This document shows positions 1-64,000 of a stretch of DNA of 64,000 bases, piece by piece (within the stretch, counting starts at the first letter, position 1; every line of letters begins with the position of its first letter). Origin of the DNA: Clostridia bacterium (lineage in GTDB: Bacteria > Bacillota > Clostridia > Monoglobales > Monoglobaceae); contig JAZNBG010000035.1 in the NCBI GenBank assembly GCA_045586925.1, forward strand, positions 6,417 through 70,416. The letters are read 5' to 3'. The notes under the pieces were generated by a model, which was not told the origin of the DNA, did not search any database, and saw nothing but the letters and a program-made list of their open reading frames with translations. The position numbers and the translations under genes were made by a program.

Positions 1-34
1 CGATTTTAAATAATGCGGAAACATCTATATCCAT
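1..34 (-). CDS. First 11 codons of an unidentified CDS that runs off the left edge
   Basis: Minus-strand ATG (complement of 32-34) lies 9 nt downstream of AAGGAG (complement of 44-49). It reads MDIDVSALFKI, which is too short to identify. Confidence 0.3.
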   Translation of the reverse strand, partial: MDIDVSALFKI

Positions 35-116
35 ACACTTGTTCTCCTTGTTTTGTAATTTAGGTTTTATTTTAATACCACTCCGAGATGGCATTGCCAA
101 CCAACTTTCCGGAAAT

Positions 117-187
117 CCTCCCACCGTCTGCGACGGTCCCCCCTCCTTTAGGCAAGGAGGGCTTTGCGGAATGGCGAATCGGGGAGG
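117..187 (-). promoter_or_regulatory. GC-rich three-helix intergenic element (candidate structured leader or ncRNA; family not identified)
   Basis: Outer helix CCTCCC (117-122) / GGGAGG (182-187) encloses two perfect hairpins. These are ACCGTC-tgc-GACGGT (123-137) and CCCTCCTT-taggc-AAGGAGGG (141-161). The element sits in an otherwise AT-rich spacer upstream of the left-edge minus-strand gene. Confidence 0.25.
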
Positions 188-238
188 CAGGGTTAATTGC
201 ATATTGCTACAAAACTAGTATATGTAATTCCTTGAAAA

Positions 239-778
239 TTAAAACAGTTTTGGAGTTTTTTTCAAAGCCTTTGTTCTTGCAAGTGCTTTAACCAGAACAA
301 TCGCAATTATGTAGTCTACGATGTGATGTATGATTGTTCCCACACCGGTAACATAAAATGCGATATAAAACATATTTCCGTTTGACTCCGACCAACCAAC
401 GCTTAAGAAGAGCAATGAAACGAGTGCTTCAAAGATTGCGTGGAGTATCATAGTTGTTGCGCCAACAAGCACAATGCTGCAGTTTTTATTAATCATATAA
501 GCACCAACAACCGCAAAAATGATGTGGGATGCTGCGCGTGCAGTAACTGCGGGGTCAAGACCGGCAAAGATAAAACCTAAGGTTGTGCCCAAAGCGGTAA
601 AGATTGCTGAAATCGGCGAGATAAACATAGCAATAAAAACCGGAACATGTGCTGTCAAAGTAGCTGAAAATGGCGGAAGGTATACTCTAAGCCCACTGAA
701 CATTGTAGGAATGATTATTCCAAAAGCAATGAGCAATGCGGTAATGACCATATCTTTTGTGTTAAATGTCTTTTTCAT
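239..778 (-). CDS. Small polytopic membrane protein, ECF-transporter S-component-like (substrate unknown)
   Basis: 179-aa ORF that is almost entirely hydrophobic helices. The N-terminus MKKTFNTKDMVITALLIAFGIIIP is typical of ECF S components. AAAGGAG RBS upstream. Confidence 0.5.
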   Translation of the reverse strand: MKKTFNTKDMVITALLIAFGIIIPTMFSGLRVYLPPFSATLTAHVPVFIAMFISPISAIFTALGTTLGFIFAGLDPAVTARAASHIIFAVVGAYMINKNCSIVLVGATTMILHAIFEALVSLLFLSVGWSESNGNMFYIAFYVTGVGTIIHHIVDYIIAIVLVKALARTKALKKTPKLF

Positions 779-813
779 CTTTAATTCTCCTTTGCATTTT
801 TGTTAACACTACC

Positions 814-842
814 ATTTTAAGACTTTTATCAAAATATGTCAA
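814..842 (-). promoter_or_regulatory. Sigma-A-type promoter for the 239-778 gene
   Basis: On the minus strand: TTGACA (complement of 837-842), 17 nt, TAAAAT (complement of 814-819). Confidence 0.5.
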
Positions 843-894
843 GTTTTTAGCACGAATAAACAGGTTTTTCTTTGAAATATAAAGACTTTTGTGG

Positions 895-923
895 TTGACA
901 GTATGCAAAAAAAAGAGTATAAT
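895..923 (+). promoter_or_regulatory. Sigma-A-type promoter for metK
   Basis: TTGACA (895-900), 17 nt, TATAAT (918-923), about 60 nt upstream of the metK ATG. Confidence 0.6.
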
Positions 924-986
924 GTTATTTAGTAAAATAGGTGGATTGTGTAAGCTATTCGGCTTAAAATATAGGAGGAAGAAAAA

Positions 987-2147
987 ATGAGTTACAAGAA
1001 GTTGTTCACATCCGAGTCGGTTACAGAGGGGCATCCCGATAAAATTTCCGACTTGATTTCAGATGCGGTACTTGATGCGATTTATGCGAAGGACCCTCAG
1101 GCTCGTGTTGCTTGCGAGGTTACTGTGACAACAGGTTTGGTGGTTGTAGTTGGCGAAATCAGCACAAGTGCAAATATTGATGTACAGGAGATTGTAAGAG
1201 AAACTGTCCGCGAGGTAGGTTATGACCGTGCAAAATACGGTTTTGATTGCGACACCTGCGGTGTTATCTGTGCTCTTGACAAGCAGTCAAGCGATATTGC
1301 AATGGGCGTTGATGACAATGGCGAAGGCCACGGCGCAGGCGACCAGGGTATGATGTTTGGTTTTGCTTGTGACGAAACCGAAAGCTATATGCCTATGGCA
1401 ATTGACCTTGCACACAAGATGGCAAGACGCCTTACTGAAGTCAGAAAGAGCGGGCTTCTCCCATATCTCAGACCTGATGGAAAGACTCAGGTTACCGTCG
1501 AATACAACGAGGATGGAACGGTTAAGAGAATTGACGCCGTTGTTGTATCTAGCCAGCATGACGAAAAGGTTGAAATGGCTGACCTTCGTGCAGATATCGA
1601 AAAGTGGGTTATTCGTGCAACGATTCCTGCGGAGTTGATGGATGCAGATACGAAGATTTATATTAACCCCACGGGCAGATTTGTTATAGGCGGCCCTCAG
1701 GGTGATTCGGGACACACCGGCAGAAAGATTATTGTTGACACCTATGGCGGCTATGCGCGTCACGGCGGCGGTGCGTTCTCGGGCAAGGATCCCACAAAGG
1801 TTGACAGATCTGCGGCGTATGCGGCACGTTATGTTGCCAAGAACGTTGTTGCGGCAGGTCTTGCAAAATCCTGCGAGGTTCAGCTTGCTTATTCGATTGG
1901 TGTTGCAAAGCCTGTATCACTTAGAATTGATACCTTTGGAACAGGTAAAATCAGCGAAGAAAAAATTTCCGAACTGGTTAGCAAGGTGTTTGACCTGACA
2001 CCCAGCGGAATTATTAATACTCTTAATCTTAGAAGACCCATCTATAAACAGACAGCGGCTTATGGACATTTTGGACGCACAGACATTGACCTTCCGTGGG
2101 AGGCAACCGACAAGGCGGGCGTTCTTAAAGAAATGGCAGGGTTTTAA
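987..2147 (+). CDS. metK: S-adenosylmethionine synthetase
   Basis: 386 aa with hallmark motifs [29 protein letters not shown] and [26 protein letters not shown]. Confidence 0.97.
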
Positions 2148-2190
2148 AATTCTGCTGCTCTGCGGAGCAGAAAGAAAATGATAAAATATA

Positions 2191-2227
2191 AAAGATCTGT
2201 CATACTTTAGGCAGGTCTTTTGCTTTA
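2191..2227 (+). terminator. Candidate rho-independent terminator after metK
   Basis: AAAGATCTG / CAGGTCTTT stem (one G-U pair) with a 12-nt loop, followed by TTGCTTT. Confidence 0.4.
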
Positions 2228-2268
2228 AAGTGGTAAAGCACCGGATGCTTCCCAGAGAGGATTACAAA

Positions 2269-2868
2269 ATGGATTATTATGTTTCACCCCTTCAAAATCT
2301 TATAGACGAATTTCAAAAGCTTCCCGGAATCGGCAACAAAACCGCGCAACGTCTTGCGTATTATGTGCTTAATATGCCAGAGCAGTCGGCTAATCGTTTT
2401 GCAAATGCGATTGTTGATGCAAAGAAAAAGATTACCTATTGTAAGGTGTGTCAAAACTTTTCTGATCGTGAAGAATGTTCGGTTTGCAGCAATCCCGCCC
2501 GTGATAAGGGTGTTATTTGTGTTGTTGAAAATCCCCGTGATGTAATTCAGATGGAAAAAACGAACGAGTTCAAGGGCACATATCACGTTCTTCATGGCGC
2601 GATTTCGCCAATGGATAACGTAGGTCCCGAGGATATACGAATAAAAGAACTGATGGCAAGGATTACCTCTGGCGAGGTAAGAGAGGTTATTATGGCAACC
2701 AACCCCAATTTAGAGGGCGAAACAACGGCGATGTATATTTCAAAGCTGATAAAGCCTTTTGGAGTAAAGGTGACAAGAATTGCTCACGGCGTGCCTGTGG
2801 GCGGTGAGCTTGAATATGCCGACGAAATAACTTTGGCAAGGGCACTTCAATGGCGGATTGAGTTATGA
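2269..2868 (+). CDS. recR: Recombination protein RecR
   Basis: HhH motif [17 protein letters not shown], a C4 zinc finger ([16 protein letters not shown]) and a Toprim region. Start moved to ATG 2269, which follows AGAGAGGA; the ORF-track start at 2230 lacks an RBS. Confidence 0.95.
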
Positions 2869-3644
2869 TGAAGGAAAAGATTCGTGAATTTGCTAAGACG
2901 CTTGGACTGCAGAAGGTAGGCTTTTCGGATAATGCGGTGGTTGTATTGTTCCCTTATTTCGTTAAGGGCGAGGAAGGCAACATTTCAATGTACGCACGGG
3001 GGCTTGATTATCACCGCATTGCAGAGGCTAAACTGAAACGGCTGGAGAGCTTTTTGCAGACTTTAGGTGCCACAGAAACTCTTATTCACGCAGACAAGGG
3101 TACACTTGACGACCGTCGGGCGGCATATGATGCGGGGCTTGGCTTTTTTGGAGAAAACGGAATGTTGATTTGCCGCGAATATGGCTCGTATTTCTTTATC
3201 GGGCAGGTGGTGCACAATCTGCCGATTAAATGTGATACTCCACAGACTGAAAAATGTCTGGCGTGCGGAGCGTGCAAAAGGTTCTGCCCCGGTGGAGCTT
3301 TAGGCGAGGATGGGTTTAAAATTGATAAATGCCTATCACAGATTTCGCAGAAAAAGGGAGAGCTTTCTGCTTATGAACAGAAGCTTTTAAAGGAGAATGG
3401 TCTTTGCTGGGGCTGTGATGTATGTCAGGCGGTTTGTCCTCACAATAAGGATTTGCAAACCACGGCAATGCCCGAATTTTGTGAAAGACGAATAATCCGA
3501 CTTAAACCTGAAGATTTAGAGGGCTTAAGCAATCGTGAGTTTAAAGATAAATTTGGCGAATATGCGTTTTCGTGGCGTGGCAAAGGCGTGCTCGAAAGGA
3601 ATTTGAAGATATTGTTTTCTCAAATGGAGGGCATAAATGAATAA
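2865..3644 (+). CDS. QueG-like 4Fe-4S protein (putative epoxyqueuosine reductase)
   Basis: Two ferredoxin-type clusters, [12 protein letters not shown] and [14 protein letters not shown], after an N-terminal DUF1730-like region. Start overlaps the recR stop (ATGATG). Confidence 0.6.
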
Positions 3645-4962
3645 AAATGACATTTTTGAAATAGAAATAACAGGAACAACCGATCAGGGCGATGGCGTAG
3701 GCCGGGCCGAAGGTATGGCGGTGTTTGTTCCTTATGCACTTATGGGCGAGGTTGTGCGAGTTATAATTGTCAAGGTAATGAAATCCTTTGCATACGGCAA
3801 GCTGATGGAGGTAATATCCCCGTCACAGCACAGAATCAAAGCCGAGTGCGAGTATTTTTATAAATGTGGCGGATGTCGGTTCTGGAATGTTGAATACTCT
3901 CAGGAACTTGAATACAAACGACAGAATGTTAAAGATTGTCTGGAGCGGATTGGCAAGATTTATATTGATGTTCCCGAAACATTGGGATGCCTGAACTGCA
4001 GGGGTTACCGCAATAAAGGGCAGTTCCCCGTCAGCAAGGATGGTATTGGTATTTATGCCCAAAACAGCCACAGGGTTATTGATGTTGACAGGTGCATTAT
4101 TCAGGGTGACGAAAACCCTCAGGTCTTGTCTGCTGTTCGTGAGTGGATGACCGAGTGCGGTGTGGAGCCATATAATGAGGAAAACCATTCAGGGTGTATT
4201 CGGCATATTTATACCAGATGTGCACAATCGGGTGTTATGGTGTGCATTGTCACAAGAACAGAGGCTATTCCTTGCCGTGAAAGGCTGGTTGAAATTCTTC
4301 GCCAAAAGGTTGAAGGACTTTCGGGTGTCATTCACAATATGAATGAAAAGCAAACAAATGTTGTTCTTGGCAGACGGTTCAGGACGCTCTGGGGAGAGGA
4401 TTATTTAATTGACAGCATCGGGCACTGCAAATTCAAGTTGTCACCGCTTTCTTTCTATCAGGTAAACAATGCCCAGACAAAGGTTTTATATGACAAGGTA
4501 GCAGAGTTTACACAACTGAACGGATGCGAGGTTGTGTGGGATTTATATTGCGGCATCGGTACAATCGGTCAGTATCTTGCAAAAGATGCAAAGAAAATCG
4601 TGGGTTGCGAGGTTGTTCCTCAGGCGATTGAAAATGCTAAAGAAAATGCAAGGCTCAACGGGATTGAAAATACCGAGTATTATTGTGGAACAGCAGAAGA
4701 GATTGCACCAAAGCTAAATGGCGAAAGACCGGATGTTGTTATTCTTGACCCGCCAAGAAAGGGATGTGAGGAAAGCCTGCTTAAAACTGTTGCAAAAACC
4801 GGTGCAAAGCGGATTGTATATGTTTCCTGCAAACCTTCAACTTTGGCAAGAGATTTGAAAATTCTTGAGGAGCTGGGCTATAAAGTCCAAAAGGTTCAAC
4901 CGGTTGATATGTTCCCCAGGACGCATCATGTTGAGTGCGTCGTGCGACTATATCGGGAATAA
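3637..4962 (+). CDS. 23S rRNA (uracil-C5)-methyltransferase, RlmD/RumA family
   Basis: N-terminal TRAM-like domain, a Cys cluster (CEYFYKCGGCRFW), the SAM motif DLYCGIGTIG, and DPPRKG plus a catalytic Cys (YVSCKPST). Confidence 0.85.
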   Translation: MNKNDIFEIEITGTTDQGDGVGRAEGMAVFVPYALMGEVVRVIIVKVMKSFAYGKLMEVISPSQHRIKAECEYFYKCGGCRFWNVEYSQELEYKRQNVKDCLERIGKIYIDVPETLGCLNCRGYRNKGQFPVSKDGIGIYAQNSHRVIDVDRCIIQGDENPQVLSAVREWMTECGVEPYNEENHSGCIRHIYTRCAQSGVMVCIVTRTEAIPCRERLVEILRQKVEGLSGVIHNMNEKQTNVVLGRRFRTLWGEDYLIDSIGHCKFKLSPLSFYQVNNAQTKVLYDKVAEFTQLNGCEVVWDLYCGIGTIGQYLAKDAKKIVGCEVVPQAIENAKENARLNGIENTEYYCGTAEEIAPKLNGERPDVVILDPPRKGCEESLLKTVAKTGAKRIVYVSCKPSTLARDLKILEELGYKVQKVQPVDMFPRTHHVECVVRLYRE

Positions 4963-5001
4963 TTTTAGCTCACTTAAATAATCTATGCTTTGGAGGTAAT
5001 T

Positions 5002-6135
5002 ATGAAAGCAAATACAACACAATCAAATAATAAAAGAACCAGAAATAGTGCTATTGAGTTGTTGCGTATTTTTTCTATGTTCGCAATTGTTTTGTGCCAT
5101 TTTGCAACACATGGAAGCTTTAGGTTTTCATCACAAAGCATTACAATACCACGTCTTTGGTGGAGTTTTATTGAAATGGGCGGAAACTTCGGCGTTGATG
5201 TCTTTGTTCTGATTTCCGGATACTTTTTAATTGATAATAAAAACACATATTTTAGTTTTACAAAGACAATGAGAATTTGGGGGCAAATAGTTTTTTATTC
5301 CATTTTCCTTTTCGTGTTCTCATTTTTTATTGGGTATGGCAGGTTTAATCTGAGGAATATTATACAAACCTTCTTTCCGATTACTTTTTCTACATGGTGG
5401 TTTGCCAGCACATATTTTGTGTTGTTCCTCTTGCATCCATATATTAATAAATTACTGCATAATTTAGAGAAAAAACAGTATCAGAAACTTTTGATAATTC
5501 TTACAATTTGCTGGTGCATCATTCCAACATTAACGAATAAAAAATTTCAATTAAGTCCGTTGCTGGAATTTGTTTATTTATATTCAATAGCAGGGTACAT
5601 TAAAATATATGGAATTAATCATAAATTGAAAAGCAGTCACTGTTTAGGACTTTTTTGCATATTTACATTTATTACATATCTATCTTGTGTGTTCTTTATG
5701 GTTGCGGGAACAAAAATTGCATCTTTTTCGAACCACTCTCTATATTTTTATGAAAGAAATAAATTACCTACCCTTGCGATGGCGCTTTTCATTTTTATCT
5801 TCTTTATAAAAATGAAACCTTTTTGCAACAACGGGATAAATAAAGTTGCATCTGCAACATTTGGTGTGTATCTTTTGCATGATAGTCCTCTTCTTAGAAG
5901 GTTTTTCTGGATAGACATATTTAAAAATGCCTCATTTCAAAACTCCATTTGGATTATCTTTTATTCTATTGGTGTTTGCATTTTGATTTACAGCGTATGT
6001 ACGCTTATGGATTTAGCCAGACAAAAATTTATTGAAGGACCATATATGAATCTTTTAAGCAAGCATCAGTCAAAAATTATAAGACCAATTAGTTTTGTAT
6101 ATGATAAGGCAAGAAAAATTATCTTTGACGATTAA
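5002..6135 (+). CDS. Membrane O-acyltransferase (acyltransferase family 3)
   Basis: The opening NSAIELLRIFSMFAIVLCHF and about 10 TM helices are typical of acyltransferase_3. ATG 5002 follows GGAGG. Confidence 0.75.
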   Translation: MKANTTQSNNKRTRNSAIELLRIFSMFAIVLCHFATHGSFRFSSQSITIPRLWWSFIEMGGNFGVDVFVLISGYFLIDNKNTYFSFTKTMRIWGQIVFYSIFLFVFSFFIGYGRFNLRNIIQTFFPITFSTWWFASTYFVLFLLHPYINKLLHNLEKKQYQKLLIILTICWCIIPTLTNKKFQLSPLLEFVYLYSIAGYIKIYGINHKLKSSHCLGLFCIFTFITYLSCVFFMVAGTKIASFSNHSLYFYERNKLPTLAMALFIFIFFIKMKPFCNNGINKVASATFGVYLLHDSPLLRRFFWIDIFKNASFQNSIWIIFYSIGVCILIYSVCTLMDLARQKFIEGPYMNLLSKHQSKIIRPISFVYDKARKIIFDD

Positions 6136-6234
6136 TGATATTATAGCAGACCTCAACAAGACACGTCGAAACTTTAGTGCAGGTCGTGAGAATTGATCAA
6201 GAACTGAAATATGACAGAAAAAGGAGGCGAAAAT

Positions 6235-6762
6235 ATGAACACAGTTGTAATTTACAAATCAAAATACGGCTCTACCAAGGCCTATGCCGAATGGATTGCC
6301 GAGGAGCTTGGATGCCCGGCAGTTGATGCCGAAGTTATCAACCCGACGGATTTTGATAAATACGATACAATAGTATATGGCGGAGGTCTGTATGCAGAAA
6401 TGATTGCAGGCATCAGCCTGATAACAAAAAATATGGATAAGCTGAAAAATAAAAAAATAGCTGTATTTTCAGCCGGACTGACACCTCTTGATTGTCGTGA
6501 ATATTATGACAAAATGGTAATAGAGAAGAACTTTAAGCAAGGTGTTCCTTCGAATATAAAGATTTTTAATTTTATGGGCAAGATGATAATTGATGAACTC
6601 AGCCTCCCGCATAAGGCGGCAATAAAAATGCTCAAAAAGGTGATGTCAGGCAAGAAAAACCCCACCGATATGGAACGCTTGCTGATTGATTTATGTGATG
6701 CAGATGGAGATTTTACAAACCGTGATGAAATTGTAGCACTTGTGGAATATATAAAGGGATAA
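6235..6762 (+). CDS. Flavodoxin-domain protein
   Basis: VVIYKSKYGSTKAYAEWIAEEL is a flavodoxin-like FMN-loop motif. ATG 6235 follows AAAGGAGG. Confidence 0.7.
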   Translation: MNTVVIYKSKYGSTKAYAEWIAEELGCPAVDAEVINPTDFDKYDTIVYGGGLYAEMIAGISLITKNMDKLKNKKIAVFSAGLTPLDCREYYDKMVIEKNFKQGVPSNIKIFNFMGKMIIDELSLPHKAAIKMLKKVMSGKKNPTDMERLLIDLCDADGDFTNRDEIVALVEYIKG

Positions 6763-6784
6763 ACACGAAGGATGCGGTAAGCGA

Positions 6785-7477
6785 ATGAACAAAAGAAAAT
6801 TCTTTACGGGAAATCAACTGAAAGTTATTGCTGCAATTGCTATGGTTATTGACCATATTGGTGCTTGCTTATTTCCCCAATTGACTGTTTTGCGAATAAT
6901 CGGACGGCTGGCATATCCTATATTTGCATTTATGATTGCAGAGGGCTTTGAACATACCAAAAACCGTAAAAAATATTTAATCAGAATGGTTGTTATGGCT
7001 GTGTTTTTACAGTTGGTTTATGCGGTGGTAGTGCGGTCGGCGTTTCAGTGCATATTTATAACGTTCTCGTTGTCAATAGTTCTTTGTATGCTTGCAGATA
7101 ACGCAATGAAAAGGAATAATACAATTAATTGGGCTTTGTTTGCGTTAGCGGTGATTGTGGTGTGCTTTTACACAACTGTCTTGCCGGATATTCTGGCAGG
7201 TACAGGATTTGCAGTGGATTACGGTTTCTTTGGCGTTATGCTGCCGGTGGCGGTGTTTATGGCTAGGACAAAAAACGCTAAGCTGATTATATTTACTGTT
7301 ATGCTATGCCTGCTATGGACGGTTTGTGGATATATACAGGGATTTGCACTTATGACAGTTCCGCTTATTGCGATGTACAATGGCGAAAGAGGAAGACGGA
7401 GATTAAAAAACTTCTTTTACATCTTTTATCCGGTGCATATGGCGGTCATTTATCTGATACAGCTTTTTATAAATTGA
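6785..7477 (+). CDS. TraX-family membrane protein
   Basis: LKVIAAIAMVIDHIG and a polytopic profile are typical of the TraX family. It is isolated among housekeeping genes. Confidence 0.65.
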   Translation: MNKRKFFTGNQLKVIAAIAMVIDHIGACLFPQLTVLRIIGRLAYPIFAFMIAEGFEHTKNRKKYLIRMVVMAVFLQLVYAVVVRSAFQCIFITFSLSIVLCMLADNAMKRNNTINWALFALAVIVVCFYTTVLPDILAGTGFAVDYGFFGVMLPVAVFMARTKNAKLIIFTVMLCLLWTVCGYIQGFALMTVPLIAMYNGERGRRRLKNFFYIFYPVHMAVIYLIQLFIN

Positions 7478-7507
7478 ATACACATAGAATAATACGGAGG
7501 ATTAAAA

Positions 7508-8302
7508 ATGGAAACAGGAATAAATTTGTTTTGTTACGGAGACAAAAGTGTACTTGATATATCCGAACAGGTTAAACTGATGAAGGAAAATGATTTTACT
7601 CATACCTTTATAATGGCAGACCATCCGCACCTTGACGCTGCTGTGGTAGACAAGGTTAAGCGCGCCGGGATTACATTTGACACACTCCACGCACCATTTT
7701 ACGGAATTAATGATATGTGGAAGGAAGGTATCGACGGCGACGAAATGCTGCAAAGGCTTGTTGAATGTATCCGGAAATGTGCAGACTTTGATATCCCTGT
7801 TGCGATTGTACATTTGTCATCGGGCAAGCCTGCTCCGGTAATTAGCGATATAGGCAACAGCCGGTTTGCTCGGCTGATTGAAAAAGCGCGGGAGAAAAAT
7901 ATAACATTGGCGTTTGAAAATCAGCGTTTTGTTGCAAATCTTGCGTCTGTGATGGAACAACACGCAGATGCCGGTTTTTGCTGGGATGTTGGTCATGAGG
8001 GCTGTTTTACAAAAGGAATACATTTTATGAACCTGTTTGGCAATAGGCTGACGGCGGTTCATCTGCATGACAACCATCACTTGCCCGATGAGGATGAACA
8101 CCTTATACCATTTGACGGAATTTGCGACTATTCCCATATTGCAGAAACTTTGATTCACTATAATTTTAGTGGGACAGTAATGCTTGAGGTGTTCAGGTCA
8201 GAAAGCGATAAATATATAAATTTTACGGCAAAGGAATATTATAAACACGCAGGAGAGGCTGCAAAAAAGCTTGTCAGCCTGATAGAGAGCAAAAAACAAT
8301 GA
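7508..8302 (+). CDS. Sugar-phosphate isomerase/epimerase (xylose-isomerase-like TIM barrel)
   Basis: 264 aa with AFEN, HLHDN and LE motifs, the metal-binding pattern of the AP-endonuclease-2/TIM-barrel family. GGAGG RBS. Confidence 0.65.
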   Translation: METGINLFCYGDKSVLDISEQVKLMKENDFTHTFIMADHPHLDAAVVDKVKRAGITFDTLHAPFYGINDMWKEGIDGDEMLQRLVECIRKCADFDIPVAIVHLSSGKPAPVISDIGNSRFARLIEKAREKNITLAFENQRFVANLASVMEQHADAGFCWDVGHEGCFTKGIHFMNLFGNRLTAVHLHDNHHLPDEDEHLIPFDGICDYSHIAETLIHYNFSGTVMLEVFRSESDKYINFTAKEYYKHAGEAAKKLVSLIESKKQ

Positions 8303-8309
8303 TAAAGGG

Positions 8310-8340
8310 GCTGTCTGTTTAAACAGACAGCTATCTTTAT
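8310..8340 (+). terminator. Candidate terminator
   Basis: Perfect palindrome GCTGTCTGTTT/AAACAGACAGC (8310-8331) followed by a T-rich tail. Confidence 0.5.
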
Positions 8341-8404
8341 GTGCATATATCTGTATTTAAATTCATATAATTAAACATCCTACTTGCGAGAAAGGAAATA
8401 CAGA

Positions 8405-9607
8405 ATGAAACGATACAGAGCCGTAATAATTGACGGAAAAAAGATTATAAGACGAGGGCTGCAAATTGGCATAATGATGGTTGTTGCAAGCCTTGCCCTT
8501 GTTAATATAAAAATTGCAGACATCCAATGGAATGTCCCTGACGGTCGGCAAATCATCAGCGAAAGCATACCGGCAATTCATGGGGGTAACGACGAAGGCG
8601 GGCTGGCGATTTCAGGCGTTCTTAAGAAGATATTCAGTTTTGTTATGACAATTGACCCAAATGACGAAAGAACGGTAATTTTTTCGGAGCTGCCTGTTGT
8701 CCGTGCGGTAAGCGGTGGTTATCTTGCAAGACTGGCAAATGAAGCTGTTGAGGGGGCATATAGCCACAAGAATACTGATAATAGTCAAGGAACGGCTGAA
8801 ACGCCAATTTCCCAAGAAAATCAATATCCGATAAAAGAGATTGATTCAAGTCAGGCAAAGGCGTTGGGTAAAAATTCAGGAAAGATACTTATTCGCAACG
8901 AAACAACATATAGCATAAATGTTGACGAAATGCTAAAAGCTCCTCTCACATTTGATATGAAGGGAAATGCCCCCAAAATTCTGATAGTACATACACATGG
9001 CACCGAATGCTATTCCCCTGAAGGCGCAGAAACCTATCAGGCAGATAAAAGCGACCGCAGCCTTGACAAATCCCAAAATGTGGTCAAGGTGGGTGAGGCG
9101 ATGAAACAAATCTTTGAGGAACAAGGCATTTCTGTCATTCATGACACCACGCTGCACGACCATCCTGACTTCAACGGCTCCTACGAGAATTCCCGCAAGA
9201 CGGTCGAAGGCTATTTATCAAAATACCCGAGCATATGTATGGTGCTTGATATTCACCGTGATGCCTTTGTATACGAGGATGGCAGCAAGGCAAAATTCAT
9301 TTCCGAAATAGATGGCAAAAAGGTTGCCCAGCTTATGTTTGTTGTGGGAAGCGACGCCGGTGGACTTGAGCATCCTAACTGGCGTGAAAATATGAAGCTG
9401 GCACTTAAACTGCAAAATCACATCAACGGCGACTACCCAACGCTGATGCGTGGTGTAAATCTGCGCACCGAAAGGTTTAACGGGCATACTACCTGCGGCA
9501 GTATGATAATTGAGGTGGGCAGCAGCGGTAATACCCTTTCTGAAGCCGTAGACGGAGCAAAATACGGAGCCTCAGCAATTGCCGAATATTTAAACACCCT
9601 AAAATAG
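8405..9607 (+). CDS. spoIIP: Stage II sporulation protein P
   Basis: N-terminal TM segment and a C-terminal amidase-like domain with ILIVHTHGTECY, LDIHRDA and IIEVGS motifs. ATG 8405 follows GAAAGGAAA. Confidence 0.85.
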   Translation: MKRYRAVIIDGKKIIRRGLQIGIMMVVASLALVNIKIADIQWNVPDGRQIISESIPAIHGGNDEGGLAISGVLKKIFSFVMTIDPNDERTVIFSELPVVRAVSGGYLARLANEAVEGAYSHKNTDNSQGTAETPISQENQYPIKEIDSSQAKALGKNSGKILIRNETTYSINVDEMLKAPLTFDMKGNAPKILIVHTHGTECYSPEGAETYQADKSDRSLDKSQNVVKVGEAMKQIFEEQGISVIHDTTLHDHPDFNGSYENSRKTVEGYLSKYPSICMVLDIHRDAFVYEDGSKAKFISEIDGKKVAQLMFVVGSDAGGLEHPNWRENMKLALKLQNHINGDYPTLMRGVNLRTERFNGHTTCGSMIIEVGSSGNTLSEAVDGAKYGASAIAEYLNTLK

Positions 9608-9611
9608 AATA

Positions 9612-9645
9612 AAGGAGCTGTCGCAAAAAGCGGCAGCTCCTTTGG
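9612..9645. terminator. Bidirectional terminator between convergent spoIIP and the fumarate hydratase gene
   Basis: AAGGAGCTGTCGC-aaaaa-GCGGCAGCTCCTT hairpin flanked by A/T runs on both sides. Confidence 0.6.
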
Positions 9646-9748
9646 GATGGACGCAAAATAGTGCAGATTGGAAAAACTTAGGTCTGAGACTGTATGTGGA
9701 TGCTGCGAGAGGCGAAGTTTTTTCAAAACGCAAAGCGTTTGCAATAAG

Positions 9749-10591
9749 TCATATCTCGTATGTCAGATGCCGTGTAACGTGGCAACTGATATTAACAGCC
9801 ACAGGCAGACCGGCAATGTGGGTAGGAAATGTTTCTACATTCACACCCAAAGCGGTGGTAATTCCGCCGTAGCCCTGAGGACCGATATCAAGTGCGTTAA
9901 TACGTTTAAGCAGCGTATCTTCAATATCTGCATAATATTTATCAGGATTGCTCTTTTGTATATCACGCAGCAATGCCTTTTTTGAAAGGATTGCTGCTTT
10001 TTCCATTGTACCGCCGATACCAACGCCTACAACAATGGGTGGGCAAGGATTACCGGATGCGTTCTTCACTGTTTCAACCACAAAGTCAAGAACACCGTCA
10101 AGCCCGTCTGATGGCTTTAACATTTTTATGGCACTCATATTTTCGCTGCCAAACCCCTTTGGAGCAATGGTAATTTTAAATCCGTTGCCGTCAACAATCT
10201 CGGTGTGAATTATTGCCGGTGTATTGTCCTCTGTATTTCCACGACGAATTGGGTCAGCGACCACCGATTTCCTAAGATAGCCGTCGCGATAGCCTTGCCT
10301 TACACCTTCGTTAATGGCATCATAAAGACCGCCACCGACAATATGTACGTCCTGTCCAAGCTCCAGAAAGAAAACAGCCATACCGGTGTCCTGACAAATG
10401 GGAACATCATTACGCCGCGCAATCTCGGCATTTTTGATAATATCACCTAAGATTTCTGCAGCAAGGGGATTATTTTCTGCATTCCTACCTTCTTTAAGAG
10501 CGTTTTCTATATCTTCGTTAAGATAACAGTTTGATTCTATACACATACGGGCAACAAGTGCCGTAATATCATTTGCATTGATTTCTCGCAT
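9749..10591 (-). CDS. Fe-S type hydro-lyase, fumarate/tartrate alpha subunit (class I fumarate hydratase, N-terminal type)
   Basis: PICQDTGMAVFFLELG, GGTMEKAA and ISCH motifs. Start set at the ATG (10591) 7 nt after GGAGGAA; the longer ORF-track start is unsupported. Confidence 0.8.
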   Translation of the reverse strand: MREINANDITALVARMCIESNCYLNEDIENALKEGRNAENNPLAAEILGDIIKNAEIARRNDVPICQDTGMAVFFLELGQDVHIVGGGLYDAINEGVRQGYRDGYLRKSVVADPIRRGNTEDNTPAIIHTEIVDGNGFKITIAPKGFGSENMSAIKMLKPSDGLDGVLDFVVETVKNASGNPCPPIVVGVGIGGTMEKAAILSKKALLRDIQKSNPDKYYADIEDTLLKRINALDIGPQGYGGITTALGVNVETFPTHIAGLPVAVNISCHVTRHLTYEI

Positions 10592-10702
10592 AAAAATTCC
10601 TCCACAAACATCTTGTTCTAAGTATAACACCAACTTTCGCAAAAATCAAGGCAGTAATACTTTTAACATCTCATCATATATTAGTATGTAGAGGTGATAT
10701 AA

Positions 10703-11596
10703 ATGAAAAAATATAGTTTTGAAATGCTAAAAGCTGACATTGAAACACTTGTACAAAGATTTCCTCAGGTCGAGTGGGGCAGCATAGGGAAGTCTGTGTG
10801 GGGTAACGATTTGTATTACATAAAGCTGGGGCACGGAAAAAAGAAAATTTCATACAATGGTGCTCATCACGGTATGGAATGGATAACATCGGCGTTGCTG
10901 ATGGAATTTGCAAAGGTTTTTCTTGATGCACAGCGGGCAGACAAATGCCTTTGCGGATTTTCTGTTGGAGCATTATGCGAAAAAACTTCCTTATATATAA
11001 TACCAATGGTAAATCCTGACGGCGTAGAGCTATCGACAAAAGGCTTGTCTCGATGGCTAGCCAAAAACGAACGTGATTATCTTATAAAATGCAACGGCTC
11101 GGAAGATTTTACAAAATGGCAGGCAAATGCACACGGCGTTGACTTAAATCACAATTACGATGCAATGTGGCAACAATCCAAAGCTATGGAAAGGGAGTAT
11201 GGAATTTTTGGACCGGGGCCAACACGTTTTTCGGGAGATGCGCCCATATGCGAGCCGGAGAGCCGTGCCCTTGCAGAATTTACTGTCAAGCACGATTTTG
11301 AGATGGTGCTTGCTTTTCACAGTCAGGGCAAGGTGATTTATCAAGGCTTTCAGGGCAAAGAACCGCCCGTGTCAATCAAAATTGCAAACGCCTTTGAATT
11401 AATTTCTCCATATAAAGTCGATACCACCGAGGGAATAGCATCTTTTGGCGGATATAAAGATTGGTTTGTTGACAAATTCTGTCGTCCGGGCTTTACAATA
11501 GAGGTTGGCGAAGGCACAAATCCTCTGCCTTACGAAAATCTTCCTATAATATATAAGGAGACCCTTCCTTTATTGTTAGGCGCAATGACTGTATAA
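10703..11596 (+). CDS. M14 zinc carboxypeptidase (gamma-D-glutamyl-diamino-acid peptidase-like)
   Basis: Zinc-ligand context HHGMEWITS, NPDGVE and a late His in FHSQG. Confidence 0.75.
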   Translation: MKKYSFEMLKADIETLVQRFPQVEWGSIGKSVWGNDLYYIKLGHGKKKISYNGAHHGMEWITSALLMEFAKVFLDAQRADKCLCGFSVGALCEKTSLYIIPMVNPDGVELSTKGLSRWLAKNERDYLIKCNGSEDFTKWQANAHGVDLNHNYDAMWQQSKAMEREYGIFGPGPTRFSGDAPICEPESRALAEFTVKHDFEMVLAFHSQGKVIYQGFQGKEPPVSIKIANAFELISPYKVDTTEGIASFGGYKDWFVDKFCRPGFTIEVGEGTNPLPYENLPIIYKETLPLLLGAMTV

Positions 11597-11662
11597 AGTC
11601 TTGCTAAACCGACAGATATGTGATATACTTACCAAAGAAAATAATCCGAAAGGAATGTTGAT

Positions 11663-12982
11663 ATGACACAGGGAAAAAGGATAAAAGTTATCGGCGCAGG
11701 TCTTGCGGGATGCGAGGCTGCGTGGCAGCTTGCAAACAGGGGCGTTTTTGTGGAACTTTATGAAATGAAACCGCAAAAATTTTCTCCGGCACATAAAAGC
11801 CCCGACTTTGCGGAGTTGGTTTGCAGCAACTCCTTTCGTGCAGACGGAATTTACAATGCAGTCGGTTTGCTTAAAGAGGAGATGCGTCGGCTTGGGTCAT
11901 TGATTATGGAATGTGCAGATAGCGTAAAGGTTCCGGCAGGGGGAGCTTTGGCTGTTGACCGTGATGCCTTTTCAAAAATGGTTACTGAAAAGATAAAAGC
12001 CCATCCCAATATAAATGTAATTGAAGAAGAAGTGACAAAAATCGATACTGATGAATATACTGTTATAGCGGCAGGACCTCTGGCTTCAGATGCCATTGCC
12101 GAGCAGATACTACAGCTAACAGGCAACACAGCTCTTCATTTCTATGATGCGGCAGCACCGATTGTTTCGTTTGAAAGTATTGATATGTCAAAAGCCTTCA
12201 AGGCGGCACGTTACGGAAAGGGCGGCGATGACTATATCAATTGCCCTATGAATAAAGAAGAATACATTGCCTTTCGTGAAGAATTGGTCAATGCCGAGGC
12301 GGCACAGCTCCACGATGGAGTGGAAAATCCAAAAGTGTTTGAAGGCTGTATGCCGATCGAGATTATGGCGGCACGTGGCACAGATACAATGCGTTATGGA
12401 CCGTTGAAACCTGTTGGACTTACCAATCCGCATGACAACAGCCGCCCTTATGCGGTGGTGCAGCTTCGTCAGGATAATGGCGCTGCAAGTATGTATAACA
12501 TAGTAGGCTTTCAAACCCATCTTAAATTCGGCGAACAAAAAAGGGTGTTTGGTATGATTCCGGGACTTGAAAATGCTGAATTTGTCAGATATGGTGTTAT
12601 GCATCGCAACACCTATATAAATTCTCCACAACTGCTAAGCAGTAATTATAGTATGAAGGAATTTCCCAAAGTGTACTTTGCGGGACAGATAACCGGTGTT
12701 GAAGGGTATATCGAATCTGCGTCCTCGGGTCTGTGGGCAGGATTGAGCGCGGCTTGTACGATTAGTGGCAAGGATGCGCCTGAAATTTCTGCAAAGACAG
12801 CAATGGGAGCTTTGGCAAAATATATATCCAACACCGCTGTTACGGACTTTCAGCCTATGAATGTGAATTTTGGCATTTTCGAGGATTTGGGTGAGCGGAT
12901 TAAGGACAAGCGTGAAAAAGCAGAACGATATGCTGCAAGGAGTTTTGAAGAGATAGATAGAATTGCCAAAGAGGTTAGTTAG
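11663..12982 (+). CDS. trmFO: Methylenetetrahydrofolate--tRNA-(uracil-5)-methyltransferase TrmFO
   Basis: FAD fingerprint [23 protein letters not shown], and [18 protein letters not shown]. Confidence 0.95.
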
Positions 12983-13205
12983 CATAAAAAACACCTTTAT
13001 TTTCCAAAAGTTGCTTTTAAATTACAAAAAACACTTGACATAATTGACAAAGAGTATTACAATATATGACGTAGAAGTTTGTTTTTTAAAACAATATGTT
13101 GTTGTTTGAAAAAACAATAAAGAAAATATATAATATTTCTGAAATACCGAATTTGACAAAAGAATTTAAAATGTGTTACAATAATGTTACATTTTTAAAT
13201 TGGTG

Positions 13206-13235
13206 TTGACACATCCGGTGTTTTGGTGATATAAT
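13206..13235 (+). promoter_or_regulatory. Strong sigma-A promoter of the S-layer gene
   Basis: TTGACA (13206-13211), 18 nt, TGaTATAAT extended -10 (TATAAT at 13230-13235). This leaves a ~165-nt leader. Confidence 0.6.
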
Positions 13236-13405
13236 CAACCTAAGTTAATGGGAGTAGTACGCAATGATGTGTGTTTCCCGTTAACAAAGCCTCCCTTACC
13301 TAAATGGAGGGGGACCACACAAATCGTGGTGGTGGGTTTATTCTTATTTATTACTTTGTAAAAAAATTAATAAACATATATTTATTTTTAAAGGAGGATT
13401 TGAGA

Positions 13406-16309
13406 ATGTATAATCTCAAAAAAGTGATTGCTTCTATCTGCGTTATCGCTATGATGCTCACAACTGTTGCTTTTGGTGCAACATACAGTGACGTTGCAGA
13501 AGATAGTGCTTACTATGAAGCAGTTGAAACACTCAACAAACTCGAAATCGTTACAGGTTACGAAGACGGTACTTACAAGCCCGAAGAAGGCGTAACAAGA
13601 GCTGAAATGGCTGCTCTTATCGCTAGAATCCAGGGTTATGGCGACACTGCTGCCGGCAGTGCTAACACAGCTTTCGTTGACGTTCCCGCAAGCCACTGGG
13701 CATCTGGCTATGTTGCTAATGCTGCTGGTATGGGCATCATCAACGGCTATGGCGACGGCAACTTCGGTCCCGATGATCCCGTTCTTTACGAACAGGCTGT
13801 TAAGATGATCATGGCAACTCTTGGCTACACACCTTACGCTGAAAACAACGGTGGTTACCCTGGTGGTTACCTCGCTGCAGCACAGAGATATGATGTAGTT
13901 AACGGCGTTTCAAACGCTACAATGGGTACAAAGGCTAACCGTGGTACAATTGCACAGCTTCTTGTTAATGCAATTGACACACCTCTTATGGCTCAGAAGA
14001 CTTGGGCTACAGATGGTTCAGCTGAATACGTTATCTATGATGGCGAAGACAACCCTCTTAAGACTCTTATGAGTGTAAACCTTGGTTACGTTAAGATCCG
14101 TGGTATCGTTACAGAAAACGCATACACTGACCTTGATGCTGTTAAGTCAATTGACACATCAGTAGAAGAGACAGTTGAAATCGTTATTTCTGACGCATTT
14201 GACACAGCTAACAAAGACTTCCAGGATACAGACAGCACAACAGCTGGTATTCAGTATGAAGTAAGAGATTACCTCGTTGGCGCAACAGATGCTGCTGATT
14301 TCCTTGGTAAGTCAGTTCTTGCTTATGTAAAGAAGCTTGACAACAATGATTACGAAATCGTTTCTATTGCAATTGATACTGCAAGAAATGATGTTCTTGA
14401 AATCGACCTTACACAGTTCAACCAGATTAACGGTCAGGGTAAGTTTGAATACTTCAAGACAGAAGATGCTAAGTCTGCAACAGCTGTAGTTGTTGAAGAA
14501 GACGTAGTTGTATTGAATGGCGATGGTAATGAAACTCTTGCAAGCGTATTCGGTGTTGCAGTTGCTAATAATGGTGCAACAGAATTTGGTGGTAAGATTA
14601 CTCTTATCGACAACGATACAATAAATGGTTATGATGTAATCTTTGTTGAGATTGCTGAAACAGCAGTTGTTAAGAAGGCTGAAGAAGGTTATGTTACATT
14701 CAAGGCTAACACAGCTCTTAACACTCTCGGTGAACTTGTAATTGATGAAGAAGATGAAACTGTTATCATCAACATCACAAAGGATGGCGAAGCTATTGCT
14801 GCTGCTGACCTTAATGAATGGGATGTTCTTTCAATTATTACAAATGCAAATGGTTCATACATCAACGCTGAAGTAATTACTAACTCTGTTGTTGGTACAA
14901 TTAAGTCAGTTTCTAAGTCAACTCCTTCTGCAAATGATAATGCATACACAATTGAAGGTACAAAGTATGACGTAGCTCAGGGCGCTTATGGTTTGAGTGA
15001 CCTTGCTATCGGTGCTGGCGGTACATTCTACATTGATAAGTATGGCAAGATTGCCGCATTCAACGAAGACGCAGCTCTCGCTTCAGGTGTTGCTGCTAAC
15101 TATGCTTATGTAACAGCTACAGCTATTGACACAGATGTTCTTACTAATGCAAACACAGCTCTCATTCAGATGGTTACAGCTGATGGTGTTGTAGCTCTTA
15201 ACGTTAAGACTACAAATGCTAAGATCAACGGTGCTGTATTTGATGCAGATGCTGCTGGTGCAGCTGCTACATTGACAGCTCTTGAAAACACTGTTGTTAA
15301 GTACACAAAGAACTCAGCTAACCTTATTACAGCTATCACAGCTGCTGACGTTCCCGGCGAAGATTTCGTAAGTGTTGCTCAGTCTGGTACACAGACATAT
15401 GATGCTGAAAACGGCAAGTTCACAAACTTCTACCTTGATGCAGATGCACTTGTATTCTTTATCGATGGTACTGATGTTGAAGACAGCTTCCTTGGTTCAG
15501 TTGCTGACCTTGAAGACGAAACACCTTACACAGTTAATGCTCTTTATGCAGATGAAAAGGCTGAAGACAACAACATTCTTGTTGTAGCAGGTGGCGTTGG
15601 TACAGTTAGCCCCAAGACAAACATGGGTGTTCTTACAGCTGTTGGCACATCTGAAAACGAAGATGGCGAATCTATCTACGCTGTAGAAGTTATGGTTAAC
15701 GGTGAAACAATCGTTGCTAACACAACTTCAGACGTATACAACGATGTAAATGTTACTAACCTCACAGTTGGTGATATCGTTAAGGTTAAGGTTGGCAGTG
15801 ATGGTCTTATCTCTTCACTCGAAATCGTTTACAACTTCGCTGAAGGTGTAAGAACATTTGATGCTACTACACTTGCAAACAATGCTGTTACAGCTGCAGT
15901 TGGTACTCCTTCAACAGCTAAAGAAGCATACGTTGGTGGTAAGGTAACATTCTATAAGGATAGCTCAACACAGGCTGACGTTGATGTTGATGGTGATGAC
16001 ACTGCTGATGCAACAATCAAGCTTTCACAGGCTCAGAATGTTTACGTTATCGATGCTAACGGCAGAAATGTTAACATTAAGAAGAACGGTGCTTTCAAGG
16101 CATATGAGTCACTTTACAAGACAGGTCTTGTTGACGTAAAGGTTTCTATCGACCGCGGTGCTGATATCACAGCAACTCAGGCTGATGCTCAGAAAGCTGC
16201 TGACTACGTTTACGCAAGAGTTTATGACGGTAAGGTTGTAGACCTCGTAATTGTTAAGGGTATTGCTGACATGATCGTTCGTGACGGCGCTGCTGTTCCT
16301 GCAGTATAA
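13406..16309 (+). CDS. S-layer protein with three N-terminal SLH domains
   Basis: ATG 13406 follows AAAGGAGG. Signal peptide VIASICVIAMMLTTVAFG. SLH repeats are YSDVAEDSAYYEAVETL, FVDVPASHWASGYV and a third copy. The remainder is long, Thr/Ala/Val/Asp-rich and Cys-free. Codon use suggests high expression. Confidence 0.85.
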   Translation: MYNLKKVIASICVIAMMLTTVAFGATYSDVAEDSAYYEAVETLNKLEIVTGYEDGTYKPEEGVTRAEMAALIARIQGYGDTAAGSANTAFVDVPASHWASGYVANAAGMGIINGYGDGNFGPDDPVLYEQAVKMIMATLGYTPYAENNGGYPGGYLAAAQRYDVVNGVSNATMGTKANRGTIAQLLVNAIDTPLMAQKTWATDGSAEYVIYDGEDNPLKTLMSVNLGYVKIRGIVTENAYTDLDAVKSIDTSVEETVEIVISDAFDTANKDFQDTDSTTAGIQYEVRDYLVGATDAADFLGKSVLAYVKKLDNNDYEIVSIAIDTARNDVLEIDLTQFNQINGQGKFEYFKTEDAKSATAVVVEEDVVVLNGDGNETLASVFGVAVANNGATEFGGKITLIDNDTINGYDVIFVEIAETAVVKKAEEGYVTFKANTALNTLGELVIDEEDETVIINITKDGEAIAAADLNEWDVLSIITNANGSYINAEVITNSVVGTIKSVSKSTPSANDNAYTIEGTKYDVAQGAYGLSDLAIGAGGTFYIDKYGKIAAFNEDAALASGVAANYAYVTATAIDTDVLTNANTALIQMVTADGVVALNVKTTNAKINGAVFDADAAGAAATLTALENTVVKYTKNSANLITAITAADVPGEDFVSVAQSGTQTYDAENGKFTNFYLDADALVFFIDGTDVEDSFLGSVADLEDETPYTVNALYADEKAEDNNILVVAGGVGTVSPKTNMGVLTAVGTSENEDGESIYAVEVMVNGETIVANTTSDVYNDVNVTNLTVGDIVKVKVGSDGLISSLEIVYNFAEGVRTFDATTLANNAVTAAVGTPSTAKEAYVGGKVTFYKDSSTQADVDVDGDDTADATIKLSQAQNVYVIDANGRNVNIKKNGAFKAYESLYKTGLVDVKVSIDRGADITATQADAQKAADYVYARVYDGKVVDLVIVKGIADMIVRDGAAVPAV

Positions 16310-16330
16310 TATCACAATTAGCTTAATTTA

Positions 16331-16360
16331 AAGAGACGGCATTATGCCGTCTCTTTTTTT
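16331..16360 (+). terminator. Rho-independent terminator of the S-layer gene
   Basis: AGAGACGGC-attat-GCCGTCTCT followed by T7. Confidence 0.85.
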
Positions 16361-16534
16361 GTCCATTTTGAATGTCCATAGTAACTAAACTAAAAAGCTT
16401 TACCTTTATTTGTCGAGAAAGATGGAGTGAGAAGGCAAAATGGTGGTATTATTTGCCTGTTGCACAAACAGGAATATTATGATAAAATAAAATGTATAAT
16501 ATTAGAAATTACGATGCAGGCGGAGGTTTTTGAT

Positions 16535-17965
16535 TTGAAAAGAAAAAGTGGTGTTCTTATGCACATTTCATCATTGCCGGGGGATTATTCCTGCGGCAGT
16601 TTTGGAAAAGATGCAAAGAAATTTGTTGATTTTTTGGCAGACTGTGGGTTTTCATATTGGCAGGTTCTGCCGTTTTGCCCTGTGGATGAATATAATTCTC
16701 CGTACAAATCATATTCTACGTTTGCCGGTAATCCATATTTTATAGATCTTGAAATACTTTATGGCAAGGGCTTGATTACCCGTGCCGAGCTTGACGAAGC
16801 AAAACAAGGCTCTCCTTATTTGTGCGAGTTTGAACGACTTTCTACAGACCGTCTGTCTTTGTTGTTAAATGCATCAAAGCGTGTTAACAACAAAGAGGAA
16901 ATAAAACAGTTTATTTTGGAAAATTCGTACATAGAAAGTTTTTGTAGGTTTATGGCGTTAAAGACTGCTAACGATAATATTCAATGGCAGAATTGGGAAA
17001 ATGAAAGTTATGATGCCGATGTTCTTTTTATGTGGCAGTTTATTCAATATGAATTTTTTGCTCAATGGAAGGAAATAAAAAACTATGCCAACAAAAAGGG
17101 GATTGAAATTATTGGGGATATTCCCTTTTATGTATCTCCCGACAGTGCAGATGTATGGGCAAAAAAGGAGCTTTTCCAACTTGACGAAATCGGGTTTCCC
17201 ACATCTGTTGCGGGTGTACCTCCCGATTATTTTTCGGAGGATGGCCAGTTATGGGGAAATCCATTATACAACTGGGATAAGATGGAGTCAGATGGTTACA
17301 GGTGGTGGCTTGACCGTATAGAGTTTATGCTGAAGATTTTCGATGGACTAAGAATTGACCATTTTCGTGCCTTTGAGTCATATTGGGCAGTACCTGCAGA
17401 TGAAAAGACTGCAAAAAATGGAGAATGGATAAAGGGTCCGGGTATGGACCTGATTGCAAAAATCAATGAGATTGCCGGAGATAAACTTATTATTGCCGAA
17501 GATTTAGGGCATATCACCAAAGAGGTTGAGCAGCTTGTCGAAGATAGCGGATTTCCGGGCATGAGGGTCTTTCAATTTGGATTTTTTGGTGGCGAGTCAA
17601 CCCATATGCCACACAATTACAAAAACAACTGTATTGCATATGCCGGAACTCACGACAACAATACCCTTCTTGGCTATCTGTGGGAGCTTGATGCTGAAAA
17701 TCGTCGCAATATGCTTGAATACTGTGGATATACAGACAACGACTGGACACAGGGTCTTGCGGCAATGCAACGTACAATATGGGCAAGTTCGGCAGGGGTG
17801 GTTATGTTTATCATTCAGGATCTGTTAAAATTTGGTTCGGACACAAGACTTAACTTTCCCGGCAGGGCAGAAAACAACTGGCGTTTTCGTGTGACACAGG
17901 AACAGATTAATTCTATTAGTAAAGAAGAGTTTAGACGGCTGAATGAAATTTATTACAGAACATAA
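16535..17965 (+). CDS. malQ: 4-alpha-glucanotransferase (amylomaltase, GH77)
   Basis: SGVLMHISSLPG, WGNPLYNW, RIDHFRAF and THDN motifs. Start is probably TTG 16535, 8 nt after GGAGG; ATG 16514 is the in-frame alternative. Confidence 0.9.
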   Translation: MKRKSGVLMHISSLPGDYSCGSFGKDAKKFVDFLADCGFSYWQVLPFCPVDEYNSPYKSYSTFAGNPYFIDLEILYGKGLITRAELDEAKQGSPYLCEFERLSTDRLSLLLNASKRVNNKEEIKQFILENSYIESFCRFMALKTANDNIQWQNWENESYDADVLFMWQFIQYEFFAQWKEIKNYANKKGIEIIGDIPFYVSPDSADVWAKKELFQLDEIGFPTSVAGVPPDYFSEDGQLWGNPLYNWDKMESDGYRWWLDRIEFMLKIFDGLRIDHFRAFESYWAVPADEKTAKNGEWIKGPGMDLIAKINEIAGDKLIIAEDLGHITKEVEQLVEDSGFPGMRVFQFGFFGGESTHMPHNYKNNCIAYAGTHDNNTLLGYLWELDAENRRNMLEYCGYTDNDWTQGLAAMQRTIWASSAGVVMFIIQDLLKFGSDTRLNFPGRAENNWRFRVTQEQINSISKEEFRRLNEIYYRT

Positions 17966-17982
17966 AAACTTAATAACCTTAA

Positions 17983-18009
17983 AATAACGCTGTAAAGCGT
18001 TATTTTTTT
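17983..18009 (+). terminator. Rho-independent terminator after malQ
   Basis: AATAACGC-tgtaaa-GCGTTATT followed by T7. Confidence 0.8.
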
Positions 18010-18038
18010 GCATACAATCTTTTAAACTGCAAATAATA
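18010..18038 (+). promoter_or_regulatory. Possible forespore-type (sigma-G/F-like) promoter of the spoVA operon
   Basis: GCATA (18010-18014), 17 nt, AATAATA (18032-18038). It resembles the GHATR-N17/18-CATnnTA consensus as I recall it. Weak call. Confidence 0.25.
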
Positions 18039-18066
18039 CTAAAAATACTAAATCGGAGGAAAGTAT

Positions 18067-18516
18067 ATGGATTTTACTAAGCAGGACTATTCCAGTTATA
18101 TAGAACAAAAATCGCCAAACAGCAAGCTGTGGAAAAATATTTTATGTGCCTTTGTAATCGGTGGTATTATCTGCACAATAGGGCAGGCTATAGGCAACAT
18201 TTATAAAATCGTCTTTGGTCTTAATGAAGAAAGCGTAAAGACTGCAGTACCAATAACAATGGTGTTTTTGGGTGCTTTGCTTACGGGGTTTAATGTATAT
18301 AACAAAATTGCAAAAGTTGCAGGAGCAGGAACGTTAGTACCCATTACCGGTTTCGCAAATGCTGTAGTGTCACCTGCAATTGAATTTAAGCGCGAGGGGT
18401 ATGTGCTGGGGGTGGCTGCAAAAATGTTTACCATTGCAGGACCTGTGCTTGTATATGGAATAAATACCTCAATTGTATTGGGACTTTTATATTATCTTTT
18501 TGGGCTGGGGGTGTAG
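18067..18516 (+). CDS. spoVAC: Stage V sporulation protein AC
   Basis: 149-aa membrane protein with SPNSKLWKNILCAFVIGGIICTIGQ and ITGFANAVVSPA, typical of SpoVAC. GGAGG RBS. Confidence 0.9.
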   Translation: MDFTKQDYSSYIEQKSPNSKLWKNILCAFVIGGIICTIGQAIGNIYKIVFGLNEESVKTAVPITMVFLGALLTGFNVYNKIAKVAGAGTLVPITGFANAVVSPAIEFKREGYVLGVAAKMFTIAGPVLVYGINTSIVLGLLYYLFGLGV

Positions 18517-18518
18517 TT

Positions 18519-19142
18519 GTGGATAAAAGACTTGGCGTACAAACTGTAAAAATGGAGCATCCTGTCAATATTCTTTCTGTGGCAAGTGTGGCAGGACAAA
18601 AGGAGTCGCAAGGCCCTTTGGCACAGCATTTTGATATCATTATGGAAGATGCCGAATGGGGCGAGCAAACTTGGGAAAAAACCGAGAGTAAGATGCAAAA
18701 ATCAGCGGTTATACGTGCTGTTGAAAAGGCTAGGGTTGACATTAAGGATATAAACTATCTTTTTGCAGGAGACCTTCTTAATCAGTGTATCAGTTCAACC
18801 TTTGGGCTAATGGATTTTGATATTCCCTTTATGGGAGTTTACGGTGCTTGCTCTACAATGGCAGAGACAATCGGACTTTCGGCAATAGCTATTGACGGCG
18901 GTTTTGCTAGGCTTGCGGCAGCAGTGACGTCAAGTCACTTCTGTACGGCTGAACGGCAGTACAGAAACCCGTTGGAATATGGTGGTCAGCGAACGCCTAC
19001 AGCACAATGGACTGTTACAGGCTCTGGGGCGGCAGTGCTTTCCAAAGAGGGGAAAGGCCCATATGTGACACATTTTACCTCGGGAAAGATTGTTGATTAT
19101 GGCATAAAGGATGCCAATAATATGGGTGCAGCGATGGCACCT
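18519..19142 (+). pseudogene. spoVAD: spoVAD 5' segment (codons 1-208 of a split gene)
   Basis: Thiolase-like SpoVAD N-terminal sequence (GACSTMAETIGLSA, TSSHFCTAERQYR). Homology ends at ...GAAMAP. The ORF then runs 8 unrelated codons to a stop at 19166. Confidence 0.9.
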
Positions 19143-19265
19143 GTAAGTGTTAAACTAACACCATAAGGCGATGTGCTAAATCTCTACAAATTATGCGCTT
19201 TTAAGCCTGATTTTGCATTTTGAGAGGTGATGGTTTAACACTTTTTATTATGGGAAGACGGAGGG

Positions 19266-19625
19266 GTGAAAGTGAGAAAAATTTATACTTATGGGAATGT
19301 ACAAAATTTTATAGAAAGAAGTGATGAAAAACTTAAAAACAAATTTCAAAATATTCTTGCCTATATCTCAAATGAGAAAAACGAACTTCGTGAACCTTAT
19401 GTGAGACATATTTCTCAAAACCGATTTAAAGGACTTTATGAAATAAGACTAAAGGTATCGGGAGCTATGTCAAGAGTTGTCTTTTCAAAGCAAGACGAAA
19501 ATATCATCCTTTTATATGCTTTTTATAAGAATGACAAGAAAGACACCAAAAGAGCACTTGAGCATTCGCTCAGGTTGTTAAATGACACAAGAAAAAATAA
19601 TTACAAGGAGGTACTTATAGCATGA
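19266..19625 (+). CDS. RelE/HigB-type toxin of the Gp49-like (DUF891) family
   Basis: FKGLYEIRLKVSGAMSRVVFSKQDENIILLYAFYKNDKKDTKRALEHSLRLL fits the Gp49/HigB pattern. No HTH antitoxin ORF follows. Confidence 0.6.
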   Translation: MKVRKIYTYGNVQNFIERSDEKLKNKFQNILAYISNEKNELREPYVRHISQNRFKGLYEIRLKVSGAMSRVVFSKQDENIILLYAFYKNDKKDTKRALEHSLRLLNDTRKNNYKEVLIA

Positions 19626-20671
19626 GGAAAATATTTGCAGTTAGTATAGTTTTGATAATTCTGTTGCTCGGGAGCGAAGTTTTTGCAGCATATATTGTTT
19701 CAGGTCAGGATATTTATATCAACGGCTCAAAAGCAGAAATGTCAGCAATAAATTTTAATGATAATAATTATGTGAAACTTCGGGATATTACAAAAGCATT
19801 GAATATTGAGATTACATACAATGCAGAAACAAATACTGTTTCAATCAATACCAACAAGCCTTACACAGAGGAAAATCCGAAAGTTGATTACATAAACGGG
19901 AAATCGTATGCAAGAGAAGATTTCACGCAAAAAGCTAATTCCGGTATTTTTAATGATGTGTATACAAGAGATGCTTATAATGCAATCAGGCAATCTATTA
20001 TTGATATTGCAGAAATTACAAATAATACCGATGAGAATGGATATAATGCAAATTATGAGTATGCTCACTTTGTTGATGACACATCTGACGGAATGGGAGA
20101 AACAATAGAAGCAATGAAATCCGTAACAGCAACAATGTTTGGTTATTACAATTTCAGTTTCGGTTATGAGCCAACAATATCAAACTTCTATGAATATCCC
20201 GGATACCGAATTTGCAAACCACAGATACATAAATACTTTGAACCAGCAAACAATGCAACCGACAGCTTTGTTGCAGAGATATCCAATTTTGCTGACCGAG
20301 AAAAAGTCAAACGGATTGCTGATTATATCTGCGAAAGGGTTGCATATAAGAATGAGAATGTTGCAGGAATAAATAAAGTATTTACAGGCACACCTCCTGT
20401 CAATGGAGTATGCGGTACTTATGCAGATGCATTTGTTTATCTTTGCCAACGAGCAGAAATTCCTTGCATATCAGTTGTTGATGATATTCACGCATGGAAC
20501 GAAGTGTATGTTGACGGCAAATGGTACACTACAGATATAAGCTATTATGATGTAGCAAGAACAGATGAATACCTGTTCCCTAAAAACTATCCTCGCACTG
20601 ATATAAACAAACAGAAAACAAATTTTACAAAAGAATTACTTGTTCCTGGAAGTACAAAAAGTACCGATTAA
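19622..20671 (+). CDS. Secreted transglutaminase-like cysteine-protease-fold protein with an N-terminal copper-amine-oxidase-like stalk domain
   Basis: Signal peptide MRKIFAVSIVLIILLLGSEVFA. NNYVKLRDITKALN stalk motif. Cys-His-Asp core in GVCGTYADAFVYLC ... IHAWNEVYVDGKWYTTD. Confidence 0.6.
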   Translation: MRKIFAVSIVLIILLLGSEVFAAYIVSGQDIYINGSKAEMSAINFNDNNYVKLRDITKALNIEITYNAETNTVSINTNKPYTEENPKVDYINGKSYAREDFTQKANSGIFNDVYTRDAYNAIRQSIIDIAEITNNTDENGYNANYEYAHFVDDTSDGMGETIEAMKSVTATMFGYYNFSFGYEPTISNFYEYPGYRICKPQIHKYFEPANNATDSFVAEISNFADREKVKRIADYICERVAYKNENVAGINKVFTGTPPVNGVCGTYADAFVYLCQRAEIPCISVVDDIHAWNEVYVDGKWYTTDISYYDVARTDEYLFPKNYPRTDINKQKTNFTKELLVPGSTKSTD

Positions 20672-20814
20672 AAACAAATTTTTAATCATATAGGGGGTTG
20701 CAAAAAAATTATTTTTTGGCCAAATTTTTAAATGTGTAGATATTGAAAAAATTGCACACCCCCTAAATGTGCTAAAAACGCAGTAATACAGGCGTTTTCA
20801 GGATGTGCAGAATT

Positions 20815-21137
20815 GTGAATTTTCAGGAAGATTTTGCACTAGTAGGGAGGGTTGCAAAATAGTCTTGAAAATAAGCACTAAAAGTTGTATCAAAGAACAG
20901 AAGTCGCCAAAGCATTTTTGCAGGGACTGTAGTTAAACATTATAATGTAGTTTTGAGTAAAAAGCAGATAAAAGAATTAAAGTTATTGCAAGAGCCTTGA
21001 AGGAAATAAGGAGTATGAACTCTAGAAATAAACTTGCAAAAGACGGAGTATTAGAGTTAAAACACACAACGCTTTGAAGAAAAAAAGAAAAGCAATCCGG
21101 CACCTTTGAAAGAACAAATCTTTTAAGGGTGCTTTTC
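20815..21137 (+). repeat. Direct repeat copy A (~320 bp) ending in a terminator hairpin
   Basis: Aligns with 27833-28161, including the identical blocks CACTAGTAGGGAGGGTTG and AAGTCGCCAAAGCATTTTTGCAGGGA. It ends with the GCACC...GGTGC hairpin (21100-21132) plus a T-run. Confidence 0.8.
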
Positions 21138-21198
21138 ATTACTAAGAAGTCGATATAACATTACAGATTATACTCAAACACAAATTAGTAAATCATAC

Positions 21199-21227
21199 TT
21201 GACTAATTTATTTTTATATGCTATAAT
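21199..21227 (+). promoter_or_regulatory. Sigma-A promoter of the defence gene cluster
   Basis: TTGACT (21199-21204), 17 nt, TATAAT (21222-21227). Confidence 0.55.
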
Positions 21228-21256
21228 GTAGATAACCTAAAATGGAGGTCATGTAT

Positions 21257-22648
21257 ATGTTTATAGGCAGAGAAAGAGAGCTTGAAGCTCTGAATAAGCT
21301 TTATAAATCAAATAAATTTGAATTTGCGGTTATCTATGGCAGACGCCGCGTTGGTAAAACTGCGCTCATAAATGAGTTTATAGATAACAAAAAAGCCATA
21401 TATTTTATGGGTGTTGAAAGCAATGCAAAGCAGAATCTTGAAAACTTCTCAAAAAGCATTATGGAGTTTGCAAGTGGTATTGAAACGGAATCCTCTTTCC
21501 TTTCGTTCCAGGCGGCGTTAGAGTATGTATTCAAGCTTGCGGAAAACGAAAGAATCATTCTTGCTATTGATGAATACCCTTATGTGGCTCGTTCATCAAA
21601 AAGCCTTGCATCTACTTTACAACTTCTAATTGATAAATATAAAGATACATCAAAATTGATGCTTATTCTCTGTGGTTCTTCTATGTCCTATATAGAAGAC
21701 CATGTGCTTGCATATAAAGCGCCTCTTTATGGCAGAAGAACAGCACAAATGAAACTTTTGCCATTTGACTTTGAGGAAACATGCAGATATTTCAAAAATC
21801 TATCTGATGAAGATAAAGCACTTATTTATGGCGTTGCAGGTGGCACACCGCAGTACCTTTTGCAGATGGACGATAAATTAAGCGTTGAAGACAATATAAA
21901 AAACACATACTTAAATCCAATTTCATTCTTGTATGAGGAACCAACTAATCTTTTAAAACAAGAAGTGCGTGAACCGGCTATTTACACTGCGATCATTACA
22001 GCTATTGCAACTGGCTCATCAAGAATGTCAGAGATTTCAAGTAAAGTTGGCGAAGATACAAATGTATGTGCAACTTATATTAAAAACTTGATTAATCTTG
22101 GCATTGTTCAGAAAGAAACACCGTATGGTGAAAAGGCATCTCGTAAGTCAGTTTACTCCATTGAGGACAATATGTTCCGCTTCTGGTATCGCTTTGTTCT
22201 TGAAAACAACTCAATCATTGCACGTGGTGCTGCTGATTTGGTTTACAAAAGAATTGAACCACATTTTTCTAACTATATGGGTAAGGTTTTTGAAGAAATT
22301 TGTAAACAGTATCTTTGGAAACAACTTCTTTCCGGTAACTGCCCTGTAGAGTTTACCTCTCTCGGCCGCTGGTGGGGTAATGATCCGAAAGAAAAGAGCC
22401 AAACTGAAATTGATATTATGGGAGAACAGGATAAAAACACAGCTCTCTTTGCAGAATGTAAGTGGACTAACGAAAAGGTTGACCTCGGTGTTTTAGAAAC
22501 ACTTATAAAACGAGGTAATTTGTTCTCATATAAAACAAAGCATTATTACCTGTTCTCAAAATCAGGATTTACAAAAGGTTGTATTGATAAGGCTAACGAG
22601 ATGAGTAATGTAAGTTTGATAGAGTTTGCGGATATGATGGAGGTATAG
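21257..22648 (+). CDS. AAA+ ATPase (Arch_ATPase type) with a C-terminal DUF234 nuclease-like domain
   Basis: The opening MFIGRERELEAL and Walker A GRRRVGKTAL, plus Walker B LAIDEYPY. The C-terminus EIDIMGEQDKNTALFAECKW resembles a PD-(D/E)xK motif. Confidence 0.65.
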   Translation: MFIGRERELEALNKLYKSNKFEFAVIYGRRRVGKTALINEFIDNKKAIYFMGVESNAKQNLENFSKSIMEFASGIETESSFLSFQAALEYVFKLAENERIILAIDEYPYVARSSKSLASTLQLLIDKYKDTSKLMLILCGSSMSYIEDHVLAYKAPLYGRRTAQMKLLPFDFEETCRYFKNLSDEDKALIYGVAGGTPQYLLQMDDKLSVEDNIKNTYLNPISFLYEEPTNLLKQEVREPAIYTAIITAIATGSSRMSEISSKVGEDTNVCATYIKNLINLGIVQKETPYGEKASRKSVYSIEDNMFRFWYRFVLENNSIIARGAADLVYKRIEPHFSNYMGKVFEEICKQYLWKQLLSGNCPVEFTSLGRWWGNDPKEKSQTEIDIMGEQDKNTALFAECKWTNEKVDLGVLETLIKRGNLFSYKTKHYYLFSKSGFTKGCIDKANEMSNVSLIEFADMMEV

Positions 22649-22649
22649 T

Positions 22650-24737
22650 ATGGCTAAGAAAAAGAATAAACATGAAGCATTGTCTGTTGGAAGATTAATT
22701 AACGAAGTTTTAGTCGATCAGCTAGGAATCCCATTTCGAAACATAGTTAATGATACAACTTTTTCAGATTTTACAGGTTCTAAAAGACCAGATATTTTAA
22801 TAGGAAATTTTGAATATACTGGATCAAACAATGAACAATATATAAAAAATCTTGTTGCATATGCAGAAGCAAAAGACATTACATGCAAAGTGGATGATAC
22901 TGAGTGGAAAGATGCGGTAAATCAAGGTAAAGAAAAGGCTGCAAAATTAGGATTACCATTTTTCGGTGTAACAAATTGTAAAACAACATATTTTTACAAT
23001 TTAAAAACCGGAAATAGAATTTCTTTAAACGGTAATGTCATCTATGAATTTCAGACATTGGATGTTTTTAGAATAATAAAAAAGCAATTAACCGAAAAAC
23101 CAAATGTTGATGATATAAAAATAGGTATAGATTCACTATCCTCTGTTTCAGAAGCTGTTTTCAACAAAAAACTTTGGGAGCTAAAAGAAGAATATCGTGC
23201 GATAGATTTCGAAAATAATACACAAAAAATAGATTTTACTGTAGGAATGATTGCGTTAGAATATTATGAAGAAAAAGCTGAGATAGATGGAACTAAAGAT
23301 AATTCTATGCAGTATTGGTCTACATGTAAGGCGATGATTCCCAATCCATATACATATGAAAACTCAAACACAATAACAACGATTTTAGTAACATATATAG
23401 ATAGACTTACTGGCGAAGAGTCGGAGTTTAAAGAATTTTCTCCGCTTTTAAAGAAGGTAAAGGAATTAATAAGCGGTCAGAAACCTATGATTAATTCTAA
23501 ACGTTTGCAATCTATATATTTTATTATTGATTCTATGCGACCTCTGCATGGTACGGGCTTTGACTTGTTCGGTGCAGTGTATGAAAATTTTGCAAACACA
23601 AAAGAGAAGAAGGATTTTGGTGAGTATTTTACAAGGCGACATTATGCACATGTTTTTGCGGAGTTATTGTTGCAGAAAGAAGATATTTTTAATTCCGAAT
23701 ATAAATTTTCTATTTTAGACCCAGCTTGTGGAACTGGCGGAATGCTTACAGAAAGTTTTAAGGTTTTGAAAAACAACTATGAATCTTCGGGTACATTTGA
23801 TCAAGAAGCACAAACTTTTTTGTCCGAAGAGTGCTTTTATGGAATAGATGTAAGAGGAGAAAATATTTCAAGAACCCGTTTAAATATGTTTTTGGTTGGT
23901 GATGGGCACACAAACATGCACTCTGATGACTCATTAAACCCAACAACAAAAACTGGGAAGAAATTTTTGAATAAAAAATATAAATATATCATAACAAACC
24001 CTCCTTATGGACCGGGTACAGAATTAGCAAACACAGATAGTATAAACTCTTATAGGTTCGAAATAGCGTTTATCTGTAGAATTATAGATCTCCTAGAAAG
24101 AAATGGTCAAGCGTGTATAATCACCCCTGATGGCATTTTGGAAAACCCTTCTTTGAAAAAGTTTCGAAATGAGATTTTGCAAACATGTGAAATATATGCA
24201 ATAGTTTCTTTACCCAAGTTTGCTTTTGCACCTTATACAAAAGAAAAAACATACGCATTATTCATTAGAAAACTACATGATAGAGCGTCCTCGGAGCAAA
24301 CCAATAAAAAATTGCCTACTGGGAAATTCCAATCAACTCCAATTTGGATGTATATCATTGATAACGATGGCTTTGCTAATTCTGATAAGAGATTCCCTAC
24401 TAGACTTAGAGATTCAAGTCAAAGATGGCAGCATGATGAGGTTTCGGGTTATGCTGATAGCGAAGGTATAGAAAGAAAAAGTATTCTTGAACAGCGATGG
24501 TTAAATTTTGACGATACAGCTACGGGTGGAACATTGTGGATTGATGAAGATGGCATTGAAGTAAAAATGAGAAAAGGTGGCTTTGTACAAATTGACTCTA
24601 TTCGAAATAATGATTTTTTGACTTTACTTCCAGAATATTATCTAAGACCATATGAACCTAAGTTTATAACAGAGGAACAATTTAATGAAAGTATGGATAA
24701 TATTGAACGTGAGATAAAAGAGTTTTTTGGACTGTAG
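22650..24737 (+). CDS. Fused restriction endonuclease / N6-adenine methyltransferase (BcgI-A-like, type IIB/IIG)
   Basis: N-terminal PD...ExK candidate (RPDILI ... AYAEAKD). Methyltransferase motif I LDPACGTGGML and motif IV ITNPPYG. No HsdR gene nearby. Confidence 0.6.
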   Translation: MAKKKNKHEALSVGRLINEVLVDQLGIPFRNIVNDTTFSDFTGSKRPDILIGNFEYTGSNNEQYIKNLVAYAEAKDITCKVDDTEWKDAVNQGKEKAAKLGLPFFGVTNCKTTYFYNLKTGNRISLNGNVIYEFQTLDVFRIIKKQLTEKPNVDDIKIGIDSLSSVSEAVFNKKLWELKEEYRAIDFENNTQKIDFTVGMIALEYYEEKAEIDGTKDNSMQYWSTCKAMIPNPYTYENSNTITTILVTYIDRLTGEESEFKEFSPLLKKVKELISGQKPMINSKRLQSIYFIIDSMRPLHGTGFDLFGAVYENFANTKEKKDFGEYFTRRHYAHVFAELLLQKEDIFNSEYKFSILDPACGTGGMLTESFKVLKNNYESSGTFDQEAQTFLSEECFYGIDVRGENISRTRLNMFLVGDGHTNMHSDDSLNPTTKTGKKFLNKKYKYIITNPPYGPGTELANTDSINSYRFEIAFICRIIDLLERNGQACIITPDGILENPSLKKFRNEILQTCEIYAIVSLPKFAFAPYTKEKTYALFIRKLHDRASSEQTNKKLPTGKFQSTPIWMYIIDNDGFANSDKRFPTRLRDSSQRWQHDEVSGYADSEGIERKSILEQRWLNFDDTATGGTLWIDEDGIEVKMRKGGFVQIDSIRNNDFLTLLPEYYLRPYEPKFITEEQFNESMDNIEREIKEFFGL

Positions 24738-24746
24738 GAGGAATAA

Positions 24747-25901
24747 ATGAAATATCAAGTAAAAGATTATCCTATTTGTGATGCTATCTCTTGCATGAGT
24801 GGAAATTCTGGTTTAACAGAGGAATTTATATATAGTACGACACAGATAAAGGGTAAAAGGTATATAGTTTTATCCAGTGCTTTAGAAGAGGAAACAATGA
24901 TGGGCGAAGTTCCGATGTGTACTTTAAACGATAAACCAATTAAAGTCTTTGAAAATAAGGAAGGGCTACTGGTTGCCAGAAATGGCAGAGCCGGGACAAC
25001 AAGATATTTAACCCCAGGGCGATATACAATTAATGATCATGCATATATCCTTTCGGTTAAAAAAGGTTGTCCATATAAAATTGATCTGAGATGGTTGGCT
25101 ATTCAATATAAAACTGAATTTCTTTCATATTCATCAGCTTCAGATAATGGCACATGGAACAAAACTGGCTTTTTTAAAAATGTTACAATAGACGTTCCTG
25201 ATATTGATGAGCAGATACGAATCGTTAATATGGTAGAAAAGGCACAACAAACTATAGAAAAGATAAAAATAATTAAGAAGGATTTGCTTAAAGCATTTGA
25301 ACGCATAATTTCTGTCGAATATTCTAAATATGTTAAACGTAATATACCAATTAATGATGTTTTAGATTGTATGAGTGGCAATTCGGGATTAACATCCGAA
25401 TTCATATATAGCACTTTACATAAGCCAGGTAAAAGATTCAAAGTTTTGTCTGGAGCAACACAAGAAGAGAATTTATTAGGAGAAATCCCCAAATGTGCAA
25501 TAGACGATAAAATGATTAAAACTTTTGAAGATAAAGAAGGTCTCCTAGTTGTTAGAAAAGGGAAAGCAGGTGCTACAAAGTTTCTGCCAAAGGGTAACTA
25601 TACAATAAATGATGATGCATATATCTTGTCTGTAAAGCCGGACTTTGAAAAGTTGGTTGATATTAGGTGGATAAAGATTCATTGTAAAACAGACTTTATG
25701 AATTATTCATCATCTTCGGACAATGGTACATGGAACAAAACAGGCTTTTTTAAAAATGTTACAATAGACATTCCAGCGTTGGAAGAACAAAAACGTGTTG
25801 CAGCAACATATGAGAAGGCCGAAAAGTATTTTGAAAAAATACAAAAAATCGAAAAGCAACTAACAGAATTGTTGGATAAAAGGCTCTGTTCAGAATTGTA
25901 A
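24747..25901 (+). CDS. HsdS-like specificity subunit with two homologous target-recognition domains
   Basis: The two halves (aa ~10-190 and ~200-384) align throughout, for example CMSGNSGLTEEFIYST / CMSGNSGLTSEFIYST and SDNGTWNKTGFFKNVTID in both. Confidence 0.75.
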   Translation: MKYQVKDYPICDAISCMSGNSGLTEEFIYSTTQIKGKRYIVLSSALEEETMMGEVPMCTLNDKPIKVFENKEGLLVARNGRAGTTRYLTPGRYTINDHAYILSVKKGCPYKIDLRWLAIQYKTEFLSYSSASDNGTWNKTGFFKNVTIDVPDIDEQIRIVNMVEKAQQTIEKIKIIKKDLLKAFERIISVEYSKYVKRNIPINDVLDCMSGNSGLTSEFIYSTLHKPGKRFKVLSGATQEENLLGEIPKCAIDDKMIKTFEDKEGLLVVRKGKAGATKFLPKGNYTINDDAYILSVKPDFEKLVDIRWIKIHCKTDFMNYSSSSDNGTWNKTGFFKNVTIDIPALEEQKRVAATYEKAEKYFEKIQKIEKQLTELLDKRLCSEL

Positions 25902-26018
25902 TGATAGTCAGATGTGTGAAGTTTTTTGATTTGCATATACCAAGAGCTCAAAAAAACATAGACTTTAGATAAGATTGATGTTTAAGTGATTGAACTCTTC
26001 TTACAGGAGGGAATATAA

Positions 26019-26660
26019 ATGTGGAGAAAGTTCCGTTGGGATATGTTTGTTACATCATTTATCCCATTATGGTTTTCTATTATTGTTTTTAATCTATGGA
26101 AAGTAGTAGAAATTTCAATTGATGTTTGGGATAAGAAAAGCAAGTACATTGATAACATAGTAAATTGCATTGAAAAAAGCTATGTTGAACTCGGTGTTAT
26201 GCTTGTTGTTATTTTACTTGTTTGGATTAGTATTAGTGGAATTAGCTCTTTTATAAAGGAACGTAAGTCTACAGAAAATAATCCTAAAGGGAAAATAATA
26301 CGAGCAACTAAAGCTAACAAACTTTCTTCTGAGTTTTTGTTAGCATACATACTTCCTATGATAGCTTTTGACTTTGGAGAAATAAAGGATATAGTTTTGT
26401 TTGTTATATACTTTTCTGTATTGGCCTTTTTGTGCATAAGAAACAATAATATTTATACAAATATTCTTTTGGAATTTAAGGGTTATAAAATGTACAACTG
26501 CGATATTGAGTGTTCGGTGCTTGAAAAGAAAAAGATTTATCACGACAGCTTGATAATAAGTGAAGTAGACTTAACTCAGATGGAAGAAAATGAGATACCA
26601 TATTGGGATTTTGACAAATATATTTATATAGCAATAAACGAGGTGGAAGATAGTGAGTAA
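26019..26660 (+). CDS. Four-TM membrane protein, KwaA-like (candidate Kiwa component)
   Basis: 213 aa with 4 predicted TM helices. It overlaps the next gene by 8 nt. Size and architecture match KwaA as I recall it, but no sequence comparison was possible. Confidence 0.35.
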   Translation: MWRKFRWDMFVTSFIPLWFSIIVFNLWKVVEISIDVWDKKSKYIDNIVNCIEKSYVELGVMLVVILLVWISISGISSFIKERKSTENNPKGKIIRATKANKLSSEFLLAYILPMIAFDFGEIKDIVLFVIYFSVLAFLCIRNNNIYTNILLEFKGYKMYNCDIECSVLEKKKIYHDSLIISEVDLTQMEENEIPYWDFDKYIYIAINEVEDSE

Positions 26661-27585
26661 AACCGTACTAAAGACAATATGTGAATGTGGAAAAAATGGT
26701 CAATATTCATGGAGTTTGTTTTTCTTCAAAACAGACAAAAGAAATAAACAGCCTTATAAAATGTTTAAGGTTCGTTTTAAAAACGCTAATTATCTTACTA
26801 CATATGCAGCAAACTTAATTGAGACTGTTGATAAGTTTCAAATTGAACCTATAAGCGATGTCCAGGATTACGATGGTGAGAATTCAAAAGTATCATGTGA
26901 TAAGATTGAATTGTCTAATCAACTAATTAGCGAACAGTGGACCTTATTCACCGAAGCTGTTGCAAGTGCCGCTGATGGTAAAGCCGACGGAAGAATTAAT
27001 GGTTATATATTGTACGGACAATCTTTAAAAGAAGATGACAAGCCTATTACACTTGTTAAAGTGGCAAATCCGATAACAAAGCTTACAAACAAAAAAAGTG
27101 TAATATTCACGACTACTGCAGATGATGAACTGGAATTAATGTCTGATGATGTATGTAGGCTTTATCTTACTACTGACTTTATTGTTTTTGATGGAACCAT
27201 GTATACATTCAACCATACATTTGAAACAATCTTTAATCTTGAGAAAACAATGGCTAAGGTGAAGAATGATGCTATAGAAGAGATATTAAGTACAAATGCT
27301 TTTTCTAATCCTGAAGAATTTAAAGCATTGGCAGGAAAATACAAATCATCACGCACCTTTATAACTCTTAAAAAAGAACGTGTAAATAGAATTAAAGATA
27401 AACGCAGTAGGAAGAAAGTCGCAGAAATGCTCAAACTTCCACTTGGTAGTGATGGAGAGTTTAATATAACAAAACCAGAAGATGCGTCTCTTTTATTGCG
27501 ATATCTGTGTTTTAAAATATTCCAGGATAATGAGACAATGGATGTGCTTGAGGCTAATACTGTAAACAAATTAAATCTTGCATAA
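26653..27585 (+). CDS. Soluble 310-aa protein, KwaB/DUF4868-like (candidate Kiwa component)
   Basis: Translationally coupled to the membrane protein upstream. Size is typical of KwaB. The assignment rests on architecture only. Confidence 0.35.
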   Translation: MSKTVLKTICECGKNGQYSWSLFFFKTDKRNKQPYKMFKVRFKNANYLTTYAANLIETVDKFQIEPISDVQDYDGENSKVSCDKIELSNQLISEQWTLFTEAVASAADGKADGRINGYILYGQSLKEDDKPITLVKVANPITKLTNKKSVIFTTTADDELELMSDDVCRLYLTTDFIVFDGTMYTFNHTFETIFNLEKTMAKVKNDAIEEILSTNAFSNPEEFKALAGKYKSSRTFITLKKERVNRIKDKRSRKKVAEMLKLPLGSDGEFNITKPEDASLLLRYLCFKIFQDNETMDVLEANTVNKLNLA

Positions 27586-27832
27586 GGTTCAATAAAAAGA
27601 CATGGAGAAATCAAACTCCACAGCTTTGCAGGAATATATGTTTTCTGAAACAAAATGAATATAAAATATACATTCATTTTAGGTGAGAAATATACAAATT
27701 TTACTCCCGAGGGGGTTGGGAAAAACGGAAATTTTAGCGTTTTTTGAAAAGTAGTCAAAAAAGCATAACAACTCCACATATCAAATGCCGCTTATCCCTA
27801 GTAAAATAGCCACATTCAGGACTTGTAAAAAT

Positions 27833-28161
27833 TTAATTTTCAGACCACTTTTCCCACTAGTAGGGAGGGTTGGGGAAAACGCTTTTTGGTGTAATATTAA
27901 AAACGGTAAAAAATACACAAGTCGCCAAAGCATTTTTGCAGGGAATGTAGTTAGACGTAACGAGGTAATTTTGAGTGAAAACCAGTTAAACGTACAAAAG
28001 TAGTTACAAGAGCTTTGGAGGAAATAGCGAGAACAAAACTTGCGGATATAGTTAGCAAAAGACGGAGCAATAAAGTTGAAACACACAACGATTTGAAGGA
28101 ATAAAACATAAATAAATTCAGCACCGTTGAAAGATTTAAAATCTTTTGAGGGTGCTTTTTC
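27833..28161 (+). repeat. Direct repeat copy B (~320 bp) ending in a terminator hairpin
   Basis: Homologous to 20815-21137. It ends with a GCACC...GGTGC hairpin (28121-28155) plus T5, immediately upstream of the resolvase promoter (TGaTATAAT, hexamer 28193-28198). Confidence 0.8.
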
Positions 28162-28233
28162 TATAAACAAAATAATAACACCTGTCCGGTGATATAATAT
28201 CATAAAAAGCCATTATGGTTTGGAGGTGTTGTT

Positions 28234-28908
28234 ATGACATATGGATATGTTAGAGTGTCCTCAAGTGATCAAAATGTAGACAGACAATTAATTGAAATGG
28301 AAGGATTAACAATCCCCGTACAAAATATTTTTATAGATAAACAATCGGGTAAAGACTTTAAGCGCCCACAATATATTAAATTGCTTGAGGTTCTTAAAAA
28401 AGGTGATTTATTATATGTAAAGTCAATAGACCGTTTGGGGCGAAACTATAAAGAAATACTGGAACAATGGCAAATGCTGACTAAAGAAATGGAAGTTGAT
28501 GTTGTTGTAATAGATATGCCACTTTTAGATACACGAACTGCTAAAGATTTGCTCGGTACATTCATAGCGGACTTGGTTTTACAAGTGCTTTCTTTTGTGG
28601 CTCAAAGCGAGCGTGAAAACATAAAGAAACGCCAAGAAGAAGGCATAAAAGCTGCCAGACTTCGTGGCGTTAAATTTGGACGACCTGTTATTCCCGTGCC
28701 GGATAATTTTGAGTTTCTTGTTGAACAATGGGAACATGGGGAAATATCCGCCGATTATGTGGCTCAGAAAAGCGAAATGAGTGAATCAACCTTTTATAGA
28801 AGATTAAAAGAATTAAGGAAAAACACAAAACAAAAATCACTGTCAAATGGTACACTTTTTGACAGTGATTATTTTTTGTTGATATATACTGTTAAAAACA
28901 GATTTTAA
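28234..28908 (+). CDS. Small serine recombinase (resolvase/invertase family)
   Basis: Catalytic N-terminus YGYVRVSSSDQNVDRQ, SIDRLGRN, and a C-terminal HTH (SESTFYRRLKE). The last ~25 codons read through a terminator hairpin. Confidence 0.85.
   Translation: MTYGYVRVSSSDQNVDRQLIEMEGLTIPVQNIFIDKQSGKDFKRPQYIKLLEVLKKGDLLYVKSIDRLGRNYKEILEQWQMLTKEMEVDVVVIDMPLLDTRTAKDLLGTFIADLVLQVLSFVAQSERENIKKRQEEGIKAARLRGVKFGRPVIPVPDNFEFLVEQWEHGEISADYVAQKSEMSESTFYRRLKELRKNTKQKSLSNGTLFDSDYFLLIYTVKNRF
28835..28878 (+). terminator. Rho-independent terminator overlapping the resolvase 3' end
   Basis: 13-bp perfect stem AATCACTGTCAAA / TTTGACAGTGATT followed by ATTTTTTG. Confidence 0.7.
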
Positions 28909-29051
28909 CACAAAAATTATACTATATTCCCCTTGAAAAGTCAATTAAATGATTTTATTTCTTACCAATCTCCAGTTGAACTGCCTTTGTCAAAAAGTGT
29001 ACTTTTTGGTAAAGCTATCAAGTTATTAGCTAATGGAGGTGTTCGACAAGA

Positions 29052-29552
29052 ATGGAAAACAACAGAGAACAGGAACTGAGGAAGCATAGATGCTGTTTTA
29101 CAGGTCATAGACCTGATAAAATGATACAAGGCGAAAAAGAGATTAAACCGCTACTTGAGGCGGCTATAGATAAGGCAATAGCTGAAGGTTATGTAACTTT
29201 TTTAACGGGCATGGCAATGGGGACAGATATATGGGCTGCTGAAATAATTTTAGATAGAAAGAAAAAGAACAAAAATTTACATCTTATTTGCGCACTGCCG
29301 CATCCTGGCTTCGATAGCAAAAGAAGTGTTGCAGAGAAAATACGGTTTGCAAAAATACTAAAGAAAGCAGATATAGTAAGAGAAATAAGCAATCACTTCT
29401 TCAAGTCATGTTACCAAAAACGAAATGAATGGATGGTTGACAGATCAAATTTGGTTATAGCGGTATTCAACGGAGAACCAAGTGGGACTAAAAATACGGT
29501 CATTTACGCTCAAAGGAAGGGCGTAGAAATCAATAATGTTTTAAAAAACTAA
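29052..29552 (+). CDS. SLOG-fold protein of the DUF1273/YpsA family
   Basis: CCFTGHRP, FLTGMAMGTDIWAAE and the ALPHP pattern resemble B. subtilis YpsA-type SLOG proteins. Confidence 0.6.
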   Translation: MENNREQELRKHRCCFTGHRPDKMIQGEKEIKPLLEAAIDKAIAEGYVTFLTGMAMGTDIWAAEIILDRKKKNKNLHLICALPHPGFDSKRSVAEKIRFAKILKKADIVREISNHFFKSCYQKRNEWMVDRSNLVIAVFNGEPSGTKNTVIYAQRKGVEINNVLKN

Positions 29553-29637
29553 ATATACAAATACAACAAATCATTGACAACTTCATTATATTATTTTAAA
29601 GCAGTGGTAGAATATATACATAAAGGAGTTGTCGAAT

Positions 29638-30477
29638 ATGAAAAGAATTACAAACGAATTAATTAAGAAATTCAGAGAATATCTGTTAAGTGAAGAAAAG
29701 GCAGTAGCAACGATAGAAAAGTATATCCACGATGTTCTTGTGTTTATGACTTGGCTTGCAGGAGCAGAGGTTACCAAAATGGCAGTTCTTGAATATAAAC
29801 AGGAACTAACTGAGAAGTATGCTCCCACAAGTGTTAATGCCGCGCTTTCTTCGTTGAATAGTTTCTTTGTTTTCAATGAATGGTACGATTGTAAAGCGAA
29901 AGCTGTGAAAATTCAAAAGCAGATTTTTGCCAATAAAGAGAAGGAATTATCAAAGGCTGAATACGAAAGACTGCTTTTAGCGGCAAAACAAAAGAAAAAT
30001 CAAAGACTTTACTTTCTTATGCAGACGATATGCAGCACCGGGATACGTGTATCTGAGTTGAGATTTATAACAGTTGAAGCTGTTTTAAGAGGACAGGCAC
30101 ATATTAACTGTAAAGGTAAGATGCGGGTTGTTATTCTCACAAATCAACTCTGTAAAATGCTGAAGAACTATATAAAAGATAATAAAATAATAAGTGGCTC
30201 GGTTTTTGTTACTAAAACAGGTAAGCCACTTGATCGTTCTAATATATGGTCGGATTTGAAAAAACTCTGTGAATGTGCGGGAGTAGATAAAGAAAAAGTT
30301 TTTCCACATAATTTTAGGCATTTGTTTGCGCGCACTTATTATACTTTGCAAAAAGATATAGTTCGTCTTGCTGATATCCTCGGTCATTCCAATGTAAACA
30401 CTACAAGGATTTACACAATGGAAAGCGGAGAGATGCATCGCAAGCAATTGCAAAAACTTGGATTACTGATATGTTAA
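29638..30477 (+). CDS. Tyrosine site-specific recombinase (XerC/D-like)
   Basis: SAM-like N-terminal domain. Catalytic residues are in TGIRVSEL (Arg), HNFRHLFA (His-x-x-Arg) and GHSNVNTTRIYT (His, Tyr). ATG 29638 follows AAGGAG. Confidence 0.85.
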   Translation: MKRITNELIKKFREYLLSEEKAVATIEKYIHDVLVFMTWLAGAEVTKMAVLEYKQELTEKYAPTSVNAALSSLNSFFVFNEWYDCKAKAVKIQKQIFANKEKELSKAEYERLLLAAKQKKNQRLYFLMQTICSTGIRVSELRFITVEAVLRGQAHINCKGKMRVVILTNQLCKMLKNYIKDNKIISGSVFVTKTGKPLDRSNIWSDLKKLCECAGVDKEKVFPHNFRHLFARTYYTLQKDIVRLADILGHSNVNTTRIYTMESGEMHRKQLQKLGLLIC

Positions 30478-30486
30478 ATTAAAAAA

Positions 30487-30508
30487 CCACATAATTTCTC
30501 TTATGTGG
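30487..30508 (+). repeat. Left core-type recombination site (8-6-8)
   Basis: CCACATAA-tttctc-TTATGTGG has perfect inverted half-sites around an asymmetric 6-bp spacer. It lies 10 bp after the recombinase stop codon. Confidence 0.6.
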
Positions 30509-30584
30509 TAAAACTGAATGAAGAGTTCCCCAATTTGTGTGTTATGAAATATGCATAACGGCTATTTTAACCCGAAAAAAGAAC

Positions 30585-30644
30585 GCCAATAAGACCAATG
30601 TATTGTGGTATTTTTGCATTGGTCTTATTGGCATTTATTTTTTT
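30585..30644. terminator. Bidirectional rho-independent terminator inside the invertible segment
   Basis: 16-bp perfect stem GCCAATAAGACCAATG / CATTGGTCTTATTGGC, with GAAAAAAGAAC upstream and ATTTATTTTTTT downstream. Confidence 0.8.
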
Positions 30645-30684
30645 GTAGAGTTTCGATGAAATTTTACAAAATTCTCTCAAATCA

Positions 30685-30713
30685 TTGACATTTCGATAAT
30701 AATATGTTACCAT
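30685..30713 (+). promoter_or_regulatory. Promoter inside the invertible segment, currently facing the TetR/T7SS-like operon
   Basis: TTGACA (30685-30690), 17 nt, extended -10 TGtTACCAT (hexamer 30708-30713). Confidence 0.45.
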
Positions 30714-30749
30714 ATTAAAGTATAATTATGTATAGAGCAGTTGTGCGTA

Positions 30750-30771
30750 CCACATAAGAGAAATTATGTTG
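30750..30771 (-). repeat. Right core-type recombination site (8-6-8, inverted)
   Basis: CCACATAA-gagaaa-TTATGTTG. The spacer is the reverse complement of the left site's spacer, so the two sites are in inverted orientation. Confidence 0.6.
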
Positions 30772-30805
30772 TAAGTGGAGTTTATTTTTTTTGAGTAAAA
30801 TTATG

Positions 30806-30819
30806 ACCGACTGGTCGGT
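30806..30819. promoter_or_regulatory. Palindromic operator candidate upstream of the TetR gene
   Basis: ACCGAC-tg-GTCGGT dyad, 29 nt before the TetR start. Confidence 0.35.
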
Positions 30820-30847
30820 ATAGTGTAAACAAAAAGAGGTGTTACTA

Positions 30848-31417
30848 GTGCTTAGCGATGAACAGAGAGAACAGAAAAAGCAAGAATTGCTGGAAAAATG
30901 CTTTGAACTTTTCGTAAAACAAGGATTAGAGAATACCAGTCTGAACGAGTTGGTGGCATACTGCAATGTTCACAAATCAACTATGTATAGCTACTTGGCG
31001 TCAAAAGATGAGATTGTAATCGAATGTGCAAAAATGCATATGCTTGAACTTGATAAGATGTTCAGCAATGTATTTAAAAATCCACCAAATACACTTAAAG
31101 AAGTATTGCAACATGGTTTTGAAAAGATTGTAGAGGAAAAAAGTAAACTAAGGTTTGTATATCAGGTTATATCAAGTCCATTGTACGGAGAACAGGCACA
31201 AAAAGAGTTATCTTCAATTTATATGAAATATGTAGATTATTCTGAACCTATTGCAAAGATGTATAAGGTTGATGAAGCAGAATTTAGGACATGCTTTGTT
31301 TTATTTTTAAGTACAATGCATGACTATTGTATGTGGGGGAATGAATTCCTTGCTAGAGAAAAGTTGGTATACATATATAACAAGGTAACGGAATTAGACA
31401 AAAATAAAGCAAATTAA
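30848..31417 (+). CDS. TetR/AcrR-family transcriptional regulator
   Basis: N-terminal HTH LFVKQGLENTSLNELVAYCNVHKSTMYSYLASKDEI. GTG 30848 lies 8 nt after AGAGG; the ORF-track start at 30839 overlaps the RBS. Confidence 0.8.
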   Translation: MLSDEQREQKKQELLEKCFELFVKQGLENTSLNELVAYCNVHKSTMYSYLASKDEIVIECAKMHMLELDKMFSNVFKNPPNTLKEVLQHGFEKIVEEKSKLRFVYQVISSPLYGEQAQKELSSIYMKYVDYSEPIAKMYKVDEAEFRTCFVLFLSTMHDYCMWGNEFLAREKLVYIYNKVTELDKNKAN

Positions 31418-31432
31418 GGAGTTGTTTTTAAA

Positions 31433-32569
31433 ATGGCTATAATTGATAGAATAAAATATGATGGTCCACAAGATGCTTCGCCATGGTTGATTCACAAATA
31501 TCCAAGTGAAGAATTTGTTTTAGGTTCGCAGTTGATTGTAAATCAGGGACAAGAGGCTTTGTTCTTCAAAGGTGGAGAAGCACTCGATTTATTTGGTGCG
31601 GGAACTCACACTTTACATACGGGAAATCTACCCTTACTGAAAAAAATAGTTAATTTACCGTTTGGTGGAGAAACACCGTTCTCAGCAGAAATTTATTATA
31701 TTAATAAAACTTCAAAATTAGATATGAATTGGGGTACTGCAAACCCATTTCAGCTTGAAGATCCCAAATATGGTCTTATATTATCTATAAGATCACACGG
31801 CAAGTATGGATTGCGTATTACGGATTCAAGAATGTTTGTTAATGAGCTTGTTGGCGCTATTCCTAATGGTGCAACAGTAAACTATCCGTTTGTTGCAAGT
31901 TATTTTAGTGGTTTGTTAACTACATATGTAAAAACTGTTATTTCTAATTTTATGATAAAACAAAAGATTTCTTTTCTTGAGGTAACGGCGTACTTAAGGG
32001 AATTATCGGAAGAATGCCAAAAAGAGATTTCAAACGAGTTCGATAAATATGGTGTTGAAATACAAAATTTCTTTATTGAAGCTATTTCACCTCCAAAAGA
32101 AGAATTTGAAAAGCTTCGCACATATAAAGAAGAGTTGTCTTTGGGAAATGATTTCTATAAACAACGTCGTTCTTTTGATGTATTAGAAAAATTGGCAGAT
32201 AACCCCAATGCAGGTGGAATGGCTAATGCAGGAATCGGATTGGGTATGGGCTTAGGGGTCGCTCCTAATATGGGAAATATTTTTGGTGGAATTGGTGAAA
32301 ATACCATGAATATCAATGGTCAGACAGGCGCGCAAGGAAAAGTATGCCCTAAATGTTCTGCCCAGGTTGCTGAAGGATTAAAGTTCTGTGGTAATTGTGG
32401 GGAGAGGATTAGCAATTCGTTGATATGTCCATCATGCAATCATGAAAATCCTGAAAATACTAAGTTCTGTGGCAACTGTGGTCAAAAACTTGTAAACAAA
32501 TGCAGCGAATGTGGAACAGAGAACGATTTAGGTCAAAAATTCTGCGGTAATTGTGGAAATAAACTGTAA
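31433..32569 (+). CDS. SPFH/Band-7 domain protein with C-terminal triple zinc ribbon (YdjI-like)
   Basis: The N-terminal ~230 aa resemble B. subtilis YdjI (virion-core-like SPFH). A Gly/Met-rich linker is followed by CPKCSAQV..CGNCG, CPSCNHEN..CGNCG and CSECGTEN..CGNCG. Confidence 0.7.
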   Translation: MAIIDRIKYDGPQDASPWLIHKYPSEEFVLGSQLIVNQGQEALFFKGGEALDLFGAGTHTLHTGNLPLLKKIVNLPFGGETPFSAEIYYINKTSKLDMNWGTANPFQLEDPKYGLILSIRSHGKYGLRITDSRMFVNELVGAIPNGATVNYPFVASYFSGLLTTYVKTVISNFMIKQKISFLEVTAYLRELSEECQKEISNEFDKYGVEIQNFFIEAISPPKEEFEKLRTYKEELSLGNDFYKQRRSFDVLEKLADNPNAGGMANAGIGLGMGLGVAPNMGNIFGGIGENTMNINGQTGAQGKVCPKCSAQVAEGLKFCGNCGERISNSLICPSCNHENPENTKFCGNCGQKLVNKCSECGTENDLGQKFCGNCGNKL

Positions 32570-32589
32570 AAGAGGTGAAAAGACAGAAT

Positions 32590-35500
32590 ATGGGCAAATA
32601 TATAGCATATTTTTACATAGACAATCAATTAATGCAATTTGATCTCGACTTGTTGCTAAATAATTGTGTTGATAATTATTTAGGTGAATCAATTCTTCCG
32701 GTAGGAAGTAAGCAACTATTTCCCATTAAAACAGAGAATAAAAAATATTACCTTTATGGGAATTTTAGCAATTGGAAAATTGTTTGTAACGGAAGTGAAG
32801 TCGGAGAAAAAGTTGAAATATCACATGGAAGTTACATCAATTTTTCATCTAAGAAAAGCTCCTATTCTGTTTTGATATCAGAAACAGCTAACTTTAGTAT
32901 ATATAATAATTGTTTGGAAATTCAAAAAAATCAGAATATCTTTATAGGTAGGGCTCCGGAGAGCAACATTGTAATAGATATTAACGATAGTGTATCAAGA
33001 AAACATGCAGCAATAAGATTAGATGCATCAGGCAATGGCTTTGTTGAGGATTTGTCACGTAAAACAGGTGTTTTCCTAAATGGAAAAAGAATTGTTTCAA
33101 GCGAAATAAAATGTGGGGACATTATTCATATAATGGGTGTGTCTATATGTTTTATGGGGACATTTCTTGTTGTTCCTAAAAATATTGTTACAAACGGGAT
33201 GAAAGAGGTCAAGTCTTTTAATGTTGCGCAGCCAACAGATAAAGAGCTTGAAGATACTTATGCAAGGACACCAAGAATATTAAAGTCATTGGATAGAAAC
33301 AAAATAATTATAGATGCACCTACACAGCCTCAAAAATCCAAACAACAACCTTTTATTCTGGTTGCGGGACCTTCTGCGACAATGGCATTAGGTATGATGG
33401 CTAGTTTTGGAGTAACTTTAGCTAATGCACTGAATGGTGGAAACATATCTTCAACTATTACCGGTGGTGTAATGGTTATAAGTATGTTGTTGGGTTCTTT
33501 AATGTGGCCTTCTTTACTTAGAAATTACACTAAAAGACAAGAAATCGCAAATGAAAAGTATAGAGTAGAGAAATATAAATACTATTTGTCGGAAAAAGAA
33601 GCAGAAATAAGAAAATCCTACGAAAGAAATTGCAGAATATGGAATGAAAATCTTTTGCCAGCACCCGATAAATTGTCTCAAATTGTTTTTGAACGAGGTA
33701 TAAATCTTTGGGAAAGAACATTTACAGATGAGGACTTTCTGCAGGTTAGACTTGGAATAGGTGCCAAATTATTTGAAACAGAAATCCAACATCCAAATAA
33801 AGGCTTTACATTGCATGATGACGCATTGATAGATGAAGCAATAAACTTAGCAAACAAATATAAAATGTTAGAAAATGTTCCAATTAGCGTATCATTAATA
33901 AACCAAAGAACAGTTGGAATAGTTGGAGAAAGTGAAAAAATACATAATACACTTAGATGTATGATTCTAAACACGGTTGCACTTCACTCACCTGAGGATG
34001 TAAAGATTTGTGTTATTTGTAATGAACTTCAAATTGAGCAGGTAGAGTGGATAAAAGATTTGCCTCATTGTTGGGATTCTGCTAAAACAACACGATATTT
34101 TGCAACTAATAATATGGAAGCACAAAGACTGCTCAATGATATGGATGAGAAAATTCAAGAAAGAGAAGAATTGATTGACAAAGATGCAATCAGAACCCCT
34201 CATACCATAGTTGTTGTTTTGGATGAAAAAGTAGTTGAAAATATACCTTTTTATAGATACTTAATTGATTCCAAAAACAATGTAGGCATATCCTCTATTT
34301 TTATTGCAGAACACTTTAATAGAATACCTAAAGAGTGTACTGCAATAATTCAAAACGAAAAAGATATATGCGGAATTTATACAAAGAATGAAAACGATAA
34401 TAGATTTGTTTGTTTCAAATCTGATGAGTTTAAACTGACGGATGCTAAAAAAATCAGTCAGAGTATGTCTGAGATTCCGGTTAAGGTTGAGAAAACAAAA
34501 CTTAGTGTTCCTAACCGTGTATCATTTTTGGATATGTATAAGGTGGGAAATATTGAGAATCTTTCAATTGAACAAAAATGGGCAAATAATATGTCAGACA
34601 AAACGCTTGCTGTTCCTATTGGAATAAAAGCAGGCGGAGAATTGTTCTGTTTGGATATACACGAAAAACACCATGGTTGTCACGGATTAGTTGCCGGAAT
34701 GACAGGCTCGGGTAAAAGTGAATTTTTACAGGCATTTATATTATCAGCATTAATTAATTTTAGTCCTAATGAAATTGCATTTGTACTGGTGGACTTTAAA
34801 GGTGGAGATATGGCTCGACCATTTTTGAAGGTTCCGCATCTTTCTGCAACTATATCAAATCTATCCGAAAATATTTTGTATAGAGCATTGATTTCTTTGG
34901 AGGCAGAAGTAAAATCAAGACAAAAAATATTTAATGAAGCCGCATCATTGTTGGGCATTGATAAAATTGATATTAATTCATACCATAAATATTTTAAGGA
35001 AGGTAGATTAACATTACCATTACCACACTTAGTAATTGTAATAGATGAGTTTGCACAATTGAAATCTCAACAACCTGAATTCATGGCTAAACTTGTTGAA
35101 ATAGCTCAGGTCGGAAGAAGTTTAGGAATTCATCTGATATTAGCAACGCAAAAACCGAGCGGTGTTGTTGATCCGCAAATATGGAGCAACTCAAGATTTA
35201 AAGTATGTTTGAAAGTGTTGGATAAGCAGGATAGTACGGAAATGATAAACAGACCGGATGCTGCTTTAATTAAATCTCCTGGACGTGCTTATGTTCAGGT
35301 CGGCTATGATGAAATTTTCGAACAGTTACAGTCAGGTTATAGCGGTGCTGATTATGTTGAACAAAAAGAGTATACAGATGATGAAGATGTAACAATAAAA
35401 CTTATAGATTCTGCTGCTATGCCAATTAGAAGCGCTCGTAGTATATCAGGAAATCTTAAGAGTGGTAAGACACAGTTAGAAGAAACTATAAATAAGATTG

Positions 35501-37239
35501 TTGAAATCGCTGATGAAAAGGGATTAAGTGTAAAGCCTTTGTGGTTGGAGCCACTAAAGGAAACAATATATCTTACAGAATGTGTTGATAAGTTATACAC
35601 AGATTCTTTCGAAATTTGTTGGGATCAAGATTTAGATATCTCAACTACATTGGGAATCATCGATATAATTGAAACACAGAAACAGATACCTTTAAATATT
35701 TCATTGCCGCAGAGCGGACATATTGCTATTTATGGTTCTTCTGGAACTGGAAAGACTACATTGTTACAAACAATTATTTTCTCGCTGGCAACAAAATATT
35801 CACCGGAACTGTTAAACATTTTTGCTTTTGATTTTGGCGGACGCAATTTAGGGAATTTATCGCTTCTTCCGCATTGCGTTAACGTAGCTTTTGGCGATGA
35901 AGAGGACAAAATTTCATATATGTTTGAGCAGATACTTGAATGTATCGAATCAAGAAAAGTTTTGTTTGCAAAAAATAACTGCGCTACATATGAATCGTAT
36001 TTAGCAACAACAAAAAATAAACTTCCTGCAGTTCTTTTGGTGCTGGATAACTATGCTATATTCAGAGAAAAAATGTTCAAGAATGAAGATGATTTAGTTA
36101 GAATTGTTGCTAATGCAAAGGCGTACGGAATATATTTGATCGTTACAGGAAATAGCAAGAATGCAATTTATTACAAAGTTTCTGAACACATATCAAATAA
36201 TATTACTTTGCGTATGAATGATAAAATGAATTACCGTGATATATTAAATGTTTCTATACCTATTGAACCTGATAATATCAAAGGAAGAGGGTTGACAGTC
36301 TTTAATAAAAAAGCGGTAGAAATTCAGGCAGCACTTCCGTTGGAAGCAGAGAACGAGGCTGACAGAGCTGAAAAGCTGAACAAAATATACACTGCTATGT
36401 CACAGGCATATAACGGAACCAATGTGGCTAGTGTTTACTCTTCTTCAACTGAAAATAGTAAATCTAATATTTCAGAAGAAAATAGTACAATTAAAACATC
36501 TGTTATTTCAACAAGGAAAGTTCCGTCAACACTTCCTATTGTTAATGCTGATGATCATACAATTGTTTGTGGTTCTTCTGTTGTAAGCGGTCAGCTTCAA
36601 GGGTTTGAAATGCGTAATACTACAAATGTATTTATAGGTGTTAATGGTTCTGAATATCCAAATCGATTGCTTGAAAGAATTATTAATTTAAACAATGCTG
36701 CATTTTACGATATTTGCTCCTCATCATCGTTAGAAGGTGAATTTATTACATCGGTAAATACGGAATCTGAAATTCATGAAATGCTTCAAAATCTCGTTTA
36801 TGAAGTTAATGATCGAGAGAGTGAACTTCAAATGTTGCAGGCTGCGAATGTCGATGATTCTGAAGTATACGGATATATGCAAAAATATAAGAGGATTTTC
36901 TTGTTGATAAGAAGTTTCTCTAAGTTCTATGATGAGATAAGTGATGATGATTTAAAATTGTTGTTGACAATGTTGAAGAAGCAACGTCATCTAGGTATAT
37001 ATATTCTCACCATAGATGATATTGAAAGTATAGAACCATATTGTGATACAGCTTTATACATTGAATTAATAAAAACCGAAAAAGGCGTTGTTCTTGGTGG
37101 CAATATTAGTGATAAACAGGCGGCTCGATTGTGTAAACAATTCTCTGAAATACCTGTTGCAGAAAGAAACAAGAAACTGTCTGATAACAATGCATTTATG
37201 TATAATGATGCAAAATGGTCAGTAATTGAAATCAATTAA
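32590..37239 (+). CDS. essC: FHA-domain FtsK/SpoIIIE-family ATPase, EssC/EccC-like type VII secretion translocase
   Basis: FHA motif IGRAPESNIVI..SVSRKHAAI..TGVFLNGKRI, then two TM helices. P-loop 1 is GMTGSGKSE with VIDEF. P-loop 2 is GSSGTGKTT with LVLDNY. A third ATPase-like region lacks a P-loop lysine. ATG 32590 was chosen; GTG 32575 is an alternative. Confidence 0.85.
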   Translation: MGKYIAYFYIDNQLMQFDLDLLLNNCVDNYLGESILPVGSKQLFPIKTENKKYYLYGNFSNWKIVCNGSEVGEKVEISHGSYINFSSKKSSYSVLISETANFSIYNNCLEIQKNQNIFIGRAPESNIVIDINDSVSRKHAAIRLDASGNGFVEDLSRKTGVFLNGKRIVSSEIKCGDIIHIMGVSICFMGTFLVVPKNIVTNGMKEVKSFNVAQPTDKELEDTYARTPRILKSLDRNKIIIDAPTQPQKSKQQPFILVAGPSATMALGMMASFGVTLANALNGGNISSTITGGVMVISMLLGSLMWPSLLRNYTKRQEIANEKYRVEKYKYYLSEKEAEIRKSYERNCRIWNENLLPAPDKLSQIVFERGINLWERTFTDEDFLQVRLGIGAKLFETEIQHPNKGFTLHDDALIDEAINLANKYKMLENVPISVSLINQRTVGIVGESEKIHNTLRCMILNTVALHSPEDVKICVICNELQIEQVEWIKDLPHCWDSAKTTRYFATNNMEAQRLLNDMDEKIQEREELIDKDAIRTPHTIVVVLDEKVVENIPFYRYLIDSKNNVGISSIFIAEHFNRIPKECTAIIQNEKDICGIYTKNENDNRFVCFKSDEFKLTDAKKISQSMSEIPVKVEKTKLSVPNRVSFLDMYKVGNIENLSIEQKWANNMSDKTLAVPIGIKAGGELFCLDIHEKHHGCHGLVAGMTGSGKSEFLQAFILSALINFSPNEIAFVLVDFKGGDMARPFLKVPHLSATISNLSENILYRALISLEAEVKSRQKIFNEAASLLGIDKIDINSYHKYFKEGRLTLPLPHLVIVIDEFAQLKSQQPEFMAKLVEIAQVGRSLGIHLILATQKPSGVVDPQIWSNSRFKVCLKVLDKQDSTEMINRPDAALIKSPGRAYVQVGYDEIFEQLQSGYSGADYVEQKEYTDDEDVTIKLIDSAAMPIRSARSISGNLKSGKTQLEETINKIVEIADEKGLSVKPLWLEPLKETIYLTECVDKLYTDSFEICWDQDLDISTTLGIIDIIETQKQIPLNISLPQSGHIAIYGSSGTGKTTLLQTIIFSLATKYSPELLNIFAFDFGGRNLGNLSLLPHCVNVAFGDEEDKISYMFEQILECIESRKVLFAKNNCATYESYLATTKNKLPAVLLVLDNYAIFREKMFKNEDDLVRIVANAKAYGIYLIVTGNSKNAIYYKVSEHISNNITLRMNDKMNYRDILNVSIPIEPDNIKGRGLTVFNKKAVEIQAALPLEAENEADRAEKLNKIYTAMSQAYNGTNVASVYSSSTENSKSNISEENSTIKTSVISTRKVPSTLPIVNADDHTIVCGSSVVSGQLQGFEMRNTTNVFIGVNGSEYPNRLLERIINLNNAAFYDICSSSSLEGEFITSVNTESEIHEMLQNLVYEVNDRESELQMLQAANVDDSEVYGYMQKYKRIFLLIRSFSKFYDEISDDDLKLLLTMLKKQRHLGIYILTIDDIESIEPYCDTALYIELIKTEKGVVLGGNISDKQAARLCKQFSEIPVAERNKKLSDNNAFMYNDAKWSVIEIN

Positions 37240-37255
37240 ATAGGAGGTGTATAAT

Positions 37256-38044
37256 ATGAATTTTTCTGACAAATCTTTACATTTAACATATGATGAGTTT
37301 TATGCATTAATGTGTTTGTTAGGTGCAAAAAGTGTTCAAGGAACTTTTGTTGAAAATCATAATAATATATCTCCAAATGATTTCGAGAATATATGGGCAG
37401 TCTGCGAAAAATCACTGATTTCTAAAGGATATATGACATTAGACGGTGAGGATTTGCAGCTGGATATTAGTTTATATAGCATTATAACAGCATGTGTGAA
37501 TGCCGAAAGAAAATATAGTGTACAATTGTCAAAAGATAAATCCAATATTATTGATACAGTTTTTTATGATGGAAATAAGGCAATGGTATGTATCAATAAT
37601 TGTGATGAAAAGAAAGAGGTTTATTTAAGTTATTGCAATAAAAAGAAATCTTTTGATAATGTGGTTAAGGAAATTCCGGATATTACACAAAATATGCTTA
37701 ACGAAAAATCTGCTGAAATTACCCTTTCACAGCAGGAATATTTCACACTCATGTCTAGTGCTAATTTGGGGGACTATACCAAGGCTCGAAATCTATTCCC
37801 TGATGATATGGAAGAAGAATATTTAATGGATTTGATAAACACATTAAAAAATTCTTATGGGTTACTATCGGTTAATGAATTTGAAGATGAGGAAATTAGC
37901 ACTTACAGCATTTTATTTGGAAAAGAATCTTTATGGGCTATTTATGCACAGGATGAAGAAACAATATCCTTTAAATTGGTATCCAAAACTGATTTAGAAG
38001 ATAGCCTCGCGCAAACTTTTGGTTATGACGGAGGTGGCAAATAA
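37256..38044 (+). CDS. Soluble acidic protein of unknown function (possible EspG-like secretion chaperone)
   Basis: No TM segments. The N-terminal LTYDEFYALMCLLGAK loosely recalls the EspG N-terminus. Its position between the essC-like and yukD-like genes is suggestive. ATG 37256 follows AGGAGG. Confidence 0.25.
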   Translation: MNFSDKSLHLTYDEFYALMCLLGAKSVQGTFVENHNNISPNDFENIWAVCEKSLISKGYMTLDGEDLQLDISLYSIITACVNAERKYSVQLSKDKSNIIDTVFYDGNKAMVCINNCDEKKEVYLSYCNKKKSFDNVVKEIPDITQNMLNEKSAEITLSQQEYFTLMSSANLGDYTKARNLFPDDMEEEYLMDLINTLKNSYGLLSVNEFEDEEISTYSILFGKESLWAIYAQDEETISFKLVSKTDLEDSLAQTFGYDGGGK

Positions 38045-38045
38045 A

Positions 38046-38303
38046 ATGACTGAAAAAATTACGTTATCGGTATGTGTACTAGGAATTAATAAAAATTGTG
38101 ATTTTTCTGTTCCGACAAATATGTCAGTTAGAGAAGCAATTAAGTTAATGAAAAAGGTGATAACCGAAGAATATTGGGGTAACTCACCTATGCCAAAGAG
38201 CAGAATGAATTTGATGAAGTTGTCTGATCTTGAGGTATTAAATGATTCATTGAGTTTTGCCCAACTCGGTATTTCAAGTGGAGAAAGATTGATTTTTGTT
38301 TAA
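38046..38303 (+). CDS. YukD/EsaB-like ubiquitin-fold T7SS protein
   Basis: 85 aa. The pattern CDFSVPTNMSVREAIKLM ... LGISSGERLIFV parallels B. subtilis YukD (which ends CGITNGDRLEIL). ATG 38046 follows GGAGG. Confidence 0.65.
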   Translation: MTEKITLSVCVLGINKNCDFSVPTNMSVREAIKLMKKVITEEYWGNSPMPKSRMNLMKLSDLEVLNDSLSFAQLGISSGERLIFV

Positions 38304-38317
38304 GGAGTGTAAAAAAT

Positions 38318-38614
38318 ATGGCAACGTTTAGAATTAACTATTCAAGAGTTATTTCGCAAGCTAACTCTATGAATAATTTAAGTGGCGATCTTTCTTCTGA
38401 AATACGTAGGTTAGAAAATATGTTAAGCGAAGCTCGAAGTAATTGGAAAGGTCCAGCATCAGAAACATTTCAAAGACAATTAAGTAATTTAATAGGAGAT
38501 ATGAAGAACACAAAAAGTAAAATGTCAAGTGTTTCAAGTACAATTAAGAGTGTCGCAAGAAGGATACAAGCAGAAGATGAGCGAGCTGCTGAAAGAGCAA
38601 AAAAACTGAAATAA
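38318..38614 (+). CDS. WXG100-family protein (paralogue 1)
   Basis: 98-aa helical hairpin with a central W-K-G (SNWKGPASETF). Confidence 0.7.
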   Translation: MATFRINYSRVISQANSMNNLSGDLSSEIRRLENMLSEARSNWKGPASETFQRQLSNLIGDMKNTKSKMSSVSSTIKSVARRIQAEDERAAERAKKLK

Positions 38615-38632
38615 GAATTTGGAGGTGGAAAT

Positions 38633-38743
38633 ATGGAAGCTGCGGCTGCAACACCGATTAATTCAGTAGCAAGTACAGTGGTACCTATAGCGGTTGCTGT
38701 GCTTGTTGGAGTGGCAATTTTCGCTTTTTTAAGGCGAAAGTAA
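38633..38743 (+). CDS. 36-aa single-pass membrane peptide (not in the ORF track)
   Basis: ATG 38633 lies 6 nt after GGAGGTGG. It reads MEAAAATPINSVASTVVPIAVAVLVGVAIFAFLRRK: a hydrophobic helix followed by an RRK anchor. Confidence 0.5.
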   Translation: MEAAAATPINSVASTVVPIAVAVLVGVAIFAFLRRK

Positions 38744-38809
38744 AGATTAACTTAGGGTTATAAAATAATTATTATAACAAAATTATTTTTCGAAAGGAGC
38801 AAATTTATT

Positions 38810-39121
38810 ATGGCAAACGCATGGTCAGTAACCACAGAAAGACTTACATCTTCTGCAAACATTTTGGAGGAAAAAGTCGCAACGTACAATTCAGAATGGG
38901 GCAAACTTTACACAGAGGTTCAGAATTTAAAATCCTCACAGTGGCAGGGTATCGCAAGTGATGCATTCAACGCAAAACTTGAGTCCTACAAAAATGATTT
39001 TGAAGAATTAGCAAAAGTATTGAACAGCTATAAAGATTTCTTGAAATCAGCAGCAGAAAGATATGAGAAAACAGAAGAAGCAGTAAAAGATGCAGCTGGA
39101 AATCTTAATGCCGGAATATAA
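38810..39121 (+). CDS. WXG100-family protein (paralogue 2)
   Basis: 103 aa with central W-Q-G (SSQWQGIASDAF) and a C-terminal YEKTE (YxxxE) motif. Confidence 0.8.
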   Translation: MANAWSVTTERLTSSANILEEKVATYNSEWGKLYTEVQNLKSSQWQGIASDAFNAKLESYKNDFEELAKVLNSYKDFLKSAAERYEKTEEAVKDAAGNLNAGI

Positions 39122-39145
39122 ATAAAATTTTAGGAGGATTTTAAA

Positions 39146-39445
39146 ATGGCTACAATTAAAGTTGATTCAACAGTAATGAGAGACAAAGCAGGCACATTTA
39201 AGAATGTTGCTAACACAATAAAAAATTTAACAGATGAAATGACTCAGGAGATAGAAAGTTTACGTTCAGCATGGGAAGGCGAATCCGCTGAAGCAACTGT
39301 ATCAAAATTTAAAAGTTTAGCTTCAACATTTGAAGAAAAGTTCAATACAATTAACCAGTATGCATCTTTCCTTGAGGAAGCAGCTAATGCTTATGACGAT
39401 GCAGAAAAGGCTGTCGCTCAGGGAGCAGAAGGCACACAGGCTTAA
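39146..39445 (+). CDS. esxA: WXG100-family protein, EsxA-like (paralogue 3)
   Basis: 99 aa with central W-E-G (SAWEGESAEA) and a C-terminal YDDAE (YxxxE) motif. Strong AGGAGG RBS. Confidence 0.8.
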   Translation: MATIKVDSTVMRDKAGTFKNVANTIKNLTDEMTQEIESLRSAWEGESAEATVSKFKSLASTFEEKFNTINQYASFLEEAANAYDDAEKAVAQGAEGTQA

Positions 39446-39461
39446 TTTGAAGTTTGATAAA

Positions 39462-39506
39462 CACAGAGGCATATAAAATGCATATCTGAAATTATATGTC
39501 TCTGTG
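39462..39506 (+). promoter_or_regulatory. Intercistronic 15-bp stem-loop after the esxA-like gene
   Basis: CACAGAGGCATATAA / TTATATGTCTCTGTG (one G-U pair) with a 15-nt loop and no T-run. It is flanked by GAAGTTTGA direct repeats. Confidence 0.5.
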
Positions 39507-39531
39507 AAGTTTGAATTAAGGAGGTGTAAAG

Positions 39532-40791
39532 GTGCCTTACATAAAAGTTGACACAAGGAGATTATCCAACTTTGGAAATGTTGCATCTTCTACAAGAGGT
39601 AGAGTTGGTAATATAAAATCTTCATTTTCCTCTATTGGGAGTTCTCTTGATTGGGATGTAAAGGCTTGTTCTGGTATCAATAGGACAATAAGCCAAATTA
39701 ACAACGAACTTTCAGCAGAGATGTCGAGTTTAAGGAGAATTGAAACTTTTTTTGATTTGGCAGTTAGGAAATATAATGACGCCGAAAAATCCAAAGAAAA
39801 ACTATCAAAAATTCCTCAAACGAGAAGGGTAGCTACTCTTGGTCCAGGAGGTAGAATGAATAATACAACTAAAAATGTTGCATTATTATCTGTTTATAAA
39901 AATAACAAAGCCAGTATAACATCCCAGGTAAAAGTGAAAGAAAATTCCGAATGGACAAAACTTCTCAAGAAAATAGCAAAAAAAGCAGGTTTCGCTGGCT
40001 CCATTTACGGAATTTTAAGTGGAGAATCTGAAACCATTCAACATATAAAAGATGGAGAATATGCAAAAGCGATGCAGAGCTTTGCTGGAGTGGCGAAAGG
40101 TGTAATTAAAACTGTTCCAAAGATATTTGATAAATATGGAAAGATGAAAAAAGCATCCCATTTATTGACCCCTATGCAGAAATTAAAAAATTGGGGGAAA
40201 TCAATAGTTGGATTAGATGATATGATAAAAGCACCTTCAAAAGCTTCAAAAGTAACATCAAGAATCTATAATAATATGCAAAAGTTAGATATAAAAAAAC
40301 TTGGCAAGGTTACGAAGTGTGATGTTATTATAAGTAGCATTGTAAGTATTATTGGTAATGCCTCTGAATATATGGAAGGCAAGATAAGCGCTGCGAGAGC
40401 GGCAGCTGAAACCATTGGAGAAACTGTAATAGAAATTGGAAAAACCGCACTACTGTATAAAGTAGTTGGTGTTGCTGCAACTGCTGTAGCAAGTGCTGCA
40501 GGCATAGCTGCTGTTCCTGCAATTGCAGTAGCCGGTGCTGTAGTTGTGATTAGTTGGGGCATTGATAAGTTGACAGAAAAACTAACAGGAAAAAATTTCA
40601 CTGAATGGTTATCTGATGGAATAATTGATGTTGCTTCATACGTCGGCAAGTCAGTGAAACAGGTTGCAAATACTGTAGTTCCAGCAATTCGTAATACCTG
40701 TACCAATGTTATAAACAAGGCTGGTGAATTCTTCGGAAACGTAAAAAATGGCGTGAATAATTTCTTTGGAAAATTAAGATTTGCATTTTAA
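39532..40791 (+). CDS. Putative T7SS substrate: N-terminal WXG100/LXG-like helical domain fused to a C-terminal Gly/Ala-rich membrane-active region
   Basis: The N-terminal ~85 aa form a helical hairpin with the turn LDWDVKA and YNDAE (YxxxE). The C-terminus has AAETIGETV..LLYKVVGVAATAVASAAGIAAVPAIAVAGAVVVISWGI, a glycine-zipper-like hydrophobic hairpin. GTG start after AAGGAGG. Confidence 0.5.
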   Translation: MPYIKVDTRRLSNFGNVASSTRGRVGNIKSSFSSIGSSLDWDVKACSGINRTISQINNELSAEMSSLRRIETFFDLAVRKYNDAEKSKEKLSKIPQTRRVATLGPGGRMNNTTKNVALLSVYKNNKASITSQVKVKENSEWTKLLKKIAKKAGFAGSIYGILSGESETIQHIKDGEYAKAMQSFAGVAKGVIKTVPKIFDKYGKMKKASHLLTPMQKLKNWGKSIVGLDDMIKAPSKASKVTSRIYNNMQKLDIKKLGKVTKCDVIISSIVSIIGNASEYMEGKISAARAAAETIGETVIEIGKTALLYKVVGVAATAVASAAGIAAVPAIAVAGAVVVISWGIDKLTEKLTGKNFTEWLSDGIIDVASYVGKSVKQVANTVVPAIRNTCTNVINKAGEFFGNVKNGVNNFFGKLRFAF

Positions 40792-40809
40792 AAAAAGGAG
40801 TGAATTTAA

Positions 40810-41079
40810 ATGATTAAAGATTTATTGCCGGTTGGTAGTGTAGTTTTACTTAAAGGTGGCATAAAAAAGTTAGTTATTATGGGGATTAAGCAGGCTAACG
40901 CTGAAGAACCTGATGTTGAATATGACTATGCAGGAGTAATGTATCCAGAAGGATATTTGGGAAATGATACCCTTTACCTTTTTAACCACGCTGATATAAA
41001 TGATATTATTTTTACTGGATATACCAATCCTGAACGTGATGAGTTTTTATTAGAAGTAGAAAAATTATACAATGATTAA
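40810..41079 (+). CDS. DUF4176-like small protein (family commonly encoded in Firmicute T7SS loci)
   Basis: The opening LLPVGSVVLLKGGIKKLVIMG and the size (89 aa) fit DUF4176 as I recall it. Confidence 0.55.
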   Translation: MIKDLLPVGSVVLLKGGIKKLVIMGIKQANAEEPDVEYDYAGVMYPEGYLGNDTLYLFNHADINDIIFTGYTNPERDEFLLEVEKLYND

Positions 41080-41863
41080 TGCAGTTGCTTTTTCAAATGT
41101 TGGGAATATCAGGAGTAACCACGAAGACAATTATTTACTTGGCGTTGGCAACCACATTGACGAAGTGATACAGAGGCAAATGAGAAATAATCTCTACATG
41201 CAGAAATCCACCTATACGGGTGATGCAGGTGTATTTGCAGTTTGTGATGGTATGGGTGGACATGCTTCTGGAGAGGTTGCAAGTTATGCAGCTATTTGCT
41301 GGTTAAACAATAAAGCTAATTTATTGCTGAATTCTCAACCTACAGAAATAATCAGTTGCATAACAGAATTGAATTCACATATATGTAATGAAGCTGATAA
41401 ATCCTCATGTTGTAACAACATGGGAAGTACTTTAAGTGCAATGATAATCAATGGCAGAAGTATTCATACCATTAATGCCGGAGATAGCCGTATATATTCC
41501 TTTAAAAATGATAAATTATCACAGATAACTACAGACCACACTGAGGGACAGCGATTATTGGACCTTGGATTACTTACAATGAATGAGTTGCCAGAATTTT
41601 CGTCACGAAAATCGTTATATAAGTACTTGGGACGAAAGGGAGAATTGATAGCTGATGTAGTAGATATTAGTGGTAGTGATGGGTTGTATATGATCTGCAG
41701 TGACGGCCTTACGGATGCACTTAATGATTGCGAAATTGAGGGAATATTTTTAAAACGTGATTCAATTTCGGATATCGGACAAGAGCTAATGGATTCTGCT
41801 TTAGCGAAAGGAAATTTATGTGCTGATAATGTGACGTTATTATTAGTTGAAATATCTTACTGA
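41072..41863 (+). CDS. PP2C-family Ser/Thr protein phosphatase
   Basis: AVCDGMGGHASGEVAS, GDSRIY and ICSDGLTD metal-binding motifs. Overlaps the upstream gene by 8 nt. Confidence 0.85.
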   Translation: MINAVAFSNVGNIRSNHEDNYLLGVGNHIDEVIQRQMRNNLYMQKSTYTGDAGVFAVCDGMGGHASGEVASYAAICWLNNKANLLLNSQPTEIISCITELNSHICNEADKSSCCNNMGSTLSAMIINGRSIHTINAGDSRIYSFKNDKLSQITTDHTEGQRLLDLGLLTMNELPEFSSRKSLYKYLGRKGELIADVVDISGSDGLYMICSDGLTDALNDCEIEGIFLKRDSISDIGQELMDSALAKGNLCADNVTLLLVEISY

Positions 41864-43653
41864 TGAAAGAAGGGATAAATTTGATAGGAAAAACCATTTT
41901 AGGTTATACCATTGAGGAAGAAATTGGTTCGGGTGGTTTTGGAACAGTTTATAAGGCTTATAAAAGGGACGAATCCGGAACATTTATTAGAGCAATTAAA
42001 CATATATCCCTTCCTACAAAAAAACAATACAACGATGTACTAAATTCAATGGGTGGAGATTATGCTAAGGCAGATAACTATTTCAATGATATATTGAACG
42101 ATCTCGTCAGCGAAATAAAGATATTATATAATCTTACAGAGCAAGGAGTTCTAAACGTTGTAAGATATACTGATCACCACATTGAGAAACAACAGAACCC
42201 TATCAAATATGATATATACCTTTCTATGGAATATCTAACACCATTTGACGAATATATCCAAACAAGCAAACTTGCGGTTAGGGATGTTATAAAATTAGGA
42301 AAGGATATTTCAGCTGCACTTATCGCTTGCCATAAGAATACCATTATGCATCGAGATATTAAAGATGAAAACATCTTTGTATCTAACGATGGCACATATA
42401 AATTAGGAGATTTTGGGGTTTCAAAAAAAATGCAAGACAGCTCAAGGGCTGAAAGTATGAAAGGTACACCTAATTATATCGCACCTGAAGTGTATTTAGG
42501 AAAAGGCAAATATGATTGCACTGTCGATATATACTCATTGGGGATTGTATTATACAAGCTTCTCAACTATAATCGTAATCCGTTTTTGCCTGAATATCCG
42601 TTGGAATACAATAGTGTAGATGAAGATAAAGCTTTTGAAATGCGTATGAAAGGAGATACGCCTCCTGCTCCGCTTAATGCAAACAATAAACTTGGCGAAG
42701 TAATTTTGAAAGCTATAAGCATTAGAGAAAATCGCTATAACGATGCAGCCGAGCTATATGAATGCTTAAATGAAATCGAAAAAAGCTTAACAAACGAGGA
42801 ACTTAATAAGGTTGTTATATCTCCAATAAAGAATATTGTTGATAAAAAGCCTGAACCTACACCACAGATTCAGAGTGACAAAAATTTAAAAGAAACTATT
42901 GGTGAAGATTATAATGTAACCAATCAGGAAGAAAAAGAGACAGGAAATGGCGCTCTTTTTGAAACTCATGGAGATGATTATACTCCTCCGGTAATAAAAA
43001 GAGAAGAGTCCCAAACAGAATCTATAGTAACAAAGGACGAAGAAGCAGAAGATTGCATAGAAGATGTTGAACAGGAAAAGCCATTAGTGAAAACAAAAAC
43101 AAGAAAGAAAACTTTGCTATATGTCGGCATGGTTTTGGCTGTATTTGTAGCATTGCTTGGATTTAAAATAGCAAACAATATAATGTCAAAAGATAATTGG
43201 ACCGGATTTAGTCATGTATATAATGTTACTGCTGAAGGAAAATATGCAGACGGAAAAAGCGAAGATGAAACAGGAGAAAAATTTGAAATAGATTCAGAGA
43301 CAATTAAAATGGCTTTGGAAGATAATATTCCTAAAAAATTGCCATTAGATCAAGAATATAACTTTGAATTTACAATATATTCACCTGATATGCCAGAGAG
43401 CATAATGGTTTTAGCCGGTAAAGGTGGCGGATATGTTAATTTCGAATATATATCTTGTGCAGAGGAAACAAGCAAGGCATATATAAAATTTCCGTGGGAG
43501 TTTCAAAGTAACCTTAATGGAGAAACTCTGTATTCCCCAGGAGAGAAAATTAGATTTAGAATTGTGGTAGAATACAGAACGAAAAACGATGATGGTTCTA
43601 CTCGTTATGAGAAAATCTATCTTGATAAAACAGCTTTAACATTAACAAAATAA
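41863..43653 (+). CDS. Hanks-type Ser/Thr protein kinase 1 (single TM, extracytoplasmic C-terminal domain)
   Basis: GSGGFGTVYKA, AIKHI, HRDIKDENIF, GDFGVS and YIAPEV. TM segment LLYVGMVLAVFVALLGF. TGATG overlap with the phosphatase gene. Confidence 0.9.
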   Translation: MKEGINLIGKTILGYTIEEEIGSGGFGTVYKAYKRDESGTFIRAIKHISLPTKKQYNDVLNSMGGDYAKADNYFNDILNDLVSEIKILYNLTEQGVLNVVRYTDHHIEKQQNPIKYDIYLSMEYLTPFDEYIQTSKLAVRDVIKLGKDISAALIACHKNTIMHRDIKDENIFVSNDGTYKLGDFGVSKKMQDSSRAESMKGTPNYIAPEVYLGKGKYDCTVDIYSLGIVLYKLLNYNRNPFLPEYPLEYNSVDEDKAFEMRMKGDTPPAPLNANNKLGEVILKAISIRENRYNDAAELYECLNEIEKSLTNEELNKVVISPIKNIVDKKPEPTPQIQSDKNLKETIGEDYNVTNQEEKETGNGALFETHGDDYTPPVIKREESQTESIVTKDEEAEDCIEDVEQEKPLVKTKTRKKTLLYVGMVLAVFVALLGFKIANNIMSKDNWTGFSHVYNVTAEGKYADGKSEDETGEKFEIDSETIKMALEDNIPKKLPLDQEYNFEFTIYSPDMPESIMVLAGKGGGYVNFEYISCAEETSKAYIKFPWEFQSNLNGETLYSPGEKIRFRIVVEYRTKNDDGSTRYEKIYLDKTALTLTK

Positions 43654-43698
43654 AAGCAATATGTTGATAATTTTGAAATTAAGAAAGAAGGGATAAAG

Positions 43699-45585
43699 TT
43701 GATAGGACAAACAATTTTGGGATATACAATCGAAGAAGAAATAGGTTCAGGTGGCTTTGGCACAGTATATAAAGCGAGAAAAAGTAACCAATCAGGAACT
43801 TATGTGCGTGCAATTAAACATATATCCCTTCCTACAAAAAAACAATACAATGATGTTTTGAACTCAATGGGTGGAGATTATTCGAAGGCGGACGATTATT
43901 TTTCGGATATCCTAAAAGATATTGTTGGAGAAATTCAAATATTAAATAACCTTACTGAACAAGGTGTTCGTAACGTTGTTTGGTATTATGAAAATCAAAT
44001 AGATGAGTGCCAATCTCCACTAAGGTATGACATATATATTTTAATGGAATATCTAACCCCGTTTGATGAATACATACAAGTAAATGAATTTACGGTGAGA
44101 GATGTAATAAAACTAGGTAAAGATATTGCAACAGCACTTGTTGCTTGTCATAAAAATAATGTTATACATCGTGATATTAAAGATGAAAATATATTTGTTG
44201 CAAACGACGGAACATATAAATTAGGTGATTTTGGAGTATCAAAGAAACTTCAAGACCGTTCCCGGGCTGAAAGTATGAAAGGTACACCAAATTACATTGC
44301 ACCAGAGGTATATTTGGGTAGAGGAACCTACGATAATACTGTAGATATATATTCACTTGGGATAGTGTTATATAAATTACTTAATTATAATCGTAATCCA
44401 TTTATGCCTAAATATCCTGAACCATTCAACAGCAATGATGAAGATGTTGCCTTTGAAAACAGAATGAAGGAATTAACACCAGAACTTCCTCAAAATGCTG
44501 AAAACAGTCTTGGTAACATCATTTTGAAGGCTATTGGAAAGCGTGATGAACGTTATGATTCAGCAACAGATTTTTTAGATATTCTTATGGAAACTGAAAA
44601 AAGCTTAACAAACGAGGAATTGAACAAGGTTATAATCACACCTGTAGCAAACGATAAACAGCAAACAGCAGGAACAGTGAATAAAGAAAGTAATATTCCT
44701 CTGAAAGAAACAATTGGTGAGAATTATGAGGTTACGTCAAATGTTGTTAAGGGACAAGGAAATGGGAATCTTTTTGAAACTCAAGGCGAAAAATATGTTC
44801 CACCAGTATTGCCGGATGAGCCAAAAAGGATAATTCATGAAGCAAAAGCGGAGCCTCCTAAAATAGAAACACCCAAAGAAGAAAAATATGAATATGATTA
44901 TGCTCCAAAAGGTCCTCGTACTGCACCACCAGAAGAACCGCATGTTGAACCTATTCAAAAAGGAAGTTTTGATTGGTTATTATATGCTACACCTTTTGTG
45001 ATTTTATTGGTATATATCGTATTGTTTTTCGTGTTACTACCAAAAGCTTATGATAACACAGTATCATTTATAGATTGGGCAATTAAAAATCCGCAGGATT
45101 TGCTTGAAGCGATGAAATCGTCTGATAATGTATTGCCGCCAATATATAAGGTTATTTTCCTTAAATTATTAAATATAGCGTTGTTTTCAGGGTTGGTTAT
45201 ATCGTTATATTTCATCGGAAGAAAACTTCATTTTTCTAAACCAAATTATGCATCCAATGCAACATTGATAGACAAAGAAGCTTACTATTTGTCCTTGGAA
45301 ATATACGAAGAATTAAAGGCTGAATCTATACCCAATACGTCAGATATTATATCTTCTGTAAAAGTAGTACATGACAGATTGAAAAATGATAGCTCTTTTG
45401 GTATAGGAAATCAAAGTGTGATTCGTTGCGAACAGGAAATTGAGTCACTATTAAGAGTTGTTCAGTCAAATATTGCAGGTTTGAAAAATGATAGTACATT
45501 TTCTGGCTCAAAACAGACTATACTAACTTCCTGCAACAGAATAATGGCAAAAATCAAAATGAGAACAGAGTTAAAAAAGAGATAA
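43699..45585 (+). CDS. Hanks-type Ser/Thr protein kinase 2 (paralogue; different multi-TM C-terminal half)
   Basis: The kinase domain is nearly colinear with kinase 1 (same G-loop, HRDIKDENIF, DFG, APE). The C-terminus has two or more TM segments and a distinct tail. TTG start within a duplicated GAAAGAAGGGATAAA leader. Confidence 0.9.
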   Translation: MIGQTILGYTIEEEIGSGGFGTVYKARKSNQSGTYVRAIKHISLPTKKQYNDVLNSMGGDYSKADDYFSDILKDIVGEIQILNNLTEQGVRNVVWYYENQIDECQSPLRYDIYILMEYLTPFDEYIQVNEFTVRDVIKLGKDIATALVACHKNNVIHRDIKDENIFVANDGTYKLGDFGVSKKLQDRSRAESMKGTPNYIAPEVYLGRGTYDNTVDIYSLGIVLYKLLNYNRNPFMPKYPEPFNSNDEDVAFENRMKELTPELPQNAENSLGNIILKAIGKRDERYDSATDFLDILMETEKSLTNEELNKVIITPVANDKQQTAGTVNKESNIPLKETIGENYEVTSNVVKGQGNGNLFETQGEKYVPPVLPDEPKRIIHEAKAEPPKIETPKEEKYEYDYAPKGPRTAPPEEPHVEPIQKGSFDWLLYATPFVILLVYIVLFFVLLPKAYDNTVSFIDWAIKNPQDLLEAMKSSDNVLPPIYKVIFLKLLNIALFSGLVISLYFIGRKLHFSKPNYASNATLIDKEAYYLSLEIYEELKAESIPNTSDIISSVKVVHDRLKNDSSFGIGNQSVIRCEQEIESLLRVVQSNIAGLKNDSTFSGSKQTILTSCNRIMAKIKMRTELKKR

Positions 45586-45602
45586 AAAGGAGCGAATAAA
45601 TA

Positions 45603-46196
45603 ATGGCACATCAAGTAGTTGAACTGGAATGTCCAGGCTGTGGAAAACCCATAACAACAAGTACAAAACAATGCCCACAATGTTTTAGGGAGATTGTAAT
45701 CACCACCTTTAATAGTGTAGCATCTATGTCACCGTTGGATATAAACAAATATGCAAGTGCATATAGAAAAGCTTTAGCTGGAAATCCGGATAATAAAGAT
45801 TTGAACACATCAATAGCATTTTGTTACTTGAAATTAAAACTGTATGATAAAGCGTTACCTTGCTTTGAAAAAGCTATTGAAGACAATTTTGATAATTCAG
45901 AAACATATTTTTATGCGGCTATATGCCTGCTGAAAGGTAAAAAAGCATTTCTTACTCTTAGAACTGATATTGATAAGATTGAAGAGTACATACAAGCTGC
46001 AATCATGATAGAGCCTAAAGCTATCTATTATTACTTTTGGGCATATATAAGATACGATCATCATTTTAGAAAGGCGTATAATATGAGTCCAAATTATAGG
46101 GAGTTATTATCACAAGCTACACAAATAGGATTATCACAAACTGATGTACAGGAATTGTATAGTACTTTAGGAATTGACCGTCCTGCACAGTTATAA
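45603..46196 (+). CDS. Zinc-ribbon plus TPR-like repeat protein
   Basis: CPGCGKPITTSTKQCPQCF is followed by TPR-like helices (AFCYLKLKLYDKALPCFEKAIE). Confidence 0.5.
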   Translation: MAHQVVELECPGCGKPITTSTKQCPQCFREIVITTFNSVASMSPLDINKYASAYRKALAGNPDNKDLNTSIAFCYLKLKLYDKALPCFEKAIEDNFDNSETYFYAAICLLKGKKAFLTLRTDIDKIEEYIQAAIMIEPKAIYYYFWAYIRYDHHFRKAYNMSPNYRELLSQATQIGLSQTDVQELYSTLGIDRPAQL

Positions 46197-46228
46197 AAAG
46201 TACAATTTAAGAAGGGAGTTGTTTATTT

Positions 46229-47422
46229 TTGATCTGTAAAAAATGTGGAATACGATTAGAAGAAGATGCATTGTTTTGTGGCAATTGCGGAAGCAAAGTA
46301 GAACCTGATTCTGCTAAAACCGCGGTTGAGGATTCAAGTCATGAGTTTGTTTACCCAGAGATACCTATGCCTTCAAAAACAACAACGGTAAAGAGGAAAA
46401 ATAACATGTTGATTCCAATAATATCAATTTCTGTTGTTGCTATTGTTCTAATTGTAGCTTTGATATTATTTTTACTACCAAAATTTTTGAATACTAGTGA
46501 AGATGTGGGCACAGATGTTACAACACAGGATGTTATAACAAAAACAGAAGATTTATCTGATTCCTCTTCAAGTACTGAAAGAACAGAAATAGAAGATAGT
46601 GAAATCAGAAATATTATAAATCAATATTCAAACTACACCGATTTTGGTATATATGTTCATAATTTAAACAATGATTATGAATATGGTTTTAATGATGATT
46701 CTGTGTTTTTAGCTTCTGCTATGTGTCAGGTTGTAATATTAGATACCTTATCAAGAACTGTAGAAGATAACAATATAGATATTAATCAGGAGGAACTATA
46801 TTTTAGCTATATACCTAATGGTAAAGAAGCTCCTACGAGCAAAAATGAATCTGACACATATATAAATTTAAAAAAATGCATAGAAGATGTTGCAGTCTAT
46901 GGAGATAATAACAAATCTAATCATATCGTCGATTATATTGGACAAGTCAATAATGTTAACAATGGATTTGACGTAATAAACAATATGCTTAGACGTAACG
47001 GATATACAGATACACATATTAACAGGAAAACTTTTATTAATCCGGATTATATTGATAATAGCGTACCTGCTAATACGACTACTCCAAGCGAAATAGCAGA
47101 TATATTTGAAAATCTAATCAACAACGGCGGATTTGGAAATAAAAATTATATGATGAACATATTCAAATCTGTTGCACTTGATGGACAACCTATAGGCTTG
47201 AAAAAATGTGTGCCTGCGTATTACGATATTTGCAATGTAAATGCTTTGAACTCGCAATCCACTAACAATGTTGCTATTATTAGCGATGGTAATACGGAAT
47301 TAGCTATTGCAATACTATCAACAACCGATGAATCAAAAACTGATGTAGAAAATAACGAAGATCGTGAAATTGTTATAGCAGAATTAATGAAATACATATT
47401 AGATACACAGTTTGAAAATTAG
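46229..47422 (+). CDS. Zinc-ribbon / TM / degenerate class-A beta-lactamase-like ectodomain protein
   Basis: CKKCGIRL..CGNCG, then TM segment LIPIISISVVAIVLIVALILFLL. The ectodomain is colinear with the next protein, but SxxK is SAMC and no KTG is present. Confidence 0.5.
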   Translation: MICKKCGIRLEEDALFCGNCGSKVEPDSAKTAVEDSSHEFVYPEIPMPSKTTTVKRKNNMLIPIISISVVAIVLIVALILFLLPKFLNTSEDVGTDVTTQDVITKTEDLSDSSSSTERTEIEDSEIRNIINQYSNYTDFGIYVHNLNNDYEYGFNDDSVFLASAMCQVVILDTLSRTVEDNNIDINQEELYFSYIPNGKEAPTSKNESDTYINLKKCIEDVAVYGDNNKSNHIVDYIGQVNNVNNGFDVINNMLRRNGYTDTHINRKTFINPDYIDNSVPANTTTPSEIADIFENLINNGGFGNKNYMMNIFKSVALDGQPIGLKKCVPAYYDICNVNALNSQSTNNVAIISDGNTELAIAILSTTDESKTDVENNEDREIVIAELMKYILDTQFEN

Positions 47423-47431
47423 AGGTGTGGA

Positions 47432-48445
47432 ATGAATAACGAAAGATTAGACCGAAAACAAAGAAAAGTACGAAAAAAGAGATTGTTTATGGTTAAGGTA
47501 ATTGCATTCATTCTTTTTATCGTTATAGTTTTTATTGCAGGATTTTACTTTGGTAAAACATATAGCTCTAAAAGCATTCCAGTAGCAAATTTTGACAATG
47601 AATATTCTGAGGAAAAGAGCAAATTAACTGATAATTCCGATGAATTTGATAAATTAAACATTTTAAAGACGGATTTAGTTAGTATTATGAATAACAAATA
47701 TCCTACTGTAGATTTGTCCTTTGCAATCAAAAATCTTGATACGGGTGCTATGGTAGTACATAATAACAAAAAAATGAATAGTGCAAGCATAATTAAATTA
47801 TTCATTTTAGAAACTGTATATAATGAAATTATTCAAGGTAAGTATGTGCTTTCCGAGGAACGAGAAAAAGAATTGGAAAAAATGATTACGGAAAGTGATA
47901 ATAACGCTGCCAACAACTTTATAGATGACTTTGGTGGACAAAATGAAAAGCGTAAGGTTGATGAAACTAATTTAATTAATAAAACAATAAAAGAAAAAGG
48001 ATATTTGTTTACTGAATTAAATCGAAAAATGCATGATAAAACACCACCAGAAGGTCCGTCGGGATATCAGAATTATACCTGTGTCGAAGATGTATGTAAA
48101 TTCTTAGAAGGAATATACAACAAAACTCTTTTTGAAGAACCATACAATACATATGCTTTAAATTTAATGAAAAATCAAAAAAGAAGAGCCAAAATCCCTG
48201 CTATGATAACAGACGAATATAACGATGTTATAGTTGCAAATAAAACTGGTGAGTTGTCCCAGGTGGAAAATGATGCAGCAATAATAATGAGTGATGATTT
48301 TAACATTATATTTGTGGTATTAACTGATAACATACCATTCAAGGCGGATGGTACAACTGATTATGATTTAAAAGAAGAAGTTCAAAAAACCATTTCTAAA
48401 CTAGGGTTAAAGGTTGTTGAATTTTATAATGCAAATCAGTTTTAA
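47432..48445 (+). CDS. Membrane-anchored serine hydrolase of the class-A beta-lactamase/PBP-like fold
   Basis: N-terminal TM anchor. All three motifs are present: SIIK (SxxK), SDN and KTG. Confidence 0.65.
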   Translation: MNNERLDRKQRKVRKKRLFMVKVIAFILFIVIVFIAGFYFGKTYSSKSIPVANFDNEYSEEKSKLTDNSDEFDKLNILKTDLVSIMNNKYPTVDLSFAIKNLDTGAMVVHNNKKMNSASIIKLFILETVYNEIIQGKYVLSEEREKELEKMITESDNNAANNFIDDFGGQNEKRKVDETNLINKTIKEKGYLFTELNRKMHDKTPPEGPSGYQNYTCVEDVCKFLEGIYNKTLFEEPYNTYALNLMKNQKRRAKIPAMITDEYNDVIVANKTGELSQVENDAAIIMSDDFNIIFVVLTDNIPFKADGTTDYDLKEEVQKTISKLGLKVVEFYNANQF

Positions 48446-48518
48446 GCTTAAAACGCAACTTGACAAAAAATTAGTTCTGACAACAAAACAAAATATATAA
48501 AACAAAGGAGAATAAATT

Positions 48519-49976
48519 ATGCAATGTCCAAAATGTGGAAAAGAGAATGCAGACAAAATGAAATTTTGTAGTCAATGCGGAAGCCCATTGGCTGACAATG
48601 AACAAAGAAAAGATGAAAGTACAGTGGTAGCTGGTGAAACAATATCGTCAAATGCATCATATACAAAACCTAAAAATTCAGTTGATGAAAATGTTAAAAG
48701 ATCAAAAATTTATTCATACTTCTATGGTTCAAACACTGTTTTTCAGCAGTTTATAATCATATTAGGTGTTTTCTGTCTTATGATGATTAATGTTGCTAAT
48801 GTAGCACAATATGCAAAGTACAACTCTATGCAAGAGAAGTATTATGAGTTGCGAGAAGAAGTATCAATGGCTGAAAGCGAGTATGAAGAGCTCTACTATG
48901 AATATAGATATGACTTTGATGTTGACCGATATGAGGCTGTTTCAGTTACAAAAGACGAAAAAGATTATGATGAAAAAGTTGAATATAATAAAGCTTTAGA
49001 AAAATATGAAAAAGCTAATGAAAAATGTGAACAGTATTCAGAAAAAATGAACAATGCACATTCTTCAACACCGTTTATGGAAACTGTTTTCAAATTTCTA
49101 GGATATATAGCAATTTTAGTTGGTGTTATTTGGTTTATTTATAAAAAAATCACTTTTGATAAAAGTGGAGAATATGTATATGATCAAGAATTGAAAGATA
49201 AAATTGAAGAAGCAAAACAAAAAGGAATGGACAAGCTTAACATTATTTCTGAGCAAATTGAGAAGGTAGAACCGGTTGTACTTAACGGTATTGCTCATGT
49301 TGATAATGATTTAGTGTCAGCAATATCCATAGGTAAGCTCGGCGCGTTATTCCAAACTTTGTTCAAGTTTATTTTGTCCTTTGATAAGATAATTATAGGA
49401 TTAATAGGTTCGTCTATTTTAACTACAATAAGTACATTTTTAGTTTCTAAAAATGTGCCGTTTATAATTGTATTTTTGCTGGTATTTGGCGGTATAGGAT
49501 ATTTAGGATGTCTCGTATATAAAAAGTATGAAATTGATTCCTACATAAAGCCTAAAACCATTGAAAGATTAAATAAATTTGCACCGCACTACATTGAAAG
49601 AGTAGGTAGTGATGACAGATTAAGAGTATCCCTTCCTGCTATTACGGTTTATATGTTTGGTGACGACCAGTTGTATATGTACTATCAGTATTTGGATATT
49701 GTAACTGGTAAAATATTCTGCGAAGGTGTTCATGAATACTTCTATGAGGATATCGTGGGTGTTACCTCTGCTCAGGAAACTAAAAAGACATATAAACGCT
49801 ATGGATTTATGAATCTCTTCTTGAGAAGCATTGATTATCTTAAAGAACATATTACAGTGGTTTCAAGCGGATGCATGCATAAGGAATCATATGTTGTTGA
49901 TATCGGACATTCTCTTCTCGACACACAATTTGTTGGTATGAGAAATCTTATTCGTCAGAAGAAAATGGAAAAGTGA
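48519..49976 (+). CDS. Zinc-ribbon multi-pass membrane protein of unknown function
   Basis: CPKCGKEN..CSQCG, an acidic coiled-coil segment and about 4 TM helices. The C-terminal ~130-aa domain is shared with the next protein. Confidence 0.45.
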   Translation: MQCPKCGKENADKMKFCSQCGSPLADNEQRKDESTVVAGETISSNASYTKPKNSVDENVKRSKIYSYFYGSNTVFQQFIIILGVFCLMMINVANVAQYAKYNSMQEKYYELREEVSMAESEYEELYYEYRYDFDVDRYEAVSVTKDEKDYDEKVEYNKALEKYEKANEKCEQYSEKMNNAHSSTPFMETVFKFLGYIAILVGVIWFIYKKITFDKSGEYVYDQELKDKIEEAKQKGMDKLNIISEQIEKVEPVVLNGIAHVDNDLVSAISIGKLGALFQTLFKFILSFDKIIIGLIGSSILTTISTFLVSKNVPFIIVFLLVFGGIGYLGCLVYKKYEIDSYIKPKTIERLNKFAPHYIERVGSDDRLRVSLPAITVYMFGDDQLYMYYQYLDIVTGKIFCEGVHEYFYEDIVGVTSAQETKKTYKRYGFMNLFLRSIDYLKEHITVVSSGCMHKESYVVDIGHSLLDTQFVGMRNLIRQKKMEK

Positions 49977-50060
49977 TAAAGAATTATTTTAATGTTAACT
50001 ACTGTGTAATGCCACTACATAGATGTTATATACAAACAACACAAAAGGAGATGTTTAAAC

Positions 50061-50720
50061 ATGGGACTTATTGATGGCGCAGCAGCTGCAGCTGAATTCG
50101 CACAATGGCAAGCACAAAGAAAGAACCTGATGAAAGCGGCTAATCCCACTCAGAAAAAGGCAATTAAATACTTTATTCCTGAACCAGGATGCAAAGGTCT
50201 TTTTGACAAAGTATCAGACGAAGAATATGATGAAATCGTAAAGGGTATGGTTAAGTCAAGCAATTCTTATCAGAGAGCTCTTGACAAAATCGGTCTTGAT
50301 GAAAGCGAACTTAAAGAGATTCCTCCGGTTACATTATACGGATACGAAGAAGGCAAGAATAGCTTTTCAAAAACAAATATAGATGGAACATACAGAACTA
50401 ACCTTTACTCCATCACACACTTGTTCTTCTCTGCTACACAGGTTTATATGTATCAGCTCGTTTTAAATACAATGAAGAATGACCGCAAGGAAAGAACTGA
50501 AGAATATTTCTATAAGGATATTACAAACTTCTCAACTCTTTCCGATACTGTTGAGTCTATTACTTTCAAGGGCTGTCAGAATACAGTGCAGAAAGTATCT
50601 GTTGAAGTACAGAAATTCTCTCTTATCGTACCTGGCGACAAATTCACTTGTGCTACATACGGTGATATCGATCAGCAGGTAAGAGCAATGAAAAATAAGC
50701 TTAGAGAAAAGAAACAATAA
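50061..50720 (+). CDS. Hypothetical soluble protein sharing a C-terminal domain with the 48519-49976 product
   Basis: QVYMYQL..EEYFYKDI..VRAMKNKLREKK parallels QLYMYYQ..HEYFYEDI..FVGMRNLIRQKK. Strong AAGGAG RBS. Confidence 0.45.
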   Translation: MGLIDGAAAAAEFAQWQAQRKNLMKAANPTQKKAIKYFIPEPGCKGLFDKVSDEEYDEIVKGMVKSSNSYQRALDKIGLDESELKEIPPVTLYGYEEGKNSFSKTNIDGTYRTNLYSITHLFFSATQVYMYQLVLNTMKNDRKERTEEYFYKDITNFSTLSDTVESITFKGCQNTVQKVSVEVQKFSLIVPGDKFTCATYGDIDQQVRAMKNKLREKKQ

Positions 50721-50752
50721 TTAGTTATAGCGTGCACGCTAAAGGTAATTAT

Positions 50753-50786
50753 AGGTGATATAGGTGGCATCTGTATCACCTTTTTT
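50753..50786 (+). terminator. Rho-independent terminator closing the long T7SS-like operon
   Basis: AGGTGATA / TATCACCT stem with a 13-nt loop, followed by T6. It is preceded by the palindrome AGCGTGCACGCT (50729-50740). Confidence 0.6.
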
Positions 50787-50802
50787 CTTAAAGGATGGTC
50801 AC

Positions 50803-51294
50803 ATGTTTAGAAAGAAAAAAGAATTTGTTGAGTATCACAAATATAAAGTTGTGAAAGAAAAAAAGATAGTAAGAAAAGAAGAAATATATCCTGAAACACA
50901 TCAAAAATTGGTAAGACCTAAAATAAACTACCTTAGTGTCTGTTTGAAAATAGCATTTAGTCTAGTTGTAAATCTTTTAATAATGATGTTGATTTTTGAT
51001 TTGATTACAAGGAAAGCGTCAATAACACACGAATGGATTTGGCGTGTTTTGACTTTTGTTTTTCTACAGGTGATAACAATTATAATTAGCTTAAAAAGAA
51101 TTGTGATTTTTATAATTAGATTGTATCAAAGGTATGCTCCGTATGAGGTAAGATCAACTTGTTTGTTTGTACCTAATTGTTCGGAATATATGGTTTTGGC
51201 AATTGAAAAATATGGTTTAATTAAAGGAATTAAAATGGGGCTAGCACGATTTAATCGATGTAAACCTCCATATGGCGGAGTAGATTATCCATAA
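50803..51294 (+). CDS. YidD-like membrane protein insertion efficiency factor domain with an N-terminal two-TM extension
   Basis: The C-terminus YAPYEVRSTCLFVPNCSEYMVLAIEKYGLIKGIKMGLARFNRCKP matches the YidD (haemolytic domain) signature. ATG 50803 was chosen because the ORF-track start lies inside the terminator. Confidence 0.6.
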   Translation: MFRKKKEFVEYHKYKVVKEKKIVRKEEIYPETHQKLVRPKINYLSVCLKIAFSLVVNLLIMMLIFDLITRKASITHEWIWRVLTFVFLQVITIIISLKRIVIFIIRLYQRYAPYEVRSTCLFVPNCSEYMVLAIEKYGLIKGIKMGLARFNRCKPPYGGVDYP

Positions 51295-51316
51295 TAAAAA
51301 AGAGAGGAGAATATGT

Positions 51317-51556
51317 ATGAATCTTATAGTTGCAATCGGAGGAGTAATTTTAAGTCTGATAATAAATTTCTTACCTACTATAATTGCTTTTGTAAAAGGA
51401 AGTTATAAAAAAATTAATGTTTTATTATTAAATGGCATTCCATATGCTTTGTCTGTTGTGTTGATTTTTATTTCGATCCCTGTACTGAACCCAATAATTG
51501 CTTTAATAAATATTGTTTCATGGGTTGCAGCTTTAATAATGGCTTTGAAAAATTAG
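51317..51556 (+). CDS. Small membrane protein, superinfection-immunity (Imm, PF14373-like) family
   Basis: FLPTIIAFVKGSYKKINVLLLN ... VSWVAALIMAL fits the pattern of that family as I recall it. Confidence 0.5.
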   Translation: MNLIVAIGGVILSLIINFLPTIIAFVKGSYKKINVLLLNGIPYALSVVLIFISIPVLNPIIALINIVSWVAALIMALKN

Positions 51557-51662
51557 AGGTTTTTTATACATAAGAACAATAAAAGAATATTATTTTAAAA
51601 AATTAATAAAAAAAACAACTCCACCTATTGTAAAGATAAAAATGATGTGTTAAAATATGCTT

Positions 51663-51850
51663 GTAAAAACTCATGATGAGTTTCAGGTAAGAAGATTACA
51701 CAGGTAAGAAGTTAAGCAGGTTTAAGATGTTACTCAAAGGGACAAGTCTGCCCTTTTGCAGAAAACGCACCTGTGATTGTCATAAGTGGAAACAAAAAGA
51801 AAGCAAACGCAAGTAATGAACCTACGGGGGATTTCGGTGTTTGCTTTTAT
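51663..51850 (+). ncRNA. Candidate small RNA unit 1 (own promoter and terminator)
   Basis: Promoter TTGTAA (51628-51633), 17 nt, TGtTAAAAT (hexamer 51651-51656). The body has GGTAAGAAG twice plus TTAAGCAGGT, then the GGGACAAGTCTGCCC motif with a T-run (51739-51757). The second hairpin is AAGCAAAC/GTTTGCTT with a T-run ending at ~51850. Confidence 0.3.
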
Positions 51851-51972
51851 TTTATCAAGTAGTAGAAAATAAAAATGCTTCGAGTATAGAAAAAACATTG
51901 AAAAAGTGAAACGATATGTTTATTTTCCCTCCAGGTATTGTAAATCAGGAAATAATAATGTAAAATGTACTT

Positions 51973-52056
51973 GTAAAAATGGTAAGCAGTTACACGGGTA
52001 AGCAGTTAAGCAGGTTAGCATAAAAATTGTTGGCGGGATAAGTCTGTCCGTTTTTA
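51973..52056 (+). ncRNA. Candidate small RNA unit 2 (paralogue of unit 1)
   Basis: Promoter TTGTAA (51938-51943), 17 nt, TAAAAT (51961-51966). The body has GGTAAGCAG twice plus TTAAGCAGGT, then GGGATAAGTCTGTCC followed by T5. Confidence 0.3.
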
Positions 52057-52674
52057 GCTATCTGCTTTAATGGAAAGTGTGAAAAGCATTATCCAATTTT
52101 ACGGAGATTAAAATTATATAGGCGGTAACAAAGAATGTAGAAACTATCCTATGGGATAAGACTGCATTCTTTTTGTTTTTAGAAGATAGATTTATCGGTT
52201 AGGAATAAAAGTTTTTATGAAGTCCTATACGGCACTTTTTACACTGTCTTGTAAAAGGATGTACGGACACAAAGATGTTTTGGTTGGAGAAACAAAAATG
52301 CAGAGTTTGCCATCGGATTTGTACGCATAGACTTTAAAAAATCCGTAGAGGTTGGACAGAACCTTGACATAGTAGCGGCTGTGAAAATATTAAATTACAT
52401 ATGTCACCGCTATGACATATTTCAGCATCGGCATAAATATATGCACCTGAGTTTAGCAGGGATGCTACCGCAGGAGAGTTTCTCCAACTACCTTTTGCGG
52501 GAATATTACTAACCGAGCAATATGCTTTAGATAAAATGGAGACAGGAACAAAGAAAACGTCTCAAAATACTGCAAATACTGGGTTTCTCACACAGTCATA
52601 CCGGGAAACACAGAGGTAACGAGGTGAAATTCCAACGGGATAGGTATGCCCTATGCTGAGGAAAGGACATTACA

Positions 52675-53535
52675 ATGTGTAAAAACATATACAAGAACTT
52701 GGAAATACAGTACAAGAAATTATTCCGCCATTTAAAGGTCGGAAGTTTCAAAACAAGAGAACGTTACGGAAAGGCGTTTAAGCGATTCATGGTATTTTTG
52801 GCAAGAGAATATCATTTGCAAAAGTTGGCAAACATTTCAGAAAAGCATATATACGCTTATGTAAGCTATATGCAAAATAAAGGTTTGTCTGCCTCAACAA
52901 TAAAGACCGAGCTTGCGGCAATACGATTTTTCCACGACAGTATGCCGTACACAAGAAGCACCTTGCCGACAAATGATGAACTCGAACTTGAAAAACGTAA
53001 TTTCGGCGGAGTTGACAGAACTTGGTCCGAAATAGAGTTTGCAAAAATGCTTGCAGCATCAGTGATGGGAGAATATCCGGAGTATTCGGGAATGCTTTAC
53101 CTTGGAAGATATGCCGGACTTCGTTTGGAAGAATGTTTCCGCATTGACACCAACGATGCTAAAAATGCTCTTGAAACGGGACAGCTACTGGTTAAAGGCA
53201 AAGGTGGACTCACAAGGTATGTACCGATTTGCTATCAACTTGAGATTGTATTTCGTGATATGTTAAAGATTACACCTATCGGACAAAAGCTATTTGTAAG
53301 ACCGTATGACAAGACACATCTTGCAATGAAGCGTTTGCAAAATTTTATTGCATACCACAGAAAAGAGTTTACTGAAAACAGAATTACCTTTCATGGACTT
53401 CGACATACATATGCTCACGAACAGTATGAGAAGTTCATAAAAGAAGGTTGTTCGGAATTTGATGCCCGAAAAAAGGTATCGGAGCTGCTCGGTCATCATC
53501 GTGATGATGTAACGAGAATATATTTAGCCGAATAA
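52675..53535 (+). CDS. Tyrosine recombinase/integrase
   Basis: SAM-like N-terminal domain (HIYAYVSYMQNKGLSASTIKTELAAIRFF). GLRLEE (Arg), HGLRHTYA (His-x-x-Arg) and LGHHRDDVTRIYL (His, Tyr). Confidence 0.8.
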   Translation: MCKNIYKNLEIQYKKLFRHLKVGSFKTRERYGKAFKRFMVFLAREYHLQKLANISEKHIYAYVSYMQNKGLSASTIKTELAAIRFFHDSMPYTRSTLPTNDELELEKRNFGGVDRTWSEIEFAKMLAASVMGEYPEYSGMLYLGRYAGLRLEECFRIDTNDAKNALETGQLLVKGKGGLTRYVPICYQLEIVFRDMLKITPIGQKLFVRPYDKTHLAMKRLQNFIAYHRKEFTENRITFHGLRHTYAHEQYEKFIKEGCSEFDARKKVSELLGHHRDDVTRIYLAE

Positions 53536-53582
53536 AAATTTGAATATTTGGAAATTATTAGATATAGCGAAAGGAGCTTTGT

Positions 53583-53789
53583 ATGATAAGTACTTCTGAT
53601 ATCGATAATTTCGTAGATTTGAAAAATTTGGCTATTGATAAAACAAAACCAATTGAGGAGCGGCTAAAGCAATTTATCACGGATGTAAAAAATCCGTATA
53701 TGGTAAGAGTTGGCGATACACTGGTACGAATAGAATTTACCGGTGGAAGAAACTTTTCAGATGCTTTAACTGCAGCTTTCGGTGCATAA
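53583..53789 (+). CDS. 68-aa protein of unknown function immediately upstream of the large serine recombinase (possible directionality or accessory factor)
   Basis: AAAGGAG RBS. The suggested role rests on position only. Confidence 0.3.
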   Translation: MISTSDIDNFVDLKNLAIDKTKPIEERLKQFITDVKNPYMVRVGDTLVRIEFTGGRNFSDALTAAFGA

Positions 53790-53813
53790 GTGGAAATTTC
53801 ATAATATTTCCTC

Positions 53814-53842
53814 TTGAAGTTTAGGCGGCGGTATGATATAAT
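53814..53842 (+). promoter_or_regulatory. Sigma-A-like promoter of the large serine recombinase gene
   Basis: TTGAAG (53814-53819), 17 nt, TGaTATAAT (hexamer 53837-53842). Confidence 0.45.
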
Positions 53843-53897
53843 TTTTAATGTAGAGATTAGCATATCGCCGTCAAAATAAAAGACGGAGGTACGCGAT

Positions 53898-55580
53898 ATG
53901 ACAAATACAAAATATGCGATGTACTTAGAGCAGCCTCCAGTATTTAAAATACAGTGGAGAGCTGCTCTTTATATAAGACTTTCAAAAGAAGATGGCGACA
54001 AAGGAGAAAGTAACTCTGTAACATCGCAGAGAGAAATATTAAAAGAATTCTTAAAGCTTCGCCCTGACATTGAACTCTATGACATTTATGTAGATGATGG
54101 TTGGTCGGGTACAAACTTTGACAGACCTGATTTTACACGAATGATGGAAGATATTTATTCCGGCAATGTAAATTGTGTTATAGTAAAGGATTTATCGAGA
54201 TTCGGAAGAAACTATACTGATAGCGGAAATTATCTTGACAATGTGTTTGTGAGGCTCAGAGTTCGTTTTATTGCACTTAATAACGGTGTTGATACCGCAT
54301 CAAACAATATGAACGCTGCAACACAGTGTATTTCTGTAGGTGTTACTAATGTTATCAACGAAAGTGTTGCCGCAACAACTTCGGTGAATGTTCGCGGAAC
54401 ACTGAATGTAAACCGTGCTCAAGGTAAATTTATAGGTTCTTTTCCAACATACGGATATTTAAAAGATCCTAATGACCATCATAAACTTATTGTTGATGAA
54501 GAAGTTGCGCCTGTTATTCGGTCAATATTTGAACGATTTGTTGCAGGTAAAAGTATAATCGGCATTGCAAAGGAACTAAACGAAGAAGGTATTCCTAATC
54601 CTTCAATGTATAAGAAACTTAAAGGTTTTAATTATAGACATCCCGTAGGAAAAAGCAATGACGGATTATGGCCGGACAGTTCTGTGCGAAGAATACTGCG
54701 AAATGAAATGTATATCGGCAATATGGTGCAAGGTAAAAATACAACAATAAGTTATAAGATTAAGCAATGCAGGCCAATTCCTAAAGAGGATTGGATTATT
54801 GTTGAAAACACTCACGAGGCTATTGTAAGTAAAGAGATATTTGAAAAAGCACAGTCTCTTTTCAACAAAAACATACGAGTCGCACCACAGAAAAAAGAAG
54901 TAGATTTATTTTCTGGTTTTGTTCGCTGTGCTGATTGTCATAGAACTATGAATAAGAAAACCAATGTCCATTCTTATGCAACATATCATTATTATCGTTG
55001 TTCTACTGCAAGAAAGATGAAAAAAAGTGCTTGTGGTAATCATACGATAAGAATTGATAAGCTGGAAGAAGCGGTATTAGTTGTTATTCAGAACATGGTT
55101 GATGTGGCAATTGAAATGGATGATATTCTAAAGAGAATCAATTCCAATGGTGAAAGAAAAAAAGAATCCAAACATCTTAAAAAGGCAATCGAAACACAAA
55201 CTGCTGAAAGGGATAAATGCAAACGAATGATGGTTGATTTGTATCCTGACTGGAAGAATGGCATTATTACTCAAGAGGAATATTTAATGTTAAAGCAGGG
55301 TATTTCAGAAAAAATAGAAACTCTTGATAAAATGATAGAAAATCTCACCGAAACAGCAAGAAGTTACGAGGAAGGAGTAAATGATGAAAATGAATTTATA
55401 GCCCATTTCAAGGCTCATGGCAAAATAAAAGCTTTAACCCGAAATCTTCTGCTTGAGTTGGTTGACGAGATTTTAGTTCACGAGGGCGGAGATATTACCG
55501 TGAAATTCAAGTTTAACGATGCCTATAAAGAAGTTATGGAATATATTGAAATGAATAAGGATGTTATTAAGACTGCTTAA
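53898..55580 (+). CDS. Large serine recombinase (SpoIVCA/SprA/phage-integrase type)
   Basis: 560 aa. Resolvase catalytic domain (AALYIRLSKEDGDKGESNSVTSQ, VKDLSRFGRN), a recombinase domain, a zinc-ribbon (CADCHRTM...YYRCST..ACGNH) and a coiled-coil tail. It lies 130 bp from the right junction. Confidence 0.9.
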   Translation: MTNTKYAMYLEQPPVFKIQWRAALYIRLSKEDGDKGESNSVTSQREILKEFLKLRPDIELYDIYVDDGWSGTNFDRPDFTRMMEDIYSGNVNCVIVKDLSRFGRNYTDSGNYLDNVFVRLRVRFIALNNGVDTASNNMNAATQCISVGVTNVINESVAATTSVNVRGTLNVNRAQGKFIGSFPTYGYLKDPNDHHKLIVDEEVAPVIRSIFERFVAGKSIIGIAKELNEEGIPNPSMYKKLKGFNYRHPVGKSNDGLWPDSSVRRILRNEMYIGNMVQGKNTTISYKIKQCRPIPKEDWIIVENTHEAIVSKEIFEKAQSLFNKNIRVAPQKKEVDLFSGFVRCADCHRTMNKKTNVHSYATYHYYRCSTARKMKKSACGNHTIRIDKLEEAVLVVIQNMVDVAIEMDDILKRINSNGERKKESKHLKKAIETQTAERDKCKRMMVDLYPDWKNGIITQEEYLMLKQGISEKIETLDKMIENLTETARSYEEGVNDENEFIAHFKAHGKIKALTRNLLLELVDEILVHEGGDITVKFKFNDAYKEVMEYIEMNKDVIKTA

Positions 55581-55586
55581 ACAAAA

Positions 55587-55618
55587 GGCTCCTGCAGGTA
55601 TAATAAAATGCAGGAGTC
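55587..55618 (+). terminator. Candidate terminator after the recombinase gene
   Basis: GGCTCCTGCA / TGCAGGAGTC stem (one G-U pair) with a 12-nt loop and a weak T tail. Confidence 0.4.
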
Positions 55619-55711
55619 TTACTTTGTGAATTTTCACATAAAAACACACGTAGAATTATAGAAAACAAACAAAAATAAAAAATTTATGGTGTACCCTTGA
55701 CATTTTCCCCT

Positions 55712-56104
55712 GCGGCGGCAGATACCTTGGCAGCGCATTTTAAAGACACGGGCAGACAACCTGACTTTTATGACCTGATTTTATCGGGTGATTTAGGAAT
55801 TGTGGGCAAGGCGGCATTAATTGACCTGATGTACGAAAAAGGATACAGAATATCAAGTAATTATGACGATTGCGGTTGTATGATTTTTGACATAGACAAT
55901 CAGGATATGCATGCTGGCGGTTCGGGTTGCGGGTGTCTGGCGGTAACGTTGTGCGGATATATTATGGATATTATTAAGGCGGGAAAACTGAAAAACGTGC
56001 TTTTTATGGGGACGGGAGCATTACTCAGTCCCACATCAACGCTGCAAGGCGGAACAATTCCATCGGTGGCACACGCGGTGGCAATTACTGCAGAGAGGGG
56101 GTAG
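55712..56104 (+). pseudogene. spoVAD: spoVAD 3' segment (codons 209-338 of the split gene)
   Basis: From AAADTLAAHFKDTGRQPDFYDLILSGDL onward it matches the SpoVAD C-terminal half (GGSGCGCLAV, TGALLSPT). There is no RBS or plausible own start. It is in frame with the 5' segment if 19142 is joined to 55712. Confidence 0.9.
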
Positions 56105-56109
56105 AACAA

Positions 56110-56475
56110 ATGGAAATGTTTATGGAATATTTTAATGCTTTCTGGGTTGGGGGTGTATTTTGTGCAATTGCTCAAATTTTGATTGACAAGACCAAAATGA
56201 CCCCTGCCAGAATTCTGGTGTCATTTGTGGTTGCAGGCGTGATACTTGGCGGTGTGGGCATATATGAAAAAATTGTTGATTTTGCGGGGGCGGGTGCAAC
56301 TGTGCCCATTATCGGATTCGGAAACACCTTGGCAAAGGGCGTTTTAAAGGGGATTCGGCAGAATGGCTTCTTGGGAGTGTTTACAGGTGGGGCGTCGGCA
56401 GCAGCAGGCGGAATTGCGGCATCGATTTTCTTTGGGTTTTTGGCGGCAATTATTTTCAAGCCGAGGCAGAAATAA
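56110..56475 (+). CDS. spoVAE: Stage V sporulation protein AE (SpoVAEb type)
   Basis: 121-aa membrane protein with AFWVGGVFCAIAQILID and VPIIGFGNTLAKG, which is paralogous to SpoVAC. Confidence 0.88.
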   Translation: MEMFMEYFNAFWVGGVFCAIAQILIDKTKMTPARILVSFVVAGVILGGVGIYEKIVDFAGAGATVPIIGFGNTLAKGVLKGIRQNGFLGVFTGGASAAAGGIAASIFFGFLAAIIFKPRQK

Positions 56476-56566
56476 ACAAAAATTTTTAAGCTTTAACTAT
56501 TGCAAAAACTCTCTGAAAATAGTATAATAAAATAGTATATCTATATACTGAGGGGGAGTGTTTTGT

Positions 56567-57976
56567 TTGAAGGAAATCGACAGCATTGAAATGGAAAAAC
56601 AGCGTGATTTTATACAGAAAATCCGCATCGAAAACCAAGCGGCAAACCGACGTCCTCTTGCATTTGTTGAGACCTATGGCTGTGCGCAAAATGAAAACGA
56701 TTCTGAACATCTAAAGGGAATGCTTAGTGATATGGGCTATGGCTTTTGTGATAAAGCAGAGGATGCCGATTTGGTGCTTTACAACACCTGTGCCGTGCGT
56801 GAAAATGCAGAGCTTCGTGTTTTTGGCAACCTTGGTGCTCTTAAGCATCTCAAACGAAAAAAACCGTCGATGATTATCGGCGTTTGCGGATGTATGATTC
56901 AGCAACAACATATTGCCGAACAAATAAAGAAAAAGTACAAGCATGTTGATATGGTATTTGGTACCCACGTTGTATACCGTTTTCCTCAGCTTTTGAATGA
57001 TGTATTGGCTGATGGCAGAGTTATTGACATTGAAGACAGCGATGGCAGAATTTTTGAGGGTGTTACATCGGTGCGTGACAATCCGCCACTTGCGAAAATT
57101 CCCATTATGTACGGGTGCAATAACTTCTGTACATATTGTATAGTGCCTTATGTCCGTGGCAGAGAACGTAGCCGCAGCGTCGTGAATATTTTAAATGAGA
57201 TACGAGATGTTGCAGCCAAAGGTTATAAAGAGGTTATGCTACTTGGACAAAATGTAAATTCGTACGGCAAGGATTTGCCGGATAAGATAACTTTTGCGCA
57301 GCTTCTGGAGATGGTTTGTGAGGTTGAGGGAATCGAGCGTATTCGTTTTATGACCTCACACCCTAAGGATATTTCGGACGAGCTGATTGATGTTATGGCT
57401 CGGCAGAAAAAAATCTGCAAGCAACTGCATTTGCCGGTGCAATGCGGCTCGGACAGAATTTTAAAGAAAATGAACCGCAGCTACACCCGTGAAAAGTATC
57501 TGGATATTGTAAAAAAGGTTCGCGAAAGGATGCCTGAAATTGTTTTGACATCGGATGTTATTGTGGGCTTTCCGGGTGAAACCAATGAGGATTTTGAGGA
57601 TACAATGTCGATACTTTCTGAGGTTGAGTACGATATGATATTTTCCTTTATCTATTCAAAACGCAAGGGTACACCTGCGGCAGAGATGGAGGATTGCCTG
57701 ACAGACGAAGAAAAACACAGAAATTTTGACCGTATGGTTGCCTTCCAGAATGAGATTTCCAAAAAGAAGAACGACAGATATTTGGGGAGAGGCGAGAAGG
57801 TATTGGTTGAGGGATTAAGCAAGACCAATCCGGAATTTCTGAGTGGAAGAACTGATGGCGGAAAGATTGTTAATTTCCGTGGCGAAGAGGATTTGGTTGG
57901 AAAAATTGTTGATGTAAAAATTACAGAAATAAAAACTTGGTCGCTGATTGGCGAGATAATACAGGAGGACAAATAA
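56567..57976 (+). CDS. miaB: tRNA-2-methylthio-N6-dimethylallyladenosine synthase MiaB
   Basis: UPF0004 N-terminal domain (ETYGCAQNENDSE), radical-SAM CNNFCTYCIVP and a TRAM C-terminus. Start is TTG 56567 (8 nt after GGGGGAG) or ATG 56591. Confidence 0.93.
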   Translation: MKEIDSIEMEKQRDFIQKIRIENQAANRRPLAFVETYGCAQNENDSEHLKGMLSDMGYGFCDKAEDADLVLYNTCAVRENAELRVFGNLGALKHLKRKKPSMIIGVCGCMIQQQHIAEQIKKKYKHVDMVFGTHVVYRFPQLLNDVLADGRVIDIEDSDGRIFEGVTSVRDNPPLAKIPIMYGCNNFCTYCIVPYVRGRERSRSVVNILNEIRDVAAKGYKEVMLLGQNVNSYGKDLPDKITFAQLLEMVCEVEGIERIRFMTSHPKDISDELIDVMARQKKICKQLHLPVQCGSDRILKKMNRSYTREKYLDIVKKVRERMPEIVLTSDVIVGFPGETNEDFEDTMSILSEVEYDMIFSFIYSKRKGTPAAEMEDCLTDEEKHRNFDRMVAFQNEISKKKNDRYLGRGEKVLVEGLSKTNPEFLSGRTDGGKIVNFRGEEDLVGKIVDVKITEIKTWSLIGEIIQEDK

Positions 57977-57977
57977 A

Positions 57978-58382
57978 ATGAGAAACACCATTATTGAGAA
58001 AGCACAGGAACTTGGTACACTTATTGCTGAAAGCCCTGAAAAAGAGAGATTGACTGCGGCGGGTGATGCAATGAACAACAACGAGGAGGCAACAACACTT
58101 CTTCGGACATACAACGAAAACCGCAAAACCGCAACAGAAAACTTAAGAGGTAAAGAACCTACAAGAGAAGAACTTGAGGAATATAGAAATTATGTTCAGG
58201 CAGAATTTGAAAAGATTGCTGAAAATAAGCTGATTGCAGAATACATCGAAGCAAGCAAGGAATTTGATTTGATGGTTCAGCAGGTTAATGCTGTTCTTAG
58301 CTACTTTATCACCGGTCAGGAGCAGGATAGTGCAGAGGGCGGTTGCAGTGGAAACTGTTCAAGCTGCAGCAGCTGTCATTAA
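57978..58382 (+). CDS. YlbF/YmcA-family regulator with a Cys-rich C-terminal tail
   Basis: Helical YlbF-like body (FEKIAENKLIAEYIEASKEFDLMVQQVN). Tail is GGCSGNCSSCSSCH. Confidence 0.7.
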   Translation: MRNTIIEKAQELGTLIAESPEKERLTAAGDAMNNNEEATTLLRTYNENRKTATENLRGKEPTREELEEYRNYVQAEFEKIAENKLIAEYIEASKEFDLMVQQVNAVLSYFITGQEQDSAEGGCSGNCSSCSSCH

Positions 58383-58463
58383 GATTTTGACGAAGATTTA
58401 TTGATTAAGAATAAAAGTTTAAAGTGGCAAATGATTATTGAGTTAATTTTGGGGGAATTATAG

Positions 58464-61082
58464 ATGGCAGAATTTACGCCAATGATGCGTCAGTATTTTG
58501 AAATAAAGGAGCAGTATAAGGACAGCATCCTTATGTACCGTCTCGGTGATTTTTACGAGATGTTTTTTGACGATGCTCTGACGGCGTCAAAGGTTCTTGA
58601 AATAACCCTTACCGGCAGAGATTGCGGTCAGGAGGAGCGTGCTCCTATGTGCGGTGTGCCTTTTCACTCGGTGGACAGCTATATTGCCAAGCTGGTTGAA
58701 AATGGTTATACCGTTGCCATTTGCGAACAGACTGAAGACCCAAGCACAGCAAAAGGTATTGTCAAGCGTGATGTTGTTCGTGTTATTACCCCCGGTACGA
58801 TTATGGATTCTGCAGCTTTAGATGAATCTAAGAATAATTATCTGGCAGCCGTGTATATTGAAGGACAGGGTGCAGGTATTTCATTCGTGGATATTACCAC
58901 GGGTGAAATATCGGTAAATGAGTTTGAGGGCGAGGACTTAGAAATTCAAATTCTTAATGAAATCAGCAGATTTTCACCTGCTGAAATTATTCTTAACCTT
59001 GAGGCGTATGAAAAAGAACAACTCCTTGGTATGATTGCCGAAAGATTCGGGTGCCCTATACGAAATTATTACAACTGGGCATTTGAACGAGATGCGGCAA
59101 AAAAGAGTGTTGCAGAAAAATTCGGCGAAGTACAGCAGGAACTGTTTGAAAAGGGTTTTGCTATATGCAGTCTTGGGGCACTTTTAATGTTCCTGGGAGA
59201 GACCCAGAAAACTGAACTTGCCAACCTGCGTGAAGTTCAGGTTATTGAATCTCAGGAATATATGGAGCTTGACCTTTACAGCATTCGTAACCTTGAACTT
59301 TTAGAGACTATGCGTGATAAAAAAGCAAAGGGTAGCCTTCTTGCGGTGCTTAACAAAACCAAGACATCAATGGGTGGAAGACTTTTAAGAAAATGGATTA
59401 CAATGCCCCTTGCCAATTGTGCAAAAATCCAAAACAGACATCGTGCGGTGGCAGAACTGGTTGCAAACCCCATTCTGCGTGAAGAGATTATCGAAGCGCT
59501 GAAGTCAATTCAGGATATTGAACGATTGATAGCTAAGGCGGCATATAAAACTGCCAACTGTCGTGATTTGCTTGCAATAGCAGATTCTCTTGAAAAGCTG
59601 CCGCAAATAAAAAATCTTTTGGGCAAATGCACATCAGGCGTCTTGCAGAGACTTTACGAGCAGATGGATGAGCTTGCAGATGTAAGAGATGTAATCCGTG
59701 ATGCGATTAATCCTGACCCACCGATTTCGTTGAGAGAGGGTAATCTTATCCGTGATGGTTTCAGTCACGAGGTTGACTCCAGACGTGAGCTTATGCAAAA
59801 TGGCGTAAGCTGGATAAAGAATTTTGCCGAGGAAGAAAAGGAAAAGACAGGAATTAAAAATATCAAAGTGGGGTACAACCGTGTCTTCGGCTATTATCTT
59901 GAAGTAAGCAAGCAAAGCACAGGGGATGTTCCTGAATATTTTGTAAGAAAGCAGACTCTTTCAAACTGCGAAAGATACATAACACCACAGATTAAAGAGG
60001 TTGAAGAAAAGATTGTCGAGGCAGAAAGCCAGATTGTCAATATGGAATATGAGATGTTCTGCAAGGTTCGTGACCTTGTGGCAGATCAGGTGGCAAGAAT
60101 TCAGCTTACGGCGCACGCTGTTGCCACAACCGATGTTTTGTGCTCTTTTGCCTTTGTTGCCGAGAAAAATCGGTACGTTATGCCTGATATGAATATTTCG
60201 GATAAAATTATAATTAAAGACGGCAGGCATCCTGTTGTTGAATCTTTGTCGGCTATGTTTATTCCCAACGACACTCAGCTTGATGGTGCAGACAGTCAGA
60301 TTGCAATTATTACAGGTCCTAACATGGCGGGCAAGTCAACCTATATGCGACAGACGGCGCTTATTGTTCTTATGGCGCAGCTGGGATCGTTTGTTCCTGC
60401 AAGCTCTGCGGAGATAGGGGTTGTAGATAAAATCTTCACTCGTGTCGGCGCATCAGATGATTTATCTGCAGGACAAAGTACATTTATGGTTGAAATGAGT
60501 GAGGTGGCATATATTCTTGACAATGCTACAAAGAAAAGTCTTGTAATATTTGATGAAATCGGCCGTGGAACAAGTACTTTTGATGGACTGGCAATTGCAT
60601 GGTCGGTGGTTGAATATATGGCAAACAAAAATAAATGCGGGGCAAAAACTCTGTTTGCAACTCATTATCACGAGCTTACCGAGCTTGAGGACAGGCTGGG
60701 TGGTGTAAAGAATTATTGCATTGCAGTTAAAAAGCATGGTGATGACATCACCTTCCTGAGAAAGATAATCCGTGGCGGTGCTGACGGCAGTTATGGTGTT
60801 GAGGTTGCGGCTTTGGCAGGGGTCAAAAAGGAAGTTACCAAACGCGCCAAGGAAATCCTTAAGGAACTTGAAATTCGTGACGGCAACGGCGCATCAAATG
60901 TTACGGTAAAAAATACTCAGAAGAAAAAAACTGAAGATACCAGCCTTGACCAACTGAGCTTGGGCGGATTTGAGGAAAACGAAATCGTTAGTGAAATCAA
61001 GAGCCTTACGCTTGATAATATGTCGCCTATGGAGGCACTGACAAAGCTTTATGCATTAAAGGCAAAAGCAGAAAATTTATAA
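58464..61082 (+). CDS. mutS: DNA mismatch repair protein MutS
   Basis: TPMMRQYFEIKEQY, Walker A GPNMAGKSTYMRQ, STFMVEM and DEIGRGTST. Confidence 0.98.
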   Translation: MAEFTPMMRQYFEIKEQYKDSILMYRLGDFYEMFFDDALTASKVLEITLTGRDCGQEERAPMCGVPFHSVDSYIAKLVENGYTVAICEQTEDPSTAKGIVKRDVVRVITPGTIMDSAALDESKNNYLAAVYIEGQGAGISFVDITTGEISVNEFEGEDLEIQILNEISRFSPAEIILNLEAYEKEQLLGMIAERFGCPIRNYYNWAFERDAAKKSVAEKFGEVQQELFEKGFAICSLGALLMFLGETQKTELANLREVQVIESQEYMELDLYSIRNLELLETMRDKKAKGSLLAVLNKTKTSMGGRLLRKWITMPLANCAKIQNRHRAVAELVANPILREEIIEALKSIQDIERLIAKAAYKTANCRDLLAIADSLEKLPQIKNLLGKCTSGVLQRLYEQMDELADVRDVIRDAINPDPPISLREGNLIRDGFSHEVDSRRELMQNGVSWIKNFAEEEKEKTGIKNIKVGYNRVFGYYLEVSKQSTGDVPEYFVRKQTLSNCERYITPQIKEVEEKIVEAESQIVNMEYEMFCKVRDLVADQVARIQLTAHAVATTDVLCSFAFVAEKNRYVMPDMNISDKIIIKDGRHPVVESLSAMFIPNDTQLDGADSQIAIITGPNMAGKSTYMRQTALIVLMAQLGSFVPASSAEIGVVDKIFTRVGASDDLSAGQSTFMVEMSEVAYILDNATKKSLVIFDEIGRGTSTFDGLAIAWSVVEYMANKNKCGAKTLFATHYHELTELEDRLGGVKNYCIAVKKHGDDITFLRKIIRGGADGSYGVEVAALAGVKKEVTKRAKEILKELEIRDGNGASNVTVKNTQKKKTEDTSLDQLSLGGFEENEIVSEIKSLTLDNMSPMEALTKLYALKAKAENL

Positions 61083-61126
61083 ACAATATACGGTGTACCG
61101 TGAATTAGTTAAAAGAGGAAAAAGTT

Positions 61127-63058
61127 ATGGCACAAATCAAAGTATTGTCGCAGGCTGTTGCTGACAAAATTGCTGCAGGCGAGGTTGCTGAAAGACCTTC
61201 GGCTGTGGTTAAGGAGCTTGTTGAAAACTCAATAGATGCAGGGGCTGACAGGATTACTGTTGAAATAAAAAAGGGCGGCATCACATACATATCCGTTGAG
61301 GATAATGGAAAGGGAATTCCATATGACGAGGTGGAATTTGCCTTTCTTCGTCACGCAACAAGCAAGCTGAGAGATATAGACGATTTGTTTGAGATACAGA
61401 CAATGGGATTTCGTGGCGAGGCACTGGCAAGTATTTGTGCGGTGTCGGATGTGACGGCAATCACTAAGGAAAAAGGTGCGGTAGAGGGTGCCCACGTGAC
61501 AGTAAACCACGGCAAAGCATCACAAAAGGAGACTGTGGCTTGCAATGAAGGTACAATTATGATAGTTGAAAACCTTTTTGCATCTGTGCCTGCCAGAATG
61601 AAATTTTTAAAGAAGGATTCTACCGAGTCGGGTTATGTGGCAGATGTGCTGAGCCGTATTGCTCTGTCAAAACCTGATATTGCTTTCAGATATATCTGTG
61701 ACGGAAAGGAACAGTTTTCAACTTCCGGTGACGGAAATCTTAAAAATGCAATTCTTAACATTTATGGCATAGACCACGCCAAAGGCGTGCTGGAGGTAGA
61801 ACATACCGAGCAAGGCGTAACGGTTTCGGGTATGGTCGGCAAGGCAGAGCTTGCTCGTGGCAATCGTTCTCGGCAAACCTTGTTTGTAAACGGCAGATAC
61901 ATTAAAAATCATGTTATTTCAAAGATTGTTGAGGAAGCCTATCGTAATGTTCTTATGACAGGGAAGTTCCCGTTTTTTGTGCTGAACATTAAGCTTGCAC
62001 CAAGCTTGGTTGATGTAAATGTTCATCCTGCAAAAACCGAGATTAAGTTTGCAAACGAAAAGGAAATATACGATATAGTTTATCACGGTGTTAAAAATGC
62101 TATATACCGACGCCCCGAAATTCCGGTAAAAGAGCCGGAAGCGGCAACGGAAAAGGTGATATATGAAGCAAAGCCGATTTCATCACCAACAGTAGTAAGC
62201 AAAGAACCGGAAAGGATTGACAGACAAACAGTTAGCGAATTTCTTAAAAACACAGTTCCAAGCAACTTGGGCAGAAGGTTTAATTCTCCAAGGCCTGAAA
62301 ATGTTTTTGAAAGCAAAAGTGAACAGTTGATTCAGGAAACTGCAAAGAGTGATATTGCAACATTCCCTGTTCTCGAAATGGAGGATATTCCGCATAAGAT
62401 AGATGTGGTTGTTCCGCAAAGCAATGAAAATACAGTACAATTGCCATTGTTTGAGGAAGGCAGTATTGATGCGGCCGAGCCTTCGGTGATTGTTGGTCAG
62501 GTTTTTGGGACTTATGTAATAGTGCAAAAGGGCGACAAGATGTTTTTGATAGACCAGCATGCCGCCCACGAGAGAAAGCGATTTGAGACCTTAAAAAAGG
62601 ACTACAGCGAACGTGGCGTTTCTGGTCAAATGCTGCTTGCACCCATTGTTATGGATGTGGACAACCGTGAGGTTCAGGTGGTTAAGGAAAATAAAGAAAC
62701 TCTTGAAAATATGGGATTTGACATTGAAGAATTTGGCCGAAATTCGGTAATTATCCGCCAGACCCCGCTTATTTCGGATGAGGAGGATATAAAAGACCTT
62801 GCAACAGAGGTAATATCCATATTAGGTGATGGCAGACCGTCGGGGCTTCTGAGCTTTGAAGAAAGGCTTCTTGACACCATATCCTGCAAATATGCCATTA
62901 AGGCAAATAAGAAACTCAGCACTCTTGAGATGGAGGTGCTTGTGCGGGACGTTGAGGAACTTGAAAATTCGGGTATTACAACCTGTCCTCATGGCAGACC
63001 TATCAGGATAGAGTTTACAAAGCGTGAAATTGAAAAAATGTTTAAGAGGATTGTTTAG
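61127..63058 (+). CDS. mutL: DNA mismatch repair protein MutL
   Basis: GHKL ATPase motifs IAAGEVAERPSAVVKELVENSIDAG and GFRGEALASI. C-terminal endonuclease motif DQHAAHER and CPHGRP. Confidence 0.98.
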   Translation: MAQIKVLSQAVADKIAAGEVAERPSAVVKELVENSIDAGADRITVEIKKGGITYISVEDNGKGIPYDEVEFAFLRHATSKLRDIDDLFEIQTMGFRGEALASICAVSDVTAITKEKGAVEGAHVTVNHGKASQKETVACNEGTIMIVENLFASVPARMKFLKKDSTESGYVADVLSRIALSKPDIAFRYICDGKEQFSTSGDGNLKNAILNIYGIDHAKGVLEVEHTEQGVTVSGMVGKAELARGNRSRQTLFVNGRYIKNHVISKIVEEAYRNVLMTGKFPFFVLNIKLAPSLVDVNVHPAKTEIKFANEKEIYDIVYHGVKNAIYRRPEIPVKEPEAATEKVIYEAKPISSPTVVSKEPERIDRQTVSEFLKNTVPSNLGRRFNSPRPENVFESKSEQLIQETAKSDIATFPVLEMEDIPHKIDVVVPQSNENTVQLPLFEEGSIDAAEPSVIVGQVFGTYVIVQKGDKMFLIDQHAAHERKRFETLKKDYSERGVSGQMLLAPIVMDVDNREVQVVKENKETLENMGFDIEEFGRNSVIIRQTPLISDEEDIKDLATEVISILGDGRPSGLLSFEERLLDTISCKYAIKANKKLSTLEMEVLVRDVEELENSGITTCPHGRPIRIEFTKREIEKMFKRIV

Positions 63059-63061
63059 CTT

Positions 63062-63988
63062 ATGCTGAAAAAGATTATAGCAGTTGCAGGACCTACAGCC
63101 TCGGGCAAGACGTCTTTAGCGATAGAAATTGCCCGTAAATTTGACGGCGAGGTGGTTTCCTGTGATTCTATGCAGATTTACAGGTTTATGGATATTGGCA
63201 CGGCAAAGCCCGACAAGAGCGAGCAGGAGGCAGTGCGACATCATATGATTGATATATTGAACCCAACAGAGCGATGCAGTGTGGCAGACTTTGTGAGGTT
63301 GGCAAGAGAGTGTATTGATGATATTATCCGGCGAGGTAAATTGCCTATTCTTGCCGGTGGAACAGGTCTTTATATGGACAGCGTGCTTGAAAATATTGTG
63401 TTTGAGGATTTTGGCAGTGACCCGAAGTTCCGTGCCGAAATGCAGCAATTGGCAGATACAGAGGGTGTGGATGTGCTCCACAGCATACTTGCCAAAAGAG
63501 ATCCTGAAGCGGCAGAAAAAATTCATCCCAATAATGTAAGACGTGTTATTCGTGCATTGGAGGTGTGCCATCTTACAGGCAAAACCTTTACACAGGTAAA
63601 TCTTGAGTCAAGGCGGGAGCCTGTGTATGATGCATTGATACTGGGAATTGATGCCGATCGTGAAATTCTTTATGAAAGAATAAATATGCGTGTTGACAAA
63701 ATGATGGATGGTGGCTTGCTTGAAGAGGTTCGTACTCTCTGTGATATGGGGATAGACCGTGATACAACCGCTATGCAGGCAATCGGCTATAAGGAAATTC
63801 TGGAGTTTTTAGAGGGGAATGTCACCATTGATGAGGCGGTAGAAAAAATCAAAATGGAAAGCCGCCGATATGCAAAAAGACAGATGACCTGGTTCAGACG
63901 CAACGACAAAATACAATGGATCAGCGCCGAGTCACCAGAATATGTGGCGATTGTTACAGAGAAATGCAAAGAGTTTTTACAAATCTAG
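63062..63988 (+). CDS. miaA: tRNA dimethylallyltransferase MiaA
   Basis: P-loop GPTASGKTSLAIEIA, DSMQIYRFMDIGTAKP and a C-terminal YAKRQMTWFR. Confidence 0.97.
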   Translation: MLKKIIAVAGPTASGKTSLAIEIARKFDGEVVSCDSMQIYRFMDIGTAKPDKSEQEAVRHHMIDILNPTERCSVADFVRLARECIDDIIRRGKLPILAGGTGLYMDSVLENIVFEDFGSDPKFRAEMQQLADTEGVDVLHSILAKRDPEAAEKIHPNNVRRVIRALEVCHLTGKTFTQVNLESRREPVYDALILGIDADREILYERINMRVDKMMDGGLLEEVRTLCDMGIDRDTTAMQAIGYKEILEFLEGNVTIDEAVEKIKMESRRYAKRQMTWFRRNDKIQWISAESPEYVAIVTEKCKEFLQI

Positions 63989-64000
63989 CGAAATGGAGCT

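Follow-up and report, generated by a model that had tools for sequence, protein, structure and literature searches.

The window (the whole stretch of 64,000 nucleotides that was analysed) contains an island that divides spoVAD, a gene of sporulation, in two. The right end of this island carries the gene of a large serine recombinase (53898–55580), adjoining the 3′ part of spoVAD (55697–56104). Upstream of it lies that of a Xer-like tyrosine recombinase of 286 amino acids (52675–53535) with conserved catalytic residues, which has just two domains, one core-binding and SAM-like and one catalytic, and none for arm binding. Two paralogous units (about 51628–51860 and 51938–52181), each with an extended −10 promoter, precede a structured leader RNA of the tyrosine recombinase gene (52215–52674), which lies outside the units and ends in the ribosome-binding site (RBS) GAGGAAAGGA. 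The recombinase genes, the leader and all the features of the units given below are located on the + strand.

The leader contains many helices that covary across 16 loci (79 predicted pairs, 28 of them with both sides changed), and complementary hairpin loops were also present. Its core (52400–52514) scored 37.3 bits (E 8.4e-5) over the full xerDC RNA model RF03062, with the same helices along the whole model; the gathering score of this model is 72.5, and the homologous position in the distant relative L047 reached 73.1 bits, above that cut-off. The gene context, upstream of a Xer-like tyrosine recombinase in Clostridia, also matches that of xerDC RNA, a candidate cis-regulatory RNA. As judged from helices, score and context, the leader core is probably a divergent xerDC RNA, with a score below the cut-off. 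No conserved promoter between the terminator T2 (see below) and the structured leader was seen in the alignments by eye. The block 51596–53523, which includes the units, the structured RNA and the recombinase, moves as one piece between unrelated elements.

Layout of the two units

A preliminary description of this DNA had reported two paralogous units, and every element of the layout that it described was present; the conserved terminator, the xerDC-type leader of about 460 nt and the recombinase-integrase operon further downstream lie beyond that description. Judged by sequence, in both units a promoter appears to drive a short structured RNA whose repeated motif resembles a recognition site: GTAAAAA (the a-box) begins exactly 6 nt past the −10, two copies of GGTAAG(A/C)AG (R1 and R2) are spaced 16–17 nt, and TTAAGCAGG and then hairpins or terminators follow. 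Within each unit the two GGTAAG(A/C)AG repeats are identical to each other. In the 64 kb the pattern GGTAAGMAG was found at these four sites only (shuffle expectation 0.82; four sites were reached in 1 of 100 shuffles).

The promoter of unit 1 (51628–51656) has TTGTAA as −35 (51628–51633) and TAAAAT as −10 (51651–51656) with a 17-nt spacer, and the TG of the extended −10 at 51648–51649. The segment CTTGTAAAAA (51660–51669) overlaps the start of the 5′ region (51663–51721), which is formed by the a-box (51663–51669, predicted start at about 51662–51664), a small inserted hairpin CTCATGATGAG that is a near-palindrome (51670–51680), R1 and R2, both GGTAAGAAG (51686–51694 and 51703–51711), and R3, TTAAGCAGGT (51712–51721). 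The 51670–51680 insertion is missing in the L001 copy, which is 89% identical elsewhere. R1 and R2 were predicted to be unpaired. An internal hairpin follows (51736–51775), in which AAAGGG (51736–51741) pairs with CCCTTT (51751–51756) and around which a weak outer pairing closes (GCAGGT 51716–51721 with ACCTGT 51769–51774); by comparison with the family described below, this hairpin is a degenerate form of the canonical P1 hairpin. Unit 1 ends in a predicted terminator (51794–51858), a long hairpin of AAAAAGAAAGCAAAC and GTTTGCTTTTATTTT followed by a T-run.

Unit 2 has the same hexamers and spacer (promoter 51938–51966; −35 51938–51943; −10 51961–51966), and CTTGTAAAAA at 51970–51979. Its 5′ region (51973–52015) contains the a-box GTAAAAATG, with a predicted start at about 51972–51974, R1 and R2, both GGTAAGCAG (51981–51989 and 51997–52005), and R3, TTAAGCAGGT (52006–52015). 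Overlapping R3, the long hairpin P1 (52008–52067) is formed by pairing of AAGCAGGTTAGC (52008–52019) with GCTATCTGCTT (52057–52067); it encloses a hairpin (52032–52048) plus a T-run and is trailed by TAATGG, with no U-run. Downstream, an a′ box CCAATTTTAC, whose sequence complements that of the 5′ a-box, and a conserved GGAGA (52093–52107) were found, the canonical form of this box in the family being CATTTTTACGGAAAAC. The conserved terminator T2 (52130–52181) is formed by AAAGAATGTAG (52130–52140) and CTGCATTCTTT (52162–52172), followed by TTGTTTTT.

The motif GGGA(C/T)AAGTCTG(C/T)CC plus T-run, reported for both units, is present as GGGACAAGTCTGCCC within the internal hairpin of unit 1 (51739–51753, T-run after it) and as GGGATAAGTCTGTCC in unit 2 (52035–52049). 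Its reading as a free-standing terminator signal was not upheld, GGGAYAAGTCTGYCC being a hairpin apex. The reported third copy near 52153 was found as GGGATAAGACTGCAT (52153–52167), at the apex of T2 (CTATCC-TATG-GGATAAG, 52144–52160).

Folding gave z = −3.5 for unit 2 and z = −5.1 for a canonical leader, and unit 1, which lacks a clear a′, barely exceeded shuffled sequences (z = −1.8). The copies in the window are degenerate as compared with the canonical ones.

The cassette family

Membership of the two units in a sequence family, with its promoter architecture, hairpin and terminator structure and genomic associations, is shown by sequence comparison. A profile built on the promoter and the repeats was searched in other genomes, metagenomes and related loci. 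It matched 45 distinct cassette copies, all on the transcribed strand and each oriented in the same way as its downstream gene, and this conservation elsewhere is the strongest argument that the units are not a product of chance. The −10 was TAnAAT in 45 of 45 copies, with TG before it in 39; the promoter spacer was 17 bp in 31 of 41, and the a-box stood exactly 6 nt past the −10 in 44 of 45. The conserved block spans from about −50 to +45, untranscribed DNA included, and has a CTCC block upstream of the −35. Variants of the repeat in the family were GGTAAGCAG, GGTTGTNG and GGGCGGAG.

One to four copies were located upstream of homologues of the 52675–53535 recombinase: upstream DNA of 1 kb or more was available for 17 close recombinase loci, 15 of these bear 1–4 copies within about 1.7 kb, and in L019 a divergent copy was spotted by eye. 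A conserved terminator and then a covarying leader of about 460 nt lie between the cassettes and the recombinase, T2 being found in 22 of 22 tested loci, 500–690 nt 5′ of the start codon.

The canonical copies have a covarying terminator hairpin (T1), whose 5′ strand is a third AAGCAGG. The stem pairs in 19 distinct sequence versions, with 9–14 bp each, and its distal part varies (GUAC/GUAC, UAAAG/CUUUA, AAAAAG/CUUUUU, UUAGC/GCUA and G-U variants). A T-run of at least three T begins no more than 2 nt after the stem in 15 of the 19 versions, and in one further version after GTTA. The third AAGCAGG is missing in some units (B and C types: L002, L008, L014). The pairing of a with a′ is invariant among copies and so without covariation support.

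The unit bodies are poorly conserved relative to the promoter-proximal block, at which promoter types and body types reassort. In one locus (L010) the repeat is present three times and the spacers are mixed, as expected from a staggered crossover. Sequence comparison suggests that stacks of units arise via recombination within the common 45-nt promoter-proximal block.

A pattern search returned 19 metagenome stretches, 15 of which scored E ≤1e-9 against the unit profile. Only weak partial matches were given by L065, L073 and L076. Two stretches were rejected as cassettes, both being runs of short G/A-rich repeats, L067 with no profile match and L060 with a weak partial one. In the metagenome contigs the cassette, arranged as T1, a′, T2 and then an RBS, precedes unrelated operons, including one with sigma-like, JAB, ThiF and methyltransferase genes and one with an SNF2 helicase, and it occurs twice per contig in three of them. 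No homologue of the recombinase was present in any of the 19 stretches, within the DNA retrieved (up to 21 kb per contig). The cassette family belongs to integrative elements of Clostridia, which are probably conjugative.

Interpretation of the cassette

The best explanation, to which we give about an even chance, is that the units are promoter-plus-attenuator leader cassettes, in which read-through is predicted to be set by a factor recognising the repeats. The layout of an attenuator (a promoter, and a hairpin with U-run before a gene on the sense strand) is found in the cassette; in the window T2 and the terminator of unit 1 are clear, and P1 of unit 2 is without a U-run. From this layout we infer that transcription occurs, that it is attenuated and what kind of factor binds the repeats. 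At a housekeeping-type promoter with an extended −10, RNA synthesis would start some 7 nt past the −10, close to 51663 and 51973. The RNA would begin with GUAAAAAUG, followed by two copies of GGUAAG(A/C)AG 16–17 nt apart, and the third AAGCAGG would form the 5′ strand of the long hairpin, which with the U-run of the canonical copies would act as an intrinsic terminator (T1). T1 would be followed by CAUUUUUAC, which is complementary to the 5′ end, then by the second terminator T2 and finally by the operon. By default a short terminated RNA would be made. The factor, most likely a protein that binds RNA or one that modifies RNA polymerase, would recognise the tandem repeats, and its binding would spread to the third copy, so that the terminator is opened or bypassed and transcription continues. 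No RNA-only antiterminator was found in the cassette. Under this model unit 2 and T2 (51938–52181) would constitute the working leader of an operon of xerDC-type RNA, tyrosine recombinase and serine integrase, and unit 1 would be an extra upstream copy with its own terminator.

The repeats could act on DNA instead of RNA. As an operator, those at about +20 to +50, together with the CTCC block upstream of the −35, would bind a DNA regulator of the element or of the host, which would repress by roadblock or activate all promoters of the family, the short RNAs being incidental. The extension of the conserved block (about −50 to +45) into untranscribed DNA, the identity of the repeats inside each unit at a fixed distance from the promoter, and the regulon-like set of operons headed by the cassette agree with such an operator, as would GCAGTTAAG, which may resemble the half-sites of LytTR-type regulators. 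We nevertheless consider it unlikely, at less than half the probability of the attenuator. With a period of 16–17 bp, neighbouring sites would face opposite sides of the helix, and no candidate regulator co-occurred in the retrieved stretches. The third copy is kept for pairing and not for sequence, as GAGCGGG in L062 still pairs. Moreover, a 35-nt insertion between R1 and R2 (L011_4867 and L015_379 of loci L011 and L015), which includes GGTC-TTT-GACC, and a 16-nt insertion before R1 in the window and in L006 leave the rest intact; such compact insertions fit a constraint at the RNA level better than a fixed spacing in DNA.

Less probable again is that each unit is an independent gene for a trans-acting small RNA of about 90–210 nt, whose repeats and apical motif would sequester an RNA-binding protein or base-pair to targets, for instance in the control of excision or transfer. 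Every unit has its own predicted promoter and terminator and no ORF, reading frames are not kept between the L002 and L008 bodies, and gene-free stacks of two to four units recur at many loci; in L047 the xerDC RNA is preceded by four short structured units with promoters of their own, which fall into two sequence types. The same cassette is, however, plainly a cis leader when it stands directly 5′ of coding operons, and the poor conservation of the bodies relative to the promoter-proximal block also speaks against such genes. When the rest of the window was searched for targets of antisense or guide pairing, matches of at least 12 nt to the units, complementary or direct, did not go beyond AT-rich chance. 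On the attenuator reading, it would be odd for control to be tightened by placing a new promoter before every terminator, and this leaves room for a trans role; the short RNAs may be trans regulators or protein sponges, or mere by-products of attenuation.

The preliminary description had also suggested iterons or arm-type sites for the adjacent recombinase. It is improbable that the recombinase uses the repeats as crossover sites or as accessory ones, of arm type or TnpI-like, and so shuffles the units as cassettes. The units do lie upstream of the recombinase in nearly all close relatives, the 51596–53523 module travels as a block, promoters and bodies reassort exactly at the repeats, and the number of units differs among close relatives. 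Against this, the recombinase lacks an arm-binding domain, and the cassette also stands before unrelated operons for which up to 21 kb of the same contig contained no homologue of the recombinase, which makes arm-type or iteron sites unlikely. The repeats are direct, with 7–8 bp between them, and not inverted around a core spacer of 6–8 bp. Nor do repeat variants track the divergence of the recombinase, since L025 and L026 (69–70% identity) keep GGTAAGCAG and L019 (75%) does not. The difference in units between the window and L006 extends past the repeats, and about 45 bp of identity suffices for homologous recombination or slippage.

It is also very doubtful that the stacked units encode small RNAs that cooperate with both the Xer-like recombinase and the xerDC-type RNA, so that RNA would help to direct or license recombination. 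The 5′ repeats would then be a handle and the variable bodies the specificity part. To our knowledge, recombination directed or licensed by RNA is so far known solely for IS110-type recombinases; the idea draws on the 51596–53523 block, which travels whole, on the number and type of units, which vary between close relatives, and on L047, where four promoter-driven small RNAs are stacked before the xerDC RNA. Least probable is attenuation by a leader peptide, in which translation of a four-codon ORF at a canonical 5′-proximal AUG (AUG GUA AGC AGU UAA) would control the terminator: most a-boxes retain AUGG, and the second repeat also begins AUG where the spacer ends in T, but a Shine-Dalgarno sequence is absent, the AUG is absent in L017, L008_1001 and L047, frame and peptide differ in unit 1 of the window (MMSFR), and conservation of the AUG is equally explained by pairing to the CAU of the a′ box.

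Several further candidates were rejected. The leader segment GAUGCUACCGC is almost complementary to the repeat in the window and fully so in L028; the pairing showed no covariation in L019 and L021, and the segment already lies within covarying intramolecular helices. Small proteins encoded in the unit bodies were suggested by the RBS- and ATG-like GGGAGAACTATGCCC; in the window, CTG stands in place of the ATG, and the frame is not maintained between L002 and L008. An integron-like attI or cassette site (GTTAAGC, similar to GTTRRRY) was set aside as units occur without the recombinase, which itself scored 43.5 bits against the NCBIfam integron model (cut-off 265 bits). A ToxI-like antitoxin RNA of a type III toxin-antitoxin system has a tandem array of about 36-nt repeats versus the two or three repeats of 9–12 nt seen here; the downstream gene encodes a recombinase and not an endoribonuclease toxin, and other copies precede other operons. 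Finally, a shared vocabulary had been proposed between the units and a site near 27.8 kb. There CTTGTAAAAA (27822–27831) is followed by no repeats and gave no profile match, and is best read as a chance occurrence.

That the cassette stands at the head of several operons in the integrative elements found in gut Clostridia points to a single shared control of expression, a likely common switch that would cover the operon with integration and excision genes. Control of the recombinase-integrase operon may in turn bear on the ability of the host to restore spoVAD. In addition, the simple sequence signature provides a handle to find such elements and their regulated operons in metagenomes.

Comparison with known systems

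The preliminary description had proposed an Infernal/Rfam scan. When the whole window was scanned with Rfam 15, no match reached the gathering score, either in the units or elsewhere, and at E up to 10 only noise was obtained in 51300–52800 and in the canonical copy L063 (1650–1960). Nothing similar to the 1.1-kb intergenic region was found in phage and plasmid collections, and pattern and protein scans of viral contigs returned neither a unit nor a close relative of the recombinase, which indicates that the module is not phage-borne. Neither the sequence of the repeat nor RNAs associated with recombinases gave anything relevant to the cassette in full-text literature searches. Relative to Rfam 15, the literature searched and these collections, the cassette thus appears to be new.

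Accessory direct repeats are known from TnpI-type resolution sites (Tn4430, Tn5401) and from lambda-type arm sites. As in these, direct repeats are found here upstream of a small tyrosine recombinase gene and overlap the promoter region. Unlike them, the units have no adjacent inverted-repeat core, also occur without the tyrosine recombinase, and contain strand-specific RNA hairpins and terminators in the conserved unit.

Protein-mediated attenuation via tandem RNA repeats is exemplified by TRAP (trp leader), HutP (hut) and PyrR, in which the arrangement of repeats and stem lets a multimeric RNA-binding protein switch termination. The cassette shares with these systems regularly spaced short repeats 5′ of a terminator, the last of them inside the terminator stem; its repeats are, however, of 9–12 nt and just two or three in number, not many triplets, and RNA binding is putative.

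Among conjugative elements, leader attenuators and RNA antiterminators are employed by Tn916 (canT, PMC11658703) and by pLS20, with its zipper-type attenuator cATT and conAn (PMC13401043). Common to these and to the cassette are a long untranslated leader heading a mobile-element operon, a long imperfect hairpin between mutually complementary flanks (here the a-box and a′), internal terminators, and a location next to integration or excision genes. No sequence similarity to the pLS20 or Tn916 attenuators was detected, canT lies downstream of int whereas the cassette leader is upstream, and tandem direct repeats, present here, are not mentioned for pLS20, the term 'direct repeat' being absent from that paper (PMC13401043). 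In the zipper type, the sequence before a long stem is complementary to the terminator behind it, which is lost when the stem is extended. An attenuator of this type was rejected, as a′ does not overlap T2: a′ overlaps the T1 U-run only, and between its end and the T2 hairpin lie about 27 nt in the window and about 35 nt in canonical copies, so extension of the stem alone would not block termination.

In relation to xerDC RNA, the units lie outside the RF03062 model, 330–770 nt upstream, and the leader of about 460 nt has extra covarying helices as compared with the 126 positions of the model. With the cassette, the xerDC RNA gains a transcriptional setting, with tandem, putatively regulated promoters and a conserved terminator, a leader far larger than the Rfam model, and a fixed place ahead of the integrase of the element.

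The two units and the element that carries them

The ORF-free stretch 51557-52674 contains two paralogous units on the forward strand, 75% identical over their alignment. In unit 1 a promoter (TTGTAA at 51628-33 and TAAAAT at 51651-56, 17-nt spacer) is followed by CTTGTAAAAA (51660-69), two copies of the repeat GGTAAGAAG (51686-94 and 51703-11), TTAAGCAGGT (51712-21) and GGGACAAGTCTGCCC with its T-run (51739-53). The same order is found in unit 2, with TTGTAA at 51938-43, TAAAAT at 51961-66, CTTGTAAAAA at 51970-79, two copies of GGTAAGCAG (51981-89 and 51997-52005), TTAAGCAGGT at 52006-15 and GGGATAAGTCTGTCC at 52035-49; beyond it lies a second terminator, T2, with hairpin arms AAAGAATGTAG (52130-40) and CTGCATTCTTT (52162-72) and then a T-run. 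In agreement with the preliminary description, promoter, CTTGTAAAAA, doubled 9-mer and TTAAGCAGGT were all present in both tandem units, and the third copy of its last motif, at 52153, exists as the apex of the T2 hairpin. The 9-mer GGTAAGMAG is confined to the two units within the 64 kb (shuffle expectation 0.82), and the two-unit finding is real, not chance. The vocabulary supposedly shared with a site at 27.8 kb was not borne out: CTTGTAAAAA at 27822-31 was treated as chance, being followed by no repeats and giving no match to the unit profile.

The units sit at the right end of a ~36.5-kb island (about 19.17-55.69 kb) splitting spoVAD (residues 1-207 at 18519-19166, residues 201-328 at 55697-56104), which is a skin-type sporulation-gene intervening element. 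Locus L006 (Congzhengia sp.) carries a related element, with similarity to that same part of spoVAD to its right. Downstream of the units, an Xer-like tyrosine recombinase of 286 aa (52675-53535, forward strand) has only SAM-like and catalytic domains, with the catalytic residues kept, and a large serine recombinase (53898-55580, forward strand) abuts the right spoVAD junction. The gap between both genes is filled by a 101-aa ORF on the reverse strand (53558-53863), antisense to the recombinase-integrase direction; as just 35 bp remain for a promoter of its own, the serine integrase is probably reached by read-through. This ORF has no family match; its protein identity is 62-89% in L006, L007 and L018.

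To the left of the units lies cargo (small membrane protein + YidD fusion), and farther left beta-lactamase-fold proteins, Ser/Thr kinases, type VII secretion genes and defence genes. At 21242-27585 and 31433-45585 the cargo includes restriction-modification genes (N6 methylase, specificity subunit), a KwaB-like protein, an SPFH/zinc-ribbon protein, type VII secretion genes (EssC-like FtsK ATPase with FHA, WXG100, DUF4176), a PP2C phosphatase and two Ser/Thr kinases. Two further recombinase genes of the island (28234-28908 and 29629-30477), for a small tyrosine recombinase of 282 aa unrelated to the first and for a small serine resolvase, are preceded by neither a unit nor an xerDC-like leader.

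Distribution with and without the recombinase

Homologues of the 286-aa recombinase number more than 1,700, and identity is 65-96% for the best 120; scanning its alignment against one genome per species yielded 54 loci. Among close loci (recombinase identity at least 65%), 17 extended 1 kb or more upstream of the gene, and in 15 of these the promoter-plus-repeats profile found one to four units, counts that are lower bounds for draft assemblies, since these may break at the cassettes. All were on the recombinase strand within ~1.7 kb; a divergent unit in L019 was recognised by eye. Many recombinase contigs (L003-L005, L009, L012, L013, L015) begin inside or just upstream of the unit/leader region, which would fit assemblies breaking at repeated cassettes. 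The repeat varies (GGTTGTNGTTAA in L019, GGTT(A)CAGTTAA in L021, and AGGGCGGAGTAAA, present twice, in L047, whose recombinase is 51% identical), and the two repeats of any one unit match each other across variants. T2 was retained between last unit and gene in 22/22 loci tested. Behind the recombinase, on the same strand in nearly all loci, come a small HTH_17 protein or other small gene and then the element's own integrase, of tyrosine or large serine type by locus. The block 51596-53523 is ~90% identical in L001 with both flanks unrelated, its left edge falls at the same place in L006 and L018, and it moves as one piece.

In the distant, GC-rich relative L047, four short structured units, each driven by a promoter, lie at 4440-5260 ahead of its xerDC RNA (RF03062, a candidate cis-regulatory RNA upstream of Xer-like recombinase genes in Clostridia); one has AGGGCGGAGTAAA twice, and three of another type start T(T/A)CTTATTAGATT and contain TTAAGCAG or CTAAGCAG. 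None of the four matched Rfam.

Scanning of metagenome contigs by exact pattern for both repeats gave 19 stretches, 15 of which matched the unit profile at E ≤ 1e-9. A recombinase homologue was absent from the retrieved DNA of all 19, including one 25.6-kb contig covered over ~21 kb by two stretches. Here the unit amounts to a full 5' leader, in the order promoter, GTAAAAATG, both repeats (R1 and R2), a long hairpin (AAGCAGG start, CCTGCTT end, then a T-run), CATTTTTACGGAAAAC, a second strong terminator, RBS and gene. It heads either an operon for a 150-aa sigma-70-region-4-like protein, a JAB-domain protein, ThiF and a DUF6094 methyltransferase, or an SNF2-type helicase; three contigs have two leaders each. 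In L062 (3581-5510) the SNF2 helicase gene behind a leader is interrupted by a group II intron (reverse transcriptase/maturase ORF and Rfam Intron_gpII match). The units are not confined to the recombinase; of the earlier interpretation, the promoter with a small structured RNA bearing a repeated recognition motif stands, and the link to the recombinase falls. Neither unit nor close recombinase relative was found in viral contigs or phage and plasmid collections, and the gene content of the carriers fits integrative elements, probably conjugative, rather than phages.

Cassette anatomy and the recombinase leader

The -10 element is TAnAAT in all 45 distinct copies, preceded by TG in 39, and the spacer to the -35 is 17 bp in 31/41. 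The a-box (GTAAAAA) begins exactly 6 nt past the -10 in 44/45 copies, a spacing that places the predicted starts near 51663 and 51973, as had been proposed. About 5 nt upstream of the -35 most copies have a CTCC block after a T- or A-rich run (51619-51627 and 51929-51937 in the window), untranscribed DNA that could be an activator or UP-type element.

Hairpin P1, which begins at a third repeat copy (R3, AAGCAGG), pairs in 19 distinct versions whose distal parts differ, with G-U variants on the sense strand only, and a T-run of at least 3 follows within 2 nt in 15/19 versions and after GTTA in one more. These features mark P1 as an RNA structure and, from the T-run, as an intrinsic terminator in canonical copies. 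The P1 apex holds CC-UAYG-GGAUAGGU, the 'terminator motif' of the preliminary description, which recurs at the T2 apex (52144-60). The 5' GUAAAAAUG is complementary to CAUUUUUAC beyond the terminator (a:a'), a helix that RNAalifold chooses and that lacks covariation support because both sides are invariant. Against shuffles, folding gave z = -5.1 for a canonical leader, -3.5 for unit 2 and a marginal -1.8 for unit 1. The window copies are degenerate: P1 of unit 2 (52008-19/52057-67) is followed by TAATGG and no U-run, making T2 (52130-81) its effective terminator; in unit 1, 16 nt that include a near-palindrome are inserted ahead of R1, P1 is weak, and a terminator belonging to the unit lies at 51794-51858.

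For the ~460-nt leader after T2 (52215-52674), RNAalifold over 16 loci predicted 79 pairs, of which 28 have both partners changed; in L003, L012 and L017 the leader carries inserted hairpins that differ in length. The hairpin loop UAGCGG (about 52376-81) is complementary to the loop CCGCUA (52410-15), and their L022 counterparts CGGCGA and UCGCCG are complementary too, which suggests a kissing-loop contact. Positions 52400-52514 align to the whole xerDC RNA model at 37.3 bits, under the gathering score, which the L047 equivalent passes (73.1 bits); the leader core is, by this alignment, probably a divergent xerDC RNA or close relative. The model has 126 positions, whereas the leader here has ~460 nt with many covarying helices, and the units fall outside the model. 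RNAalifold also pairs the T2 U-run (UUCUUUUU, 52162-52174) with the purine-rich RBS GAAAGGA of the recombinase (52660-52668) in 16/16 loci; as both sides are nearly invariant this remains a predicted pairing, which may act as a translational lock on read-through transcripts.

Proposed mechanism, alternatives and known systems

Sequence comparison shows a conserved promoter, a conserved 5' tandem-repeat block, covarying terminator hairpins and a position at the operon head; membership of one family with leader architecture is very probable. The cassette would act as an attenuator with a short RNA as default product, and a putative factor recognising the tandem repeats would let transcription continue past the terminator; binding extended onto R3 would melt P1. 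Unit 2 with T2 would be the leader of an operon comprising xerDC RNA, recombinase and integrase (no conserved promoter was seen by eye in alignments between T2 and the xerDC leader), and unit 1 an additional copy. We give this reading as a whole an even chance.

Stacks of units would arise by recombination inside the common 45-nt block. Promoter and body types are reassorted at the repeat block in L002, L010, L011 and L014, and in one L010 unit (4265-4320) three repeats are separated by spacers of two types, AAAAT then AAAAC, the pattern that a staggered crossover would leave; both are footprints of unequal crossing-over between neighbouring units. Such recombination would keep a unit's two repeats identical, and to it we attribute the variant base common to both 9-mers of each unit, correctly noted before.

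That the repeats are a DNA operator for a common regulator is a doubtful but serious alternative: untranscribed DNA lies within the conserved block and the several headed operons resemble a regulon, but the 16-17-bp period and tolerated insertions fit poorly. Recognition at the RNA level is modestly favoured, since extra sequence, some of it including short palindromes, is tolerated ahead of R1 or between the two repeats, and R3 is conserved for pairing, not sequence. Trans-acting sRNAs or protein sponges would fit the recurrent gene-less stacks and the small RNAs of L047, four in number, of two types and each with a promoter; this reading is rather improbable, as a target search of the window found none and the cassette is elsewhere clearly a cis leader. 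The arm-type sites or iterons suggested for the adjacent recombinase, or crossover sites, are very unlikely: it has no arm-binding domain, units exist without it in the metagenome DNA retrieved, and the repeats are direct, with variants that do not track its divergence. Small RNAs cooperating with xerDC RNA and recombinase would be important if true, yet we regard them as a long shot. A four-codon leader peptide, MVSS, is scarcely credible, having no Shine-Dalgarno sequence and an AUG that is not in every copy.

The units have no match in Rfam 15, and the literature searched held no description of the repeat sequence or of an RNA tied to this recombinase. RNA-binding-protein attenuation by TRAP, HutP and PyrR uses the same arrangement as proposed for the repeats and R3. 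By analogy, the closest functional counterparts are leader RNAs of Gram-positive conjugative elements. In Tn916, canT is a 452-nt cis-acting antiterminator RNA adjoining int (PMC11658703). On plasmid pLS20 the conAn antitermination system comes after a zipper-type attenuator (PMC13401043), whereas a' of the cassette does not overlap T2, so that extension of the stem would not remove T2 and the defining zipper feature is missing. The cassette forms a new family of a kind already known, the promoter-proximal leaders or attenuators of mobile elements, for which its putative tandem-repeat recognition element is unusual, and its position ahead of the still little-understood xerDC RNA is of interest.
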